From Dehalococcoidia bacterium (lineage in GTDB: Bacteria; Chloroflexota; Dehalococcoidia; UBA2979): DNA of 64,000 bases. A model generated the notes under the pieces. The model made no database searches and was not told the origin of the DNA. It saw nothing but the letters and a program-made list of their open reading frames with translations. Positions 1 to 64,000 of the stretch are shown piece by piece. The translations under genes and the position numbers were made by a program. The stretch covers positions 416,001 through 480,000 of the forward strand of contig CAXXDN010000002.1 of NCBI GenBank assembly GCA_963667465.2. The letters run 5' to 3'. How positions within the stretch are numbered: the first letter of the stretch is position 1; every line of letters starts with the position of its first letter.

Positions 1-56
1 ACTGCTCGACCATGGCCTTCAGCAAGGCCGCCTCAACGATCATGAGGAGGGACTAG
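1..56 (+). CDS. 3' end of a gene entering the window, probably thiolase-like
   Basis: Reads ...CSTMAFSKAASTIMRRD* ending at TAG 54-56, just before a DUF35 gene, the same arrangement as the thiolase/DUF35 pair at 4286-5907. Confidence 0.35.
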   Translation, partial: CSTMAFSKAASTIMRRD

Positions 57-60
57 CGCG

Positions 61-474
61 ATGGCCGACTACGCGAAGCCGCTCCCCGACATCGCGGACC
101 CGAACATGGCGCCGTACTGGGAGGCCGCGAAGCGGCACGAGCTGCGGATGCAGCGCTGCACCAGCTGCGACTATGTGCGTTTCCCCGCGGCGAAGCACTG
201 CCCCGAGTGTCTCGAGGAGAACGACGACTGGGTGGAGCTGAGCGGGCGGGGGACTGTCTGGTCGTTCGGCGTCTACCACCACCTCTTCAACCGGGCGTTC
301 GCGGACGACATCCCCTACAACGTCGCCCTCGTCGAGCTCGAGGAGGGGCCGCGGCTCGTCACCAACATCGTCGGCGTGGCGAACGAGGCGATCGAGCTGG
401 GGATGCCCGTCGCGGTCGAGTTCGACGACGTGACGGACGAGGTGACGCTGGTCAAGTTCCGCCCGCGTGGGTAG
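61..474 (+). CDS. Zn-ribbon/OB-fold protein (DUF35, ChsH2-C-like)
   Basis: CxxC...CPxC (CTSC, CPEC), SGRGTVWSF, VELEEGPRL; GAGGAGG RBS. Confidence 0.92.
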   Translation: MADYAKPLPDIADPNMAPYWEAAKRHELRMQRCTSCDYVRFPAAKHCPECLEENDDWVELSGRGTVWSFGVYHHLFNRAFADDIPYNVALVELEEGPRLVTNIVGVANEAIELGMPVAVEFDDVTDEVTLVKFRPRG

Positions 475-585
475 CGGGGCGCGCCCTTCAGGTTTGTTAT
501 GCTCGCCTTGGCATCGGCGTCCGGCCACGCGGCTGATCGCGCCGCCCCGTACCCCGGCCCGCCCGACGCCGATCGGAGGTGCGCG

Positions 586-1782
586 ATGAGTAACGGACCG
601 CTGGATGGGGTTCGCGTCTTCGACCTCACGATGTGGATGGTGGGGCCGTGGTGCTCCGTCCAGCTCGGCGCCCTCGGCGCGGAGGTGGTGCACATCGAGC
701 AGCCGGACGTGGACTGGAGCACGCTCGGAGCGGGCGTACCGCCGCTGATCAACGGCACCTCGATTGGCTACATCACCTGGAACATGAACAAGCGCGGCCT
801 CTCGCTGGGCATGAAGTCGCCCGAGGACCGCACCGTTGCGTACGAACTGCTGAAGACGAGCGACGTCTTCCTGATCAACATGACGCCTGGCGTCGCCGAC
901 CGGCTGGGCGTGGGCTACGACATCGTCTCCGGGATCAACCCGCAGATCGTCTACTGCGCCATCACCGGCTGGGGCGAGGACGGGCCGATGGCGCTCCTGC
1001 CCGGCGCGGACACGCCCGCGCAGTACGTCACCGGCTTCTCGACAGGCACCGGCGTGCCGGACGGCGACGACGAGATCAACCGCCACTTCACCCAGATGGA
1101 CGCGACCAGCGGCAACTACGCCGCTCAGGCGATCCTGATGGGCCTCCTGGCCCGCAAGCGCACCGGCGAGGGCCAGCGGATCCACGTCTCGATGCTGAAG
1201 GCCGGCTCGGCGCTGCAGAGCGTGCGCATCGCCGAGTACCTCGCCAGCAGCCACCAGCCGCAGCGGCTCGGCTCCGGCTCGCAGAACACCGCGCCGGACC
1301 GCGCCTACGAGTGCGCCGACGGCAAGCTCCTCGGCGTCTCCGTCACCAGCGAGGACGAGTGGCGGGGCTTCTGCGAGGTGATCGGCCAGCCCGATCTTGC
1401 GGCCGATCCACGCTTTGCCGTCAACGCCGATCGCGTCGACAACCGCGAGGAGCTCGACGGCCTGCTCGATCCAATCCTCGCGGGCATGGTGCGCGATTAC
1501 TGGCTGATGCACCTCAACCGCGCCGGCGTCCCCGTCGGCTACCCGATGACGTGGGCCGAGCTTCGCCACCACGCGCAGGTGCTGGAGAACGACTACATCG
1601 TGCCGGTGGAGACGGCGGCCTGGGGCCCGGTCTGGACCGGCGGCCCGCCCTGGCAGCTCTCGGAGACGCCCGCGCGGATGTTCAGTCCGCCGATGCCCGG
1701 CGAGCACTCGCAGGAGATCCTCGCCGATCTCCAGCAGCAGCGCGCTGCCGCGGAGCAGCCGGCTGCCGCGCGGGAGTCCTAG
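586..1782 (+). CDS. CoA-transferase family III (CaiB/BaiF)
   Basis: GPLDGVRVFDL, LGAEVVHIE, NMNKRGL; Asp at the catalytic position (QMDATSG); GGAGG RBS before ATG 586. Confidence 0.9.
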   Translation: MSNGPLDGVRVFDLTMWMVGPWCSVQLGALGAEVVHIEQPDVDWSTLGAGVPPLINGTSIGYITWNMNKRGLSLGMKSPEDRTVAYELLKTSDVFLINMTPGVADRLGVGYDIVSGINPQIVYCAITGWGEDGPMALLPGADTPAQYVTGFSTGTGVPDGDDEINRHFTQMDATSGNYAAQAILMGLLARKRTGEGQRIHVSMLKAGSALQSVRIAEYLASSHQPQRLGSGSQNTAPDRAYECADGKLLGVSVTSEDEWRGFCEVIGQPDLAADPRFAVNADRVDNREELDGLLDPILAGMVRDYWLMHLNRAGVPVGYPMTWAELRHHAQVLENDYIVPVETAAWGPVWTGGPPWQLSETPARMFSPPMPGEHSQEILADLQQQRAAAEQPAAARES

Positions 1783-2985
1783 GTGGGCGGCCCGCTCGAA
1801 GGCCTGCGCGTCGTCGAACTCGCCGAGGGTGTCGCCGGGCCGTACTGCGCACAGGAGCTGGCCGACGCGGGCGCGAGCGTGGTCAAAGTCGAGAAGCCGG
1901 GCGGCGACCGCACGCGCGGCTGGGGCTCGCGCAAGCGCGGCGACGTCGGCGTCGCGTTCCTCGCGATCAACCGCGGCAAGCGCGGCGTTGCGCTCGACCC
2001 GGACAGCGAGAAGGGCGCCGCGATCCTGCGCAAGCTGATCGCCAGCGCGGACATCGTGATCGCGGACGCCGGCTGGTCTGCCGACGCCGCTCTGCAGTAC
2101 GACTCGCTCGGTGAGCTCAACCCGCAGCTGGTCTACTGCCGCTTCTCCGAGTACGGCAAGGCGGGGCCGTGGGCCGACCAGCCGCCGTATGGCGAGCTGG
2201 TCGCGCAGCTCGCGGGCGACGGGACCGGCTCGCTGGGCGCGATCGGGCAGCCACCGGTGCGCATGGCGACGGACATCGCGAGCATGTACGCCGCGATCTA
2301 CGCCGTGATGAGCATCTGTGCCGCCGTCTACGCACGCGACGAGAGCGGCGGCCAGCGCATCGACGTTTCGCTCTTCGGGAGCATCCTCGCGATGCGTTCC
2401 ACGCTCTGGGTGGCGCTCTCCAACCCGGACGAGTGGTGGGGGTTCCACCTCGACAGCTACATCAAGCCTCCGGACACCGGCTACCACTGCAAGGACGGCG
2501 CGATCTACTTCTCGCTGGCGCGCACGAGCCCCGAGCAGCGCGAGGAGCTGTACCGCGAGCTGGGCATGGAATGGGTCGAGGACGACCCGCTGTTCGAGCT
2601 GGTCAACATCGACACCGGCGGCGGGGGTGGGCGCTACTCGCACCTCGCGCGGCCGGTCTGGGAGCGGGCGCTCGCGAACTTCAGCATTGACGAGGCGATC
2701 GAGATCACTCGCCGCTACGGCGGCTGGGCCTACCCCAAGAACGACTACGAAGCGCTCGTCGCGGATGAGCAGGCGCAGCACGTCGGGTTGATCGAAACGG
2801 TAGCGCAGCCCGGCGCAGGTACGCTGAGCCAGGTGGCGCCGCCGTGGGACTTCGAGGGCACTCCCGCCGCGATCCAGGGCCCGGCCCCGCAGCTCGGCGA
2901 GCACAACGCCGCCGTCCTCGCCGAGGCCGGCTACTCCGAGGCCGAGATCGCGCGCTTCCGCGACGAGGGCGCCCTTAGCGGCTAG
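1783..2985 (+). CDS. CoA-transferase family III, probable non-catalytic subunit
   Basis: GPLEGLRVVEL, NRGKRGV; DIASMYAA in place of the Asp motif; GTG start abuts the upstream stop. Confidence 0.88.
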   Translation: MGGPLEGLRVVELAEGVAGPYCAQELADAGASVVKVEKPGGDRTRGWGSRKRGDVGVAFLAINRGKRGVALDPDSEKGAAILRKLIASADIVIADAGWSADAALQYDSLGELNPQLVYCRFSEYGKAGPWADQPPYGELVAQLAGDGTGSLGAIGQPPVRMATDIASMYAAIYAVMSICAAVYARDESGGQRIDVSLFGSILAMRSTLWVALSNPDEWWGFHLDSYIKPPDTGYHCKDGAIYFSLARTSPEQREELYRELGMEWVEDDPLFELVNIDTGGGGGRYSHLARPVWERALANFSIDEAIEITRRYGGWAYPKNDYEALVADEQAQHVGLIETVAQPGAGTLSQVAPPWDFEGTPAAIQGPAPQLGEHNAAVLAEAGYSEAEIARFRDEGALSG

Positions 2986-4166
2986 CCGATCACGCCCGCC
3001 GATCGCAAATCGGCGACCCGCTGGGCCTCGTAGCCGAGCGATGCGAGGACAGCTTCCGTCTGCTCGCCGGGGGAGGGCCCGACGGTCTGCGGTCGTCCGG
3101 GCGTCCCGGACAGCTTCGGCCCAACGCCGATCTGCGCCACCTGCTCGCCGCCGGCGCTCGCGACACTGGAGAGCATGCCGCGATGGCGGTTGTGCGGATC
3201 CTCCAGTGCCTCATCGAGCGAGTAGACGGGCGCGATGCAGAGCTCGGTTTCCTTGAGCTGCTCGAACCACTCGTCGCGCGTGCGCCCCCGGAAGGTCGCC
3301 TCCAGGTGCGCGCGGATCTCGGGGTGGCGGTCGGTGTCGTGCTGGAGCGGCTTGAAGTCCTCGCGGCCCACCACCTCGCAAAGGTTCTCCCAGAAGTGCG
3401 CCTCCTGGGTGCCCAGCGAAATGTAGCCGCCGTCCGCGGTCTCGTAGACATCGTAGTGGGGGTTCACGCCGGAGTAGCTGCTGGCGCCCGGGCGCGGCGG
3501 CTCGCCCCCGGCGAGCATGCGCGAGACCGCAGCGGCGAGCAGGTACATCACGCCGTCCGACATCGCAAGGTCGATGTACTGGCCTCGGCCGCTGCGCTCG
3601 CGCGCGAGCAGGGCGGTGGCGACGGAGAAGGCGGCCATCGTCCCGCCGCCCGCGTAGTCGGCGAGGATGTTGAGCGGGATCGCCGGTTTCTGGCCCGGCC
3701 GGCCGATCGCGCCCAGCGCGCCGGCCATCGCGATGTAGTTGATGTCGTGGCCGACCATCAGCCGGTAGGGGCCGTCCTGCCCGTAGCCCGACAGCGAGCA
3801 GTAGACGATGCGCGGGTTGATGCGCGAGACCGTCTCGTAGTCCACCCCGAGCCGCTCGACCACGCCCGGCCGGAAGCCCTCGAGGACCACGTCCGCGTCC
3901 TCGCAGAGGCTGTAGAAGATTGCCTTGCCCGCGTCCTCGCGCAGGTTGAGCACGATCGAGCGCTTGTTGCGCCGCAGCGCGTCGTGGCGGAGCTCGCGCG
4001 CCTCGGCCTCCTCGTCGCGCTCTGCCGCCGCGCCGCGCGTGACGAGGTGCCGCGGCCCCTCGACGAGCAGCACGTCGGCCCCGAAGTCGCTGAGCAGCAT
4101 GGTGCAGAACGGTCCCGGCGCCAGCCGCGACAAGTCCAGAACCTTCATGCCCTCGAGTGCGCTCAT
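2982..4166 (-). CDS. CoA-transferase family III / alpha-methylacyl-CoA racemase-like
   Basis: LAPGPF, EGFRPGV, GHDINY, NILADYAGG motifs. Confidence 0.92.
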   Translation of the reverse strand: MSALEGMKVLDLSRLAPGPFCTMLLSDFGADVLLVEGPRHLVTRGAAAERDEEAEARELRHDALRRNKRSIVLNLREDAGKAIFYSLCEDADVVLEGFRPGVVERLGVDYETVSRINPRIVYCSLSGYGQDGPYRLMVGHDINYIAMAGALGAIGRPGQKPAIPLNILADYAGGGTMAAFSVATALLARERSGRGQYIDLAMSDGVMYLLAAAVSRMLAGGEPPRPGASSYSGVNPHYDVYETADGGYISLGTQEAHFWENLCEVVGREDFKPLQHDTDRHPEIRAHLEATFRGRTRDEWFEQLKETELCIAPVYSLDEALEDPHNRHRGMLSSVASAGGEQVAQIGVGPKLSGTPGRPQTVGPSPGEQTEAVLASLGYEAQRVADLRSAGVIG

Positions 4167-4285
4167 GGCGGCCTCCCTTCCCGGGCGGTGCGGCGGTCAG
4201 TCTAGCGGCGCAATGCCCGGCCCGGCGCGCCGGCCAGAGCGGATCGGCGTTGTGATACCGTCGCGCCGCCTGTGAGGGGGCGCGC

Positions 4286-5494
4286 GTGGCGGCTCAAGCG
4301 GACCTCGATCGGCTCCGTCCCCTCAAGGATGTGGCGGCCATCGTCGGCGTCGGCGAGACCGACTACGCGGCGGACTACCGCACCGCGCGAGGCGAGGCGG
4401 CGGCGGTCGGGAGCGGCGGCGGCGACTCATACGTGCTCGCGGCCCGCGCCTTCCGGCGCGCCCTCGACGACGCCGGCCTCGAGAAGAGCGACATCGACGG
4501 GCTCTGCGTGGGCGGGCCGATCGCGCACGAGCGGATCGCCGAGGTGCTGGGCCTCAATCCGCGCTGGAGCAGCGGCGGCGACGCGCCGCGCAGCGTGATC
4601 GACGCCGTGCAGGCGATCCAGGCAGGCCTCTGCACGACCGTCGCCTGCGTCTACGGCAACGCCCAGCGCTCGGCGAACATCCAGTACGGCGGTCCCGAGG
4701 CGATGGGCGGCGGCGGGATCCTCTCCTACGTCTACTACGCGCCCTGGGGCCTGACCTCCCAGGGCGCGCTCTACGCGCTGATGTTCAAGCGTCACCAGCT
4801 CGTCTACGGCACCACCGAGGAGCAACTGGCCGCGATCCCGGTCGCGCTGCGCAAGCACGCCACGCTCAACCCGAACGCGATCATGCGCGAGCGCCCGCTG
4901 ACCACCGATGACTACCTGAACGCCCGCTACATCGTCGAGCCGCTGCGCCTCTTCGACTACTGCCTCGTCAACGACGGCGGGGTCGCCCTGATCGTCCAGC
5001 GCGCCGACCTCGCCCGCGAGCGCAGGCACGAGCCCGTGCTGGTCAGCGGCTTCGGCTGGTCCGAGCTGAGCGTGGACGCCACCCAGCTGCGGCCGCGCAT
5101 CAAGGACTTCTACTTCCCCGCCCACCACGACGTCGTCGAGCAGGTCTACCCGATGGCCGGCGTCAGCCAGAGCGACATCGACGTCTACGCGACGTACGAC
5201 AGCTTCAGCGTCCACCTGCTCTTCACCCTCGAGGGCTTCGGGTTCTGCGGCGAGGGCGAGAGCGGCGCCTTCATCCAGGACGGGCGCATCGAGGTCGGCG
5301 GCGAGCTGCCCTGCAACACCAGCGGCGGGATGCTCTCGGAGAGCTACATGCAGAGCTGGAACCAGCAGGTGGAGCTGGTGCGCCAGCTGCGCGGCGGCCT
5401 CGGCGACCGCCAGGTCGAAGGCGCCGAGGTGGCGCAGTATGCCCACGACGTGGCCGGCAAGTGCATGAGCCTGATCTACACGAAGGGCGGCTAG
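4286..5494 (+). CDS. Thiolase-family protein (SCPx/Ltp2-like)
   Basis: AAIVGVGET, PLRLFDYCLVNDGG, YDSFS, NTSGGMLSESY. Confidence 0.9.
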   Translation: MAAQADLDRLRPLKDVAAIVGVGETDYAADYRTARGEAAAVGSGGGDSYVLAARAFRRALDDAGLEKSDIDGLCVGGPIAHERIAEVLGLNPRWSSGGDAPRSVIDAVQAIQAGLCTTVACVYGNAQRSANIQYGGPEAMGGGGILSYVYYAPWGLTSQGALYALMFKRHQLVYGTTEEQLAAIPVALRKHATLNPNAIMRERPLTTDDYLNARYIVEPLRLFDYCLVNDGGVALIVQRADLARERRHEPVLVSGFGWSELSVDATQLRPRIKDFYFPAHHDVVEQVYPMAGVSQSDIDVYATYDSFSVHLLFTLEGFGFCGEGESGAFIQDGRIEVGGELPCNTSGGMLSESYMQSWNQQVELVRQLRGGLGDRQVEGAEVAQYAHDVAGKCMSLIYTKGG

Positions 5495-5496
5495 CC

Positions 5497-5907
5497 GTGG
5501 CCACGGAGCGCCCTCCTCGGGTGATGGACCCCTATGCCGAGCGCTTCTGGGAGTTCACCGGGCAGCAGGAGCTGCGCCTGCAGCAGTGCGGCGACTGTGG
5601 CCGCTTCCGCTGGCCGCCCGGCCCGATTTGCGATGGCTGCCTCTCCGAGGACTACGCCTGGGAGGAGGTGAGCGGCCAGGGCACGTTGCTGACCTGGGTG
5701 ACCTACCGCCGCCAGTACTTCCCGCAGTACCCGACCCCGCACACCGTGCTCATAGTCGAGCTCGACGAGGGCCCGCTGTTCGTCACCCAGCCCCTCGACC
5801 TCGAGGCCGACGGGTTGCGCGACGGCCTGGCGATGGAGCTCGACTGGCTCGACGGTGAGGATCGCCACGGCGAGTACCGGTTGCCGGTCTTCCGGCCCGC
5901 CGGATAA
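5497..5907 (+). CDS. Zn-ribbon/OB-fold protein (DUF35)
   Basis: CGDC...CDGC, SGQGTL, VELDEGP; GTG start 2 nt after the thiolase stop. Confidence 0.9.
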   Translation: MATERPPRVMDPYAERFWEFTGQQELRLQQCGDCGRFRWPPGPICDGCLSEDYAWEEVSGQGTLLTWVTYRRQYFPQYPTPHTVLIVELDEGPLFVTQPLDLEADGLRDGLAMELDWLDGEDRHGEYRLPVFRPAG

Positions 5908-5935
5908 CGCCGGGCCACCGCGAGAGGGGGACACC

Positions 5936-6898
5936 ATCGAGCGCATCGGCTTCGGCGCGTTCTACTCGCACCGCTCCGGACTCACGCCCGGCGAGTTCGC
6001 ACGCCGCATCGAGGAGCTCGGCTTCGACGGCTTCTGGGCGGGCGAGACGCCCACGAACCGCGATCCGTCGTACGACTCTTTCGCGACACTCTGTTTCGCG
6101 GCCGCCGCCACCTCGCGCATCACGGTCGGCTCGGACGTGCTGCTGCTGCCGCTGCACCACCCGGCCTGGGTGGCGAAGCAATTCGGCACCCTCGACGTGC
6201 TCTCCAACGGCCGCGCCATCCTCGGCGTGGGTGTGGGCGGCGAGTTCCCGAAGCAGTTCGAGGGCTTCGGCATCCCGTTGCGCGAGCGCGGCCGCCGCAC
6301 CGACGAGGGCATCGAGATCATCCGCAGCCTCTGGACGGAACAGGAGTCCAGCTACCACGGTCCGCACTTCGAGTTCGAGGGCATCACGATGGAGCCCAAG
6401 CCCATGCAGCAGCCGCACCCACCGATCTGGGTCGGCGGCCGGCCGGGAGGCATCGAGACCGGCCCGGACGGCGAGCCGCGCTTCAAGAGCACGACCGGCG
6501 CGATCGAGCGCGCCGCGAAGTACGGCGACGCCTGGGACCCCTACTACATGACGCCCGGGATGTACCGTGAGAGCGTCACGGCGATCCGCGCGCACGCCGA
6601 GGAGAACGGGCGCGACATCTCGAACATGGGGTGGGCGCTCACCACGTTCTGGCAGCTGCGCGATTCCTATGACGAGGCATTGGAGACGGCCGCCGGCAAG
6701 CTGCGCTACGGCCGTGACCTCTCGGCCCGCGTCGCGCGCTACGACATCCTCGGCAGCCCCTCCGACGTGATCCGGCGGCTGGAGACGTTCATCGACGCCG
6801 GTGTGCGTTACTTCATCTGCAACTGGTCATGCGACCCCTCGGAAGTACCGCGCCACATTGAGCTGATCGGCAACGAGGTGATCCCGCACTTCCGCTAG
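5936..6898 (+). CDS. LLM-class flavin-dependent oxidoreductase (start uncertain: ATC 5936 or GTG 5855)
   Basis: EELGFDGFWAGE, TLDVLSNGRAILGVGVG, PKPMQQPHPPIWVGG. Confidence 0.9.
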   Translation: MERIGFGAFYSHRSGLTPGEFARRIEELGFDGFWAGETPTNRDPSYDSFATLCFAAAATSRITVGSDVLLLPLHHPAWVAKQFGTLDVLSNGRAILGVGVGGEFPKQFEGFGIPLRERGRRTDEGIEIIRSLWTEQESSYHGPHFEFEGITMEPKPMQQPHPPIWVGGRPGGIETGPDGEPRFKSTTGAIERAAKYGDAWDPYYMTPGMYRESVTAIRAHAEENGRDISNMGWALTTFWQLRDSYDEALETAAGKLRYGRDLSARVARYDILGSPSDVIRRLETFIDAGVRYFICNWSCDPSEVPRHIELIGNEVIPHFR

Positions 6899-6905
6899 GG
6901 GGCGG

Positions 6906-7682
6906 CTACCCCTGCCGTCGAGGCCGCGTTGCGAGCCGGACGATGAGCAGGGCTATGGCGAAAGCTGCGAGGAATGCGATCGCCCGGGCGGGCGGCCCGG
7001 CGGACTCGTTGGCCGCTGCCGCCATGTTGGCGGCGCCGGGGCCGGCGATGCGCTCGCCATCCTCGGACGCCGGGCCGTGGCCAGTGGATGCGAGGGCCGG
7101 GCCCGGTTGTGTGGCTTCCGAGGTTGGCGCCGGGTCGGGTGTCTCGCCCTCGGCGCTCAGTGCGGGGTCGGTGCCGGCGATGCCGGGCTCCGCGGCCTGT
7201 CCTTCGCCGAGTGCGTTGAGGTCGTCCTCCGCCCGTTCGAGGGGTTGCGTGCGGCTGCAGGAGCTGACGAACAGGGTGGCGCCGTCGACCTGCTCGTACA
7301 TGCGCTGGTCGGCGTAGACGAGGAAGTCCCCGCCAATCTCGAAGTTCCCGTACCCGCATGCCGGACCGTGCCACACGTACACGAACGTCGCCGACGCCAC
7401 GGACCCCTTCCAGACGGCGCCGACCTCGAACTCAACCGACCAGTACGACTCCGTGCGATCGGACCCGAAGTCCAGCTCGAACTCGTATGTCTCGAGGGAG
7501 ACGACCGTCCCCGAGAAGACGGCGGCGGCCTCTTCGAGAGCCTCGAGGGGCGGTGGCGGCTCGGCGCAGGAGCACGCCTGCACGCGCCCGGCGCCCGCAG
7601 CGAGCTGCATGGTCAGCAGCGGGGCCAGCAGCAAGGCGCTGGCTGCGATCATGAGTACCAGCCGTCGCGGCATCGAATCCAT
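6906..7682 (-). CDS. Secreted, membrane-anchored TIMP/NTR-like protein
   Basis: Signal peptide ending VQA followed by CSC; AVFSGTV, ACGY, SSCSRT; C-terminal hydrophobic helix with basic tail; GGGAGG RBS. Confidence 0.65.
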   Translation of the reverse strand: MDSMPRRLVLMIAASALLLAPLLTMQLAAGAGRVQACSCAEPPPPLEALEEAAAVFSGTVVSLETYEFELDFGSDRTESYWSVEFEVGAVWKGSVASATFVYVWHGPACGYGNFEIGGDFLVYADQRMYEQVDGATLFVSSCSRTQPLERAEDDLNALGEGQAAEPGIAGTDPALSAEGETPDPAPTSEATQPGPALASTGHGPASEDGERIAGPGAANMAAAANESAGPPARAIAFLAAFAIALLIVRLATRPRRQG

Positions 7683-7852
7683 GGCAACTACCTCCCGCTG
7701 CACTCCCGGCCGAGCGCTGGAGATCCGGTGGCCCGTGTCTACCAATACGCGATCCGGCACTCCTTCGTTCCATCGGGACGGTGCGGGCGCTGGACAGTCG
7801 CACGAGGCGCGCGTACGAATGGCGGGCAATCACGCGCGGGAGGGATACGCAC

Positions 7853-8887
7853 ATGACCGACTCACTGCTCTGGGAAGACGTCAACGAGGGCGACGAGCTG
7901 CCCGTGCTTGAGTACCCGATCACTGTCAAGAACCTCGTCATGGGTGTCGTCGGCACGCGCGACTTCATGCCCTACCACCACGACTCCGAGTACACGAAGT
8001 CGATCGGCAGCCGTGACCAGTTCGTGAACACGATGTTCAACCAGGCGCTGTTCGGGCGCTTCGTGACCGACTGGTGCGGCCCGGACGCCGACTTCCGCGC
8101 CACCACGCTGCGCATGATCGGCCAGGTCTGTCCCGGCGACACGGCGATTATCGAGGGCCGCGTCGCGAAGAAGCACCGCGACGGCGACGACTACCTCGTC
8201 GAGCTGGAGCTGAACTCTCGCAACCACCTCGGGACGGCCTGCCTCTCGACGGCGACGATGGCGCTGCCGTCTCGCGAGGGCGGCGCGGTGAAGCCGCGGC
8301 TGGAGCTGGAGAAGCCGCAGATCGAGCTGGACCCGGAGTTCCCGGACTTCGCCCGCGAGTGGCTCGGCAAGGAGTCGGAGCCGCGCTCCGGCGCCTACCC
8401 GGTGAGCGAGGTCCAGATCATGTACTGGGCGGACATGGTGGAGGACGCCAACCCGCTCTACGAGGACACGGAGTACGCGCGCAACAGCCGCCACGGCGGG
8501 ATCATCGCCCCGCCGATGGGGCTCATCACCTGGACGATGGATCGCCCTGGCCGCAGCGGCGTCAACCCGGAGGCCCCGGACGTCAGCGAGCCCGACCGCG
8601 GGCCGTGGCCGCCTCGCAGCGAGCCGCGCGCAACGGCGGAGCGCTTCGACCCGCCGGGCGCGACGGCGACGATCGCGACGATCTCGGAGCAGGCGTACGG
8701 CAAGCCGCTGCGTCCGGGCGACCGCGTGTCGGCCTCGACGGAGGTGGTCAACTGCTCCGGGCTGAAGCAGACGCGGCTCGGGCCGGGCTACTTCACGACG
8801 GTGCTCAACAACTACTACAACCAGGACGGTGACCTGGTCGGTACGAACCTGTTCACGCTGCTGCGCTACACCGCGCAGGAGGGCTAG
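7853..8887 (+). CDS. Double hot-dog MaoC-type (R)-hydratase/dehydratase
   Basis: N-domain RDFMPYHHD (D-x4-H); C-domain EDANPLY...GGIIAPP...PLRPGD. Confidence 0.85.
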   Translation: MTDSLLWEDVNEGDELPVLEYPITVKNLVMGVVGTRDFMPYHHDSEYTKSIGSRDQFVNTMFNQALFGRFVTDWCGPDADFRATTLRMIGQVCPGDTAIIEGRVAKKHRDGDDYLVELELNSRNHLGTACLSTATMALPSREGGAVKPRLELEKPQIELDPEFPDFAREWLGKESEPRSGAYPVSEVQIMYWADMVEDANPLYEDTEYARNSRHGGIIAPPMGLITWTMDRPGRSGVNPEAPDVSEPDRGPWPPRSEPRATAERFDPPGATATIATISEQAYGKPLRPGDRVSASTEVVNCSGLKQTRLGPGYFTTVLNNYYNQDGDLVGTNLFTLLRYTAQEG

Positions 8888-8993
8888 CGAGGCCCGCTCT
8901 CGATTCCGCGCCGCGAGAGCGTCCGGCGAGGCCGCTCCTGTGTAATAATGCGCGCAAGCCCACGGATCGGATCCGCGGCCTGCACGGAAGGCG

Positions 8994-10229
8994 ATGACGA
9001 TGGCGATTGCACCTCCTCCTACCCCGACGAACCGCTCCACGGGCACAACCGTGATGGGCGAGTCCGGGATTCCGACCTCGGAGATCCGTGACCGCTACTT
9101 CATGGTCTCGGCGGACAACCACATCAACGGCCCGCCCGACCTCTTCGAGAAGCGCGTCGACAAGCGCTTCCGCCACCGCCTGCCTCGCCAGGAGGTGGAC
9201 GAGAACGGCGTGAAGTGGTCGATCACCGAGGGCCTGCGCCCGATGAAGATCCGCGACTTCAAGCTCTCCGGCGAGGACCGCGAGCGCTCGATGGGCGGTT
9301 ACTTCGACTGGGAGAAGCGCTGGGCCGACCACGGCCGCGACGGCGTGGATGCCGAGATCGTCTTTCCCAATGGCGGTGGCCTCATGGCCTGGGCGACACC
9401 CGACCCGCGGCTCGCCACCGCGCTCTGCCGCGCGCAGAACGACTGGTACTACGAGGTCATTGGCGATCACTTCGATCGGACCATGCCGGCCGCGCTGATC
9501 GCCCCCGCCGACGTGGACGAGGCGATCAAGGAGGTCGATCGCGCCGTCAAAATGGGCTTCCGTGCGCTCAACATCCCGGTCCGCCCGTTCCATGAGAGCG
9601 CGGGCGCGAAGAGCTCGCAGATCGGCTACAACTCGCCGATGTTCGAGCCGCTCTGGAGCGCCATCGAGGACGCGGACGTGCCGCTGACCTGCCACGTCGC
9701 CACGGGCAAGGACCCGCGCACGGCGAGCGGCGAGGGCGGCGCGGTAATCAACTACGTCACGCACGCGCTGACGCCGGCGATCGAGCCGTTCACGCACTTC
9801 TGCGCCTCGGGCATCCTGGAGCGGCACCCGAAGCTGCGCTTCGGGACCGTCGAGTCCGGCATCGGCTTCGTGCCATGGATGCTCTCCGGCATGGACGAGG
9901 CGTACGAAAAGCACCACTTCTGGGTCTTCCCGAAGCTGAAGATGCTTCCCAGCGAGTACTTCCGGCAGCAGTGTTTCGCGACCTTCCAGGAAGACCCGGC
10001 CGGGATCCTGCTCGCGCGTGACTACCAGATCACGAAGAACGGGCTCTGGGGCAGCGACTACCCGCACCACGAGGGCTCCTGGCCGCACTCGGACGAGGCG
10101 ATCGCCCGCACGATGGGCCACCTCACCGAGGAGGAGCGCCGCGACGTGCTCGGCCTCAACGCCGCGCGCCTCTTCGGCTTCGACGTGCCGGAGCAGTACG
10201 ACTACGACATCGACGGCAACGACCGCTAG
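8994..10229 (+). CDS. Amidohydrolase family protein (Amidohydro_2)
   Basis: SADNH, LTCHV, VESGIGF, WGSDYPHHEG, LGLNAARLF. Confidence 0.9.
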   Translation: MTMAIAPPPTPTNRSTGTTVMGESGIPTSEIRDRYFMVSADNHINGPPDLFEKRVDKRFRHRLPRQEVDENGVKWSITEGLRPMKIRDFKLSGEDRERSMGGYFDWEKRWADHGRDGVDAEIVFPNGGGLMAWATPDPRLATALCRAQNDWYYEVIGDHFDRTMPAALIAPADVDEAIKEVDRAVKMGFRALNIPVRPFHESAGAKSSQIGYNSPMFEPLWSAIEDADVPLTCHVATGKDPRTASGEGGAVINYVTHALTPAIEPFTHFCASGILERHPKLRFGTVESGIGFVPWMLSGMDEAYEKHHFWVFPKLKMLPSEYFRQQCFATFQEDPAGILLARDYQITKNGLWGSDYPHHEGSWPHSDEAIARTMGHLTEEERRDVLGLNAARLFGFDVPEQYDYDIDGNDR

Positions 10230-10252
10230 GGCCGTACCGGACGCAGTCGAGG

Positions 10253-10276
10253 CGAGCCGCCCGCGAGGGCGGCTCG
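10253..10276 (+). terminator. Stem-loop, probable terminator or RNA-stabilising hairpin
   Basis: CGAGCCGCCC-GCGA-GGGCGGCTCG, perfect 10-bp stem with GNRA loop, downstream of the amidohydrolase. Confidence 0.55.
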
Positions 10277-10343
10277 TTCGTGTCCGGGGACAGCGAGGGC
10301 GCGCGATGCCTGCTACGCTGCGCGCCGATCCGGGGGGTGCATG

Positions 10344-11015
10344 ATGGCAGACGAGAACACGAGCGTGAGCCTGGCCGAACGATTCGACGCCGGAGCACGT
10401 GACTACGGCGGCTGGCTGGCCGCTCTCCCCGCCCATCGCGAGGAGTTCGAGCGTCACTACAAGGCGTACGAGCCGGTCGAGGACGACCACGGGCGCATGG
10501 AGCGGGCGGTCGAATTCGTTGGCGGCTCGCTCCGCGCGCTGGTCATCACCGACCCCACAACCCCTGACGACTGGCGCGGCGTCGCCGTCATGGCGAAGAT
10601 CGCCGACATATTCGGCGTCGATCTCTCGATCCTGCCCGCCGATGGCAACGAGGACCTCGTGGAGTCACGTACCAATAGCTACGGCGAGACGGGCACGCCG
10701 ACGATCGTCTTCCTCGATGGAGACGGGACGGAGCTCGGGCATCTCTCGGGGCGTCCGGACCAGGTGGAGATGGACGTCAACCGCGCGATCGAGGAAGAGC
10801 ACGGGTTCGACTTCCCGCTCGAGGGGCCCGAGTTCGAGGCTGCGGTGCAGGTCTACTTGCAGGGCGACGGCCGCAAGCGCGAGTCAGCCTGGCGGCACGC
10901 GCAACTGTGGGACACGGTCGGCGTCGTCGCTCCGGTGGTGCAACGCATCAGCCGCGGCACCATCGGCCCGATCGGCGTGCTGAAGCCGGACGCCTCACCG
11001 GCCCGCGAGGGGTAA
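10344..11015 (+). CDS. Thioredoxin-fold protein without cysteines
   Basis: ALVITD-PTTPD at the usual WCxxC site, TPTIVFLD cis-Pro strand, ELGHLSGRP. Confidence 0.6.
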   Translation: MADENTSVSLAERFDAGARDYGGWLAALPAHREEFERHYKAYEPVEDDHGRMERAVEFVGGSLRALVITDPTTPDDWRGVAVMAKIADIFGVDLSILPADGNEDLVESRTNSYGETGTPTIVFLDGDGTELGHLSGRPDQVEMDVNRAIEEEHGFDFPLEGPEFEAAVQVYLQGDGRKRESAWRHAQLWDTVGVVAPVVQRISRGTIGPIGVLKPDASPAREG

Positions 11016-11079
11016 GCCCCGGACCCACGTCGCGCGGGGAGCGCTCCACACCGGCGCACCACGGCAGACACGCGAGTTG

Positions 11080-11345
11080 CCTCGGAGGGTGGGTGTGCCC
11101 TCGGAGCGGCGCTGCGCGCCGGGCCCTCACCCTCCGCCCTCTCCCGCGGGGCGAGGGGACCGGATCCGCCATCGCACGTCCCGTGTGCGCCCTCGATGGT
11201 TCCGAGCGTTGCGCGCGGGCTGCGCCCGCTCCCCCTCACCCCCGCCCTCTCCCGCCGGGGGAGAGGGGGCCGGAGGGGGGTGGGGGCGCAGCCCCCACAG
11301 GAAAGAAACTCCGAGGGTGGGTGGGTGGGTCCGAGCGGCGCGCAG
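11080..11345. repeat. REP-like intergenic palindromic repeat cluster A
   Basis: Two CCCTCACCC(Y)CGCCCTCTCCC..GGG(A/C)GAGGGG units, GTGGGGGCGCAGCCCCCAC hairpin and (GGGT)3GGG; also found at 20.8-21.1 kb. Confidence 0.85.
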
Positions 11346-11366
11346 CGCCCGCTCGTCCGGGCGGCG

Positions 11367-11723
11367 CTAGTCGTCGATGCCGCGCACGGCGCTCTTCGGA
11401 TCGGCCGGGATGCGGGCGAACCGCTGCTTGCGGTCGAAATCGAGCTGCTCCGCCCAGACCTCACCCGGATCGTCAGCGAGCAGCACGTCCGCGTACTCCG
11501 CCTCGAGGCCCTCGGACGGCCAGCGCCGGATTCGCACGCCGATCGCCTCCGGGGGAATCGGCGCGATCTGCGTCTCGCCGCCGCGCCCGCTGTAGAACCA
11601 CTCGCCCTCGACACCCTCGTCCTCGTCGACGATCCAGGAGGCGAACCAGAGCAGGCCGAAGCCTTCCTCGTTCATGAGCTCCGGCCAGTGCAGCGTCAGC
11701 GCCGTGTTTCCGTTGTCTGCCAT
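11367..11723 (-). CDS. Hypothetical acidic protein
   Basis: 118-aa ORF with coding-like codon usage and GGAGG RBS. Confidence 0.65.
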   Translation of the reverse strand: MADNGNTALTLHWPELMNEEGFGLLWFASWIVDEDEGVEGEWFYSGRGGETQIAPIPPEAIGVRIRRWPSEGLEAEYADVLLADDPGEVWAEQLDFDRKQRFARIPADPKSAVRGIDD

Positions 11724-11784
11724 GACAGGGTGCCTCCACCAGGAACGCCGGACGCTGCGAGGATGGCGAGCGCGCCCGTGCCCG

Positions 11785-12264
11785 TCAACCGCCGTCGCTC
11801 TCGCCGCCGACGTCGACCACGAGGCTCCCGTGCAGGCCCTCGTGGCCGGGTAGGACGCAGAAGAAGCTGAGTGCGCCCTGCTGCGGTGCGTGGATGCGGA
11901 TGACCGTGTCGCCGTCCGGCGCGACCCGCTCGTCGATCTCCGCGCCGCCGAGCCCGCTGAGCACGAAGAGGTGCGGCGCGCCGGCGCTGCCATCGAGCAC
12001 GAAGTCGATCACCTCGCCGGGCCGCACCGCCAGCCCGCGCAGGTCCAGCTGGCCGGTCGAGGCGTCCACGATGATCGTGCGCGCGGCCGTTTCCGCGCCG
12101 AGATCGCGCTCGATCGGCGCGAGCCCGTCGTGGGAGTGCGCGCCCTGCCACACGGCCCAGACGAGCGCGGCGCCGAGGACCAGCAGGGCGGCGACCCGGC
12201 GTGGGCGAAACGCCCCGGGGCGGAGCGGGGAGCGGTTACGCAGGGTCTGGCTGAGACTGCGCAT
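11785..12264 (-). CDS. Membrane-anchored cupredoxin-domain protein
   Basis: N-terminal TM helix, VRPGEVIDF, PHLF, FFCVLPGHEGLHGSLVV. Confidence 0.75.
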   Translation of the reverse strand: MRSLSQTLRNRSPLRPGAFRPRRVAALLVLGAALVWAVWQGAHSHDGLAPIERDLGAETAARTIIVDASTGQLDLRGLAVRPGEVIDFVLDGSAGAPHLFVLSGLGGAEIDERVAPDGDTVIRIHAPQQGALSFFCVLPGHEGLHGSLVVDVGGESDGG

Positions 12265-12345
12265 GCCTCGGACTTCCTCGTGCCTCCAGAGTACCGCCTC
12301 GTGGAGCGGGTGGCGTGGCAGCGCAAGCAGCGCCAGACTTGCGGC

Positions 12346-13491
12346 ATGAACCTGTCGCTCTCGAGGCTGCAGACGCTCGTCTACCTCGCAATCGGCCTGC
12401 TGCTGCTCGTCTTCGTCGTCGCACTGCCCGCAGCCGGCGTCTTCGAGACGCCCTCGATCAACCCCTTCGATGGCGAGAGCAGTGAGGCTGTCGTCGTGAC
12501 CGTCGAGGAGACAGCGCGGGAGCAGACCGCCGGTGGCATGGCGCTCGTCTTCCAGCGGGTCGGGCTGCGCCTCGATGACGGCGAAACGGTGACCATCGAC
12601 CGGCAGATCGCACGGGACGACGCGTTCGCGATCCGGGTCAAACCCGGAGACGACGTGCTCGTCACGGCCTACGACGCCGGCGGCGGCCAGACGGCCTACT
12701 TCATCGCCGATCGGCTGCGGACGTTCCCGCTCTGGGTGCTGGGCGCCGTCTTCGCGGCGGCGGTCGTGCTGGTCGGACGCTGGCGAGGGGTCTGGTCGCT
12801 GGTCGGGCTGGTCGCGAGTTTCCTCGTGATCGTGCGCTTCATCGTGCCGGCGATCCTCTCCGGGATGAGCCCGCTGGTCGCCACGCTGATCGGCGCGAGC
12901 GTGATCATGACCACCACGCTCGTTCTCGCCCACGGTGCGAGCAGGAAGTCGGGGACTGCCCTCGTGGGGACCGTGCTCAGCCTGCTGCTCGCGGTCCTGC
13001 TCGCGACGTTCGCGGTCGAGGTCACGGCGCTGACCGGCCTGGCCGGCGACCAGGAGGCGACACTGCAGCTGCTCTCGGGTGGCTCGATCGACGCTCGCGG
13101 CGTGCTGCTCGGCGGCATCATCATCGGCGCGCTCGGCGTGCTCGACGACGTCACGGCCACGCAGTCCTCGGCGGTCTTCGAGCTGCGGCGCGCGAACCCG
13201 CTGCTGGGCGCTGGCGAGCTGTTCGCGCGAGGGCTCAACGTCGGCCGCGACCACATCGCCTCGACGGCGAACACGCTGGTGCTGGCTTACGCGGGCGCGG
13301 CGCTGCCGCTGATCGTGATCCTCTCCGTGCAGCCGGAGCCGCTCGGCCTGCTGATCAGCCGCGAGCAGATCTCCACCGAGATCGTGCGCACGCTCGTCGG
13401 CAGCATCGGCATCGTTGCCGCCGTGCCGATCACCACCGCCATCGCGGCGCTCGCCGCGGGCGCCCTCGAGGAGGGCGAGGCGCCGGCATGA
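12346..13491 (+). CDS. YibE/F family membrane protein
   Basis: IIIGALGVLDDVTATQ, GRDHIAST.NTLVLAYAGA, EIVRTLVGSIG. Confidence 0.9.
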   Translation: MNLSLSRLQTLVYLAIGLLLLVFVVALPAAGVFETPSINPFDGESSEAVVVTVEETAREQTAGGMALVFQRVGLRLDDGETVTIDRQIARDDAFAIRVKPGDDVLVTAYDAGGGQTAYFIADRLRTFPLWVLGAVFAAAVVLVGRWRGVWSLVGLVASFLVIVRFIVPAILSGMSPLVATLIGASVIMTTTLVLAHGASRKSGTALVGTVLSLLLAVLLATFAVEVTALTGLAGDQEATLQLLSGGSIDARGVLLGGIIIGALGVLDDVTATQSSAVFELRRANPLLGAGELFARGLNVGRDHIASTANTLVLAYAGAALPLIVILSVQPEPLGLLISREQISTEIVRTLVGSIGIVAAVPITTAIAALAAGALEEGEAPA

Positions 13492-13946
13492 CGGCGCACT
13501 GCACCTTCTGCGCGATCGCGGCGGGCGAGGCGGAGGCGGAGGTCGTTCTCGAGGACAAGCGGTTTCTCGCCTTCCTCGATCACCGCCCCGTGTTCCACGG
13601 CCACGTGCTGCTGATCCCGCGCGAACACGCCGAGACGCTGCCGGACCTGCCGCGAGGGGACGCGGGTCCGCTGCTGGAGCGCGCGCAGCTGCTCGCGCGC
13701 GCCGTCCCGCAGGCGATGGGCGCCGAGGGCACGTTCGTGGCGATCAATAACGGTGTCAGTCAGAGCGTGCCGCACCTGCACGTGCACGTCGTCCCGCGCT
13801 CGCGCGGTGACGGTCTGCGAGGCTTCTTCTGGCCGCGCCACACGTACGAAAGCACCTCGCAACTGCGCGACACCGCCGAGCGCGTCCGCGCCGCTGTCGA
13901 GCGCCTGAGCGCGGGCGGGGACGGCGAGCCCGAAGCGCGCGCGTGA
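13488..13946 (+). CDS. HIT family hydrolase
   Basis: CTFCAI, QSVPHLHVHVVPR histidine triad. Confidence 0.93.
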   Translation: MTAHCTFCAIAAGEAEAEVVLEDKRFLAFLDHRPVFHGHVLLIPREHAETLPDLPRGDAGPLLERAQLLARAVPQAMGAEGTFVAINNGVSQSVPHLHVHVVPRSRGDGLRGFFWPRHTYESTSQLRDTAERVRAAVERLSAGGDGEPEARA

Positions 13947-13988
13947 CGTAGACTCTGGCCGCGCGGCGGGCGCTGGGAGGCAATCAGG

Positions 13989-14222
13989 ATGGCGGAAGCG
14001 CTACAGGTCATCGAGCTGCCCGAGACGCACGTGCGCATCGTCGTGGAGGGCGACGCGACCCCGCTGCTGCGTCGCGGCGGCGGCGACAGCTTCGGCTGCG
14101 GCGCCTGCGGCGCCACGCTCGTCGAGGACGCCTGGAGCTGGGAAATCTACAACCTCGTTCTGCATTGCCCTGGCTGCGGGGCGCACAACGAGGTCGGGAA
14201 GCCGGCCACGGAAGGCCGCTAA
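13989..14222 (+). CDS. Small Zn-finger protein
   Basis: CGAC...CPGC; 77 aa; operonic position. Confidence 0.65.
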   Translation: MAEALQVIELPETHVRIVVEGDATPLLRRGGGDSFGCGACGATLVEDAWSWEIYNLVLHCPGCGAHNEVGKPATEGR

Positions 14223-14252
14223 GGGACCGCCACGGAGTCGCTGAGGAGCACC

Positions 14253-15278
14253 ATGCAAGTCTGGGCCTCGAAACCGCGCGACATGCCGCCGAAGGAGGTG
14301 GGTGATTACGCCCGCCGCGTCGAGGCGCTGGGCTACGACGGGCTGACCGTCTCCGAGGGCGTCCACGACGGCTCCGTCAACGCCTGGGCCGCCCTCGCGG
14401 CGACCACCGAGCTGCGGGTCGCCGTCAGCGTCTTCGTCGCCTTCTCGCGCAGCCCGATGTCGCTCGCCTACGCCTGCTGGGACTTGCAGGATTTCGCCGG
14501 TGGGCGCTTCGTGATCGGCCTCGGCACGCAGGTCAAGGCGAACATCGAGCAGCGCTTCTCGATGCCGTGGACCCCGCCCGTGCCGCGCATGCGCGAGTAT
14601 GTGCGGTCGCTGCGCGCGATCTTCGACACCTGGGCGGCGCAGGACGGCACGCGCCTGCGTTTCGAGGGCGAGCACTACCGCTTCACGCGCATGCAGCCGT
14701 ACTTCACTCCCACCCCGATCGAGCACCCCGAGATCCCGATCTACCTCGGCGCCGTCGGCCCCGCGATGACGCGCCTCACCGGCGAGGTCGCCGACGGGTT
14801 CTTCACGCACAGCTGCAATAGCGACCCGCGGGCCATCCGCGAGCTCGCGCTGCCGGCCGTCGAGGCTGGCGCGCAGCGCTCCGGCCGCTCGCTGGACGAT
14901 GTCGACGTCATGGTCTCGCCCTACATGAACACCGGCTCGACGGCCGAGGAGATCGCGGAGGCGCGCGAGGCCAACCGCCGCCAGATGGGGATCATGTACT
15001 CGACCCCGAACTACTGGGGTCCGCTGCGCCTGCGCGGGATCGAGGACCTCGGCACGCGGCTCCGCGAGCTCACCCGCGAGAACCGCTGGGGTGAGCTGGC
15101 AGACCTGCTCGACGACGACCTCGTCGACGAGATCGCGATCACCGGCGATTACATCGACTCGGCGCACCTGCTCAAGGAGCGCTACGGCGAACTGCCGGTC
15201 TCGCTGCGCTTCCCGCTGCCGGACGACCCCGCCGACGACGGACAGATCGCGAGGGCGCTCGAGATCCTCCGGGACTGA
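14253..15278 (+). CDS. LLM-class (probably F420-dependent) oxidoreductase
   Basis: GGRFVIGLGTQVKANIEQRF, RMREYV, GAVGPAM, GEVADG. Confidence 0.9.
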   Translation: MQVWASKPRDMPPKEVGDYARRVEALGYDGLTVSEGVHDGSVNAWAALAATTELRVAVSVFVAFSRSPMSLAYACWDLQDFAGGRFVIGLGTQVKANIEQRFSMPWTPPVPRMREYVRSLRAIFDTWAAQDGTRLRFEGEHYRFTRMQPYFTPTPIEHPEIPIYLGAVGPAMTRLTGEVADGFFTHSCNSDPRAIRELALPAVEAGAQRSGRSLDDVDVMVSPYMNTGSTAEEIAEAREANRRQMGIMYSTPNYWGPLRLRGIEDLGTRLRELTRENRWGELADLLDDDLVDEIAITGDYIDSAHLLKERYGELPVSLRFPLPDDPADDGQIARALEILRD

Positions 15279-15279
15279 C

Positions 15280-15735
15280 GTGACCCCCCCGGACCAGCTG
15301 GACAACCGCTCTCCGAGCCGGCCACGGCCGGTCCTCGACGCGCTCTCGCGCGCGTACTGGGAGGCGGCAGGCCGGGGCGAGCTGGCGATCCAGCGCTGCG
15401 AGGAGTGCAGCCACTATCAGCACCCGCCGCTCCCGATCTGCCAGCGCTGCACCTCGGCGAACTTTGGCTACCCCGCCGTCAGCGGGCGCGGGGTCGTGCA
15501 CAGCTTCACCACGAACCACCAGCGCAACGTCGCCGGCTTCGAGCAGGCCGTGCCCTACATCAACCTGATCGTCGAGCTCGAGGAGCAGCCGCAGCTCTAC
15601 CTGCTGAGCGACCTTCCGGCCGGCGAGTCGGAATGGGTCGCGATCGGCGTACCCGTCGAGGTCATGTTCGAGCCGATCGAGGCGGCCGAGGGTGAGGCGA
15701 TCGCGCTGCCGCAGTTCCGCCCGGCGGACGGGTAG
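15280..15735 (+). CDS. Zn-ribbon/OB-fold protein (DUF35)
   Basis: CEEC...CQRC, SGRGVVHSF, VELEEQP. Confidence 0.9.
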   Translation: MTPPDQLDNRSPSRPRPVLDALSRAYWEAAGRGELAIQRCEECSHYQHPPLPICQRCTSANFGYPAVSGRGVVHSFTTNHQRNVAGFEQAVPYINLIVELEEQPQLYLLSDLPAGESEWVAIGVPVEVMFEPIEAAEGEAIALPQFRPADG

Positions 15736-15745
15736 GGACTCCGCC

Positions 15746-16930
15746 ATGTGGGAGGCCAGGGGCAAGACCGCAGTCGCCGGCATCGGCTTCTCGCAGTTGA
15801 CGCGCACGCACGACCGCCCGCTCGGGCAGCTCGCGATCGAGGCCTGCCGCGCCGCGATCGCCGATGCCGGCATCGAGGCCTCGCAGATCGACGGGCTGGC
15901 GACGCACCCGGACCAGCCGTTCCGCGGCGCGGGCAACCGCGCGGGCGAGGACCTGGTTCCGGCGACCTTCCTGATCGACCACCTCGACATTGGCAACGAG
16001 ATCGAGTGGTACGCGCAGGTCTCGGCGGGCTTGATCCCGAGCGCGATCATCGAGGCGCTGAACGCGCTGCTGGCCGGCGCCTGCAACTACGCCCTCGTCT
16101 GGCGCGCGATGCACCGCCCGGCTGGCGCCTACGGTGCGTGGCGCGAACCGTTCGCCGGCGGCGATAGCCAGTTCACCGCGCCTTACGGCTACACCAGCCC
16201 CTTCCAGCTCCACGCCGTGGCCTACCAGCGCTACATGCACCGCTACGGCGCGACCCGCGAGGAGATGGCCGCGCTGGTCACGAACAGCCGCGCCAACGCC
16301 CAGCGCAACGAATCGGCCTTCTTCTACGGCACGCCAATGTCCGTCGACGACTACCTCGCGGCGCGTATGATCTCGGAGCCGATCTGCCTCTTCGACTGCG
16401 ACATTCCCGTCGAGGGCTGTGCGGCGCTTGTGCTCACCACCGCCGAGCGCGCCCGCGACTTGCCGAGGCCGCCCGCCTACGTCGCCGCCTGGGGGCAGCA
16501 CACCGCGCCGCGGCCGACGTACGTGAACTACATGCTCGACGACTACATGGCCTGCGGCGCCTCGACGGCGGGCAAGCTCTGGTCACGCTCGGGCCTCGGG
16601 CCCGGCGACGTGGACGCGGCGCAGCTCTACGACGGCTTCAGCCCCTCGACCTACTACTGGCTGGAGTCGGCCGGATTCTGTCCCGAGGGCGAGGCGCACC
16701 GCTTCGTGCAGGACGGCCGCGTCGCCCTCGACGGCGAGTTGCCGGTCAACACGTTCGGCGGATCGCTTTCCGAGGGCCGCCTGCACGGCATGGGCCACAT
16801 CGCCGAGGCAGCGCGCCAGGTCTCCGGCCGCGCCGGCCCGCGCCAGGTCGAGGACGCCGAGGTCTCGGTCGCCCTCGACGGATCGCCGCTGCTGCGCGGC
16901 GGCGGGCTGCTGTTCACGCGGGAGCCGTAG
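15746..16930 (+). CDS. Thiolase-family protein (Ltp2/SCPx-like)
   Basis: AVAGIGFS, CLFDCDIPVEG, LYDGFS, NTFGGSLSEGRLHG. Confidence 0.9.
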   Translation: MWEARGKTAVAGIGFSQLTRTHDRPLGQLAIEACRAAIADAGIEASQIDGLATHPDQPFRGAGNRAGEDLVPATFLIDHLDIGNEIEWYAQVSAGLIPSAIIEALNALLAGACNYALVWRAMHRPAGAYGAWREPFAGGDSQFTAPYGYTSPFQLHAVAYQRYMHRYGATREEMAALVTNSRANAQRNESAFFYGTPMSVDDYLAARMISEPICLFDCDIPVEGCAALVLTTAERARDLPRPPAYVAAWGQHTAPRPTYVNYMLDDYMACGASTAGKLWSRSGLGPGDVDAAQLYDGFSPSTYYWLESAGFCPEGEAHRFVQDGRVALDGELPVNTFGGSLSEGRLHGMGHIAEAARQVSGRAGPRQVEDAEVSVALDGSPLLRGGGLLFTREP

Positions 16931-17052
16931 GGGCAGGCGGCGGACTACGCGGAAGCGCCGCGACGCCAGCCGTGCGCGCACTCTCGACGAGGTTTGGCCG
17001 GTCCGAAGCGTAGCGCGTGGCCGAAGGATCTGAGTCTCAGGCGGGAAGACCG

Positions 17053-17223
17053 CTACGTGGACGAGGGGACCGGCGGCTCCTCGAAGTGGAGTTCCAGCGC
17101 CTCGCGGAGGTTGGCGAGGGCGTCATCGATCGATTCGCCCTGGCTGGCGACGTCGACATCCAGCGCCTGTGCGACGTACCACTCGCCCTCGCGGCACACG
17201 CTTGCAGTGAACACTCGCTTCAT
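17053..17223 (-). CDS. hicB: HicB-family antitoxin (orphan, short)
   Basis: EGEWYVAQ..DVASQGESIDDALANLREALELHF; ATGA overlap with the upstream CoA-transferase stop. Confidence 0.8.
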   Translation of the reverse strand: MKRVFTASVCREGEWYVAQALDVDVASQGESIDDALANLREALELHFEEPPVPSST

Positions 17224-19691
17224 CGCAAATCGCCTCCGCCTCCATCCTGCCACACCGCCACCGCCCCCGCCTCCGCGAGGCGGGCGATCTCGGCGGCGGC
17301 GTAGCCGAGCTCCGCGAGGACCTCGGCGGTGTGCTGGCCGAGCACGGGGGGCGGGCGGCGCAGCGCGGTCCACGGCTCCTCGAAGGTCCAGGGCGGGGCG
17401 ACCGTCTCGAGGTCGCCGAGGGTGGCGTGGCCCTCGAGGCGGCGCACCATCTCGAGCGCCGCGACCTGCTCGCTCTTCAGCAGTGACTCGATGGTATGCA
17501 TCGGCACGATCGTGCCGCCGAGCTCGTCCTGCACGATGCGGCGCAGATCCTCGTAGCGCCAGTTGCGCAGGGTGCCGTTTACCTCGTCTGGCAGGTAGCG
17601 AAGGTTGTCCATCATCCCCCGCGGCCCGCTGAAGCGTTCGTCGAGCAGCACCTCGGGGCAATCGATGGCGATGAGGAAGGCGTTCCAGCCGCCCTCGTCG
17701 CCGCGCAGCGTGATCAGCGCGGGGCCGTCGCTGGTTTCGAAGCCGTAATCGGGCGGGTCGGTCAGCCCGAGGATCGCCCGGCCCTCGAGCGAGTCCTGCG
17801 AGCGCTCGGCGGTGAAGGTCCACTGGTGGATCGCCGTGAGCGCCGCGAGCATCGAGGTCTCGACGTGCTGGCCGACGCCGTGGCGGTCGCGCCAGAGCAG
17901 CGCGGTGAGGATTGCCTGGAAGCCGGCCATGCCCGCCGCGTGCTGCGCGAAGTCGTATCCGAAGCGCAGCGGGGGCTCGCCGGGCCGGCCGAGGTGGCGG
18001 TTCGAGCCGACGATCGCCTGGATGTCGAGCTCGCTCGCGGGCGCGCCGGCCAGCGGGCCGCGGCTGCCGTACCCGCTGATCGAGCAGTAGACGAGGCGTG
18101 GATGGCGCTCGCGCAGCGCCTCGTAGCCGAAACCGAGTCGCTCCATCACGCCCGGCCGGTAGCCCTCGACGAGCACGTCGGCGTCCTCGAGCAGTCGCAC
18201 GAGGATCTCCGCGCCGGCCTCGCGCTTGAGATCGACGGCGATGCCGCGCTTGTTGCGCTGGAACTGCAGGAACAGCCCGCCCTCCGGCGTGGCGCCGCCC
18301 GGCGCCTCCACGAACGGTCCGATCGTGCGCAAGAAGTCCCCCGAGGGCGGCTCGAGCTTCACTACTTCGGCGCCGAGGTCGCCGAGCTGCATCGCGCAGA
18401 GCGCCCCGGGGATGCCCTGCGAGACATCGACGACTCGCAAGCCATCGAGGGGGAGCTGCGAGTGCGACCGGCTGTCGGCCGGGCGCGCGCTCGCGCCGTT
18501 CGGCTCGTCGGCTGCGGCGAGTTCCGCGAGCACCTCGGAGGTGTGCTCGCCGAGACGGGGGGCGGCGCGCGTGATCCGCGCCTCGGTCGTGCCGAAGCGC
18601 CAGTGCGGCTTGGCGCTGGCCATGCCGCCGTAGGGTGTGTCGAGCACCGTCACGAGGTCCTCGGCGATCGCCTGCGGGTGTTCGAGCAGGCTCGCGCTCA
18701 GCGTCGGGCCGCGCTGGAAGGCGGCAGCGGGTACATCGGCGTCATGCAGGCGGCGCTCCCAGTCCTCTGCGCTGCGCTCGCGGAAGCAGGCCTTGAGGAG
18801 CGGCAATAGCTCGGCGCGGTGCTCGACGCGCGCGGCGTTGGTCGCGAAGCGGGGGTCGTCGCGAAGCTTCCGCAGGCCGAGGGCGTCGCAGAGCTTCGGC
18901 CAGAAGCCGTCGTGCGGTGTGCTAATGGCGACATAACCATCGGTACACGCGAACGCCTGGTCCGGCACGAGGTTGGGGCGGGCGCTGCCCATCGGCACGG
19001 GCGCGCGGCCGCTCGCGAAGTACTCGGCGATGCGGCTTGTCGCGCCGACGATCGTCGATTGCAGCTGCGAGGTCTGGATGAACGTGCCGCGCCCGGTACG
19101 CGCGCGCGCGTAGAGGGCGACGAGGAGTGCCTGCAGGTTGGTAAAGGCGCCGCTCCAGTCGAGCGTTGCCGTGCCGCGCGAGAACTCCTGCTGGCCGCCG
19201 GCCTCGCCGGTGACGCTGGTCAGGCCGGCCGCGGCCTGCGAGAACCACTCGTTACTGGTCATGCCGTGCATCGGCCCGCGCGGACCGTAGGCCGAGCTCT
19301 GCAGGTAGATCAGCCGTGGGTTGTGCTCGCGCAGCAGCTCGTAGCCGAGGCCGAGGCGGCGCATCACCTCGGGCGAGCGGAAGTTCTCGACGAGCACGTC
19401 GGCGCTCGCGATCAGCCGCAGCGCCTGCGCGTGGTCCGCCGGCTCCTTGAGGTCGAGCATGACCCCGCGCTTGCCGAGGTTGTTGCCGAGGAACGTGTGC
19501 CCGGTCCCGCGCAGTCGCGGCCTGGTGCCGCGCACGGTGTCGCCGCGCGGGGACTCGACCTTGATCGCGTCGGCGCCGAGCCAGCCGAGGTACTCGGCGG
19601 CGATCGGCCCGACGGCGGCCTGGCCGAAATCGAGCACGCGCAGGCCGTTGAGCGGCCCTGTCCAGCCCTCACTGCTCAGTTGCTCGGCCAT
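17220..19691 (-). CDS. Tandem double-domain family III CoA-transferase
   Basis: Two complete CaiB-like domains (GPLNGLRVLDF...; PLDGLRVVDV...). Confidence 0.92.
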   Translation of the reverse strand: MAEQLSSEGWTGPLNGLRVLDFGQAAVGPIAAEYLGWLGADAIKVESPRGDTVRGTRPRLRGTGHTFLGNNLGKRGVMLDLKEPADHAQALRLIASADVLVENFRSPEVMRRLGLGYELLREHNPRLIYLQSSAYGPRGPMHGMTSNEWFSQAAAGLTSVTGEAGGQQEFSRGTATLDWSGAFTNLQALLVALYARARTGRGTFIQTSQLQSTIVGATSRIAEYFASGRAPVPMGSARPNLVPDQAFACTDGYVAISTPHDGFWPKLCDALGLRKLRDDPRFATNAARVEHRAELLPLLKACFRERSAEDWERRLHDADVPAAAFQRGPTLSASLLEHPQAIAEDLVTVLDTPYGGMASAKPHWRFGTTEARITRAAPRLGEHTSEVLAELAAADEPNGASARPADSRSHSQLPLDGLRVVDVSQGIPGALCAMQLGDLGAEVVKLEPPSGDFLRTIGPFVEAPGGATPEGGLFLQFQRNKRGIAVDLKREAGAEILVRLLEDADVLVEGYRPGVMERLGFGYEALRERHPRLVYCSISGYGSRGPLAGAPASELDIQAIVGSNRHLGRPGEPPLRFGYDFAQHAAGMAGFQAILTALLWRDRHGVGQHVETSMLAALTAIHQWTFTAERSQDSLEGRAILGLTDPPDYGFETSDGPALITLRGDEGGWNAFLIAIDCPEVLLDERFSGPRGMMDNLRYLPDEVNGTLRNWRYEDLRRIVQDELGGTIVPMHTIESLLKSEQVAALEMVRRLEGHATLGDLETVAPPWTFEEPWTALRRPPPVLGQHTAEVLAELGYAAAEIARLAEAGAVAVWQDGGGGDLR

Positions 19692-19779
19692 GCCCGCACC
19701 ATGCGCGGGCGCGGCATGGTGGTCAAGGCGCAGACGGCAGGCGGGGCGCTATTATCGGCGCGGCCGGAAGGGGGCCCCG

Positions 19780-20709
19780 ATGAGCAACGAAGAGCGGCCG
19801 CTGCCGACGAGCGAAGAGGTGAACTCCTGGCTGACCGAGCGGCGCAACTGGGGCCGCTGGGGCGACGACGACAGCCGTGGCGCGGTGAACCTGATCACGG
19901 ACGAGAAGCGTCTCGCGGCGTTCGGTCTCGTGCAGCAGGCACACGTTGTCTCGATCAGCCGCGACTACCCGAAGGACCCCGGCCCGACGAACCCGGTGCC
20001 GGCGCAGCACTTCCTGCGCCGCAACGTTCGCGTGCCCGATGGCGGGTCGGTCGTCGACTACTACGGCTTCATCTTCCACGGCCACACGCACACCCACCTC
20101 GACGCGCTCTGCCACGTCTGGGACAAGAACGGGGCGTGGCAGGGCCGCGATCCGTCCGAGTTCATCACCGGCGACGGCGTCACCTACGCCGACGTGACCG
20201 CCTGGGACACCGGCATCATCACCCGCGGCGTCCTGCTCGACGTGCCACGCCACCGCGGGACGGACTACGTGACGACGGACCGCCCGGTGCACGGCTGGGA
20301 GCTCGAGGAGATCGCCGAGGCACAGGGCGTGACCGTCGGGTCCGGCGACGCGCTGCTCGTGTACAGCGGCCGCGAGGCCTACCAGGCCGATCACCCGGAC
20401 CAGTTCCTCGGCGAGGCGGGCAGCACGACGCCCGGGCTGCACGCCTCGTGCCTGCCGTTCGTGCGCGACAACGATGTCTCGCTGCTCGGCTGGGACATGA
20501 TGGATGCGAAGCCGAACGACTACGACTACCCGTGGGCGATGCACGGCGTGATCTACGCCTACGGCGTGCCGCTGCTCGACAACGCGCTGCTGCAACCGCT
20601 CGCGGAGGCGTGCGCCGGGCAGGGCCGCTACGAGTTCCTGCTGATCATCTCGCCGCTGCGAGTGCCCGGCGGCACGGGCAGCCCCGTCAACCCGCTCGCC
20701 ATCTTCTAG
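19780..20709 (+). CDS. Cyclase / kynurenine formamidase-like metal hydrolase
   Basis: NWGRWG, HGHTHTHLDALCH, RGVLLDV, GGTGSPVNPLA. Confidence 0.9.
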   Translation: MSNEERPLPTSEEVNSWLTERRNWGRWGDDDSRGAVNLITDEKRLAAFGLVQQAHVVSISRDYPKDPGPTNPVPAQHFLRRNVRVPDGGSVVDYYGFIFHGHTHTHLDALCHVWDKNGAWQGRDPSEFITGDGVTYADVTAWDTGIITRGVLLDVPRHRGTDYVTTDRPVHGWELEEIAEAQGVTVGSGDALLVYSGREAYQADHPDQFLGEAGSTTPGLHASCLPFVRDNDVSLLGWDMMDAKPNDYDYPWAMHGVIYAYGVPLLDNALLQPLAEACAGQGRYEFLLIISPLRVPGGTGSPVNPLAIF

Positions 20710-20774
20710 CGGGCGGCCGGACCCGCGCCTGCGCCCTCCTCTGAGGGGTGGGTCGCGGTGCGCTGCACGCCGCA

Positions 20775-21072
20775 CGGGCTGCGCCCGCCCCCCTCACCCC
20801 CGCCCTCTCCCGCCAGGGGAGAGGGGGCCGGAATGTGCGCCCGCGGGGCTCCGAGGCGAGCAGCAGCCGTGGGCGAGCGCCCTCACCCCCGCCCTCTCCC
20901 GCGGGGAGAGGGGGCCGGAATGTGCGCCCTCGGGGCTTCGGGGCGAGCAGCAGCGGGGGTGTGGGGGCGGAGCCCCCACAGGAAAGAAACATCCGAGGGT
21001 GGGTGGGTGGGCCGAGCAGCGCGCCGCGCCCGCTCTCCGGGACGGGGTGTGGGAGCGCAGCCCCCCGCACAC
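20775..21072. repeat. REP-like intergenic palindromic repeat cluster B
   Basis: Two ~88-bp tandem units containing CCCTCACCCCCGCCCTCTCCC..GGGGAGAGGGGGCCGGAATGTGCGCCC, then GTGGGGGCGGAGCCCCCACAGGAAAGAAAC and (GGGT)3GGG. Confidence 0.88.
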
Positions 21073-21098
21073 GGCGGCAGGAGTTGCTCAGGTGGCGG

Positions 21099-21755
21099 CT
21101 AGCCGTGCGAGTGGCCGCCGTGCCCGTGGCCGGCGGAGGGCTGGTAGTAGGGGTTGCGGCCGGACGCATGGTCGGTCGCGTCCATGATCTCTTCGATCTC
21201 GGGCACCGCCTCTTTCATCATGCCCTCGATGCCCTCGCGCAGGGTCACGTTCGCCATCCCGCAGCCCTGGCAGCCACCACCCATGCGGATGAACGCCACC
21301 TTGTCCTCCACGCCGAGGAGGTCGACTGCGCCGCCGTGCGCCGCGATCGCCGGGTTGACCTGCTCGTCGAACAGCACCTGGATGCGCTCGGCCAGCGGAT
21401 CGCGCCAGCGCGGGTTGGGGTTGTCGAACTCGAAGCCGTTGACGCCCTCGCCCTTGTACGCCCAGTGCACGGCCAGCCCATCAAGGTAGTCCGCGTGGTC
21501 ACTGTCGACATAAAGCGCGAGTCCGTCGAAGTCCAGCTCGAAGTCTTCTTCCGGCTCGCGTCCCGCGTCGACCATCGTGAGCAGATGCTCGAGGCCTTCC
21601 TTGCTGCGACGCGCCACCTGCAGGCGGATGCCGGTGACGGGCGGTTCGCCGGCGGACTCCATCAGGTGCAGGAGGCGGGCGATCGCCTCGTCGGTCATTG
21701 CGATCTCGGGGCCGTACTCGTCAACGTCGGTGTCGAGGTCAAGGTCGGTCGTCAC
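21099..21755 (-). CDS. nfuA: Fe-S biogenesis protein NfuA
   Basis: Degenerate A-type N-domain (FDNPN), NifU-C domain HGGAV...GGGCQGC, DATDH; His-rich tail. Confidence 0.9.
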   Translation of the reverse strand: MTTDLDLDTDVDEYGPEIAMTDEAIARLLHLMESAGEPPVTGIRLQVARRSKEGLEHLLTMVDAGREPEEDFELDFDGLALYVDSDHADYLDGLAVHWAYKGEGVNGFEFDNPNPRWRDPLAERIQVLFDEQVNPAIAAHGGAVDLLGVEDKVAFIRMGGGCQGCGMANVTLREGIEGMMKEAVPEIEEIMDATDHASGRNPYYQPSAGHGHGGHSHG

Positions 21756-21930
21756 GATTGCTCCTCCGCTGTTGCTTAAGCCTAGCGGATTCGTCTACAG
21801 GGCGCTGCCGGTGCGGCGGGCGCGGGCTCGCAACGAGGGCCCATGCTACGCTCGCACACCCCGTGCGTCATCGTCCGGGCGCGGCGCCGGCCGAGGCGCG
21901 GGACGTGCCCGCACGCGCGAATGGACGGCC

Positions 21931-23244
21931 ATGAGCGTCGCGCCCAGCCCCGCTCCCCAGACGCCTCGCGACGAGCGCGCCGGCGCCAACGGCGGCCGCG
22001 GGCCGCGGCTGCCCTTCGCGGGGCGCGCGGGCGAGTTGCGCACCTTCGAGTCGCTGGGCGACCGGAATTTCCGCTGGTTCTTTGTCTCCACGCTGGGCCA
22101 GTTCGGGGGAATCCAGACGCAGATGCTGGCGATGGGCTTCATCGTCTACGAGCTGACCGGATCGCCGGGACGGCTCGGCCTCGTCGCGCTCGTCAACGCG
22201 ATTCCCTCGCTCGCCTTCTCGCTCTACGGGGGGATGCTCGCGGACCGCGTGCCGAGGCGGCTCGTGCTGCAGGTGGGGCAGACCTTCCAGGCGCTGCTCG
22301 CGGGCCTCGTGGCCGCGCTCCTCTTCCTCGGCGTGCTGCGCTACGAGCACCTGATCGTGATCGTCTTTTTCCAGGGCGCCGGTATGGCGCTGATGATGCC
22401 GGCGCGGCAGGCGATGATCCCGGAGATCGCGGGCGAAGAGCGGTTGATGAACGCGATCTCGCTCGGCGCCGCCGGGATGACGACGATGCGGCTGATTGCT
22501 CCTGCTATCGGCGGCGCGTTGCTCGTGATCGCGAACAGCGCCTGGCTCTACAGCGCGGTCGTGATCTACTACCTCATCGCCATCGGCGCGCTCGTCCCGA
22601 TGCGGCTGGCGGCCGCGCGTTCGGCCGGCGCGCCGGCCCGGGACGCGCAGGGCTGGGCGGGCGTGCGCGACGGGATCCGTTACACGCTGCGGCACACTGC
22701 GATCCTGCAGGTGCTGGCGGTCAACCTGCTGATCGTGTGCGCCTCGATGCCCTGGATGTTCCTGCTCCCCGGCTGGGTCGAGGACGTGCTCGGCCTGGGC
22801 GGCTTCCACCTCGGACTGCTGCTCAGCGTGATGGGCGTCGGCTCGCTGTTCGGCTCGCTCGTGATCGCCTCGCTGCCGCCGCGCCACCGCGGGCTGCTCT
22901 ACCTGCTGAGCGCCGTGCTGCTGGCGAGCGGGGTGCTCGCGTTCGCGGTCTTCGATGCGTTCCTGGTGGCCGTGCTGCTGACCGTGGTGATCGGCGTGGC
23001 GCACGCCGTGCGGATGTCGCTCAGCACCGTCCTGCTCCAGACCTACGTCGATGCCGAGTACCGCGGCCGCGTGCTCTCGATCTACATGATGGAGTTCGGC
23101 CTCGTCGCCCTCGGCGTCTTCGCTGTCGGCGCGATTGCCGAGGTGGTGGGCCTGCAGCTCGCGATCGGTGGCGCGGCCGCCTTCCTGCTCCTCGTTGCGC
23201 TGGCGCTCTTCCCCGCCTTCCCGACGCTGCGCCGCCTCCAGTAG
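21931..23244 (+). CDS. MFS transporter
   Basis: Multiple TM helices, GGMLADRVPRR motif A, YRGRVLS. Confidence 0.92.
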   Translation: MSVAPSPAPQTPRDERAGANGGRGPRLPFAGRAGELRTFESLGDRNFRWFFVSTLGQFGGIQTQMLAMGFIVYELTGSPGRLGLVALVNAIPSLAFSLYGGMLADRVPRRLVLQVGQTFQALLAGLVAALLFLGVLRYEHLIVIVFFQGAGMALMMPARQAMIPEIAGEERLMNAISLGAAGMTTMRLIAPAIGGALLVIANSAWLYSAVVIYYLIAIGALVPMRLAAARSAGAPARDAQGWAGVRDGIRYTLRHTAILQVLAVNLLIVCASMPWMFLLPGWVEDVLGLGGFHLGLLLSVMGVGSLFGSLVIASLPPRHRGLLYLLSAVLLASGVLAFAVFDAFLVAVLLTVVIGVAHAVRMSLSTVLLQTYVDAEYRGRVLSIYMMEFGLVALGVFAVGAIAEVVGLQLAIGGAAAFLLLVALALFPAFPTLRRLQ

Positions 23245-23334
23245 GGGAGGCCGCGCCGCCGACCGCCTCCCATCCGCCCCATGCGCTACAGTGCCCGCGC
23301 GACTGCGCCCGCGAGGGCGCGCGAGGAGGTCCGG

Positions 23335-24462
23335 ATGGCGAACATACCCGCGACGTGCCGCGCCGCACTGCTGGTCGGCCATCAGCAACCGCTGGACATC
23401 GCCGAGGTGCCGGTTCCGCAGGATCTGGAGCCGGGCGCGCTGCTGGTGCGCAACACCGCCGCCACGATCTGCGCCAGCGACGTGCACCTCTGGGAGGGCG
23501 AGTCGGGCTCCTCGACGGACCGCTTCCCGCGCATCCTCGGTCACGAGATGACGGGGCGTGTCGCCGCCATCGGCGAGGGCGCCGAGCGCGACTCGCTCGG
23601 CGAGCCGCTGCGCGTCGGCGACCGCATCATCTGGACGCACGGCTTCTGCGGGCAGTGCGTGAACTGCGTCATCGAGCACGAGCAGACGCTCTGCGACAAC
23701 CGCCGCGGCTACATGCGCGGCCTTGCCACTGAGTACCCGTACCTCACCGGCGGCTTCGCCGAGTACGGCTACGTCTACCCGAGCTCCGGGCGCGTCAAGG
23801 TACCCGACATTGTCCCCGACGAGCTCGCCTCGGCGGCGGCCTGCGCGCTGCGCACGGTGGTGCACGGCTTCGACCGCCTCGGACGGCTCGACGACCGCCA
23901 TACGGTGGTGATCCAGGGCTCCGGGCCACTCGGGCTGTTCTCGACGGCCGTGGCCTCGCGCAGCGGGCCTTCGAAGATCATCGTGATCGGCGGGCCGGCC
24001 GCGCGGCTCGAGGTCGCGCGCCGCTGGGGCGCCACGCACACGATCGACATCGCCGACATGCCGGACGCCGCCGATCGCGAGGCGCAGATCCGCGAGTGGA
24101 CGGACGGCCGCGGCCCGGACGTGGTGATCGAGGTCTCCGGCGTGGTCCCCGCCTTCCCCGAGGGCTTCTCGATGATCCGTCGCGGCGGCCGCTACCTGAT
24201 CATCGGCCAGCTGCACGAGCAGGAGGTGCCGATCAAGCCGGGCGAGGTCACGCGCAAGCACGTGCGCATCATCGGCTCGATCTCGGCGAGCGTGGCGCAC
24301 TACCACCGCGCGCTGCAGTTCATCGCCCACAACTGGGAGCGTTTCACCTGGATGGACATGATCTCCAACCGCTACCCGATCGAGGAGATCAACGAGGCGA
24401 TGGTGCGTATGCAGAGCTGGGACGAGATCAAACCCGCAATCATCTTCGGAGACTCGCGATGA
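23335..24462 (+). CDS. Zn-dependent alcohol dehydrogenase (MDR)
   Basis: ICASDVH, GHE, CGQCVNC...C, GSGPLG. Confidence 0.93.
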   Translation: MANIPATCRAALLVGHQQPLDIAEVPVPQDLEPGALLVRNTAATICASDVHLWEGESGSSTDRFPRILGHEMTGRVAAIGEGAERDSLGEPLRVGDRIIWTHGFCGQCVNCVIEHEQTLCDNRRGYMRGLATEYPYLTGGFAEYGYVYPSSGRVKVPDIVPDELASAAACALRTVVHGFDRLGRLDDRHTVVIQGSGPLGLFSTAVASRSGPSKIIVIGGPAARLEVARRWGATHTIDIADMPDAADREAQIREWTDGRGPDVVIEVSGVVPAFPEGFSMIRRGGRYLIIGQLHEQEVPIKPGEVTRKHVRIIGSISASVAHYHRALQFIAHNWERFTWMDMISNRYPIEEINEAMVRMQSWDEIKPAIIFGDSR

Positions 24463-25439
24463 GCGCCGCCTCGCCGCCAATCGGTGTCGTCGCGTCCGCT
24501 GCGGAGGCAGGCGACGCCCTCGCCCAGATCGAGGAGGCCGAGCGCCTCGGCATTCCGGCCGCCTGGATGACCACGGGGGGCACGAGGGCGGACGCGCTCA
24601 CGATCTTCGGCGCGGCGCTGGCGCGGACCGAGCGGATCATCCTCGGCAGCTGCATCGTGCCAACCTGGCCACGCCACCCGGTGCTGCTGGCGCAGCAGAC
24701 ACGGGCGCTCGAAGAAATCTCGCCGGGCCGCTTCCGGCTCGGCATCGGCCCCGGCCACGAGCCGGGGATGGTGCACACCTTCGGCGTCGAGTGGCGCACG
24801 CCGCTCACCCACCTGCGTGAGTATCTGCACGTGCTGACCACGCTGCTGCACGAGGGCGAGGTGGAGTTCGAGGGCAGCCACGTCACCGCGCGCGGCCGCC
24901 TCGATGAGCCGCTTTCGACGCCGGTGCTGGCGTCCGCGCTGCAGTTGCGCTCCTACCGGCTCTGCGGCGAGCTGGCGGACGGGGCGATCTCCTGGAACTC
25001 GCCCGCCGCCTACCTGCTGGAGCGCGCGCTGCCCGCGCTGCGCGAGGGCGCCGCCGCGGCCGGGCGCGAGCCGCCGCCGCTGATCGCGCACGTCCCGGTC
25101 TGCGTCAGCGAGGACCGCGAGCTGGTCCTGGCCGCCGGCAAGACCCAGCTCGGGCGGTCCGCGCGACTGCCGTTCTACGCGGGGATGCTCGCCGCCGCCG
25201 GCTACCCGGACGCCGCCTCGAACATTGAGGAGGCGCTGGTCGACGCGCTGATCGTCGCCGGCAGCGAGCAGCAGGTCGCCGATCGGCTGGCTGAGCTCGC
25301 GGGGAGCGGGCTCGGTGAGCTGCTGGTGCTGCCGATCGGCCCGGGCGACCCGCAGCCGTGGATCGAGCGCGGCTTCGCCGCGGCCGCGAGGGCGGTGGAC
25401 CAGCTCCGCGCCGCGCAGGCCAGTTCGGCAGGCCTGTAG
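24459..25439 (+). CDS. LLM-class flavin-dependent oxidoreductase
   Basis: RHPVLLAQQ, GRFRLGIGPGH, GELADG; ATGA overlap with the ADH. Confidence 0.9.
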   Translation: MSAASPPIGVVASAAEAGDALAQIEEAERLGIPAAWMTTGGTRADALTIFGAALARTERIILGSCIVPTWPRHPVLLAQQTRALEEISPGRFRLGIGPGHEPGMVHTFGVEWRTPLTHLREYLHVLTTLLHEGEVEFEGSHVTARGRLDEPLSTPVLASALQLRSYRLCGELADGAISWNSPAAYLLERALPALREGAAAAGREPPPLIAHVPVCVSEDRELVLAAGKTQLGRSARLPFYAGMLAAAGYPDAASNIEEALVDALIVAGSEQQVADRLAELAGSGLGELLVLPIGPGDPQPWIERGFAAAARAVDQLRAAQASSAGL

Positions 25440-25485
25440 TACGTTACGCCCGTGACCGTTCCCGGACCGGCAGGAGGAGGGCAAA

Positions 25486-25806
25486 ATGCCCAGGTATCTG
25501 GCCACAGCGTCGTACAGCATCGAGGGAGTCGGGGGCTTGCTCGCGGAGGGCGGTACATCCCGCCGCGACGCCCTCAGCGCCGCGATCGCCTCCGTCGGGG
25601 GCACGGTGGAGGCCTTCTACTACGCCTTCGGTGACGACGACCTCTACATCATCATGGACGTCCCCGACCAGGTCTCGGCGGCTGCGCTTGGCCTCGCCAT
25701 CGGCGGCGCCGGGGCGATTAGCTGGAGCACCACCGTGCTGCTGACCGCCGAGGAGATCGACGAGGCTGTCGGCACGTCCGTCGAGTACCGGCCGCCCGGC
25801 GCGTAG
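25486..25806 (+). CDS. GYD domain protein
   Basis: GGTVEAFYYAFGDDDLY, YRPPG terminus; GGAGGAGG RBS. Confidence 0.85.
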   Translation: MPRYLATASYSIEGVGGLLAEGGTSRRDALSAAIASVGGTVEAFYYAFGDDDLYIIMDVPDQVSAAALGLAIGGAGAISWSTTVLLTAEEIDEAVGTSVEYRPPGA

Positions 25807-25945
25807 GACCGGGCGCGGCCCGGGAGGGTCGCGGCAGAGTACGACGCACGCAGCCCCGAGTCAGACTCGAGTGCGTCGCGGCCCATCGTGAGAGGCTGCG
25901 ATATACTCGGCTCCGCCGACACGCCCAACGGGGGAGGGATTCGTT

Positions 25946-27694
<1,749 letters not shown>

Positions 27695-27785
27695 TTCGCT
27701 CAGCCGGCTGGCTGCGCGCCGCGGCCCCTCGGGGCTCGCGCGGCGCGCCCCGGCCGCGCTGGAGCCGAAGGCGGAAGGCGGCGAG

Positions 27786-28925
27786 ATGACATCGGCCGAC
27801 GAGATCCAGATCCATCGCGGCTTCAACGGCGTCTACTTCGATCGCAGCGAGACCTGCTTCATCGACGGACGCGCCGGGAAGCTCCAGTACCGCGGCTACT
27901 CGATCGACGATCTCGCCGAGCACTCGACGTTCGAGGAGACCGGCTACCTGCTGCTCCACGGCGGCCTGCCGACGGCCGATCAACTCGCGGCGTTCGAGGC
28001 CGAGCTGAAGTCGGCCCGCACGCTCCCCGGCGAGATCCTTGACGTGATCCGGGTGGTCAAGGACGCGCACCCGATGGACGTGCTGCGCACGGCCGTCTCC
28101 GCGCTGTCCGCGATCGACCCGGAGACGGCGGACAAGTCGCACGACGCCACATTGCGCAAGGGCATGCGCCTCACCTCGCAGGTGCCGAGCATCGTGATGG
28201 CGCACCACGCGATTCGCGAGGGGCGCGACCCGATCGAGCCGAGGGACGACCTTTCGCACGCGGCCAACTTCCTCTACATGCTCGATGGCGAGGTTCCGAG
28301 CGAGGACTCGGCGCGGCTGATGGACAAGGACTTCATCCTCCACGCCGAGCACGGCTCCAACGCCTCGTCGTTCACGGCGCGCGTGGTGACCGGCACGCAG
28401 GCGGACCTGCACAGCTCGATCACGGCCGCGATCGCGGCGCTCTCCGGGCCCTCGCACGGGGGCGCGGCGGAGAACGTGATGAAGATGGCGCAGGAGATCG
28501 AGGAGCCGGAGCGCGCCGCCGCCTACGTCAAGGAGCTGCGCTCCCGCTCCGAGCCGATCATGGGCTTCGGCCACCGCGTCTACCGCGCCGAAGACCCCCG
28601 CGCCCGTCACCTGCGCGAGGGCGTCCAGCGGCTCAGCGCCGAGAAGGGCCAGCCCAAGTGGTACGCGATCCTCGAGGCGGTGCAGGAGGCGATGCGCCCC
28701 TACGGGCGGCTCGGCGTGAACGTCAACGTCGACTTCTTCGCGGGCGTGATCTACTACCTGCACGGCATCCCGCAGGATCTGTTCGTGCCGATCTTCGCGG
28801 TCGGGCGCGTGCCGGGCTGGACGGTGCAGGTGCTGGAGCAGATGGAGAACAACATCCTGCTGCGCCCCCTCCTCCAGTACGTCGGTCCCCTCGACCAGCC
28901 CTACATCCCGATCGAGGAGCGCTAG
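27786..28925 (+). CDS. gltA: Citrate / 2-methylcitrate synthase
   Basis: HAEHGSNAS, GPSHGGA, GFGHRVY, NVDF. Confidence 0.88.
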   Translation: MTSADEIQIHRGFNGVYFDRSETCFIDGRAGKLQYRGYSIDDLAEHSTFEETGYLLLHGGLPTADQLAAFEAELKSARTLPGEILDVIRVVKDAHPMDVLRTAVSALSAIDPETADKSHDATLRKGMRLTSQVPSIVMAHHAIREGRDPIEPRDDLSHAANFLYMLDGEVPSEDSARLMDKDFILHAEHGSNASSFTARVVTGTQADLHSSITAAIAALSGPSHGGAAENVMKMAQEIEEPERAAAYVKELRSRSEPIMGFGHRVYRAEDPRARHLREGVQRLSAEKGQPKWYAILEAVQEAMRPYGRLGVNVNVDFFAGVIYYLHGIPQDLFVPIFAVGRVPGWTVQVLEQMENNILLRPLLQYVGPLDQPYIPIEER

Positions 28926-28969
28926 AGACGCGAAGGCGCGCTACGAGCCCCCCTCCCCCTCGTCGTCCC

Positions 28970-29095
28970 CGCGCCTGACGCAGCCGAGGAAGACGTCCCT
29001 GAGGATGTTGGACTCGCGGATCGACTCGGGCCTGCCGTCGTGCGCGATGCGGCCGCGGTCGAGCACGTACGCCCGGTCCACGATTTTCGTACTGC
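28970..29095 (-). pseudogene. C-terminal scrap of an ABC ATPase (LivF/LptB-like)
   Basis: KIVDRAYVLDRGRIAHDGRPESIRESNILRDVFLG with no Walker motifs upstream. Confidence 0.55.
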
Positions 29096-29288
29096 GGCAA
29101 AGTCGCGTTAACGGGCTCACGCCAGCACAACGAGCGGCATGCCGTGAGCCCGCGCCCGCTGTGCTGGGAACGTCGGGAAACGCCCCGTGAGGTATGGCGG
29201 AATGGGACGCCCCAGCGTGGACGAGCGCGGATAATCTGCGCGCTACCGGCGCATGCATCACGATGGCGCTGGAGTCTTGGAGTAGCCG

Positions 29289-30650
29289 ATGAAACCGATC
29301 GTCGCCCCGGCGTCTGTTGAGGCCCGCTTGCTGCGCTACCTCGCCACGATAGCGGTCTGCGTCCTGCTTGCCGCCGCCTTGCCTGCCTGCACCGGTGGAG
29401 GCGGCGATTCCACCAGCGACGAGCGAGTGATCGAGTTGGATGCGACCGTCCAGTCCCTCGAAGCGTCCGTCGAATCACTTGCCGGGGAAAACGCTGATCT
29501 GAAGCGTGAAGTCGCAACCCTCCGACAGCAACAGAGCGACCTCGTCGACGCGCAGCCCGCCGCCGGGGCGGCCGGGCAGCGTGACGGAGACGCAGCGGAC
29601 TCCGAGGCAGAACGAGACGAGCGACTCGCGGCCCTGGAACAAGGCCAGGTCCACACTGGCGAGCGGCTGGACGGTCTGGACGCCCGGATTGGGGAACTCG
29701 AGGCGGTCGCCGTCAGGATCGAGTCGGTCTTCCCTGCCGGGAAGGACTCGACCGAGAGCAAGGACGAGGAGGTGTCGCCGCCGGACGGGAGCCCCCTCGC
29801 GAGGACCGTTGGGTTGATCGAGGAGTCTGGAGGCGAGGTCTCGTACGTGGCGCACGCCGGACGGGGAGATCGCTCGGTCCTGGTGATGCCGCGTGAGTTC
29901 GTGGACGGGGAGACTCCGCTGATCGTCTCGCTGCACGGCTTCAGAGGAGATTCCGCCACCCAGAGCGCCTCCGTGCCGCTCCACGAGCGCGTGAACAGCG
30001 ACGGGTTCGCGCTCCTGCTGCCGAACGGACAACTCGGCCGCACGGGAAACCGCTTCTGGAACCCCACCGACCAGTGCTGCGAGCCCGGCAAGGCCGGCGA
30101 GGATGACGTCGCCTACCTGACCGAGCTGGTGGCGAGCGCGAGGGAGGTCAGGGACTTCGGGCCGGTCTACTTCTTCGGCTACTCCAACGGCGGGTTCATG
30201 TCGTACCACATGGCCTGCAAGGGGCTGCCCGGCCTTCGCGCCGTCGCCAGCCTGGCGGGTACGAGCTACGTCGAGGATACGAGCTGCGACGGCGCACCCC
30301 CTGTGTCCGTGTTGCACATCCATGGCACCGCGGATCGAGTGATCCTGTTCGACGGCGACGAGAGTGATCGCGGCGATGGCACGCCGGCGTTCTACGCCGG
30401 GGCTCGGGAGATGGTGACGCGCTGGAGCCGGCGGGCCGGATGCGACTGGCCCGAGCAGCCCCAGCCCCATGCCACCCTCGACCTCGACCGGTACGTGCCC
30501 GGCGCGGAGACCCAGGTGTTCCGGTTGGAATCCGGGTGCGCCGAAGGGATCACCATCGAGCTGTGGATGGGCTTGGACAGCAGCCATGCTCCCGGCTACC
30601 GCGAACCCTTCGTGGATGCGTTGCTGGGCTGGCTGCTGTCACAGCAGTGA
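29289..30650 (+). CDS. Lipoprotein: coiled coil + PHB depolymerase/LpqC-type esterase
   Basis: Lipobox LPAC, heptad region, SLHG, GYSNGG, HIHGTAD. Confidence 0.82.
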   Translation: MKPIVAPASVEARLLRYLATIAVCVLLAAALPACTGGGGDSTSDERVIELDATVQSLEASVESLAGENADLKREVATLRQQQSDLVDAQPAAGAAGQRDGDAADSEAERDERLAALEQGQVHTGERLDGLDARIGELEAVAVRIESVFPAGKDSTESKDEEVSPPDGSPLARTVGLIEESGGEVSYVAHAGRGDRSVLVMPREFVDGETPLIVSLHGFRGDSATQSASVPLHERVNSDGFALLLPNGQLGRTGNRFWNPTDQCCEPGKAGEDDVAYLTELVASAREVRDFGPVYFFGYSNGGFMSYHMACKGLPGLRAVASLAGTSYVEDTSCDGAPPVSVLHIHGTADRVILFDGDESDRGDGTPAFYAGAREMVTRWSRRAGCDWPEQPQPHATLDLDRYVPGAETQVFRLESGCAEGITIELWMGLDSSHAPGYREPFVDALLGWLLSQQ

Positions 30651-30699
30651 TTGAGGACGTGATGAGGATTCCGCCGCGGGATCGCCAGGACACCCCGTC

Positions 30700-30830
30700 T
30701 GGCTGGCGCGGGACGCGAACAGGTCCGCAACCTCGATTGCGGCGCTGTGGCCACTGGAGAGGGCGCCGTTGACCGACGGCACGCCCATGTAGTCGCCTGC
30801 CAGGAACAGATTGTCGATGCGCCTGCAAGC
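30700..30830 (-). pseudogene. C-terminal scrap of an FAD oxidoreductase (HemY/amine oxidase-like)
   Basis: IDNLFLAGDYMGVPSVNGALSSGHSAA without the N-terminal GxGxxG domain. Confidence 0.55.
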
Positions 30831-31425
30831 TGCCCGGGGGTGGTCGCCCCCGTGGCGAGCATGCCGGGCCATGCACAACGCCTCTTCCCGGCGGTACACG
30901 TGATAGAACAAACCCTCGTCGTCGCCGGGAAGCGCGGAGCCGGCTGAGCCGCTCCTGCTCGTTGCTCAGCGCTCACTGCGTCTTCACTGTCGCCATCTTC
31001 CCGCGCGCGTAGCACCGCCCTGTTTACTGTCCTGCGACCGCAGAGCGGACGTCTTCTGGCTCCAGGGTCGGAGGTGGGCAGCCGGCTTGACCATCCCCTG
31101 CAGGAGATGTCGCGCGTGAAGCCCCCTTGAGCCATCCCCGCTTCGCTCGGCGGGGAATCCTCCCGGGATGATGGCTATGGCTGGCCCCAAGTCAACGTCG
31201 CTCATGAAGTGATCCAGTCATCGCTCAGCGCCCAGCTGGCATCCGGGACTGTGGCTGGTTGCTGCGGCGAGCGCGGCGGCTGGCTCGTCGCCGTGGGGGC
31301 GATGGCAGGGCGGATTTGGCGTGCGAGGACTGGGGCGCTGTGGCGTAAGCCCGCAGCCCAGAGAGAGCCGGTATCCTTCCAGCAGTCCATTCGGCAGGCG
31401 TCCAGACAACCTGGGAGGTGGTCCC

Positions 31426-33153
31426 GTGGATATCCGGCTCAGGCTGCCGTTCGCCCTCGTCCTGCTCGTCCTCCTTGCCCTGCTCGCCGCCTGTGAGGAC
31501 GCGCGCGAGGAGACACCGGCGGAGCCCGAACGCGTGCTTACGTTGCGCTACTGGCAGGCGCCGTCGACCCCGAACGCCTACCTCTCCGCTGGCGGGAAGG
31601 ACATCGACGCGGCGGCCGTCACGCTCGAACCGCTCGCGAGCTACGATCCCGATGGCCAGCTTGTGCCGAGGCTCGCCGCAAGCATCCCGACTGTTGGAAG
31701 CGGTGGCGTGGCCGCGGACCTCGCCTCGATCACCTGGACGCTGCGCGAGGGTCTGACGTGGTCCGACGGCAGCGACGTGAGCGCCGGCGATGTCGTCTTC
31801 ACGTGGCGGTACTGCACTGACGAGGCGACGGGCTGCACCGGAAGCGACGCCTTCAACGGCATCGCCTCGGTCGAGGCCATCGATGCGCTGACCGTGCGCA
31901 TCACGTTCGAGACCCCCACGCCCTATCCGTACACGGCGTTCGTGGGAGCCGGCAGCCCGGTGATCAGCCGCGCGCAGTTCGGCGACTGCATCGGCGCGGC
32001 CGCCGCCGCATGCGGCTCGCAGAACCTCGCGCCGCTCGGCACCGGGCCGTACCGCCTCGTCTCCTTCCGGTCCGATCAGGGCGCCACCTACGAGCGCAAC
32101 CCGCACTACCGCGGCGACCGGCCCTACTTCGACCGCGTCGAGATCGTCGGCGGCGGGACCGCCGAGGAGGCGGCGAGCGCAGCGCTCGAGACGGGCGAGG
32201 CGGACTTCGGCTGGAACCTGCAGATCGCGCCCGAGACGCTCGCCGCCCTCGCTGGTGGGGGACTCGGCAGCATCGTCTCGGCGTTCGCGGGGGACACCGA
32301 GCGCATCGTGATCAACCACACGAATCCGGACCCGGCGCTCGGTGAGGACCGCTCCGAGTATCTCGACGGCGCCAACCCGCACCCCTTCCTGACCTTCGAC
32401 CCGATCACGCAGGCGATGTCGATGGCCATCGACCGCGCCCGCATCGCGGATGAGCTCTACGGCTTCGCCGCGGCGCCGACGTGCAACTTGGTGCCGGGGC
32501 CGGAGCGCTACGTCTCCTCAGCGAACGACGGGTGCCTGGCGCAGGACGTAGAGGGCGCGCAGGCGCTGCTCGACGAGCACGGGGTGATCGACACGGATGG
32601 CGACGGCGTTCGCGAGTACGAGGGCGTTGCGCTGCGCGTTACGTACCAGACCTCCACGAACGCGGTCCGCCAGGCCACGCAGGCGCTGGTGCGGGACTGG
32701 TGGGCAGAAATCGGCATCAAGGCGACGCTTGTGGACCACGACGCGAGCGTGTTCTTCGGCGGCGACCCCATCGCCGACGCGTCGTCGACCTACAGGCGCT
32801 TCTTCGCCGACGTACAGATGTACACGAGCGGGCCCGGCGTCGATCCGCAGGAGTACCTCTCGACCCAGCGCTGCGGCCACATCGCGGCGCGCGGCAACCA
32901 CTGGTCCGACGGTAACGTCCCGCGCTGGTGCAACGCGGAGTACGACCGCCTCTACGAGGAACTCGGGCGCACGATCGACGGTGACGACCGTGCTGCGCTC
33001 ATCAAGCGGCTCAACGATCTACTCGTGCAGGGCTACGCCGAGATCCCGCTCGTGCACCGCGGGTTCGTGTCGGCCTACCGCGACACGCTGCTGGGCGTGC
33101 GCCCGAACGCCTGGGACAGCGACCTGTGGAACATCGCCGAGTGGCGCCGTTAG
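31426..33153 (+). CDS. Peptide ABC transporter substrate-binding lipoprotein (family 5)
   Basis: Lipobox LAAC, LREGLTWSDG, DVVFTW, GTGPY, WNIAEW; GGAGG RBS. Confidence 0.92.
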   Translation: MDIRLRLPFALVLLVLLALLAACEDAREETPAEPERVLTLRYWQAPSTPNAYLSAGGKDIDAAAVTLEPLASYDPDGQLVPRLAASIPTVGSGGVAADLASITWTLREGLTWSDGSDVSAGDVVFTWRYCTDEATGCTGSDAFNGIASVEAIDALTVRITFETPTPYPYTAFVGAGSPVISRAQFGDCIGAAAAACGSQNLAPLGTGPYRLVSFRSDQGATYERNPHYRGDRPYFDRVEIVGGGTAEEAASAALETGEADFGWNLQIAPETLAALAGGGLGSIVSAFAGDTERIVINHTNPDPALGEDRSEYLDGANPHPFLTFDPITQAMSMAIDRARIADELYGFAAAPTCNLVPGPERYVSSANDGCLAQDVEGAQALLDEHGVIDTDGDGVREYEGVALRVTYQTSTNAVRQATQALVRDWWAEIGIKATLVDHDASVFFGGDPIADASSTYRRFFADVQMYTSGPGVDPQEYLSTQRCGHIAARGNHWSDGNVPRWCNAEYDRLYEELGRTIDGDDRAALIKRLNDLLVQGYAEIPLVHRGFVSAYRDTLLGVRPNAWDSDLWNIAEWRR

Positions 33154-33236
33154 GTTGTCCTGCCCCCCCCGGCAGCCAGCCACTTCGGGACTCGGTGAGG
33201 CCTGCCGCCACCTCCGAAGAGGAGGACCGGGCTACG

Positions 33237-33270
33237 CTGCTCGCTCCTGCTCGTTCCTGCTCGTTCCTGT
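33237..33270. repeat. Short tandem repeat (CTGCTCGYTC x3)
   Basis: ctgctcgctc ctgctcgttc ctgctcgttc ctg in an intergenic region. Confidence 0.6.
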
Positions 33271-33313
33271 GAGCGCCCTGGCGGACCGCTCGGGCGTGCC
33301 CTGCGGTGGTTGG

Positions 33314-33922
33314 TCAGTAGAGCCGCTCGCGGTTGGCCTCGTCCTCGGAGGCGTCGATCGCGGCGGCGTTCGCGCCGCGGATCTGGTCGGCGAGGACCTG
33401 TCCGTAGGTGGGGAAGCAGGAGCGGTCGATCTGCGTCTCGGTGTCCCAGAGCCGCGAGCGGATCAGGGAGCGGCCGCAGTGCAGGAACGCCTCCTCGACG
33501 GTGATGCGCAGGCCGGAGGGTGGCGCCTTGCGGCCGACGGAGAGTGGCGCGAGGAGCGCCGCGTCGGTGACGATCTCGGCCCTGCCGCTGACACGCAGGG
33601 TCTCGTTCATGCCCGGCGCGAGGAAGAGCAGCCCCACCTGCGGGTGGGCGAGCACGTTCTGGAGCGAGTCGAGCTGGTTGTTGCCGGGGCGGTCGGGGAT
33701 GAGCAGGGTGTGCTCATCGAGCACCGCCACGAAGCCGGGCGGGTCGCCCCTGGGCGAGGTGTCCTGGCGTCCGTCGGCGCCGCGGGAGCTGATCACGCAG
33801 AAGGGCGAGAGCGCGATGAAATCGCGGGCGTGCCGGTCGATGTGGTCCAGCACCTTCTGTTGTGCCCGCGGTGCCGGCTCCCGGTAGGTCTCGCGCAGCT
33901 CGGTCTGGCTAGCGATGCCCAT
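33314..33922 (-). CDS. Pyridoxamine 5'-phosphate oxidase-related FMN-binding protein
   Basis: DTSPRGDPPGFV, IPDRPGNN, ETLRVSG, FLHCGRS. Confidence 0.88.
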   Translation of the reverse strand: MGIASQTELRETYREPAPRAQQKVLDHIDRHARDFIALSPFCVISSRGADGRQDTSPRGDPPGFVAVLDEHTLLIPDRPGNNQLDSLQNVLAHPQVGLLFLAPGMNETLRVSGRAEIVTDAALLAPLSVGRKAPPSGLRITVEEAFLHCGRSLIRSRLWDTETQIDRSCFPTYGQVLADQIRGANAAAIDASEDEANRERLY

Positions 33923-34062
33923 GCGCGCACCTCCCCGGTGGCTCATTGGGGAGTATGGCACACGCCGCAGGCGGACCGCGCCAGCGGATCGTGGGAGCCC
34001 TCGTTTCGCGGGCCGGGCGGCCGGCCCGCCGGCAGCGGCGCAGCGCGCCGGGCCGGGCCGGT

Positions 34063-34800
34063 TTACCCGGGGTCCTGCGGTTCGCGCGAGCGCGCAAGCT
34101 CGGCGCGCAACTCGCGCACCTCGTCGCGGAGCGAGGCGAGGGCGGCGGCTGCGGGGTCCTCGCGTCGCGCCAGCATCGAGGCGAAGTTGGCGGTGAGCGC
34201 GCCGAAGAGCCCGATGCCGCCGAGCATCAGCACGTAGGCGAAGGCGCGTCCGGGCGCCGTGACTGGCACGATATCGCCGTAGCCGACCGTCGTAACGGTG
34301 GCGATCGACCACCAGAGGGCGTCGGGGAAGGAGTCGACGGGCGAGTCGTGGCCGCGTTCGAGCGAGGTCACGATAGTCGCGATCAGGAGCACGAGTCCGA
34401 CGGCGTAGGCGCCGAGGAAGTCGACGTGGGCGAACCGCACCGGGCGGCGGTAGGCGCGCGAGCCGTAACGGGTGATCCAGAGTATCCTCAGCGGGCGGGC
34501 GACCGGGAGCAGCACGGCGAGGGCGTCGAGCCAGTGCTGCCGGAGGTAGCGCCCGCGCCGGGGAGCGATGGCCAGCCTGACAAGCAGTTCAGCGGCGAAG
34601 CCGGCCCAGATGGTGAGACTGCAGGCGAGCGCGAGCGTCTGCGAGGCGGGCCGCAGCTCCCAGAGCAGGGGCGCCGCGAGGAGCGGGATCAGCGCGAACG
34701 AGAGGATCATCAGCGGCAGTTCCGTGCCGCGCTCGATCCTGTCCAGCAGGGCCTCGCGGCGGGCGCTGCGTCCCGGCTCGGGTTCGCTGGGTCGGTGCAT
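34063..34800 (-). CDS. Potassium channel (Kv-like)
   Basis: WWSIATVTTVGYGD selectivity filter; Arg-rich S4-like segment. Confidence 0.92.
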   Translation of the reverse strand: MHRPSEPEPGRSARREALLDRIERGTELPLMILSFALIPLLAAPLLWELRPASQTLALACSLTIWAGFAAELLVRLAIAPRRGRYLRQHWLDALAVLLPVARPLRILWITRYGSRAYRRPVRFAHVDFLGAYAVGLVLLIATIVTSLERGHDSPVDSFPDALWWSIATVTTVGYGDIVPVTAPGRAFAYVLMLGGIGLFGALTANFASMLARREDPAAAALASLRDEVRELRAELARSREPQDPG

Positions 34801-34877
34801 GGGGCATCTCCTTCCCGGTGGGTTCGTTCAGCCTATCGGACCGCAATCGTGGCGGATGAGCAGAGAGGTCCGGGGCG

Positions 34878-37319
34878 ATGCCGAGAGTGCTTGATGGACT
34901 GAGTTGGCTGGTCACGGTGCGGCCGCTCGCGACGCTGCTCGCGCTGCTGCTGATTACGATCGCCCTTGGCGCGGGCATCACGCGACTGGCGCCGCAGGCC
35001 GACAACACCGTCTTCCTGCCGGAGGACAGCGACGTCACGCTCGCCTCGGAGACGATCGACGCGCTCTTCGGGCGCTCGCAGGAGACGGTCTCCGCGACGC
35101 TGCTCTTCCGCGGCGAGGCGCTCACGCCGGCAGGTCTCGCGCAGATCGACGAGGTCGTGACGTCCGCCGCGTCCGACCCGCGCGTGCAGGCGCTGCTCGC
35201 GCCGCAAGGCGCGGTCGTCTCGCCCACCTTGCTGTTCGCGCAGGCGCTGGGCACGGACGACTTCGCGGCGCTCGGGCAGGCGCAGATCGACGGTGCCGCG
35301 GCGCAGCTGCCGCTCGGGCGGCTGGTCGGCACGGACACCGACGGGACGACTGTGACGATCGCCGCGATCCGGCTGCGCGCGGACGGCGACGGCGACGGCG
35401 ACACGGCCGACGACGAGGCCGGGCTCGCAGAGGCCGAGCTCGCGATCCGCGACATCGCCCGGGACAGCGCGGGTCCGCTCACGGGCAGCAGCCTCTCCGC
35501 GGCCACCACGGCCGAAGAGACCGAGCGCGCCACGGGCACGGAGATGGCCGTGATCATGGTCATCGCGCTGGCGGTGATCGGCGCGTTGCTGCTGCTCTTC
35601 ACGCGCTCGCCGATCGACCTGCTGCTCTCGGTGCTGGGGCTCGTGCTCACGATCGTCTGGGTGCTCGGCGCCCAGGGCTGGCTCGGCCCGGAGGGGGCCG
35701 GCCTGATTGGCGCGCCCAACACGCTGACGACGATGGTGCCGGTGATGCTGATCGGGCTCGTCGTCGACTACGCGATCCAGACCGTCGGGCTCTACCGCGA
35801 GCGGCGCGGCGAGGGCCACGGCGCGCGCGCGGCGGCGCGGCTCGGGCTGCGTTCGGTGATCATCCCGCTCTCGCTCGCCGCCGTGACCACGGTCGTCTCC
35901 TTCCTCACCAACCTCAGTTCGCCGATCCCGGCCAACGGCGACTTCGGGGTCGTCGCGGGCGTGGGCGTCATCGCCGGGCTGGTCGTGATGCTGGCGCTGC
36001 TCGCCTCGGCGCGCGCGCTGATCGACGGCCGCCGCGAGTCGCGCGGCGTGCTGCCGGAGGCGAAGCCGGTCTCCGGCGCCATCCCCGGAGTGGGCCGCGC
36101 CGTCGAAGCGCTTGGAGGGCAGCTCGCGCGCCGGCCCGCGCCCTTCCTGGTGGTGGTCGGCATCGTCACGGTGCTGCTGGGCATCGCCTCCACGAATCTC
36201 GATACCGTCTTCGACTCTCGCGACTTCCTGCCGAGGGGGGGCGACGCGGTCCGCGACGTGGAGACGCTCGACGCCGCCTTCGGTGGCTCGACCGACGTGG
36301 TCCAGGTGCTGATCGAGGCGGAGGCGACCGCCGGCCGCACGGTCCGCAACATCCTCGACTTCAGCGTCGCCTTCGACGATGACCTGCGCCGCCCCGAGGG
36401 GGTGGTCGGGGGCATCCAGTCCTCGCTCGGGACGTTGCTGCTCGACTGGATCACGGACGGCGGCCCGGACGACCCCGCCTACGACGCCGAGCTCGTGGCG
36501 ATGACCGAAGCGGCGGACCAGTTCCGGCTTGACGCGCAGCAGGTGCAGGCGATCTACGAGCGTCTGGCGGGGCTCGACCCGGAGCGCTTCGCCCGGGTGG
36601 CGGTCGTCGACCCGGCGGGGGCCGACACGCTGCTCGTGCGCTTCGACGCGCTCACGCGCGACCAGGAGCGTGCGGGGCGCATGGTCGCCGACATCGAGGG
36701 GTTGTGGTTCGGGAGCGACGAGGAGATCACGGCCACCTCGAGCGAGATCATCGGGCTCGAGGTAGTGGACGCGATGACCTCCAGCCAGACGGCGGCGATC
36801 GCCACGACGGTGCTCGCCGCCTTCGCGATCCTCACGCTCTTCTTCTGGATCACCGACGGGCGCCCGGAGCTGGGCTTCATCGCGGTCGCGCCGATCGTGA
36901 TGGTGCTCTTCTGCGTGCTCGGGACGATGGCGCTCGCGGGCATCCCCTACAACGTGATCACGGCGCTGATCACGGCGCTCTCGATCGGCATCGGTGTGGA
37001 CTACACGATCCACATCATCCACCGCTACGAGGAGGAGTTTGAGCACTCGCATGACCCCGAGCAGGCGGCGCGCCGCACGCTCGGCACGACCGGCTCGGCG
37101 CTGCTCGGATCGGCGCTGACGACGGCGCTGGGCTTCGGAGTGCTGGTGTTCTCCTCGCTCACGCCCTTCCAGCAGTTCGGGATCGTGACCGCGATCACGA
37201 TCGCCTACGCGCTGATCGCGGCGATCGTGGTGGTGCCGCCGGCGATGATCCTCTGGGGCGCCTACCAGCACTACCGCCTGCGCAGCGCCGCCGAGCGCGC
37301 CGCCCAGCTCGACGCGTAG
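34878..37319 (+). CDS. MMPL/RND family transporter
   Basis: Two TM clusters with GLVVDYAIQ and GIGVDYTIH, large extracellular loops. Confidence 0.9.
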   Translation: MPRVLDGLSWLVTVRPLATLLALLLITIALGAGITRLAPQADNTVFLPEDSDVTLASETIDALFGRSQETVSATLLFRGEALTPAGLAQIDEVVTSAASDPRVQALLAPQGAVVSPTLLFAQALGTDDFAALGQAQIDGAAAQLPLGRLVGTDTDGTTVTIAAIRLRADGDGDGDTADDEAGLAEAELAIRDIARDSAGPLTGSSLSAATTAEETERATGTEMAVIMVIALAVIGALLLLFTRSPIDLLLSVLGLVLTIVWVLGAQGWLGPEGAGLIGAPNTLTTMVPVMLIGLVVDYAIQTVGLYRERRGEGHGARAAARLGLRSVIIPLSLAAVTTVVSFLTNLSSPIPANGDFGVVAGVGVIAGLVVMLALLASARALIDGRRESRGVLPEAKPVSGAIPGVGRAVEALGGQLARRPAPFLVVVGIVTVLLGIASTNLDTVFDSRDFLPRGGDAVRDVETLDAAFGGSTDVVQVLIEAEATAGRTVRNILDFSVAFDDDLRRPEGVVGGIQSSLGTLLLDWITDGGPDDPAYDAELVAMTEAADQFRLDAQQVQAIYERLAGLDPERFARVAVVDPAGADTLLVRFDALTRDQERAGRMVADIEGLWFGSDEEITATSSEIIGLEVVDAMTSSQTAAIATTVLAAFAILTLFFWITDGRPELGFIAVAPIVMVLFCVLGTMALAGIPYNVITALITALSIGIGVDYTIHIIHRYEEEFEHSHDPEQAARRTLGTTGSALLGSALTTALGFGVLVFSSLTPFQQFGIVTAITIAYALIAAIVVVPPAMILWGAYQHYRLRSAAERAAQLDA

Positions 37320-37563
37320 CGGGCCGGCTGCGATGACACCTCAGGGATGACGCGCCACGTGCGCGCCGGGGGGCACACCGCCAGCAATGGCGGTGCCCCC
37401 GTCCTTCCGGCTACCCGGCCGCTCCCGCGAGCGAACCCTGCTGCTCGCGCTCCAGCGCCCAGGGGAGCAACCCCGCCGAGGCGGAGTTGCTGCGAGAGGC
37501 TGAGGCCGTGTTCCGCAACGCCGTGCGGGGCCTCCCTCCGGAGGACAGCGCCTCGAACCGCAA

Positions 37564-38178
37564 CTACATCCGCTTCGTTCGCTCGGAGCGGCGCAAGCGC
37601 GGGCGTGCCCCGTCGTGAGCCACAGGGCGAGCCTCGTCGACGGTAGCGCTCCCCTCGATGACGCTGCTCCGCCTGAGCGGCGTCGATTCCCCTGTACCGC
37701 CCCCGTCACCGCCGCAAAGCGAGGCCGCCGCCGCGACCAGGGCAGCGGCGACGATCGCCGCCCGCCAGCGGTTGCGCCGATCCAGCAGGAAGCTCGCGAC
37801 CGCGGCCGCCGCGCCGATCGCGAGCGGAACCACCCATCCGCCGTACCACACGCCGATCACCAGGCAGCCGCCGGCCACGAGCACGAGAGAGTCGGCCACG
37901 ACCAGCCGGCGGTCGCCCACCCGCCGTCCCGGCCAGACGAACCTCCCCACCGCCAGGCCGACCAGGATCACAAGGCCCGCGGGCATCCAGGACAGGGCGA
38001 TGCCCGCGAAGACGCCGGCTCGCCACCAGCTCGGAGCCGCCGCCAGTCCGAGCAGCGCGGCGCCGATCCCGGCGGCTATCAGGGGCGGGACGAGGTACCA
38101 CGCCAGACCGAACGGACTGCCCGCGACGACGGCGCATGCGCCGCCCAGCATCAGCAGGTCCGCCAGCCACACGCGCAT
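37564..38178 (-). CDS. Hypothetical membrane protein
   Basis: Several hydrophobic helices in two similar halves starting MRVWLADLL. Confidence 0.5.
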   Translation of the reverse strand: MRVWLADLLMLGGACAVVAGSPFGLAWYLVPPLIAAGIGAALLGLAAAPSWWRAGVFAGIALSWMPAGLVILVGLAVGRFVWPGRRVGDRRLVVADSLVLVAGGCLVIGVWYGGWVVPLAIGAAAAVASFLLDRRNRWRAAIVAAALVAAAASLCGGDGGGTGESTPLRRSSVIEGSATVDEARPVAHDGARPRLRRSERTKRM

Positions 38179-38299
38179 TCCTTGCCGTCCGTCGCTTCTC
38201 GCGGGCAGGTCATCGCGCCCGCCCCGATGCAGTGGACACCTTCCGCGTCGTGATCGCCACCGCGTTGGGAGGCAGCGCACACCGAGTCGATCGGCGGCT

Positions 38300-38520
38300 A
38301 CATCCGCTTCGTCAGGGCCGGCCTGCTGCTCGCTCGACGCCGCCATGAGCGACAGCAGGCAGTGCAGCAGCCCGTGCCCCACGGCGAACGCGAACAGCCG
38401 GTAGCGGTGGCCGGGGCCGGGCTTCGAGCCGTTGCGCCAGCGTCGCAGCGTGTGCACCTCGACGCGCGACTCCCGCGCCAGCGCGCGCCGGCTCAGGCCT
38501 GCTGGTCCCTGCGCGGCGGC
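38300..38520 (-). pseudogene. XRE-type HTH remnant
   Basis: GLSRRALARESRVEVHTLRRWRNGSKP resembles an HTH; no clear start. Confidence 0.45.
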
Positions 38521-38645
38521 GAGGCTCCAGCGGCGCAGCAGCACGAAGGCCGAAGCAACCACGCTCGGTGTAGATTGATGGAAGCACAGAGAAGCACAGA
38601 GTCGGCGGGCCGCATGCGAGCAATGCCCTGACGCACCTGCGAACG

Positions 38646-41474
38646 ATGACGAGGCGGCTTGCGATTGGGCAGCGCGCGTGGCTGCTCGTGGCGGTCAGCG
38701 TCCTCGTCTCGCTCGCCGTCGTCGTCGGCCTCTGGCTGGGCTTCAGTGCGGACCCCACTGGCGCGACCCACACCACAGGGACAGTCGTCACCGTCACGGC
38801 GACGGCCGCTGATGGGTACGGTTTGTCGTCCTGGGGCGATAACGGCGCGGGCACACCCACTCCCTCGATGACTGCAACCGCGACGGCCACGCCGCCGCCG
38901 CCCGCGACCGTGACCCCGACCGACACCGCGCCGCCGACCGCCACCGCGACACCGGTGACCTACACGCTGACGTTCTCCGCCGCGACGGGAGGAAGCCTGA
39001 GCGCGGGCCCAGCCGGGGAGAGCCACGCTGCGGGGACAGTCGTCACCGTCACGGCGACCGCTGCGGACGGGTACCAGCTGTCGTCGTGGGGCGATGACTG
39101 CGCTGGCACGCCAGCGACCTCGGCGACGTGCTCGCTCACGATGGACGCGGACCGTATAGCCTCCGCGACGTTCGCGAAGAACAGCGCGCCCACCACGCTC
39201 CGCTACTCGACCTACGACACGACCGGGCAGGCGGCGACGGCCGGGAGCTACGCCTTCCTCACGGCGAACGGCGCTGGCAGCCAGCGGGAGGGCAGGGACG
39301 AGGGCGCGCGCCAGTCGGAAGGGGCCAACACCCCGGTCGCCATCACGACCCACGAGGGCCTGCGTACCGAGGCTGACACGCTGCGCATCCACGTCACCGA
39401 CGGCTCGGGCGTCGCGCGCGCGAGCTTCTACGGGACGGTGGAGGTCGGCGACACGTTCGAGTGGCGGGAGGCGAGCGATTGCTGGGTACGCTACCTCGTA
39501 ACCGCTGTCAAGCCGGGAACCTCGCCGCGCGAGTTTGTGATCTGGCCCTACTCGTACACGTACACCGGCTGTAGCGGCACGGTGGCCAGCGGTCGCAGTG
39601 CGCCGGGTGACACCGCTCAGGGCGGTGAGCGCTCGCCAGCGACCGCCACCGCGATGCGTGACTTCACATGGAAGCCCGCGTACCTGCGGACGGGCGACTT
39701 CAAGGTCCCGACCTGGCACGGCCCGTGGCTGATTGTCCCTACGAGTTGGACCGGACCGGTCCCTGTCGCCCGATCCCTGGCTCCGCCTGTCGCCCCACCT
39801 GCTATCACGTGGCCGCCGGATCCCCTCCCCGACCCGGACCTCGGACCCGGCTGGCGCGGGGGCGTGCACATGGGCTACGGGGACCTGGAGGGGCTGTACT
39901 CGCACAGCGACGGGGGCACCCTGAGCGCCTACATATGGCAACTCCAGAAGTGGCCGCTCGACGTCTACCGCATGGGGTTGCCCTTCAGCGAAGCCGCGCG
40001 GATCAACGAGTTCGTCATCATAGATGGGCGTCCGGCACACGTGTCTTACTCGCGCGTGAAACACGACGGATCGGAGGCTCAAGCGATAATCTTTGATCCG
40101 GCAACGGGGCTGGTCTACAGCGTGCGTGGCGGCCCGCTCGCCCGCCAGAACGACCCCGATGCGACGATCGAGATCGCGAAGAAGTTCATCCTGCCCGTGA
40201 CCCCGACCGACACCGCGCCGCCGACCGCGACCGTGACCCCGACGACCTACGCGCTGGCGCTCTCCGCCGCGACGGGTGGGAGCCTGAGTGCGGACCCCGC
40301 CGGGGAGAGCCACGCTGCGGGAACAGTCGTCACCGTCACGGCGACCGCCGCTGATGGGTACAAGTTCTCCTCGTGGGGTGATGACTGCGCTGGCACGCCT
40401 ACTACCTCGGCGACGTGCTCGCTCACGATGGACGCGGACCGCACAGCCTCAGCCATGTTCGCGAAGAACAGCGCACCCACCACGCTCCGCTACAGCACGT
40501 ACGACACGACCGGGCAGGCGGCGACCGCCGGGAGCTACGCCTTCCTCACGGCGAACGGCGCTGGCAGCCAGAGGGAGGGCGGGGACGAGGGCGCGCGCCA
40601 GTCGGAAGGGTCCACCACCCCGGTCGCCATCACGACCTACGAAGGGCTGCGCACCGAGGCCGACACCCTGCGCATCCACGTCACCGACGGTTCCGGAATC
40701 TCTCTCGCGAGCTTCTACGGCACGGTCGAGGTCGGCGACACGTTCGAGTGGCGGGAGGCGAGCGATTGCTGGGTGCGCTACCTCGTGACCGCGATCAATC
40801 TGGGGGCGTCCCCGCGGGACTTCGCAATCAAGCCCTACTCGTACACGTACACCGGCTGTAGCGGCACGGTGGCCAGCGGTCGCAGTGCGCCGGGTGACAC
40901 CGCTCAGGGCGGTGAGCGCTCGTCAGCGACCGCCACCGCGATGCGTGACTTCACATGGAAGCCCGCGTACCTGCGGACGGGCGACTTCAAGGTCCCCACA
41001 TGGCACGGCCCGTGGCTGATTGTCCCTACGAGTTGGACCGGACCGGTCCCTGTCGCCGCACCCGTCAACCCGCCTGCCATCACGTGGCCGCCGGCTCCCC
41101 TCCCCGACCCGGACCTCGGACCCGGCTGGCGCGGGGGCGTGCACTTGGGCTACGGGGAACTGGAAGGCTGGTACTCCCATGCTGACGGCGGGAGTCTTGA
41201 CGTCTACATGTACCAAGTGCATGACTGGCCAGACGACACCTATCGTACCGGCGCACCCTTGAATGAGGCTGCACGGGTCAACGAGTTCGTCATGATCGAC
41301 GGTCGTCCGGCCCACGTGTCCTACTCGCGTGTGAAGCATGACGGTTCGGATGCGAGCGTGGGCATCTACGACCCGGCAACCGGGGTGATGTACAGCGTGC
41401 GTGGCGGCCCGCTCGCCCGCCAGAACGACCCCAAGGCGACGATCGAGCTCGCGAAGAAGTTCATCCTGCCGTGA
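38646..41474 (+). CDS. Large surface protein with InlB B-repeat-like domains and an internal tandem duplication
   Basis: N-terminal TM/signal, Thr/Pro linker, YTLT..ATGG..GTVVTVTATAADGY..SSWGDDC repeats; two ~425-aa copies. Confidence 0.85.
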   Translation: MTRRLAIGQRAWLLVAVSVLVSLAVVVGLWLGFSADPTGATHTTGTVVTVTATAADGYGLSSWGDNGAGTPTPSMTATATATPPPPATVTPTDTAPPTATATPVTYTLTFSAATGGSLSAGPAGESHAAGTVVTVTATAADGYQLSSWGDDCAGTPATSATCSLTMDADRIASATFAKNSAPTTLRYSTYDTTGQAATAGSYAFLTANGAGSQREGRDEGARQSEGANTPVAITTHEGLRTEADTLRIHVTDGSGVARASFYGTVEVGDTFEWREASDCWVRYLVTAVKPGTSPREFVIWPYSYTYTGCSGTVASGRSAPGDTAQGGERSPATATAMRDFTWKPAYLRTGDFKVPTWHGPWLIVPTSWTGPVPVARSLAPPVAPPAITWPPDPLPDPDLGPGWRGGVHMGYGDLEGLYSHSDGGTLSAYIWQLQKWPLDVYRMGLPFSEAARINEFVIIDGRPAHVSYSRVKHDGSEAQAIIFDPATGLVYSVRGGPLARQNDPDATIEIAKKFILPVTPTDTAPPTATVTPTTYALALSAATGGSLSADPAGESHAAGTVVTVTATAADGYKFSSWGDDCAGTPTTSATCSLTMDADRTASAMFAKNSAPTTLRYSTYDTTGQAATAGSYAFLTANGAGSQREGGDEGARQSEGSTTPVAITTYEGLRTEADTLRIHVTDGSGISLASFYGTVEVGDTFEWREASDCWVRYLVTAINLGASPRDFAIKPYSYTYTGCSGTVASGRSAPGDTAQGGERSSATATAMRDFTWKPAYLRTGDFKVPTWHGPWLIVPTSWTGPVPVAAPVNPPAITWPPAPLPDPDLGPGWRGGVHLGYGELEGWYSHADGGSLDVYMYQVHDWPDDTYRTGAPLNEAARVNEFVMIDGRPAHVSYSRVKHDGSDASVGIYDPATGVMYSVRGGPLARQNDPKATIELAKKFILP
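38908..41474 (+). repeat. Intragenic tandem duplication, period about 1287 bp
   Basis: CCGTGACCCCGACCGACACCGCGCCGCCGACCGC at 38908 and 40195; both copies end AAGAAGTTCATCCTGCC. Confidence 0.95.
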
Positions 41475-41582
41475 GTCGGCTACCTGTCGTGCGACCCATC
41501 GCCGCCGCGGCGGTGGTAGCGGCCACCATCCTGGCGCTGTTCCTGAGCGGACAGCGACAGGTTCAGGCTGAGCAGCGCCGGG

Positions 41583-42438
41583 GTGCTCGCCTTCCCCGCC
41601 ATCGTCTCCAGGGAGGAATTCAAGCAGGTCGTGGCGCTGCTGCGCGCGAAGGCGCCGACGCAGGTCCATCCCCGTCGCGCCGCCAGCCCCTACCTGCTCA
41701 GCGGACTGGTGCGCTGCCGGATGTGTCGCCGCGCGCTCACCGAGGCCGAGGCGAAGAGCGGCAAGTACAGCTACTACGTCTGCCAGTCCCTCTTGAAGCG
41801 CGGCAGCGGCACCTGCGAGACGCCGCGGCTCAACGCGCAGCGCTTCGAACGGCTGATCGTCGAACAGATCCGCGAGCACATCCTCACCGAGTCCAACATT
41901 CGCGACCTCGTCCGGCTCGTCGACGAGGAGATGGACGGCGTGGCCCGCGAGGAGCGGGCGAAGCTGGAGAGCATCGAGGCCGAGCTGGCCGAGGTGCGCC
42001 GCAGGATGGACCGGCTGTGGCACGCCGTCGAGACCTCCGACCTCGAGATCAACGACATCCTGCCGCGGCTCCGGCTGCACCAGGAGAGTCAGGAGCGCCT
42101 CGAGACCGCGGCCGAGGAGGCGCGCGGGAGCCTGGCGGAGCGCCGCGCGGTGCTGGACAGCGTGGAGACGATCGCGGCGTTCGCGCGGGAGATGAGCGCG
42201 TTCCTGGACCAGCGAGCTCACCGAGTCGAAGGCGTTCATTCGCTCGTTCGTGAAGGAGATCGCGGTGCAGCCCGGGACGGCGACGATTCGCTACACCATC
42301 CCCACGCCGCCGGACAGCCCGATCGGCGGGCGGGATGCTGCGGAGGTCGAGTTGCCGGAGGCAGTTCGCAGTACAGATGGCATGGCTGCCGGGGACCAGT
42401 ATGGCTGGGGACCGAGGATTCGAACCCCGACCTACTGA
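41583..42438 (+). pseudogene. Large serine recombinase, C-terminal remnant with a frameshift near 42207
   Basis: YLLSGLVRCRMC, YYVCQS, C.TPRL Zn ribbon and coiled coil; closely similar to 53750-54900; continues in the second frame KEIAVQPG..IRYTIPTPPD. Confidence 0.88.
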
Positions 42439-42475
42439 TCCAGAGTCAGCTGTCCTACCATTAGACGAGTCCCCA
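42402..42475 (-). tRNA. tRNA-Gln (CTG)
   Basis: TGGGGACTCGTCTAATGGTAGGACAGCTGACTCTGGATCAGTAGGTCGGGGTTCGAATCCTCGGTCCCCAGCCA: cloverleaf, T-loop, CCA. Confidence 0.96.
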
Positions 42476-42555
42476 GCGGACCTCTCCACCCTAGCAAAAC
42501 CAGTGCCAGCGGTCATTCTCCCTCGAGGGTGTGCGCGCGCCTCGAGGCGGCGGGG

Positions 42556-44040
42556 TCAGGCGGGGTAGGCGGCGCGCAGGGCCGACTCGGCGGCGGCGAG
42601 GCGATCGAGGGACTTCGCGGGGCCGACGATCTCCATTGTCTCGAACAGCGGCGGGGTGACGCGCTTTCCGGTGACGGCGACGCGACAGAGCATGAACAGG
42701 TCGCCCGCGCGCACGCCCAGCTCCTCGGCGAGTGCGCGCAGGGCTGCCTCGAGGGACTGGGTAGTCCAGTCGTCGCGCAGGCCCTCGAGCGCCGCCGTTG
42801 CCGCTGCCAGCGCGGGTGCGGCCTGCTCCGGCTCGCGGCGGAACGATCGGCCGAGGAACTCGCCCGGCTCGGCCACGGGGACGTCCTCGGCGAAGAAGAA
42901 GTCGGTGAGCGCGGCCACCTCGGAGAGCAACTTCACGCGCTCGCTGATCAGCGGGGTGAACTGCTCGACGAGGCCGGCGTCGATCGGCCGCGCGACCGAG
43001 TCCGGCAGGTCGCGCTCCAGGCGCTCGGCGAAGCGCGCGGCGAGGTCGGCCTCGGGGAGCTGGCGCATGTAGACGCCGTTCATCCATTCCAGCTTCTCGC
43101 TGTTGAAGCCGGCGGGGGCGGGGTTGAGGTCGGCGAGGTCGAAAGCGGCCGACATCTCAGCGGCGGAGAGAATCTCGGTCTTGTCGTCCAGCGCCCAGCC
43201 CATGATCGCGAGGAAGTTGAGCAGCGCCTCCGGCAGGTAGCCCTCGGCGGCGTAGTCCAGCACGGACTGCGCGCCGTGGCGCTTGGAGAGCTTGCCCCCG
43301 TCCGGTCCGAGGATGACGGGCGTGTGCACGTAGATCGGCGGCTCTTGGCCGAGCGCCTCGAAGAGCCGCACGTGGCGCGGCGTCGAGGGAATCCACTCGT
43401 CGCCCCGGGTGACGTGCGTGATCGCCATCGCGTGGTCGTCGACGGCGTGGGCGAGATGGTAGGTGGGGAAGCCGTCCGACTTGAGCAGCACGAGGTCGTC
43501 GAGCAGGCGGTTTTCGTAGCGGATCGAGCCCCGGATCAGGTCGTCGAAGACGGTGACGCCCTCGCGCGGCATGCGGAAGCGGATCACGTGCGACTCGCCG
43601 GCCGCGGCGCGCTCCGCGCCCCGCGCGGCGTCGAGGTCGCGGCAGACGCCCTCGTAGCCCTGCGGGCGGCCGGCGGCGCGCTGGCGCTCGCGCATCGAGC
43701 GCAGGTCGTCGGGGGTGCAGAAGCAGCGGTAGGCATGGCCGTCCGCGAGCAGTTGCTCGCTGGCGGCGTGGTAGCGCTCGAGGCGCTGCGATTGCACGTA
43801 GGGGCCGTAGTCGCCGCCGGCGCCGGGCCCCTCGTCCCACTCGAGGCCGAGCCAGCGCAGTGAGTCCTCGATGCGTTGGACGGAGCCCTCGACGGCTCGC
43901 GACTGGTCGGTGTCCTCGATCCGCAGGATGAAGGCGCCGCCGTAACGGCGGGCGTGCAGCCAGGTCCAGATCGCGGTGCGGATGTTGCCGACGTGCGGGT
44001 CGCCGGTGGGGCTGGGCGCGTAGCGGACGCGGACGCTCAT
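42556..44040 (-). CDS. gltX: Glutamate--tRNA ligase
   Basis: RYAPSPTG.PHVGN, LRIEDTD, YRCFC, KLSKRHG. Confidence 0.96.
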   Translation of the reverse strand: MSVRVRYAPSPTGDPHVGNIRTAIWTWLHARRYGGAFILRIEDTDQSRAVEGSVQRIEDSLRWLGLEWDEGPGAGGDYGPYVQSQRLERYHAASEQLLADGHAYRCFCTPDDLRSMRERQRAAGRPQGYEGVCRDLDAARGAERAAAGESHVIRFRMPREGVTVFDDLIRGSIRYENRLLDDLVLLKSDGFPTYHLAHAVDDHAMAITHVTRGDEWIPSTPRHVRLFEALGQEPPIYVHTPVILGPDGGKLSKRHGAQSVLDYAAEGYLPEALLNFLAIMGWALDDKTEILSAAEMSAAFDLADLNPAPAGFNSEKLEWMNGVYMRQLPEADLAARFAERLERDLPDSVARPIDAGLVEQFTPLISERVKLLSEVAALTDFFFAEDVPVAEPGEFLGRSFRREPEQAAPALAAATAALEGLRDDWTTQSLEAALRALAEELGVRAGDLFMLCRVAVTGKRVTPPLFETMEIVGPAKSLDRLAAAESALRAAYPA

Positions 44041-44987
44041 CGCACGCCTCCCGTGCCGGACGCTGCCAGCGGCTGCGCCTCCACACCGTGGTCGGCGCGC
44101 AGCGCCTCGATCGCCGCGCCGATGTCGCCGGGGAGCGGCGCCTCGAACTCGCGCCACTCGCCGCTCGAGGGCAGGCAGAGGCCGAGCCGCCGCGCGTGCA
44201 GCGCCTGGCGCGCGATGCGGGGCGAGGGGTTGCCGTAGACGCCGTCGCTGAGGATCGGGTGGCCCATAGCCTGGAGGTGGACGCGGATCTGGTGCGTGCG
44301 GCCGGTCAGGATGCGGACTTCGAGCAAGGCGGCCTCCTCGCCGTACTGCTCCAGTACCCGGTACTCGCTGAACGCCGGGTCGCCGCGCTCGACCACCGCG
44401 CGGCGGATCGGGTCGGCGGGGTCGGGGCCGAGCGGGGCGTCGATACGGCCACGCCGAGGTTCGACGACGCCCTCGGCGATGGCGAGGTAGATCTTGAGCG
44501 TCTCGCGCGCCTTCCACTGCGCGCGTAGCGCGTCGCGGGCGGCGGCGGAGCGGGCGAAGGCGATCACGCCGGAGGTGTCGCGGTCGAGGCGGTGCACGAG
44601 GCCGGAGCGCGTCCCGCCGATCTCCTGCACCTCGGGGTAGCGGGCGCGCACTGTGTGGATGAGGGTGACCGCGGGGCGGCCCTGCACCGGGTGCACCAGC
44701 AGCCCCGGCTGCTTGTCGATGATCAGCGTGTGCTCGTCCTGGAACAGCACCTCGAGCGGTACGTCGAGCGCCATCGCGTCGAGGTCCGGCTGGGCGGGCA
44801 GACGGATCGCGATCTCGGCGCCCTCGGCCACTTCGCGGCCGGCGCGGGTGCGAGGCTCGCCGGCGACGTCGACGCGGCCGTCCTCGATCAGCCGCTGCGC
44901 CTGGCTGCGCGAGAGCTGCGCGAGCTGACCGGCGACGAGCCGATCGAGGCGGTCCGTGCGCGGGGCGGCGAAGCGTTCGAGCTGCAT
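44037..44987 (-). CDS. rluD: RluA-family pseudouridine synthase (RluD-like)
   Basis: S4 domain, IDKQPG, HRLDRDTSG, TGRTHQIRVH. Confidence 0.9.
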   Translation of the reverse strand: MQLERFAAPRTDRLDRLVAGQLAQLSRSQAQRLIEDGRVDVAGEPRTRAGREVAEGAEIAIRLPAQPDLDAMALDVPLEVLFQDEHTLIIDKQPGLLVHPVQGRPAVTLIHTVRARYPEVQEIGGTRSGLVHRLDRDTSGVIAFARSAAARDALRAQWKARETLKIYLAIAEGVVEPRRGRIDAPLGPDPADPIRRAVVERGDPAFSEYRVLEQYGEEAALLEVRILTGRTHQIRVHLQAMGHPILSDGVYGNPSPRIARQALHARRLGLCLPSSGEWREFEAPLPGDIGAAIEALRADHGVEAQPLAASGTGGVR

Positions 44988-45523
44988 CAGCCCCCCTCTT
45001 CCCCGCCGCCAGTCTCACCGCCCGGCCGCCAGAGCGACAGCACGGCGAGCGTGATCACGCCGACCACGATCGAGGAGTCGGCGATGTTGAAGGCGGGGTA
45101 GTGCGTGGGGTCGATGAAGTCCGTCACCGTGCCTCGGAAGAGCCGGTCGATCAGGTTGCCGATCGCGCCGCCGAGCACGAGCGCGAGGGCGGTCTCGTAG
45201 AGCCGGTCGCCGGGCGGGGCTGCGCGCAGGAAGACCAGCACGATCACCGCGCCGAGGATCGAGCTGGCGATCAGGAACGGCCCGCCGCCCTGCAGGATGC
45301 CGAACGCGGCGCCGGAGTTCTCGACGTGCGAGATGCGGATCAGATCGAAGCCCTCGGGCCAGGTCTCGCGCTCGTCCAGCCAGCCGCGTACGAGCGCCTT
45401 CGTGAGCTGATCGAGGATGATGACCGCCGCGGCGATTGCGGCGAAGCGCCGGACGTCCGTGCGCGGCAGCTCCGGGCGCGCGGCGTCCTCGTCCGATCCG
45501 GTCGCGGCGGCGGCTCGCTCCAT
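44987..45523 (-). CDS. lspA: Lipoprotein signal peptidase II
   Basis: DQLTK, NSGAAFG, GGAIGNLIDR, VTDFI, FNIAD. Confidence 0.95.
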   Translation of the reverse strand: MERAAAATGSDEDAARPELPRTDVRRFAAIAAAVIILDQLTKALVRGWLDERETWPEGFDLIRISHVENSGAAFGILQGGGPFLIASSILGAVIVLVFLRAAPPGDRLYETALALVLGGAIGNLIDRLFRGTVTDFIDPTHYPAFNIADSSIVVGVITLAVLSLWRPGGETGGGEEGG

Positions 45524-45652
45524 GCATCCATCCTATCGAAGGGCGCGGTTGCGGTCCGTTGCCCTCGCGTGTGAGCGCGCATCCGATACGATGGACCTGA
45601 GCGATTCACGCGCGCGGGCACGGCCCGAGCGCCACGGTGAGGAGCGAGCTTC

Positions 45653-46258
45653 GTGACGACGACAAACCTGCCCGGTCCCAAGCCGGTGCGCCCGCCCGAG
45701 GACCGTCTCCCGCCGGGGCAGCGCCTGACCGATGGCTGGCCGGTGCTGACCTACGGCTCCACGCCTCGCATCGACCTCGCGACCTGGGAGTTCCGCATCT
45801 TCGGCCTCGTCGAGGAGGAGGTGCGCCTGAGCTGGGATGAGTTCAACGCGCTGCCGGCGTACGAGGACACCTCGGACATCCACTGCGTCACCACCTGGAG
45901 CCGCTACGACAATCGCTGGCGCGGCGTGCGCTTCAGCGACGTGATGGCCCTCGCGAACGTGCTGCCCGAGGCGAAGGAAGTGATGTTCCACTCCTACGGT
46001 GGCTACACGACGAACGTGTCGCTCGACGAGCTGCTGCTCGACGGGGTGCTGTTCGCGCACACCCACGACGGCCAGCCGATCGATCGCGACCACGGGGGCC
46101 CGCTGCGCGGGGTGATCCCGCAGCTCTACTTCTGGAAGAGCGCGAAGTGGGTGCGTGGCATGGAGTTCCTGCCCGAGGTGCGCCCCGGCTTCTGGGAGAT
46201 GTACGGCTACCACATCCACGGCGACCCGTGGAAGGAACAGCGCTACTCCTACCAGTAG
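45653..46258 (+). CDS. Sulfite oxidase-like molybdopterin oxidoreductase (YuiH-like)
   Basis: RLPPGQ, DIHCVTTWS, HGGPLR, WKSAKW, GFWE..GYH. Confidence 0.9.
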   Translation: MTTTNLPGPKPVRPPEDRLPPGQRLTDGWPVLTYGSTPRIDLATWEFRIFGLVEEEVRLSWDEFNALPAYEDTSDIHCVTTWSRYDNRWRGVRFSDVMALANVLPEAKEVMFHSYGGYTTNVSLDELLLDGVLFAHTHDGQPIDRDHGGPLRGVIPQLYFWKSAKWVRGMEFLPEVRPGFWEMYGYHIHGDPWKEQRYSYQ

Positions 46259-46282
46259 GCGGGGATCAGAGCGCGGACCGGC

Positions 46283-46320
46283 TCCTTCTCTCCCTTGCGG
46301 GAGAGGGCGGGGTGAGGGGC
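46283..46320. repeat. Single REP-like unit in the reverse orientation
   Basis: CTCTCCCTTGCGGGAGAGGGCGGGGTGAGGGG, reverse complement of the cluster A/B unit, between convergent genes. Confidence 0.75.
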
Positions 46321-46351
46321 GCCGCGCCTCAGCGCGGCCAGCGACGACAGC

Positions 46352-47818
46352 CTAGACGAAGACCCGCGATCCGGCCTGGCGGACGTTGCCGGTGCGGCGC
46401 GCCTCGGCGGCGACCGCCGCGGAGACCTTGCGCACGACCTCCTCGTTGAAGACCGAGGGCAGGATGTAGTCCTCGTTGAGCTGCTGGTCAGGGATGACGT
46501 CGGCGATCGCGTGCGCGGCGACGAGCTTCATCTCCTCGGTGATGCGCTTCGCGCCGGCGTCGAAGGCGCCGCGGAAGAGCCCGGGGAAGCAGAGCACGTT
46601 GTTGACCTGGTTCGGGTAGTCCGAGCGTCCGGTCGCGATCACGCGCGCCTTGCCCGTGATCAGCTCCGGCATGATCTCCGGCTCCGGGTTGGACAGCGCC
46701 AGCACGATCGAGTCCTCGGCCATGCTGCCGACCTGCTCAGGCGAGAGCATGCGCGGCCCCGACAGCCCGAGGAACATGTCTGCTCCGCGCATCGCCTGCG
46801 TCAGGTCGCCGCTGAAGCCGTCCGGGTTGGTGTGCTCGGCGAACCACTCCTTCGCCGGGTTCAGGTTCTCGCGGCCGGGGTAGACGGCCCCGGTGCGGTC
46901 GAAGCCGATGATGTCGCGCACGCCGTAGTTGAGCATGATGCGCGCGCAGGCGATGCCCGAGGCGCCGACGCCAAGCACGACGACCTTCAGGTCCTCGGGC
47001 TTCTTGTCGACGATCTTGAGGCTGTTGATCAGCGCCGCGAGGACCACGACGGCGGTGCCGTGCTGGTCGTCGTGGAAGACCGGGATGTCCAGCTTCTCGA
47101 CGAGGCGGTCCTCGATGTCGAAGCAGCGGGGCGCGGAGATGTCCTCGAGCAGGATACCGCCGAACGTGGGCGCGATCGCCTCGACGATGTCGACGATGCG
47201 GTCGGGGTCCTTCGTATCGAGGCAGATCGGCCAGGCGTCGATCTCGCCGAAGCTCTTGAAGAGCATGCACTTGCCCTCCATGACCGGCATCGCCGCTTGC
47301 GGACCGATGTCGCCGAGGCCGAGCACCGCCGTGCCGTCGGTGACGACGGCGACGGTGTTGCGGCGCGCGGTCAGCGCCCAGACCGAGTCCGGCTCGTCGT
47401 GCACCATCATCGAGACACGGGCGACACCCGGCGTGTAGACGTGGGAGAGCTCCGCGTTGGTGCGGATGTTCACCTTGTTCGCGATCTCGATCTTGCCGCC
47501 GCGGTGCAGCTGGAAGGTGCGGTCCGAGGCGCGCTGCACCTCGACGCCATCGAGGGCGTCCACCCGCTCCACGATCTCGCGGGCGTGCGCGACGTCACGG
47601 CAGAACACGCGCAGCTCGCGGACCATGTAGTCGTGGCCTGCCTCGTGGATGTCGATTGCGCCGATGTCGCCTCCGCCCTCACCGATGGAGGTGGTGATCA
47701 GGCCGAGCTTTCCCGGTGCGTTCTGGATCCGCAGCATCATCAGCAACTGATAGCCCGACACAGGGCTCTCGTACTCGTCGACGACCCGGGCTTGTGGGTG
47801 GAATGATTCGTTTGTCAT
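46352..47818 (-). CDS. NAD(P)-dependent malic enzyme with N-terminal ACT domain
   Basis: YTPGVA, TDGTAVLGLGDIG, FHDDQHGT, GRSDYPNQVNN. Confidence 0.92.
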   Translation of the reverse strand: MTNESFHPQARVVDEYESPVSGYQLLMMLRIQNAPGKLGLITTSIGEGGGDIGAIDIHEAGHDYMVRELRVFCRDVAHAREIVERVDALDGVEVQRASDRTFQLHRGGKIEIANKVNIRTNAELSHVYTPGVARVSMMVHDEPDSVWALTARRNTVAVVTDGTAVLGLGDIGPQAAMPVMEGKCMLFKSFGEIDAWPICLDTKDPDRIVDIVEAIAPTFGGILLEDISAPRCFDIEDRLVEKLDIPVFHDDQHGTAVVVLAALINSLKIVDKKPEDLKVVVLGVGASGIACARIMLNYGVRDIIGFDRTGAVYPGRENLNPAKEWFAEHTNPDGFSGDLTQAMRGADMFLGLSGPRMLSPEQVGSMAEDSIVLALSNPEPEIMPELITGKARVIATGRSDYPNQVNNVLCFPGLFRGAFDAGAKRITEEMKLVAAHAIADVIPDQQLNEDYILPSVFNEEVVRKVSAAVAAEARRTGNVRQAGSRVFV

Positions 47819-48001
47819 AGGTCTGCTCCCAGCCTGGAGTCTCGAATGGTGCGACAAGCTGCCCCTGCGCGCCAGTGCCGCCCTGCCGAATGCTCGAGCT
47901 TCCGGGATTCCTCGCGCTTCCGATTGCGTCGCGCGGCGCCGCGCACAATTCCGCGGGGCACGGCGCAGTTGCGTGGTCCTTGGTATGCTCGGCGGGCGCT
48001 C

Positions 48002-48077
48002 GCCCCCATCGTCTAGGGGACCAGGACGCCACCCTTTCAAGGTGGAAACAGGGGTTCGAACCCCCTTGGGGGCACCA
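48002..48077 (+). tRNA. tRNA-Glu (TTC)
   Basis: GCCCCCATCGTCTAGGGGACCAGGACGCCACCCTTTCAAGGTGGAAACAGGGGTTCGAACCCCCTTGGGGGCACCA; extended -10 TGGTATGCT upstream. Confidence 0.96.
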
Positions 48078-48142
48078 ATCGGCAGGACATAAGGGCTCGC
48101 GCCAGGAATGACCCTCGCCGAGGGGGGGCGCCGTCCGGCGCG

Positions 48143-50335
48143 CTACTCCACGGGCAACTGGCTCCATAGCGACGCTGCGTACTCCATGCGCACGTCGATG
48201 GCCGTCGCGAGCGCCTCGGGGGTTTCGTAGTAGAGGCGGCGCGAGAGGTACTCGAACTCCCGTGAGCCGACCGGAGGGATCGTGAGGTCGCGCGCGTTGC
48301 CGCGCACCACGCGCAGCGCCCCGATCAGCCGCCGCAGGAACGCATACGCCTCGGGCAGCTTCACCGCGTCGTCGTAGCCGATGTGCCCCGTCTCGGCGAG
48401 CGCGGCGATGGCGTCGACCGTGCTCGGCGTACGCACCGAGGGCTCCGTGGCGCCGGCGCTGATCTGCAGCACCTGCACGTAGTACTCGACATCGACGAGC
48501 CCACCGCGGCTGTGCTTGGCATTGCGCTCGCCCGCCGCAACCAGCTCCGCGGCCTGGCGCTCGCGGAGGTGCAGTTGCTCGGCAATGTCGAACGGCGCGC
48601 CCGAGTAGACGAAGGCGTCCCGCAGCTCTTCGAGGGTTCGCCCGAGCGCGGCGTCGCCCGCGACGGGGCGCAGCCGCACCAGCGCCATGCGCTCGAACTG
48701 CCGCGCATCCCCGTCCGCCGAGTAGTAGCCGCAGCATTGGTCGATCGAGTTGGCGAGGCTGCCGCCGTCGCCGTGGGGCCGCAGCCGCAGGTCGAGCTCG
48801 AAGATGCCCTCGCGAGGCGCGTGGATCGCGTCGCGCACGCCGCGCACGAACTGCTCGAACCACGCCGCGTTCGGGATCGGGTCCGTGCCGTCGGTCGTCC
48901 CCGCGCCCTCGTACACCGTGAGCAACTCGAGGTCCGAGGCGAACCCGATCTCGCGCCCGCCGAACTTGCCGAGCGCGACGATCGTCCAGCGGCACGGGGC
49001 GCCCGAGGCCAGGCGAGGCGCGCCGTGGCGCTCCTCGAGCGCGCGCTCGGTCAGCGCCGCTGCCTCGCCGACCACGACCTCCGCGAGGTCGGACAGCTCG
49101 TGCGAGAAGTCGGCGAAGCCCGTCCGGCCGCTGATGTATCGCAGGTCGATGCGGAACAGCTCGCGGTCCTTGAACGCGTTGAGCGTTGCGGCATCGGGCG
49201 GCCCGCCGTCCGGCGCGGTGGCGTGCAGCGCCTCCCGAAGCTCTGCGGGCGGGCGCGCGGTGTCGAGGGCGGGGAGGTCCGTGAGCACCGGAAACAGGTT
49301 CTCGTGCTGGAAGCGCAGGAAGTCCTCCCACAGGTAGCGGCTCACGCCGAGGGCCGTCGCGAGCGTTTCAAGCACCCCTTCGTCGGCCAGGGCCGCCAGC
49401 GACTCGCGCCGCTCGCCGAACGCCAGCATGCTGCGCGCGAGGGCGCTGAACTGCCGCAGCGCCTGCGCGGGGTCTGGCGCGAGCGGCAGCAACTGTGTGA
49501 ACTGCCGGATCAGCACCGCCACCACGCGCAGCTCCTCGAGGCGCAGCGGATCCTCAAGCTTCGAGCCGTCGCGCGTGGTCACCCAGAACGTGTCGCGGCT
49601 TTCGCGGCCCGCTGTGCGCACCTCGGCGCGCTGCACGGACACCTCCAGCATGGCGAGGGCGTTGGTGAACTCGAAGAGGAAGCCGCGCTCGTCGACCCCC
49701 GCGATGGTCAGCACTGCCGCAGCGGGGTCCGAGGTCGCGTCGACGTCGACCGCGATCGGGTAGAGCGGACGCGCGGACGCCTGGCCACGCGGCAGGGTGC
49801 GCCCGATGCCCTCGATGATCGAGGCGTGCGCCGCCTCGGCGTCGCCGCCCGCGAGCAGCGCGAACGCCTCGGCGAGACCGGGGCGGATCGCCTCCCAGGG
49901 GTCACGATCGCCGATCCTTCGCACAACGAAGCGGTCGAGGAGCAGCCGTGAAGGCCGGATCGGGCCGCGCGCCGGCAGCGGGCGCCTCGGCATTCCCGGA
50001 CGCCTGCCCGGACGCGGAGCGCCGGGCAGGGGTGGCGGGCGTTGGACGGGCGTGTCGCGGCGCACCGTGAAGAGGTCTGCGTGCTCGATATCGAACCCCT
50101 GCGCGGTCAGCGAGCCGGCGATGAGCGAGAGCGCACCGGGGATGTCCGGCGCGACGACCGTGACAGCGTGCGCGTCGCCACCGAGGGGCCGCGACTCGCC
50201 GGCGACGTCGGTCGCCGCGGCGATGCGCTCCGCGAGGCCGGGATGCCGCGCCCGCTCCTCGGCATCGAATGCCTCGTAGGCCGGCCCGAGCTGGGTCGCG
50301 AGGCTGTCCGCGTCGAGGGCGTCAGGAGGGGGCAT
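48143..50335 (-). CDS. GlnE-type adenylyltransferase domain fused to two GlnD-like ACT domains (start uncertain)
   Basis: GKFGGREIGFASDLE, DLRLRPHG, KHSRGGLVDVEY; ACT motifs APDIPGAL and GVDERGFL...DTFWV. Confidence 0.8.
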   Translation of the reverse strand: MPPPDALDADSLATQLGPAYEAFDAEERARHPGLAERIAAATDVAGESRPLGGDAHAVTVVAPDIPGALSLIAGSLTAQGFDIEHADLFTVRRDTPVQRPPPLPGAPRPGRRPGMPRRPLPARGPIRPSRLLLDRFVVRRIGDRDPWEAIRPGLAEAFALLAGGDAEAAHASIIEGIGRTLPRGQASARPLYPIAVDVDATSDPAAAVLTIAGVDERGFLFEFTNALAMLEVSVQRAEVRTAGRESRDTFWVTTRDGSKLEDPLRLEELRVVAVLIRQFTQLLPLAPDPAQALRQFSALARSMLAFGERRESLAALADEGVLETLATALGVSRYLWEDFLRFQHENLFPVLTDLPALDTARPPAELREALHATAPDGGPPDAATLNAFKDRELFRIDLRYISGRTGFADFSHELSDLAEVVVGEAAALTERALEERHGAPRLASGAPCRWTIVALGKFGGREIGFASDLELLTVYEGAGTTDGTDPIPNAAWFEQFVRGVRDAIHAPREGIFELDLRLRPHGDGGSLANSIDQCCGYYSADGDARQFERMALVRLRPVAGDAALGRTLEELRDAFVYSGAPFDIAEQLHLRERQAAELVAAGERNAKHSRGGLVDVEYYVQVLQISAGATEPSVRTPSTVDAIAALAETGHIGYDDAVKLPEAYAFLRRLIGALRVVRGNARDLTIPPVGSREFEYLSRRLYYETPEALATAIDVRMEYAASLWSQLPVE

Positions 50336-50420
50336 CGGCCGGCCAGATCCGCGGGTCGTCGGCCCACCGCGCGCCATCGCGGCGACCACGCCCGCTGCGC
50401 CGCCATGATAGCGTCGTGCA

Positions 50421-51638
50421 ATGTCTGAGCACGCGCGCGCTTCGGATGTCCCCGAGCTCCTCGCAGCGTTCGACACGGGTGCGCTGCTGCGTCCCGACCC
50501 GGCGGCGCCGAACCTGGTCGACGCGGCCCGCGCGGTGGCCGCGAGCGCGGGTGCGAACGGCCTCGAGCTTTCCCCGTTCGCGGGCGACCTCGCCGCGTCG
50601 CTGGCCGGGCGCGAGCACATCGTGCTCATCCTCGCCGACGGCCTCGGGATGGGGATGCTGGAGCGCGAGGACGGCGCGCGCACGCTGCGAGGCAACCTGC
50701 GTGGCGAGCTGCGGACGGTCTTCCCGTCCTCGTCGGCCGTCGCGCTGACCTCGCTCGCCACGGGGGAATGGCCGGCGAGCCATGCCGTCACCGGCTGGTG
50801 GACGCACATCGAGGAGATCGGCGGCCCGGCGACGATCCTGCAGTACCGCCGCCGCTCCGATGACCGCGCGCTCGCCGATCTGGGCGTCGCGCCCGAGAAC
50901 GCCTTCCCGGCGCCAAGCCTCGCGCCGCGGATCGCGCGGCGGGCCCACTACCTGCTGCCACACCAGATCGCCGACAGCGTTTACTCGCGCTACTGGGCGG
51001 GGGGTCCCGCTGTCGGCTACCGCTCCCTGGCCGACGCGCCCGGATCGATCACGGGGACAGCGAGGGATGCGGGCGAGCCCACGTTCGGCTACGTCTACGT
51101 GCCCCACGTCGACAACGAGGCGCATCAGGGCGGCCCGGAGAGCAACGGGGTCCGCGCCGCCATCCTCGCCGTCGACCGCCTCGTCGCGGACCTGAAGGCC
51201 GCGCTCGGCGAGTCCGCGGCCGTGGTCGTGACCGCGGACCACGGGCACCTCGGCGTCACGGCCGCCGATCGGCGCATGATCCGCGCCACCTACGGCATCC
51301 CCCCGCTCCTCGCGAGCCCGCCGTCGGGAGACCCGCGGGTGATCGAGTTCCACGTCCGCCCCGACGCGCACGAGCGCTTCGAGGAGTACTTCCGCACCGC
51401 GTTCGGCCGGCAGTTCTACCTGCTCACCACCGCCGAGGTCGAGGAACTCGGCCTGCTCGGTCCCGGGCCGCTGGCGCCCCGGACGCGCCAACGGCTCGGG
51501 GACTTCATGGCGATCTCGCGAGGGCCGGCCGTGCTCGGCTTCCAGCTCTCGAAGGCCTCGCGGGAGGCTGCGCAGCAGCGCTCGCACCACGCGGGGCTGA
51601 CGCCGGCGGAGATGCTCGTCCCGCTGGTCGTCGCCTGA
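50421..51638 (+). CDS. Alkaline phosphatase superfamily / nucleotide pyrophosphatase-phosphodiesterase
   Basis: LADGLG, TVFPSSS, DNEAH, TADHGH, HHAGLT.AEM.VP. Confidence 0.85.
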   Translation: MSEHARASDVPELLAAFDTGALLRPDPAAPNLVDAARAVAASAGANGLELSPFAGDLAASLAGREHIVLILADGLGMGMLEREDGARTLRGNLRGELRTVFPSSSAVALTSLATGEWPASHAVTGWWTHIEEIGGPATILQYRRRSDDRALADLGVAPENAFPAPSLAPRIARRAHYLLPHQIADSVYSRYWAGGPAVGYRSLADAPGSITGTARDAGEPTFGYVYVPHVDNEAHQGGPESNGVRAAILAVDRLVADLKAALGESAAVVVTADHGHLGVTAADRRMIRATYGIPPLLASPPSGDPRVIEFHVRPDAHERFEEYFRTAFGRQFYLLTTAEVEELGLLGPGPLAPRTRQRLGDFMAISRGPAVLGFQLSKASREAAQQRSHHAGLTPAEMLVPLVVA

Positions 51639-51691
51639 CACGCGCGCTTCCCTTCGCGCCACACGACATAATCACTTGCGAGCGAGGGCCA

Positions 51692-52720
51692 TCAACCCGG
51701 GTCGCCGCGGGCGGGCTCCTCGGGGCGTGCGCTGCCGCTGCGGAAGACCTCGCGGGGGCGGAGGCTCAACGCCAGCATGGCCACGGCGCCGCTCAGCGTG
51801 ATCCAGCCGAGCAGCACGAGGTGCGAACCGACCGCATAGGCGCTCGCGTCCACGCGATCGCCGCCGAGCAGGACGAACGCCTCGGTCACTGCGATCTCGT
51901 ACGGGCCGACGTCCCAGGGTGTCAGCGGCAGGGAGACGATGAGATTGGCGGCGATCATCAGCACGATCGCCTCGCCGGCGCCCAGCTCGAAGCCGAACGC
52001 CCGGCCGAGCATCCAGTAGACCGCGACCTCCGCCAGCCAGGCGACGATCGAGACGACCAGCGCCCCGGCGATGCGGTGCAGGTCGCGCAACGAACTCATG
52101 CCCTCAAGGAACTGCCGCGTGTACTGCGCCCCGCGTCCGTGCCAGCGATCGGGCAGCCAGCGCAGCAGGGCGGAACGCTCCGGATCCTCGGGCACGCCGA
52201 GCCGCGCGAGCCAGCTCAGGCCGAGGAAGACGACCAGGACCATGACCGCGAAGAAGACCAGCGCAGGCAGGGCGACGACCAGGTCGCCGAAGAGCGCCAC
52301 GGCGGCGAGCAGCAGCAGCACGAACGCCAGCCCGTCGAAGATCGTCTCCACGATCAGCACGCTGCTGACGAGCTCGGCGCGCGGCAGCTTGAGCATCCGG
52401 CTCGGCAGCTCGATGCGCAGCAGATCGCCCGCGCGGAACGGCACGAGGGCGTTCGCCAGGTTCGAGGCGAGGAAGATCCCGAACAGCGGCGCCAGCGGCG
52501 CCTCGCGGTGCTGCAGGAAGACGCGCCAGCGGTAGGCGTGGATCGCCTTCGAGAGCGTGAAGGTCGCCATTCCTGCCAGGATCCAGCCGGGCCGTACGTC
52601 CGGCAGGTGCCGGAAGCCCTCGACGATGTCGACTCGCCAGATGAGGAGCGCGAGCGAGATCGCGATCAGCGGCAGTTGAATGGCGACGAGACGTCGGTGG
52701 CGCCCGATGTACCTCAGCAC
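51692..52720 (-). CDS. Lysylphosphatidylglycerol synthase TM / flippase-like protein
   Basis: AYRW, NALVPFRAGDLLR, ETIFDG, PLTP..VGPYE. Confidence 0.85.
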   Translation of the reverse strand: MLRYIGRHRRLVAIQLPLIAISLALLIWRVDIVEGFRHLPDVRPGWILAGMATFTLSKAIHAYRWRVFLQHREAPLAPLFGIFLASNLANALVPFRAGDLLRIELPSRMLKLPRAELVSSVLIVETIFDGLAFVLLLLAAVALFGDLVVALPALVFFAVMVLVVFLGLSWLARLGVPEDPERSALLRWLPDRWHGRGAQYTRQFLEGMSSLRDLHRIAGALVVSIVAWLAEVAVYWMLGRAFGFELGAGEAIVLMIAANLIVSLPLTPWDVGPYEIAVTEAFVLLGGDRVDASAYAVGSHLVLLGWITLSGAVAMLALSLRPREVFRSGSARPEEPARGDPG

Positions 52721-52840
52721 GCGAATCAGGATAGGCCTCTTGCGTTACATGCGCCCCTCGGACGTCCTCGGGGCGCTCGGGAGGCAGCGCGGCCGGCCTG
52801 CTATCGTGCGCGCGGCGGGGGCGAGACGGGGGCAAGACGA

Positions 52841-53611
52841 GTGGCGGTTCCTCGGACCTGCTTCGCCACGACCGACGGACGCCTCGTGCCCACCGTCTCC
52901 GTCGAGGAGATGCGCGAGATCGACCGCATCGCTGTCGAGGAGACCGGTCCCGGGCTGCTGCAGATGATGGAGCACGCCGGGCTCGAGTTGGCCCGCGCGG
53001 CGCTCGCGATGCTTGGCGAGCACTGGCCGCACGCACGGGTCGTGGTCCTCGCCGGCAACGGCGGCAACGGCGGCGGCGGGCTCTGCGCCGCGCGCCTGCT
53101 GGCGAGCCGCGGCGTCGAGGTGCTCGCGGTGACGATCGCCCGCCCCTCGAGGGCGAGCGACGCCGTCGCGGCGCAGCTGCGGTTGCTGCACGAGTCACCG
53201 GCCCGCGTCATCGCCTGGTCCGACGCCTTCGACATCGGCGAGGCGGATCTGGTGGTCGACGCGGTCGTCGGCTACGGGCTGCGCGAGGCGCCGACCGGGC
53301 CGGTGATGGCGCTGGTCCGCGCGGCGCAGGCCGCCACCGCGCCCGTGCTCTCCCTCGATGTGCCCTCGGGCGTCGACGCGGACAGCGGCGAGACGCCCGG
53401 CTTCGCCGTGCGAGCGACGCGCACGCTCACGCTGGCGCTGCCGAAGCCCGGGCTCCGCCGCGAGCAGGCGGGCGACCTGTGGCTCGCTGACCTCGGCATC
53501 CCGCCCGGCGTCTTCGCGCGCGCCGGCCTCGCCTTCGACTCGCGGTTCGGGCCACACTTCGGCCCGGCCACGCAGATCCGGCTGCGCTACCCGGACGAGG
53601 TGGAGGGCTGA
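52841..53611 (+). CDS. nnrE: NAD(P)H-hydrate epimerase (stand-alone YjeF-N)
   Basis: MREID, MMEHAG, GNGGNGGGG, DAVVGYG, SLDVPSG, LADLGIP. Confidence 0.88.
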   Translation: MAVPRTCFATTDGRLVPTVSVEEMREIDRIAVEETGPGLLQMMEHAGLELARAALAMLGEHWPHARVVVLAGNGGNGGGGLCAARLLASRGVEVLAVTIARPSRASDAVAAQLRLLHESPARVIAWSDAFDIGEADLVVDAVVGYGLREAPTGPVMALVRAAQAATAPVLSLDVPSGVDADSGETPGFAVRATRTLTLALPKPGLRREQAGDLWLADLGIPPGVFARAGLAFDSRFGPHFGPATQIRLRYPDEVEG

Positions 53612-53628
53612 CGGTCCTCGGAGGCGGC

Positions 53629-53658
53629 TTGAGCGTGCCGGAGCGGCTTTGATAGGCT
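53629..53658 (+). promoter_or_regulatory. Probable sigma70-type promoter of tRNA-Glu(CTC)
   Basis: TTGAGC-18 nt-TAGGCT with extended TG, 14 nt before the tRNA. Confidence 0.5.
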
Positions 53659-53672
53659 GAAGGTCACTCGGC

Positions 53673-53749
53673 GGCGCATTCGTCTAGTGGCCCAGGACAT
53701 CGCCCTCTCAAGGCGAAGATCGCGGGTTCGAATCCCGCATGCGCCACCA
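53673..53749 (+). tRNA. tRNA-Glu (CTC)
   Basis: GGCGCATTCGTCTAGTGGCCCAGGACATCGCCCTCTCAAGGCGAAGATCGCGGGTTCGAATCCCGCATGCGCCACCA. Confidence 0.96.
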
Positions 53750-54931
53750 ACACGTACCGAACTCATAACTCGGCCTGAGAGAGCGACCTCGGCGGCGTTC
53801 GCGCCCCCGAGGGGACCGTCCGGCGGAGTCGGCATCGTGTAGTGGATGGTGGCCTGTCCGGGCCGCACCAGGATCGCCTGCACGAAGGAGCGCACGAACG
53901 CCCGCGTCTCCGTAATCTCGCTGGTGCGCAGGAACTCGCTCATCTCATCCGCTAAGGCCGCCACCGTCTCCGCGCTGTCCAGCAGCACCCGCCGCTCGGC
54001 CAGCATCGCCCGCGCCTCGTCCGCTGAGACCTCCAGCTGCCGCTGCCGCTCGCGGTGTTCCTGGATGCGCTCCGAGGCGTCGGCCAGATCGAGGTTGGTG
54101 TTCTCCACCACCTGCCAGACGCGGCCCAGCTTGCGCCGCACCTCCTCCAGCTCCGCCTCGATGCTCTCCAGCTTCTCGCGCTGCTCGCGCGCCACCCCGT
54201 CCATCTCCTCGTCGAGCAACCGCACGAGGTCGCAGATGTTGGACTCGGTGAGGATGTGGTCGCGCAGCTGCCCGATGATCGTCTCCTCGAAGCGCCGCGC
54301 GTTGAGCCTCGGCGTGACGCAGGCCTCCTTGCCGCGCTTGAGCAGCGACTGGCAGACGTAGTAGGCGTACTTGCCGCTCTTCGCCTCGGCGGCGGTGAGG
54401 TTGCGCCCGCAGCTCTCGCAGCGCACGAGCCCGCTCAGCAGGTAGGGGCTGGAGACGCGCCTCGGGTGTTCCACGTTCGGCGCGCGCGAGCGCAGCAACT
54501 CCTGCACGCGCTCGAACTCCTCCGCGCTCACGATTGCCGGCACGGCGCCCTCGACGCGCACGGGTGGGGCCTTGCCCTTGCTCCGCTTTCCCCAGACGAG
54601 CGTGCCCTTGTAGGCCTCGTTGCCGAGCATCCCATGCACGGTGTTCTTCAACCACCTGCCGCCGTTGCGGGTGGGGATGCCCTCGGCGTTGAGGGTGCGC
54701 ACGATGTCGAGCACGCTCTGGCCTGCGAGCGCCATCGTGAAGATGCGCCGCACGACGGCGTCGGAGGGTGGGTCGAGTTCCAGCTTCGGGCGCTCCTTGG
54801 CGCCGTCCTGCACGCGCACCTTCTTGTAGCCGTAGGGCGCGTAGGTCGAGACCCAGAAGCCGCGCGAGGCGGCTTCGCGCATCCCGCGCGTCACTTCGTC
54901 ACGACCGCAAGCAACCGAAAGGAACGGAACC

Positions 54932-56713
54932 ATGGACCTGGCTGAGTTCATCGATACGTACCGGGACGCCATTGCCCGGCGGGTAGTGGAGTCCTACCCG
55001 CCACGCTACCGGCCCTCCGAGCAGGGCCGCACGCTCCCCCACCTGCTGCGCACCCCGCTGGGCGCGCAGGCCGACGCCATCCGCGGCGCGGCGCTCTCGC
55101 TTGAGGCGCAGCGCGGCACGACCGTCGTCGGGGAGATGGGCACGGGCAAGACCTTCATCGCGGCTTCAGCCGCCTACATGGCGGGCTTCGAGCGCGTGCT
55201 CGTGCTTTGCCCGCCGCATCTCACCCGCAAGTGGAAGCGCGAGGTCGAGGAGACGGTGCCCGGCGCCCGCGCCGCCATCGTCGCCTCGATCACCGACCTC
55301 GAGCGGCTGCGTACCGTGACCGCCACCGGCCCGCTCTTCGCGATCATGTCGCGCGAGCGCGCCAAGCTCTCCTACCGCTGGCAGCCCGCCGTGGTGGAGC
55401 GCTGGGCCACCACCGCCCGTGGGCTCGTGCGCCACGAGGAGACGGGCGAGCCGTTCCAGATGCCGTGCTGCCCGGACTGCCACGCGCAGATCGTCGACAA
55501 GGACGGGGTGCCGCTGCTCGCTCGCGACCTCGCCCGCCGCAAGCGCCGGTGCGCGGAGTGCGGCGCGGCGCTCTGGCAGGCCGACCGCTCCGGACCGAAG
55601 CGTTACCCGCTCAGCGACTACGTGAAGCACCGCCTGCGGGGCTTCTTCGAGCTGCTGATCGGCGACGAAATCCACGAGTTCAAGGCGCGAGGTTCCGCCC
55701 AGGGCATCGCCGCCGGCGTCCTCGCCGATACCTGCGGCAAGTCCCTCTCCCTGAGCGGCACCTTGATGGGAGGGTATTCCTCCACGCTCTTCCACCTGCT
55801 CTACCGGTTCTCCCCGGAGATCCGGGGGGAGTTCGGGCGCTCCGAGGAGAGCCGCTGGATCGAGCGCTACGGCTTCGTCGAGCGCACCATCGGGCGCGAC
55901 GACCCCGACTCCTTCGAGGACGGGCGCACGAGCCGCCGCAAGCGCTACCGCAAGATCGTGCGGGAGCGGCCGGGGCTCGCCCCCGCCGCCCTCTTCCACC
56001 TGATCGGCAACAGCGTCTTCCTGCGGCTCGCCGACGTCGCCTCGGGCCTCCCGCCCTACGAGGAGCGCGTGCTGCTCTCCTCGATGGACGCGGAGCCAGG
56101 CGCTGACGGGCTCTCGCAGCGCTCGGGCTACGACGAGCTCTACGGGACGCTGCGGGCGGCGCTCGCCGACGCGCTCGCGAAGGGCTCGCGGCGGCTGCTC
56201 GCCACCTACCTGCAGACGCTGCTCGCCTACCCCGACGGCTGCACACAGGGCGAGACGGTCTTCGACCCGGAGACTGCGGACGTGCTCGTGCAGGTGCCGC
56301 CCCTCCCCGAGGACGGCCTCGCTGCCTACGGGGACGACGGCGACGACCTGCTGCTGGCCCTGGCGAGGAAGATCGTCGCGGGCGAGGAGGACGACGGCTC
56401 GGTCGAGTCGGTCTTCGAACAGGCCCGGCAGGTCGCGGCGGAGGCCGAGGCGCTGCTGGTCGACGAGGGCTGGCACGCGCCCGAGCCGGAGCCTGCGGTC
56501 GTAGAGGCCGAGGCTGTGACGGTCGCGAGCGAAGACCGCGAGGAAGCGCCCGCGACGCAGCGGACGCTGTTCTCGTGGGCGGAGTTCATGGCGGACACGC
56601 CGGATGAGCCGCTACCGCCCCGGGGTCGCCGCCACGACGAGGCCCCAACGCTCTCACTCTTCGAGTGGGCGCTGGAGCGGGAGCACGAGGGGGTGCTATC
56701 GGGAGCGGCCTGA
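54932..56713 (+). CDS. SNF2/SF2-like helicase, apparently internally deleted
   Basis: GEMGTGKT Walker A, CxxC..CxxC insert, DEIH, SGT motif III; no motifs IV-VI; AAAGGA RBS. Confidence 0.75.
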   Translation: MDLAEFIDTYRDAIARRVVESYPPRYRPSEQGRTLPHLLRTPLGAQADAIRGAALSLEAQRGTTVVGEMGTGKTFIAASAAYMAGFERVLVLCPPHLTRKWKREVEETVPGARAAIVASITDLERLRTVTATGPLFAIMSRERAKLSYRWQPAVVERWATTARGLVRHEETGEPFQMPCCPDCHAQIVDKDGVPLLARDLARRKRRCAECGAALWQADRSGPKRYPLSDYVKHRLRGFFELLIGDEIHEFKARGSAQGIAAGVLADTCGKSLSLSGTLMGGYSSTLFHLLYRFSPEIRGEFGRSEESRWIERYGFVERTIGRDDPDSFEDGRTSRRKRYRKIVRERPGLAPAALFHLIGNSVFLRLADVASGLPPYEERVLLSSMDAEPGADGLSQRSGYDELYGTLRAALADALAKGSRRLLATYLQTLLAYPDGCTQGETVFDPETADVLVQVPPLPEDGLAAYGDDGDDLLLALARKIVAGEEDDGSVESVFEQARQVAAEAEALLVDEGWHAPEPEPAVVEAEAVTVASEDREEAPATQRTLFSWAEFMADTPDEPLPPRGRRHDEAPTLSLFEWALEREHEGVLSGAA

Positions 56714-56724
56714 TAGGGCAATGC

Positions 56725-56762
56725 GGAGAGGAGGGGCACCACAAGCGGTGCCCCTCCTCTCC
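56725..56762. terminator. Strong hairpin between convergent genes
   Basis: GGAGAGGAGGGGCACC-acaagc-GGTGCCCCTCCTCTCC, 16-bp perfect stem. Confidence 0.7.
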
Positions 56763-56841
56763 TCGCCCCTGTGTGTGGCTTCTCGTGCGTTAACGGGCAG
56801 CCGCGGCAGTGGCCTATGGATCGCAGCCCGAGCCCCTGTGG

Positions 56842-57531
56842 TCACCCGATTTGCAGGCCCAGTACGGCGAGTGCGCGAGTGACGTCCGGGTCGTCGGGCC
56901 GGACCGGTTCGGTACTGAATGAACGCAAAGGTGCGGGCGTGTCCGCCGCCGGTTCGAAGATGGCCCAGTTGGATGTCCCGTCGTCGAGGCGCGACTGGTA
57001 GCGGATGCCGGCGAGCGGCTCGACTCCTTCGGTGCGGCACTCGTAGACGAGCCGGGAGACCTCCTGCGTGAAGCGGCGGGGAGCGGTGAGGCGAATCCCG
57101 GCTGCATCAATGTCCGGGAGCCCGTGATGGATGCCCCTGTCCGCCAGGCGCGAGCGCAGCACCGACAGCGAGGCAGCCGCGCCGATGTCGGCGTAGGTTC
57201 CAACGAGTTCAGCCACGCCCATGAGCCGGTGCTCGAACCACTCGCACGGGACCGTTCCGGCTGCAACCGGCTCGTCATCGCCCTCGATTTCGCGGAGCCC
57301 TGCCACAACCTCGAGGTCGGGGCGAAACGGTGCGAGCGTCTCGATCAGCGCTCCGAAGCGCGCCGTGCTGGCGTACAGAACACGGTAGAACCCCAGCGGA
57401 TCGTCCCAGCGATTGCCGAAGGTGCCGTCGTGGCCAGCCTGGCTCCAGTCGGGCCACGCCCAGGGTTCGGGAGCGCGGGCGAGACGGAAGACCGGACCGG
57501 CGGGGGTCACGGTCTCGAGGCCGCAGCTCAT
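56842..57531 (-). CDS. RES-domain toxin
   Basis: VFRLAR, GNRWDDP..YRVLYAS, ALIETL, GIRYQSRL, NWAIFE. Confidence 0.85.
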   Translation of the reverse strand: MSCGLETVTPAGPVFRLARAPEPWAWPDWSQAGHDGTFGNRWDDPLGFYRVLYASTARFGALIETLAPFRPDLEVVAGLREIEGDDEPVAAGTVPCEWFEHRLMGVAELVGTYADIGAAASLSVLRSRLADRGIHHGLPDIDAAGIRLTAPRRFTQEVSRLVYECRTEGVEPLAGIRYQSRLDDGTSNWAIFEPAADTPAPLRSFSTEPVRPDDPDVTRALAVLGLQIG

Positions 57532-57920
57532 CCGCCGGACAGGAAGGCGCGCGCGGCGGCGATCACATCGGGGCCTACCTCGTCGAGGTCGCCTTCGCGG
57601 AGCAGTCGCAGTGGTGAGCGGTCGTCGAGCTGGGGGTTCAGCCCCTGGAACCAGGCCTGCGCGACGGCCGCCGAGTCGGCAGCGGCGATCGGAGCAGCGG
57701 CCTGCAGAGCGGTGCGAAGGCGTCGTTCCACATCGGCACTCGGTCTACGCGAGCCGTCCGCCCACTGGTGGACAGCGCGCGTCTCCTTGACCGATCCGAG
57801 GTACGCACAGAGCTTGGCGCCGAGGATTTCGCGCACATCGCGGACCACTTCCGGGAACGTGGAGCGGGTTGCGCGCACATGAGCTTCGTAGTCCGGACGG
57901 GCAACAGGGGTCGTCGTCAC
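57528..57920 (-). CDS. Xre/MbcA-like antitoxin of the RES toxin
   Basis: ILGAKLCAYL, AVHQWADG, AWFQGLNPQLDDRSP; ATGA coupling to the toxin; GAGGAGG RBS. Confidence 0.82.
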   Translation of the reverse strand: MTTTPVARPDYEAHVRATRSTFPEVVRDVREILGAKLCAYLGSVKETRAVHQWADGSRRPSADVERRLRTALQAAAPIAAADSAAVAQAWFQGLNPQLDDRSPLRLLREGDLDEVGPDVIAAARAFLSGG

Positions 57921-57944
57921 TGGCCACCTCCTCGGCTCAAGGAG

Positions 57945-57990
57945 AGTATACCATCACTATCCCGGCATGAATCACGCTACGATCACACCC
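57945..57990 (-). promoter_or_regulatory. TA operon promoter with possible operator repeats
   Basis: Extended -10 TGGTATACT; three GTGAT direct repeats upstream. Confidence 0.5.
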
Positions 57991-58323
57991 AGCGGAGGGG
58001 CGGCCGGCGGGGCGGCCTCTCCCCCTCCGCGCTCCATGTGCGCGGCCCTTCCGGCGTTGAGCGGGAGCCGGGGTCGCAAGCGTCTCCACCCTGGATGCCG
58101 ATCATCGACGCGGGGCCGCCTCCCTTACCACATGTTCGATCCCCCGTGGTCGTCTGGTGGCGCGGGCTGTAGGCGAGGGCCCGCCTCGTTGAGCAGGCGA
58201 CCGGTACCGGCACGGGGTTTGTCAGGATACCGGGAAGATCCCCAATACCATGGCGGGTGCGCCGACAGGAGCATCGGTGGAGCGCCAGGCGGCCCGGCGA
58301 GGACGCGCATGCCTCGGCGGCGG

Positions 58324-61300
58324 CTAGTCGTCGTCGGTGATGGTGCCGGTGGCGTAGACGAAGTAGCCGGGGATGGTTATGCCGCTCGTGGCGTACACGT
58401 ACACGTTGAGCGTCTCGTCCCCCTCGACGGTGCTGTCATCGATGACCGGCACGACGATGTCGAGGCTGGTAGCGCCAGCAGCGAGGGTGAACGCCTTGTA
58501 CTCGAGGGTGAAGTCCTGGCCCGCTGACGCGGTCCTGCCGAACCCGCCGTAGCGGAAGGTGATGGCCTGCGAATGCGCATGCGAGAGCGTCACGACGAAG
58601 CGCAGGCCTTCCGCTGCCTCGCTGGCGGAAGCGTCGCTCACGCTCACCGTCGGCGGACCGGTCGGCGGCGTTGGCGGCGGTGGGTCGTCGTCGTCGGCCA
58701 CGGCGACCGTCGCAGTGGCGTTCGAGGTCGAGACGGTGTAGCCGGTGCCCGTGCTGACCGTGGCGGTCACCGAGCCGTCGGGCTCGTCGGTGCTGTCGTT
58801 GGTGGTGGCGACGGTGAAGGTGGCGCTGCCCGTCGTCGAGATGGTGACGGTGCGCGAGCCCTCCTGGGCGAAGTCGCCGCTCTGGGACACCTCGACCCTC
58901 ACATCGAGGTCGGCCGCGGGGGCTGGAGTGGCGGTGACGGTGAACGTCGCGGCGCTGCCCTCGGTGATGCCGCTTCCTGCGGCGATGCTGATCTCCGGCA
59001 CGTCGTCGTCAGCCACGGCCACCGTCGCGGCGCCGTCCGTGGACGAGACGGTGTAGCCCGTCCCCGTGTCGATCGTCGCGGTCACCGAGCCGTCGGGCTC
59101 GTCGGCGCTGTCGTTGGTGGTGGCGACGGTGAAGGTGGCGCTGCCCGTCGTCGAGATGGTGACCGTGCGCGAGCCCGCCTGAGCGTAGTCGCCGCTCTGG
59201 GACACCTCGATCGTCACGTCGAGGTCGGCCGCGGGGGCTGGGTTGGCGGTGATGGTGAACTTCGCGGCGCCGCCCTCGGTGACGCCGCTGCCTGCGGCGA
59301 TGCTGATCTCCGGCGTGGGGGGCGGCGTCTGGGCTGGTTGGGTCTGGGCTGGCTGCGCCGACGCTGTCTCGAGGCACTCCAGCGCCTCGATCACCGGGTC
59401 CCACTGGCCGGTCGACCAGCCGTTCTGGCTACGACGCTCGTAGATCTCCTCGACCTCCGAGAGCGCGATGGCGTCCTGCTGGCCGGTCAGCGCGTTCTTC
59501 ACCCGCGTCCAGCGTTCGACGCCGGCCGTGGAGCCGGACGCCGCGATCCGCGCATCGACGTCGGCCAGCAGGGCGTTGGAGACGCAGGCCTGCTCCGCCT
59601 CCTGTGGCGAGGCCTGCGCGCTGGCGCTCAGCGCGTCGCTGCCCGGCCCGACGGCCGCCGTCGCGGTGGCGGCGAGGGCGGCGAGCTGCTGCGTGTCGCC
59701 GTTGTCGTCGACGTGCTCCGGCGTCACCGTGACTGTCAGCGTCATGGCCACCGTGGCGTCGTGCTGGATGGTCGCCGAGGTACCCGTCACGCCGGGCAGG
59801 TCGCCGGCGCTCGCGCTCAGCGAGTCGCTGCTCTCGGCCGACCAGGACACGTCGTAGGACGTGGCGTGCGGGACTGCGTCCCATGTGACCGAGACGCTGG
59901 CGTCGTCCACCGCCGCCACTTGCAGGTTGGCGACCTGCTCAGTGGGCGCCGGAGCAGCCTGCGCCGGGGAGTTCTGCGGGGGAAGCGTGTTTTCGGTCAG
60001 GTAGGAGCAGTTTCTGCCGTAATTGAAATCCGAGTTGAAAATATGGACGCGAACCGTGTCCACCGTGACCTGCCGCAGGCCGCCACCGCTGGCGGTGTGC
60101 GTGATGTCGGCGCAGGTATTGGCGATGGTGCGCGAGGCGGGCTTACGGACCACCCAGACCTTGCGCCAGCATTCCCAGGGCGTGTCCGCCGTGTTGTCCC
60201 AGGTCTCGCTTCTCCTCCCGCCCGTCACTGGATAGAAGCGACCGTTGCTGTCGTGGTATTCGAACTCACTCCCTGCGTGCCAGTTGCTGCATCCCGTCCC
60301 TGCACCGGGACTCCCATCGTTGAACGTCACCGTCAGCGTGCCCGGCAGGTTGGTCGCCCAGGTCTGGTAGGCCGGTCCATCGAGGGGGTCGGACGGCCCG
60401 GTCAGCGATAGGCCGATCAGGTTCCGCTTGTCCGAAGCCACCGTCGCCGTCACCGTCACCGTGCCGCCCGGCTCCGGGCGGTTCGACAGGCGCAGAACGT
60501 AGGTCAACTCGTAGCCGGGGTACATGTTCCGAGCAGGCGTGAGTCCGTTCTGGGACATCACCGTGTTCGGCCGCCGCAGGAAGGGCACGGACGCGTTCGC
60601 CCGATCGTAGTCCCACCACGCCTCAAGCTCGGGTGCGTCGTCTACCTCTACCCGTACATTGCCCAGGGCCTGGTTCGAGTAGCCGCCGCCGTTGGCCGTG
60701 TGCGTCACCCTCATATCTGGCCGGTTGCGATGCGTATTGGCCTCGTCCGCGCCGGTCACGGTCACCTGCTGCGGGTTCATGTAATTCGCTGACGTGAATG
60801 TGAGCGTCGCCGGGCTGAAGTTCGCTGCGAATCTGTTCCCACCGTCCCTGCCAAGTGTGACGATGGTGTCCCCGCCCGATGGCGCGGTCGTCAGCCGCAC
60901 GCAATAGGTCGCGACGCCTTCGTTCTCGAGAATGCGACCAAGGTTGGTGGCACTGAAGACGGTGTTCTGCGCCGCGCACGCCGCCGGCGCGGCCTCGTCG
61001 TCGTCGATGGACAGCGAGACCACCGAGGATGCAGACACGACCTCGGCGCCGCCGCCCGTCACCACCGTGCCCGAACCCGTGCCGGTGACCAGTGAGAGCG
61101 TTGCGGTGAGCGTCTCGTCGACGGCGTCCCCGTCGTCGAGGTTCGCGATCGGGGTCAGCGTCACCGTCGCCGTCTGCACCGTGTTGGAGTCGGAGCCGGT
61201 GAACGTCAGCAGCGGCGTCGCGGACGTCTGATTGCTCAGCGCGACGCCGGTGCCCGTTGCGGTGATCGCGAAGTCCGGCGTCGCGTGACCGGGCAGCCGC

Positions 61301-62147
61301 GCGCCGGTGCTGGTGGCAAGCGTGATCCTCGCCACCAGCGACTCGCCGGCGATCAGGCCACGGCCCAGCGTCACCGTCAGCACCGCGGTGTTGGACGTGT
61401 CGCCCTCGCCCAGCTCCATGTCCGTCGCTGCGAGCGACACACCGGTCGCCTCATCGTCTGTGATCCGCACCTTCTCCGAGCCGGTGGTGCCCGACACCGT
61501 GTACGCGTCCGTGCTGCTGCAACCCGCCGTGCTGGAGACGACGGCCGTCACGGTGATGACGCTGTCGAGATCGTCCGCATTCGTGTCCGTCCAGGCCACA
61601 TCGATCGACCCCGACTGCACGCCCGCAAGGAAGCTCACCGTCTTGATGCCTTCGGCGGCCGCGGCGACCCGGTCGGCGTCGCCCGACTCAGCCACGTTGA
61701 CGCAGACGGTCAGATTCGCCGCCGGCTGCGCGTCCAGCGACAAGGGGAAGGAGACCGTTTCGTCCACCTCGGGCTTCTCGACCTCGCCGTCGGCATTGCG
61801 GTTCTCGCCCTCACCCACCATCAGCCGCACCGACACCTCGGGGGGCGTCTGCGCCTGTGCCTCCTCGGCGGGGTACGCCAGGAGCAGCGCCAGGCTGAGC
61901 AACGCCAGCAGCAGGCCGCAGGCCACGGCGCCGGATCGGCCGCCGGCGGAACCAGGCTCAGGTCGGGAGGCGGAGCGCCGGAGTCGAGCCGGCCTCAGTC
62001 GCTTCGGAGACTCAGCACGTATGTGCGGGGGGGGGGGGGTACGGCGAGCGTCGACGCCGTCGACACGCGACGGCTGGCAGCGGCGAGGGCGGCGCGGACC
62101 GCAGGCAGCCGGCGCAGCGCACTTCGCCCGTCGCTCAACCTGCGCAT
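58324..62147 (-). CDS. Large secreted Calx-beta/Ig/FN3-like surface protein; likely start ATG 62147 is out of frame at a C13 tract
   Basis: Signal peptide LLLALLSLALLLAYPAEEAQA-Q, Calx-beta-like repeats ending DDD, FN3-like VTWDAVPHATSYDVSW. Confidence 0.8.
58684..59313 (-). repeat. Two tandem 315-bp (105-aa) Calx-beta-like repeats
   Basis: PEISIAAGSG(V/I)TEG...VAVADDD twice, near identical. Confidence 0.92.
62027..62039. repeat. G13/C13 homopolymer tract
   Basis: 13 consecutive G on the + strand in the adhesin leader. Confidence 0.95.
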
Positions 62148-62469
62148 CGTGCGGTCCTCCAACCGGCCAGCACCCGGCGCCCGTGGCAGCCGGGGCCAGC
62201 GCCGGCTCGGTTGCCGCGCAGCCTAGGTCGCCCCGGACAGGAACGCAAGGCTGGGGTGGCTCGTGTCGATCGTCGCCGGGTGCCGCGCCTTGCGAGGGGC
62301 TGCCGCTGCGCGCAGCCGTCAGCGGCCGGAGGTGCCGGAGCGGTGACGGTGAACGTCGCGGCGCAGTCCTCGGTGACGCCCGCGCCGGCGACACCGTAGA
62401 GTCCACGCGGCTAGACTGACACGGGTCGTGGCGGGCCGATCTGTAGTGTCGGCGTGCGCCGCGACCGAT

Positions 62470-62627
62470 ACATCCTTCACGCCTCCACAGACCCCGACCT
62501 GCTAACCCGCTTGCGAGAGATGCTCGACAGCTCCGCCCGGGCGGACAACGCCGTCGGCTATTTCTTCATGCCCGGCTTCGGCGCGATCAGTACCGCGCTC
62601 TCCCGGCTCGACAAGGTCCGCATCCTT
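62470..62627 (+). repeat. Helicase/PLD gene-start repeat, copy 1
   Basis: ILHASTDPDLLTRLREMLDSSARADNAVGYFFMPGFGAIS..LSRLDKVRIL. Confidence 0.85.
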
Positions 62628-62786
62628 GATTATGGCGGTCACCCGCCACAGAAGCCCCTTCACCGTCATGGGCTAGATCCGTAACGTGGATGCCTTTGCA
62701 GATCATGCGGGGCAGAGCTTCTTGTGAGAGCAACATGCGGCTGTGCGCCTGCTCAGGTTGGCTCGCCTCGACCCAGGGGACGCCTG

Positions 62787-62898
62787 CACATCCACGCCTC
62801 GACCGCTGGGACCTGCTCCCGACTGCGGGGAGATGCTGGACAGCTCTGTGTCGACACCGACAGAGCCATCAGGTACTTCTTCATGCCCGGCTTCGGCG
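62787..62898 (+). repeat. Helicase/PLD gene-start repeat, copy 2 (degenerate)
   Basis: TCCACGCCTC..GACCTG..GAGATGCTGGACAGCTC..TACTTCTTCATGCCCGGCTTCGGCG with indels. Confidence 0.8.
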
Positions 62899-62944
62899 AC
62901 GACGCGGTACGATAGCGAGCGCGCATACCGCCGGAGGGCCAGCC

Positions 62945-63199
62945 ATGACTACAACCGTCAGAGCCACCTACGCCGACGGCGTGCTCACGCCTCTGGAACC
63001 CCTCGACATCGAGGAGGGCAGGGAGGTAACGCTCTCAATCGAGGACGCAGCGTCGCCGAAACGAGGGCTGGCCGGCATCGTCGAGACAGTCGAGGAGCTT
63101 CACAGGACCATCCCCCCGGAGGCGTGGGACGCCCTGCCAGCTGATGGCGCGAAGAACTACAAGCACTATCTGTACGGCCACCCGAAGGAAGACGCCTGA
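62945..63199 (+). CDS. Antitoxin, DUF104/AF2212-like
   Basis: TVRATYADGVLTPLEPLDIEEGREV, DGAKNYKHYLYGHPK; GGAGG RBS. Confidence 0.85.
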   Translation: MTTTVRATYADGVLTPLEPLDIEEGREVTLSIEDAASPKRGLAGIVETVEELHRTIPPEAWDALPADGAKNYKHYLYGHPKEDA

Positions 63200-63610
63200 T
63201 ACGAGTAGTGTTCGCCGATGCGGCGCACTGGATCGCATTGTGGAATCCTCGAGACGCCATGCACGAGCGGGCGGTGGCTGTTGCCGCACGGCTGGGGTCG
63301 GCCGCAGTCGTCACTACACAGGCCGTCTTGTTCGAGGCGCTGAACTTCATGGCCGGGATGGGAGAATTCCGCCGGCTGTTTTGCAGTGCGGATGGTGCGG
63401 GACATGGAAGACAATCCCGATGTCGAGATCGTCCCGCAGACGGACGCTCAGTTCAGAAGCGCCGTCGAGCGGTACGCCGCCCGTCCTGATCAGACGTGGG
63501 GGCTCGCCGACTGCGCGAGCTTCCTCCTCATGGAAGAGCGGAGCATCACCGAGGCACTCACGCATGACCGCGACTTCGAGCAGGCGGGCTTCACCGCCCT
63601 GCTCCGGTAG
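63196..63610 (+). pseudogene. vapC: PIN-domain (VapC-like) toxin with a +1 frameshift near 63380
   Basis: VFADAAHWIAL..RDAMH then, in the other frame, WGLADCASFLLM...ALTHDRDFEQAGF. Confidence 0.85.
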
Positions 63611-63654
63611 GATGGGCATGATCGGGCGCGTGACCAGCCTCGCGGCGTAATCCC

Positions 63655-63837
63655 GTGAACATCCTCCACGCCTCCACAGACCCCGACCTGTTGACCCGCC
63701 TGCGGGAGATGCTCGACAGCTCCGCCCGGGCCGACATCGCCGTAGGCTACTTCTTCATGCCCGGCTTCGGCGCGATCAGTGCCGAGCTCTCCGGGCTCGA
63801 CAAGGTCCGCATCCTCGTCGGCCGTGCCGATCGGCAG
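63655..63837 (+). pseudogene. Helicase/PLD gene-start repeat, copy 3 (truncated gene)
   Basis: MNILHASTDPDLLTRLREMLDSSARADIAVGYFFMPGF...KVRILVG, resembling the N-terminus of PLD-fold nuclease/SNF2 helicases. Confidence 0.75.
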
Positions 63838-63839
63838 GG

Positions 63840-64000
63840 CTCGGGCGCGTCCCGGTCCTCAAGGCGCGCATGAACGCCGACCTGCACATGGCCGACGACC
63901 TCAAGAACACCGGCAAGGGCAATCTCTTCGTCATCTTCGGCGAGCCGGACATCGACATCCTCGACGCCTCGGGCGACGCCGATGCCGAGCCCGGGCAGGT
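63840..64000 (+). pseudogene. C-terminal fragment of a type III RM adenine methyltransferase (runs off the window)
   Basis: LGRVPVLKARMNADLHMADDLKNTGKGNLFVIFGEPDIDIL, recognised from memory as a conserved Mod C-terminal segment. Confidence 0.7.

Follow-up and report, generated by a model that had tools for sequence, protein, structure and literature searches.

Large serine recombinase remnants at two tRNA genes of a Dehalococcoidia bacterium and a probable attachment site within the recombinase gene

Two open reading frames of a Dehalococcoidia bacterium, which run antisense into the 3' ends of tRNA-Gln(CTG) and tRNA-Glu(CTC), very probably represent the decayed ends, on the attL side next to the tRNA, of two different large serine recombinase (LSR) elements whose attP lies within the recombinase gene. 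That the remnants belong to a family of integrative elements common in Dehalococcoidia/Chloroflexota and moved by an LSR is part of this explanation and equally probable. Judging from their sequences, both genes are dead remnants of members of this family and not working enzymes. Since both have lost the catalytic domain, nothing in the window analyzed here (64,000 nucleotides, positions 416,001 to 480,000 of contig CAXXDN010000002.1; all coordinates below are those of the window) would be able to move by itself.

Recombinase remnants in the window

Remnant A (41583..42401, plus strand) keeps only the zinc ribbon, the coiled coil and the C-terminal part of the recombinase. It lies next to tRNA-Gln(CTG), which was located by ARAGORN at 42402-42475 on the minus strand. 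A Pfam search of this copy identified the zinc ribbon (PF13408) alone (E = 5.7e-11), without PF07508 and without the resolvase catalytic domain (PF00239). The reading frame of copy A (41583..42464, plus strand) contains a frameshift near 42205-42211, beyond which the shifted frame (42211-42438) encodes ..AVRSTDGMAAGDQYGWGPRIRTPTY* and ends at a stop within tRNA-Gln. The final codons of the gene (42364..42382, plus strand) correspond to the remnant of an element-side att arm (P arm, GTTCGCAGTACAG..), a type of arm which is also found beside tRNA-Gln(TTG) of the same genome and in locus L073. An extra 19 nt (42383..42401, plus strand) separate the gene end from tRNA-Gln(CTG); this spacer is unexplained, and it resembles a second partial tRNA-Gln tip (TGGCTGCCGGGGACC followed by AGTA). 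By comparison with relatives, the att core would be the tip of tRNA-Gln(CTG) (42402-42410, TGGCTGGGG on the plus strand), with the putative crossover dinucleotide at 42406-42407. The boundary of the island to the left of tRNA-Gln could not be placed, because the five congeners compared have no synteny within 20 kb.

Remnant B (53750..54897, minus strand) keeps the Recombinase domain (PF07508, E = 1e-24) followed by the zinc ribbon (PF13408, E = 1.8e-12), the coiled coil and the C-terminal part in an open frame. It is without PF00239, the catalytic domain being cut off at about position 54897, and it is 92% identical to an intact relative of 545 aa (P0005). The corresponding ORF (53587..54972, minus strand) reads ..VRVGGACGIRTRDLRLERAMSW.. 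across the entire antisense tRNA-Glu(CTC) (53673-53749, plus strand, ARAGORN). This read-through tail, which covers the antisense tRNA and continues past it (53587..53749, minus strand), is host-encoded and lies outside the original gene. The final codons of the gene form the element-side att arm GAGTTATGAGTTCGGTACGTGT (53750..53771, minus strand), and this type of arm recurs in L053, in L009-L012 and in the congener G414. The att core is the tip of tRNA-Glu(CTC) (53741-53749, TGGTGGCGC on the minus strand); the crossover dinucleotide, with its centre taken from relatives, is predicted at 53744-53745.

Downstream of tRNA-Glu(CTC) lies a decayed, strain-specific island of about 20.7 kb, of which the window contains 53750..64000 (no strand assigned). 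Synteny with five congeners returns beyond the window, at the window-equivalent position 74432, and no recognisable core or arm was found at that far junction. The search for the junction returned an exact 9-mer at 66710, without an adjoining arm. A gene encoding a ResIII-type helicase (54932..56713, plus strand) begins where remnant B is cut, and may be cargo of the island or have been inserted later. The tip of tRNA-Glu(CTC) is a hot spot: differing arm remnants were detected in three of five congeners, and the variable stretch is 1.5-10 kb long in the congeners compared with 20.7 kb here.

The initial annotation described the two genes as closely related twins. The three motifs on which this was based are present in the BLASTP alignment of both copies, but the identity is only 58% over 254 aa (62% over the last 55 aa). 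Its observation that both frames continue antisense into tRNA 3' ends was confirmed, for copy A in the shifted frame. In both copies the T of antisense TGG occupies codon position 3, as it does in a third remnant, located elsewhere in the same genome at tRNA-Arg(CCG). In addition to tRNA-Arg(CCG), tRNA-Gln(TTG) carries a further remnant. No far-end arm of either island was found in this genome, allowing up to two mismatches, and no recombinase arm is present beside its tmRNA gene.

Targets and reading frame in relatives

Among 8000 proteins scored, 2957 matched the family at E <= 1e-20. Intact relatives, which are abundant, have the domain order Resolvase (PF00239), Recombinase, zinc ribbon, and the consensus of their alignment includes ..YARVSSDRQ... 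A tail resembling antisense tRNA in a fixed register was identified in 98 of the best 120 proteins by a regular expression which mislabels at least one of them. A survey of homologs for overlap between the ORF end and a tRNA 3' end, as proposed in the initial annotation, gave the same picture at the level of genomic loci: 54 of 80 related loci enter a tRNA on the opposite strand, all in one fixed phase. The tRNAs involved comprise 16 isoacceptors for 9 amino acids, in agreement with the earlier suggestion that different tRNAs are targeted, and a tmRNA adjoined the LSR gene in none of the 80 loci. As far as can be judged from these loci, the family has evidently changed its target many times with the geometry kept.

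Structure of the attachment site

Delimited elements in relatives are 26-64 kb long and stacked in tandem, and they have only a core of 6-9 nt in common with the tRNA tip. Intact tRNA-Ile elements include those of G005 and G004, with lengths of 26 kb and 29 kb, respectively. In tandem arrays downstream of tRNA-Ile, found in three genomes, every element is bounded by TGGTGGGCC, and the arm at its far end repeats, in inverted orientation, the 3' end of its own LSR gene. In one such array the arms are 17 nt long and the centre lies between TGGTG and GGCC. At tRNA-Gln(TTG), a 64-kb element carries an inverted arm of 15 nt without mismatch, and its duplication consists of TGGCTG only. Across relatives, the att sites have imperfect inverted arms of 15-17 nt, a putative span of about 50 bp and 6-9 nt in common. 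In G008, the far-end arm that is closest to L070 mismatches the arm type of the L070 locus itself. When 10 kb of element-side flank were searched at each of 49 loci, no exact tRNA repeat of at least 12 nt was found, and matches to the 9-nt core fell only in unrelated coding sequence. Genome-wide, five genomes yielded no tRNA repeat of 20 nt.

The position of the crossover was placed by the symmetry of the arms and by the point where identity ends. The centre of the inverted-repeat arms falls at tRNA bases 71/72, and it is there, at a distance of five bases from the CCA end, that we infer the crossover. One arm consists of the last codons of the gene (about eight in relatives); by sequence, the attachment site therefore lies within the gene, and insertion swaps the tail of the enzyme. 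These three points, an att site inside the 3' end of the gene, a crossover at the tRNA tip and a C-terminus rewritten by integration, had all been put forward from the window alone, and the arms, the 6-9 nt common to both element ends and the tails of relatives bear them out at the level of sequence.

In the proposed mechanism, attP (about 50 bp) would straddle the 3' end of the LSR gene, whose final eight or so codons are predicted to form the first binding arm. Their inverted copy, at the opposite end of the element, would be the second, and the core between the two arms is identical to the complement of the tRNA tip, as in the case of TGGTGGGCC. Strand exchange with the tRNA gene would take place at bases 71/72, so that base 72, the discriminator and CCA would be all that the element supplies, which would leave the tRNA intact and limit the duplication to 6-9 nt. 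In the free or tandem form, the last 17 or so residues of the enzyme would be encoded across attP, and on insertion they would give way to antisense tRNA codons. The tail would thus differ between the free and the inserted forms because the crossover falls inside the ORF. The intact relatives are presumably active enzymes.

The tail of the excised form

The sequence beyond the core was analyzed at 51 far-end sites, which were picked by a DNA motif over codons 0-9 and many of which come from the same five genomes, making them non-independent. The LSR frame reaches a stop at codon 18-21 past the core in 38 of the 51 (TAG 19, TGA 13, TAA 6); the two other frames are mostly stopped by codon 7. Beyond the arm, pN/pS was 0.29-0.54 in the LSR frame and 0.75-2.5 in the other frames, an informal comparison on these non-independent sites. 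The excised-form tail of about 17 residues looks genuinely coding, since its stop has a conserved position and is provided by any of the three stop codons, and since the LSR frame has the lowest pN/pS.

A more speculative and rather unlikely extension is that the gene is split by its own att site, and that a selected peptide of about 17 residues (..P-x-x-T-V-x-R/S-T-x-F-E-M/L-x-L/V-x-x-L-stop) is made only when the ends of the element are joined or the end of another element adjoins. Its replacement by tRNA-antisense codons might then control directionality without a separate excision factor. We consider it similarly doubtful that the tail swap is a built-in control, in which native-tail and tRNA-tail enzymes would differ in activity or direction; this would supplement the explanation given above. 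It would account for the conserved stop position and residue pattern (..T-V-x-R/S-T-x-F-E-..-L-stop) and for the lowest pN/pS of the three frames, and the idea has already been raised for DsiB by McMurdie et al. (PMC3146451). However, the tails read from tRNAs range from 16 to more than 100 residues with no signal of selection, a clean end of translation may be the sole purpose of the conserved stop, and constraint on the DNA beside the att arm is another possible source of the conservation. If the idea is true, circle-borne and chromosome-borne enzymes would differ in activity.

Alternative explanations

A crossover further inside the tRNA, in the anticodon loop or the T loop, with the element carrying the 3' part of the tRNA as in tyrosine-integrase islands, is very improbable. 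It was suggested by L034 and L084, in which the LSR gene is followed by a 48-nt 3' fragment of tRNA-Ile ending in the anticodon stem, and by several proteins whose tRNA-like tails are in common only up to a point in the anticodon stem. However, in L034 a P4-type tyrosine integrase directly follows the tRNA-Ile fragment and accounts for the break, the arms are symmetric around the tip core, and tRNA repeats are lacking (none of at least 12 nt in the element flanks, none of 20 nt genome-wide in five genomes). An anticodon-loop crossover, considered on account of the 48-nt fragments, was dropped because the tyrosine integrase adjoins the fragment in L034.

It is equally improbable that remnant B is retained because it encodes a catalytically dead protein that binds att sites and might, for example, block new insertions at tRNA tips. 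The stretch 53750-54897 (about 383 codons) is free of frameshifts and stops, its DNA-binding domains are intact, its GC3 of 0.89 is like that of real genes, and an in-frame ATG is present at 54972. However, remnant B is 85-92% identical to intact relatives, so that the open frame is most simply a sign of recent decay; the 25 codons upstream are unrelated sequence overlapping the start of the neighbour gene on the opposite strand, and no such truncated form was found in the congeners examined. Chance run-through into tRNAs, in a 70% G+C genome poor in stop codons and a window rich in long spurious ORFs, is refuted by the fixed register, with identical phase and distance at the 54 of 80 loci, in lower-G+C genomes and at different tRNAs, and has a negligible probability. 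The preferred reading remains that of attL-side remnants with attP inside the recombinase gene.

Comparison with known systems

At the ssrA islands of Dehalococcoides, the ORF of the integrase DsiB overlaps attL, and its C-terminus has been proposed to differ between circle and chromosome (McMurdie et al., 2011, PMC3146451). Overlap of an ORF with an att site is thus not new, as it was published in 2011 for tmRNA islands (PMC3146451). As described for DsiB, the elements studied here have an LSR of about 540 aa at attL, whose frame enters a tRNA-like gene in antisense and stops beyond the island; they also stack in tandem and occur in the same host class (PMC3146451). The ssrA arrangement was re-found in G065 and G089. 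In contrast, the target there is ssrA rather than ordinary tRNA genes (16 isoacceptors here), the far boundary carries a 20-bp direct repeat of the target 3' end rather than a 6-9 nt core (PMC3146451), and TGG has its T at codon position 2 rather than 3. The recombinase beside ssrA in G065 aligns with P0034 over 399 aa at 25% identity (E = 4e-22); by this alignment the DsiB-type enzyme is a homologous but distant relative. In the one element scanned, the integration module also appears to differ: it contains a Replic_Relax protein and HTH regulators, and the 10 largest of the 19 ORFs of at least 100 aa in this delimited element include no DsiA-like small recombinase and no RecF, ParB or Mom domains.

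The order of Resolvase, Recombinase and zinc ribbon in intact relatives is that of phage-type serine integrases (phiC31, Bxb1, A118/LI), and the att sites show further likenesses: they are short, their imperfect inverted arms surround a non-palindromic central dinucleotide, and attP has almost no identity with attB. Protein-coding genes are the usual targets of those phage enzymes, whose att sites are located outside the integrase ORF. In SSV-type archaeal tyrosine integrases, attP lies inside the integrase gene and integration alters the encoded protein. The SSV system differs in its tyrosine recombinase, in a split that takes a large part of the gene and in a crossover inside the tRNA with a long repeat. 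Islander-type tRNA islands likewise use tyrosine integrases, and they differ from the elements described here, which have a serine recombinase and no displaced tRNA fragment as a far-end repeat. One tyrosine-integrase tRNA island was observed beside an LSR element in L034.

CcrA and CcrB of SCCmec are the nearest characterised relatives of DsiB (PMC3146451). The use of a serine recombinase, one specific chromosomal site and the tandem accretion of islands are features in common between SCCmec and the present elements. SCCmec needs two recombinases and its target is the end of a protein-coding gene; we know of no report of overlap between an ORF and an att site in this system.

A literature search, with supplements and subscription journals outside its scope, found no published description of serine integrases targeting tRNA genes. 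A standard reference states that tRNA genes are not known as serine-integrase targets (PMC4383910).

Implications

For this genome, the analysis accounts for four or five tRNA-gene scars and about 20 kb of variable sequence, and nothing active is added. The LSR family uses the terminal bases of at least 16 different tRNAs as insertion sites without damage to these tRNAs, and about six common bases are enough. It is a natural case for how serine integrases get retargeted. Serine integrases are favoured tools for the insertion of large DNA, and the family is a possible source of integrases for sites present in every genome.

Recombinase Remnants in the Window

ARAGORN placed tRNA-Gln(CTG) at 42402-42475 on the minus strand, and tRNA-Glu(TTC) and tRNA-Glu(CTC) at 48002-48077 and 53673-53749 on the plus strand. 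Remnants of large serine recombinases lie at tRNA-Gln(CTG) (copy A, ORF 41583..42464, plus strand) and at tRNA-Glu(CTC) (copy B, ORF 53587..54972, minus strand). Copy B matched the Recombinase domain (PF07508, E 1e-24) and the recombinase zinc ribbon (PF13408), and a domain scan of its ORF showed no resolvase catalytic domain; copy A gave a zinc-ribbon match only. The resemblance of copy B to intact relatives starts at ..EVTRGMREAASRGFW.., about 54897, where a ResIII-type gene on the opposite strand (54932-56713) also starts.

Both reading frames enter the tRNA ends, as the initial annotation had stated. The frame of copy B (..SGRVMSSVRV GGACGIRTRDLRLERAMSW..) crosses the entire antisense tRNA-Glu(CTC) and runs on for 54 codons; copy A has a frameshift near 42205-42211 and from 42211 reads SELTESKAFIRSFVKEIAVQPGTATIRYTIPTPPDSPIGGRDAAEVELPEAVRSTDGMAAGDQYGWGPRIRTPTY, ending at a stop codon within tRNA-Gln. 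In A, B and a remnant at tRNA-Arg, the T of the antisense TGG (CCA end) is at codon position 3 on entry into the tRNA, and the T loop therefore reads ..IRT... The description of A and B as closely related twins did not hold: both are truncated remnants, independent of each other, with an identity of 58% across 254 residues and 62% in the final 55. An extra 19 nt between the copy A gene end and tRNA-Gln(CTG) (42383-42401) resembles a further, incomplete tRNA-Gln tip (TGGCTGCCGGGGACC) with AGTA added, and may be what is left of a second element since deleted. Beside both remnants, variable DNA encodes large repeat proteins of the surface type (InlB B-repeat/Flg_new; Calx-beta), at 38646-41474 and 58324-62406.

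The window corresponds to G000:C2:416001-480000. Elsewhere in this genome (2.97 Mb, 70% G+C), another C-terminal remnant, the third, runs up to the 3′ end of tRNA-Arg(CCG) (G000:C2:1242424-1242592; about 1500-1669 of locus L006), and a fourth adjoins tRNA-Gln(TTG) (G000:C2:916212-916290; 71 nt, 94% identical to window 42306-42376). Downstream of a tRNA-Met tip (G000:C2:1179318/1179319-1179345) there is a different, non-coding-looking arm (GGTTCTCGATTTTGTCCAGCTC) of a second recombinase type, with no recombinase gene beside it.

In five congeners, 1.5-10.4 kb separate tRNA-Glu(CTC) from the conserved block that follows, vs 20.7 kb in this genome, where the variable stretch runs from 53750 to window-equivalent 74432. 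Other arm remnants were found at the same tip in three of the five congeners. The tip of tRNA-Glu(CTC) is a hot spot, and a decayed island lies downstream of it, with its initial 10 kb inside the window; a recognisable far junction of this island was searched for and not found. Nothing common to this genome and its congeners was found within 20 kb to the left of tRNA-Gln(CTG). The tRNA-Gln and tRNA-Glu(CTC) loci (window 42476-53672) are about 11 kb apart here and in the congener G414, while the spacing is about 54 kb for G248 and 66 kb for G415; a large insertion therefore lies between them in some congeners, perhaps at tRNA-Glu(TTC).

Recombinase Family and Its tRNA Targets

With copy B as query, 2957 of 8000 candidate proteins scored at E ≤ 1e-20. 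The best 120 of these are mostly intact (Resolvase, Recombinase, and zinc ribbon), and their most frequent length is 544 aa. They have a conserved anchor (..IPTPxDSP..V[MR]x[ST]Vxx GG) and diverge after GG, with tails that are plainly antisense tRNA, e.g., GGPGWTRTIDLGLIRTAL and GxACGIRTRDLRLERAVS, each followed by a stop, and GGAGGTRTPYLFNAIEALSQLSYSP... A regular expression labeled 98 of the 120 tails as tRNA-antisense (at least one of these calls is wrong), 21 as other, and one as lacking the anchor.

When one genome of each species was scanned, at least 501 of at least 518 stretches were confirmed, and the best 80 loci, nearly all from Dehalococcoidia or Chloroflexota MAGs, were analyzed. 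The overlap of ORF end and tRNA recurred among them: 54 had an opposite-strand tRNA in the same phase, eight a second, convergent recombinase gene, eight a non-tRNA arm of the far-end type, and four a tRNA 3′ fragment, six being truncated or other. The tRNA lay within 3 nt of 86 nt past the anchor at 49 of the 54 tRNA loci (the remaining five came from a relaxed search), with an encoded CCA exactly at that place in 46 and a tRNA gene lacking an encoded CCA in three. At loci L044, L052, and L055 no CCA is encoded at the junction, which has GAG or AAG for TGG, with the register still kept. The use of different tRNAs by the family, also proposed initially, was evident from the 16 isoacceptors at the 54 loci: Ile-GAT (12 loci), Ala (GGC, TGC, CGC; 12), Arg (CCT, TCG, CCG, TCT; nine), Met (six), Val (TAC, GAC; five), Lys-TTT (four), Gln (TTG, CTG; three), Glu-CTC (two), and Leu-TAG (one).

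At locus L035 (9992-13383) two recombinase genes converge tail-to-tail and have the core in common. The first ~165 residues of the pair (catalytic domain) are almost identical and the DNA-binding parts have diverged (53-55% identity overall), which suggests exchange between paralogues or shared-module constraint. Convergent pairs were also observed at the junctions of neighboring elements in the G004 and G005 arrays; we read such pairs as stacked elements in two orientations.

Attachment Sites and Crossover

No exact tRNA repeat of ≥12 nt was detected in the 10-kb element-side flank of 49 loci, and the tip of tRNA-Ile was not repeated over 20 nt anywhere in the five genomes searched. A far-end motif drawn from the non-tRNA junctions (the core, i.e., the complement of the tRNA 3′ tip, then N5-KGAC-N7-ARWAC) had 12-20 matches per genome in relatives G001-G005 vs 2-7 for the reversed control. 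Many copies in these genomes come after coding-like ..NLNxKVLDFVQ.., and in some the first T of the core is replaced by A, G, or C.

The region downstream of tRNA-Ile was inspected in three of the five genomes and holds tandem arrays, in which every element is bordered by TGGTGGGCC, complementary to the tRNA tip GGCCC-A-CCA. The att site had been placed initially within the 3′ end of the recombinase gene, and each array element indeed carries, at its far end, an inverted copy of the last codons of its own recombinase gene. In G003 the gene end GTTCGCAGTACGGTACG pairs with the far end CGTACCGAACTGCGAAC, 55.7 kb apart, in arms of 17 nt with the symmetry center TGGTG|GGCC; the G004 elements are 29, 42.6, and about 26 kb, and an element in G005 is 26.4 kb. 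At tRNA-Gln(TTG) of G009 a perfect 15-nt inverted arm is 64 kb distant, only TGGCTG is common to both ends, and the center once more separates core positions 5 and 6. This layout is the attP anatomy of serine integrases. The suggested crossover at the tRNA tip agrees with the symmetry of the arms about the core: from this symmetry and from where identity stops, the central dinucleotide would fall on tRNA bases 72/71, and what the element replaces would be limited to base 72, the discriminator, and CCA, none of which differs in attP. With different target tRNAs the central dinucleotides would differ too (GG, AC, TG, AG).

A crossover in the anticodon loop, prompted by 48-nt tRNA-Ile fragments beside recombinases (L034, L084), was rejected, since a P4-type tyrosine integrase adjoins the L034 fragment. 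At L034 (11579-12892) this P4-type island, a second and classical one, had inserted into the anticodon stem of that tRNA-Ile and split the gene, the 48-nt fragment being displaced with the serine-recombinase element.

Probable Tail Encoded Across attP

Far-end sites were sampled at 51 positions: 40 motif matches, seven loci of the best-80 scan, and four array junctions. The 40 were taken from 75 matches in five genomes (27 with 0-1 mismatch, 13 with two), leaving out nine matches of the second-recombinase-arm type and any sites collected before. Of the 51 sites, 38 have a stop at codon 18-21 past the core when read in the recombinase frame (TAG 19, TGA 13, TAA 6); the other two frames stop mostly by codon 7. 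Beyond the arm, where codons are free of motif-search constraint, codon position 2 shows the lowest entropy, and pooled pN/pS for the recombinase frame is 0.54, 0.43, and 0.29 in three length groups vs 0.75-2.5 in the other frames. These data are an indication, rather than a test, that a ~17-residue tail encoded across attP is a real C-terminus, because the sites are not independent. Insertion at a tRNA thus rewrites the protein end, as had been proposed.

Cargo and Relation to Known Islands

The cargo of the 29-kb G004 element (10 of 19 ORFs ≥100 aa scanned) includes an Eco57I-type methylase, an SNF2/PLD helicase, a metallophosphatase, HTH regulators, and a 561-aa Replic_Relax protein.

Dehalococcoides islands at the tmRNA gene (ssrA) carry the serine recombinase DsiB (540 aa), whose reading frame overlaps attL, together with a repeat of 20 bp, and it has been suggested that DsiB is fully functional perhaps on the circle only (McMurdie et al., 2011; PMC3146451). 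Using the McMurdie primer as a pattern, which matched 44 of 401 genomes, we re-found the ssrA arrangement in the same class, one genome having five copies within 110 kb. The ssrA-island recombinase of that genome reads ..VFLVETGEGRTPRPEKVTQDLLQD to a stop through ssrA, in a different phase from the tRNA-targeting family, to which it is 25% identical. According to a standard reference, serine integrases are not known to target tRNA genes (PMC4383910). A literature search, supplements excluded, returned no later report of serine integrases targeting tRNA genes. The observation in the initial annotation is confirmed, and its interpretation is supported except for the idea of a directionality switch. 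The window holds dead remnants only; the family is a tRNA-targeting variant of the design published for the tmRNA islands.

Follow-up and report, generated by a model that had tools for sequence, protein, structure and literature searches.

A C13 tract ahead of a giant Calx-beta protein gene of a Chloroflexota bacterium is a candidate frame switch of the contingency-locus type

Repeat-driven phase variation is textbook material for a few host-adapted pathogens and, to our knowledge, is hardly documented outside them. The opa genes of Neisseria carry pentamer repeats in the region encoding the signal peptide, and each genome holds many paralogues, most of them OFF. Repeats also occur in promoters and 5′ UTRs, as with the poly-C of Bordetella fim, the poly-G of Moraxella uspA1 and the AGAT repeat of uspA2. 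In the G/C-tract contingency genes of Neisseria, Haemophilus, Campylobacter and Helicobacter, as described in the available parts of two papers, a surface-protein gene has a long G/C run near the 5′ end of its coding sequence, and a change of ±1 shifts the frame (PMC5084427, PMC3025981), giving translational phase variation through slipped-strand mispairing. The available part of the first paper also describes tract lengths that differ at conserved flanks, with ON and OFF alleles, and deep re-sequencing of N. meningitidis in which homopolymers of 8 or more were mostly variable, and it mentions a CTTCT repeat (5′-CTTCT-3′) at an opacity protein (PMC5084427). For Mycobacterium tuberculosis, a high-GC bacterium, tract indels are presented as reversible switches in the part of PMC11898584 that was accessible. 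Here we describe a locus of related design in a Chloroflexota genome.

On the minus strand of the window (the whole 64-kb stretch of DNA that was analysed), a GGAGG Shine-Dalgarno (S-D) sequence (62156..62160) is followed after an 8-nt spacer by an ATG (62145..62147), a run of 13 C (62027..62039; G13 on the plus strand; a length taken from one consensus assembly, which may differ from the true one) and a TGA (61995..61997). A reading of this DNA made from the letters alone (the sequence-only reading) had placed the GGAGG, the ATG, the tract and the stop at these positions, and all were confirmed on the minus strand; on retranslation, the ORF opened by the ATG (61995..62147, 50 codons, in the OFF frame as assembled) gave exactly the 50-aa peptide quoted there, crossing the tract as PPPP. 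The C run encodes prolines whichever frame is read. From ATG 62147 to the tract is 108 nt (36 codons), and the ATG lies in the long frame when these 108 nt, the n nucleotides of the tract and one further base add up to a multiple of three. This arithmetic, worked out from the sequence, bears out the earlier claim that C14 or C11 would link the ATG with the signal peptide and the ~1270-aa protein, in a joined frame of ~1274 codons; with C12 or C15, reading from the ATG stops at a TGA earlier than 61995. The tract is the longest homopolymer of the 64-kb window, which has five runs of at least 7 nt, the second longest being 8, and none of 100 dinucleotide-preserving shuffles contained a C13, so that the run is beyond chance. 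It is uninterrupted, and it exceeds the length of about 8 or more given for variable homopolymers in the available part of PMC5084427, which we took as our criterion.

The best-supported reading, and the one towards which we lean, is that C13 is a hypermutable repeat in a 5′ coding leader and acts as a frame switch for a giant Calx-beta protein. Ribosomes would start at ATG 62147, 8 nt downstream of the GGAGG, read 36 codons and cross the tract as a proline run. With C11, C14 or C17, a leader of ~37 codons rich in Arg, Ser and Pro would be read next, followed by the signal peptide and the ~1270-aa protein. With C13 as assembled, the frame is one base short, reading would stop at 61995, and no exported protein would be made from ATG 62147. 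Slipped-strand mispairing at replication would lengthen or shorten the proposed slippage site by one, giving a heritable and reversible ON/OFF flip. From the sequence we infer that initiation in the cell is at ATG 62147, that the tract slips often enough to be useful and that C13 is the true majority length. Counting against a frame switch, the ON product would carry an unusually long pre-signal extension of ~75 aa.

A genome scan for the gene family yielded 67 loci in MAGs titled as many different phyla or classes, including Chloroflexota, Acidimicrobiia, Thermodesulfobacteriota, Alpha- and Gammaproteobacteria, Binatia and others; judged by the titles only, many hold Candidatus names derived from Porifera or Spongia. 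The survey of 5′ ends covered 51 sources (L001–L050 and the window), and the 5′ end of the gene was captured in 45. By automatic criteria, 35 of the 45 loci have a perfect 5′ repeat with a unit length not divisible by three, and inspection showed that L006, L008, L033, L046 and L049 also have a repeat. The types found were C10–C21, GCCGA/AGCCG in 9–39 copies, ATCGCCGG in 7–46 copies, ACCGGCTT and TCAGCCGG; units are 1, 5 or 8 nt long, and no unit length is a multiple of three. Homopolymers of at least 10 nt numbered 21 in 1.37 Mb (the 67 loci and 12 kb of the window), 18 of them C and three G on the sense strand. The repeats vary in copy number between flanks that are identical or nearly so: L002 has C14 and L003 has C20 with flanks 100% identical, L025 and L032 are one 8-nt unit apart (with L032 alone in frame), and the difference is 16 units between L014 and L027 and 11 between L017 and L029. 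All four of the Thermodesulfobacteriota paralogues have C10; the ORF from the upstream ATG reaches the tract in two of these (L022 and L039), both out of frame.

The closest DNA relative of the window is L004, from a MAG titled Tepidiformaceae (Chloroflexota). Flanking genes (54916–56716) are 81–89% identical between the two, indicating that the window comes from a related organism, and the leader from ~62255 to the signal peptide is 94% identical. Between the S-D sequence and the signal peptide, the sole indel separating L004 from the window falls at the tract, which in L004 is C14 followed by an extra A. L004 is OFF, with its ATG in the other wrong frame. A third allele is represented by a protein, P0004, that is 77% identical to the window's protein and 74% identical to that of L004. 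P0004 begins MRRLSDGRSTLRRLPAVRAALAAASRRVSSPSTLAVPPPPQHTRSEPPKRLRPARP...GLLLALLSL, which corresponds to reading from the same ATG across PPPP to the signal peptide, and hence to ON; its sequence runs MRRLSDGRSTLRRL...LAVPPPPQHTRSEPPKRL...GLLLALLSL, with the Met in frame with the signal peptide. From the protein and the flank of L004, the P0004 tract would be C13 plus A. The window, L004 and P0004 thus appear to represent three frame states, with the tract as their only point of difference, the state of P0004 being deduced from its protein. Tract length evidently differs among relatives at conserved flanks, and both ON and OFF alleles are predicted from the sequences. Counting against the frame switch, P0004 is the only ON protein with this leader in the searched sets; its residues 1–95, used as a query for further ON or OFF alleles, matched only P0004 itself there. 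The 50-aa leader peptide matched no small ORFs, and against the representative library it gave two matches (E up to 0.001, one of them in 31 stretches), both set aside as low-complexity.

These comparisons bear on whether C13 is simply a consensus error, such that the real tract is C14 and the gene is ON from ATG 62147. Long homopolymers are a classic weak point of long-read consensus, one extra C would suffice, and the gene is intact. However, independently assembled relatives differ by more than one base and in both directions (C14 plus A in L004; C14 in L002 and C20 in L003), the 5-nt and 8-nt repeats, which are not error-prone, behave alike, and the 4-kb ORF contains no other homopolymer frameshift. 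We therefore regard a consensus error as improbable; it would in any case alter only the state of the tract and not its nature.

ATG 62147 has the sole strong ribosome-binding site near the gene. Its anti-S-D duplex (dG −9.3 kcal/mol) ranks in the top 3.4% of the 3293 ATG/GTG sites in the window, the GGAGG is kept in L004, L028 and L038, and the distance from the ATG to the tract is 108 nt in L004 too and 109–110 nt in L028 and L038. The long frame (58324..62406) is open across the tract, and its sole canonical starts are GTG 62406 and GTG 62394, upstream of the tract, and GTG 61926 (61924..61926, minus strand), downstream of it and directly before the hydrophobic core. For GTG 62406 the anti-S-D dG is −1.9, in keeping with the sequence-only reading, which had found no clear ribosome-binding site there, and for GTG 62394 it is −3.0. 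We rejected a start at either of these two codons, which would give the longest ORF, on three grounds: neither has an S-D sequence, the region 61980–62400 (~78% GC) is without clear codon periodicity, and there is no conservation to L004 upstream of ~62255. The codon periodicity of this 70% GC genome (GC3 ~0.9, GC2 ~0.4) begins only near 61950–61980. The repeat debris that the sequence-only reading had noticed near 62406 proved real: 62323..62390 (minus strand) is a fragment of a family repeat domain in the third frame, 78–92% identical to internal repeats of L004, L009, L010, L012, L028 and L038.

Other uses of the region were considered. A plus-strand gene under the tract was rejected, since the ORFs at 61285–62226 and 61307–62419, antisense to the gene, lack the GC3 pattern of the genome. 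An Rfam scan of the leader found nothing beyond chance, the single match being IRES_Bip at 61819–61871, outside the tract, which scored 8.3 bits where the gathering score is 40 (E 4.9). Nor is the leader RNA more stably folded than shuffled versions of it (z +1.0), of which 166 in 200 equalled or surpassed its fold; on these two results we rejected a structured RNA or riboswitch. A scan of 61700–62900 for the σ70 consensus called no site, although promoters of the σ70 type may not be those of this lineage. By eye, a low-confidence candidate promoter, TTGCGT-N17-TAGGCT, lies at 62220..62248 (minus strand), at the upstream edge of the block conserved in L004, where it is identical.

The alternative that has to be weighed most carefully is a start at GTG 61926. 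The tract would then lie in a 5′ untranslated leader, inside a short upstream ORF (62147–61995), and would not gate the frame; its length would modulate the mRNA level, the termination point of the upstream ORF or polyproline stalling, or would have no effect. In the protein database the window's protein is entered as P0002 (1200 aa), with this GTG as its first codon, and the M-A-C/R-G-LLL... that follows reads as a short signal peptide. The GTG is kept at its codon in the window, L004, L021, L028 and L038; most family members, however, have CTG or CCG at the corresponding codon. It is at about this position that both purifying selection and GC3 periodicity set in. Between the window and L004, codon differences number three synonymous and nine nonsynonymous from ATG 62147 to the tract, none and seven from the tract to GTG 61926, and three and none from GTG 61926 to the cleavage site, so that protein-level constraint is visible only from GTG 61926 onwards. 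Among the Thermodesulfobacteriota paralogues, too, nonsynonymous differences predominate in the leader (14:2, 15:0 and 3:2, nonsynonymous to synonymous). An antisense ORF was rejected as the cause of these odd substitution phases: the antisense ORF of L022 (8412–8711) is in the wrong phase, and the window has no ORF in the required frame.

Against a start at GTG 61926, its S-D sequence is weak (dG −5.0, 30th percentile), P0004 is open from the upstream ATG, and the leader upstream of the GTG keeps its frame through seven indels, all multiples of three. The fold at z +1.0, the lack of an Rfam match and the lack of a σ70 consensus around the tract also speak against it. We consider this alternative unlikely, but a serious one, and conclude that translation of the window's gene most likely starts at ATG 62147. 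What is maintained in the leader appears to be an open, in-frame reading and not the amino-acid sequence. Both this alternative and a consensus error would leave the tract as a hypermutable element before a surface-protein gene.

Family-wide comparison addresses whether the repeat lies inside the coding sequence. In 23 loci, a strong S-D and ATG lie 71–195 nt upstream of the repeat, with an ORF running to it, and the 23 share a loose N-terminal motif, xxxx[NSK][EDH][GA]RxxxRxL (for example MRRLSDGRSALRRL, MSSGYEGRRLARGL and MIIFNEGRHAIRAL). Downstream of the tract, the window has a conserved leader box, GGCGCTCCGCCTCCCGACCTGA (61958..61979, minus strand), which reads RSASRPE in the frame of the signal peptide; the box is in frame with the long ORF in all 18 of the family leaders that have it, and five further fuzzy matches elsewhere were set aside. 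In the multi-locus alignment, indels between the repeat and the signal peptide measure 3, 3, 30 and 78 nt, all multiples of three, and further frame-keeping indels are one of ~84 nt in L023 and those of 15 and 75 nt between L028 and L038. Across the three codon positions, site variability in the same alignment runs 0.53/0.39/0.63, an order seen also in the signal peptide. Of 37 loci, 23 lack any ATG, GTG or TTG that is in frame with the signal peptide in the stretch from the repeat to the hydrophobic core. Together, the S-D and ATG loci, the in-frame box, the multiple-of-three indels, the codon-position ranking and the missing starts favour the view that translation enters the leader from upstream of the repeat. 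Public annotations of most loci begin downstream of the signal peptide, so that the family is systematically mis-annotated.

The design is not uniform. In L009, 9 nt separate the C10 from a signal peptide that begins with ATG, the 5-mer arrays of L036 and L040 adjoin the ATG, and in L030 stops intervene between C21 and the ORF. At these four loci the repeat is in the 5′ UTR or promoter and not in the coding sequence, and in L009, L036 and L040, where it clearly precedes the start codon, the arrangement is the one that a start at GTG 61926 would give the window. The loci with 5-mer or 8-mer repeats have TTGACA-like and TATAAT-like hexamers directly before the repeat, with spacers of 15–27 nt and often palindromic; the window has no such element, and these hexamers are unexplained if the upstream ATG is the start. 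For +1 ribosomal frameshifting from the short ORF behind the 8-mer repeats, no slippery site was seen by eye.

Only two of the 23 loci (L008 and L032) have the upstream ATG in the frame of the signal peptide, fewer than the expected one third, which counts against a frame switch, although the loci are not independent. Of the 21 out-of-frame loci, 20 come from the frame survey and one, L002, was worked out from its sequence. OFF may be the majority state. The deficit of ON states relative to chance would also suit a bypass of the mismatch during expression, in which RNA polymerase slips on the C run, or ribosomes shift frame on CCC, to give a fixed fraction of product with no change in the DNA. 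Slippage on long homopolymers is established for A/T runs, and the four Thermodesulfobacteriota paralogues are all C10, with L022 and L039 both out of frame. However, the leader fold revealed no stimulatory structure, a spread from C10 to C21 would not be tolerable for a tuned recoding site, and 5-mer and 8-mer repeats cannot act in this way. We judge a bypass of this kind highly improbable.

Downstream of the leader, the window's gene encodes, by eye, a signal-peptide-like segment, MACGLLLALLSLALLLAYPAEEAQA (61852..61926, minus strand), where strong GC3 periodicity starts, with a putative AXA-type cleavage site, GLLLALLSLALLLAYPAEEAQA|Q. The ORF of the mature giant surface protein follows (58324..61851, minus strand). 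It has 268 homologues at E ≤ 0.001 among the 8000 candidates scored, and many of these homologues carry the Calx-beta domain PF03160; in the window this domain lies at 58384..58644 (minus strand; residues 1255–1341 of P0001; 30 bits against a cut-off of 27, E 5.9e-07). The protein is a putative adhesin. Over 407 codons of the mature region, dN/dS between the window and L004 is 0.45, indicating a maintained gene and not a decaying pseudogene.

The least probable of the accounts considered here, and a very doubtful one, is that the gene is a fixed silent copy, either a pseudogene made by frameshift or an archived cassette that serves recombination alone. That 21 of the 23 family loci are out of frame would fit a silent copy, and so would signs of recombination among copies, namely the repeat-domain fragment at 62323–62390 and the absence from the window's gene of a ~400-aa N-terminal module found in L004. 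However, an ORF of ~1200 codons without a stop and a dN/dS of 0.45 speak against it, as does the conservation of the S-D sequence, ATG and leader, which at 94% identity with L004 is above that of the flanking genes (about 87–89%). The sequence-only reading had claimed a poly-C switch holding the gene in the OFF frame. What stands of this claim is a tract between a conserved S-D and ATG and a signal peptide, with ON and OFF states among relatives and purifying selection on the gene; the gating itself is contested by GTG 61926, where the database copy starts, and we favour a frame switch with that reservation.

Beyond the window, the family may constitute a cross-phylum contingency system, in which a horizontally shared giant Calx-beta family has each copy gated by a hypermutable 5′ repeat module, of poly-C, a 5-mer or one of three 8-mers, behind a conserved S-D and ATG, with most copies OFF at any time; we put this forward as quite possible but short of probable. 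If true, a giant surface protein and a mutational ON/OFF device would be common to uncultured symbionts from many phyla. This would point to strong and fluctuating selection on the surface, for example from host recognition, phagocytosis or phage, and would give symbionts a stochastic, reversible surface repertoire, as in mucosal pathogens. The literature search found no relevant report of phase variation, contingency loci, simple sequence repeats or homopolymeric tracts in sponge symbionts, MAGs or Chloroflexota, in agreement with the sequence-only reading, which knew of none in the lineage. For Calx-beta, it found only papers on host aggregation factors and on general symbiont genomics; according to these, Calx-beta domains also build the sponge's own aggregation factor.

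Set beside the systems described at the outset, the locus is most like the G/C-tract contingency genes, with which it shares a long C run, here in what is probably coding sequence, towards the 5′ end of a surface-protein gene, the predicted effect of ±1 changes on frame, tract lengths that differ at conserved flanks, and the occurrence of both ON and OFF alleles (PMC5084427, PMC3025981). It differs in its host, a high-GC Chloroflexota (Tepidiformaceae-like), in being known from assembled sequences alone, and in the position of the tract, which lies in a long pre-signal extension, with 36 codons between the start and the tract and ~37 between the tract and the hydrophobic core. As with Neisseria opa, the family encodes surface proteins in many copies, every copy is accompanied by a separate 5′ repeat with a unit length not divisible by three, and most copies in a given genome are out of frame. 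Unlike opa, the repeat type varies by lineage at one position (C, GCCGA, ATCGCCGG, ACCGGCTT or TCAGCCGG), the Calx-beta family is spread over MAGs titled as many phyla, and the proteins are unrelated to Opa. A repeat upstream of an adhesin gene that tunes its expression, as in Bordetella fim and Moraxella uspA, fits L009, L030, L036 and L040, whereas the window has no promoter consensus flanking the tract and has a strong S-D and ATG upstream of it. The homopolymeric-tract variants of M. tuberculosis are alike in using tract indels as reversible switches in a high-GC bacterium, but they belong to another phylum and other genes, the tracts there are short, and the accessible part of the paper describes no family-wide 5′ leader design (PMC11898584). 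We conclude that the mechanism proposed here would be of the known contingency-locus type and not a new one; what looks new is the host range and, at the level of the family, a single leader position that takes interchangeable repeat modules in different phyla.

The gene for the giant surface protein differs in domain content from its orthologues. In the closest DNA relative, a Tepidiformaceae MAG locus (L004), and in the relative protein P0004, which reads from the same ATG through PPPP into the signal peptide, an N-terminal module of ~400 aa lies between the signal peptide and PEVSVRLMVGEGENR, whereas the window gene lacks this module (window 61840–61852 versus L004 8020–9000). The presence of the module in both relatives and its absence here indicate that the orthologues differ by domain-level rearrangement. 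Upstream of the leader, a third frame of the minus strand contains VTEDCAATFTVTAPAPPAADG, a 68-nt fragment of the family repeat domain (62323–62390). Counterparts of this fragment are internal repeats in L004 and five other related loci (L009, L010, L012, L028 and L038), and it looks like a recombination scar. Between the ATG and the C13 tract (62040–62147), 8 of the 12 substitutions relative to L004 share one codon phase: they are at first positions in the frame of the ATG. We found no ORF on either strand that accounts for this bias, which may be due to chance.

Some other genes of the family carry non-3n tandem 5-mer or 8-mer repeats at the 5′ end in place of poly-C. Immediately 5′ of these repeats, we observed TTGACA-like and TATAAT-like hexamers in L013 (8095–8243), L017, L019, L025, L036, L044, L046 and other loci. 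The spacers are 15–27 nt long, with 20 or 23 nt in most cases, and many of them include palindromic sequence, for example CTGAGGGGAcTCCCCTCAG. This hexamer element lies within the ORF begun by the upstream S-D sequence and ATG. On the other side of the 8-mer repeat, 15–55 nt 3′ of it, is a conserved ORF of 12–13 codons (L013, L017, L026, L029 and others), with the sequence (A/G/T)TG GTG GCG CCG CCT AAG ... GCC TGA, in a frame one base off that of the signal peptide. The stop codon of this ORF is conserved, as is a third-frame TAA/TAG, and therefore both wrong frames end within 27–54 nt of the repeat.

Just downstream of the surface-protein gene, a serine recombinase (53587–54972, minus strand) adjoins a ResIII-type helicase (54932–56713, plus strand), and the helicase region is syntenic with L004; this neighbourhood (53587–56713) may represent a mobile or island context. 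A RES-domain toxin ORF (56842–57531, minus strand) overlaps a putative Xre/MbcA/ParS-like antitoxin ORF (57528–57920, minus strand), whose Pfam match is under the cut-off. The divergent upstream neighbour (62690–63199, plus strand) encodes an AF2212-like domain (PF01954), and is preceded by an ORF with coding-like GC3 but no Pfam match (62454–62684, plus strand). A second large putative surface protein (942 aa) is encoded at 38646–41474 (plus strand); its InlB B-repeat domains (PF18998) are divergent.

Members of the giant surface-protein family, at 40–80% identity, occur across MAGs among the related loci (L001–L050), under titles that include Chloroflexota, Acidobacteriota, Actinomycetota, Thermodesulfobacteriota, Nitrospira, Binatia, and Alpha- and Gammaproteobacteria, and several copies in one genome are frequent. 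This distribution of related, often multicopy sequences over MAGs of many titles suggests horizontal spread of the family inside one community type.
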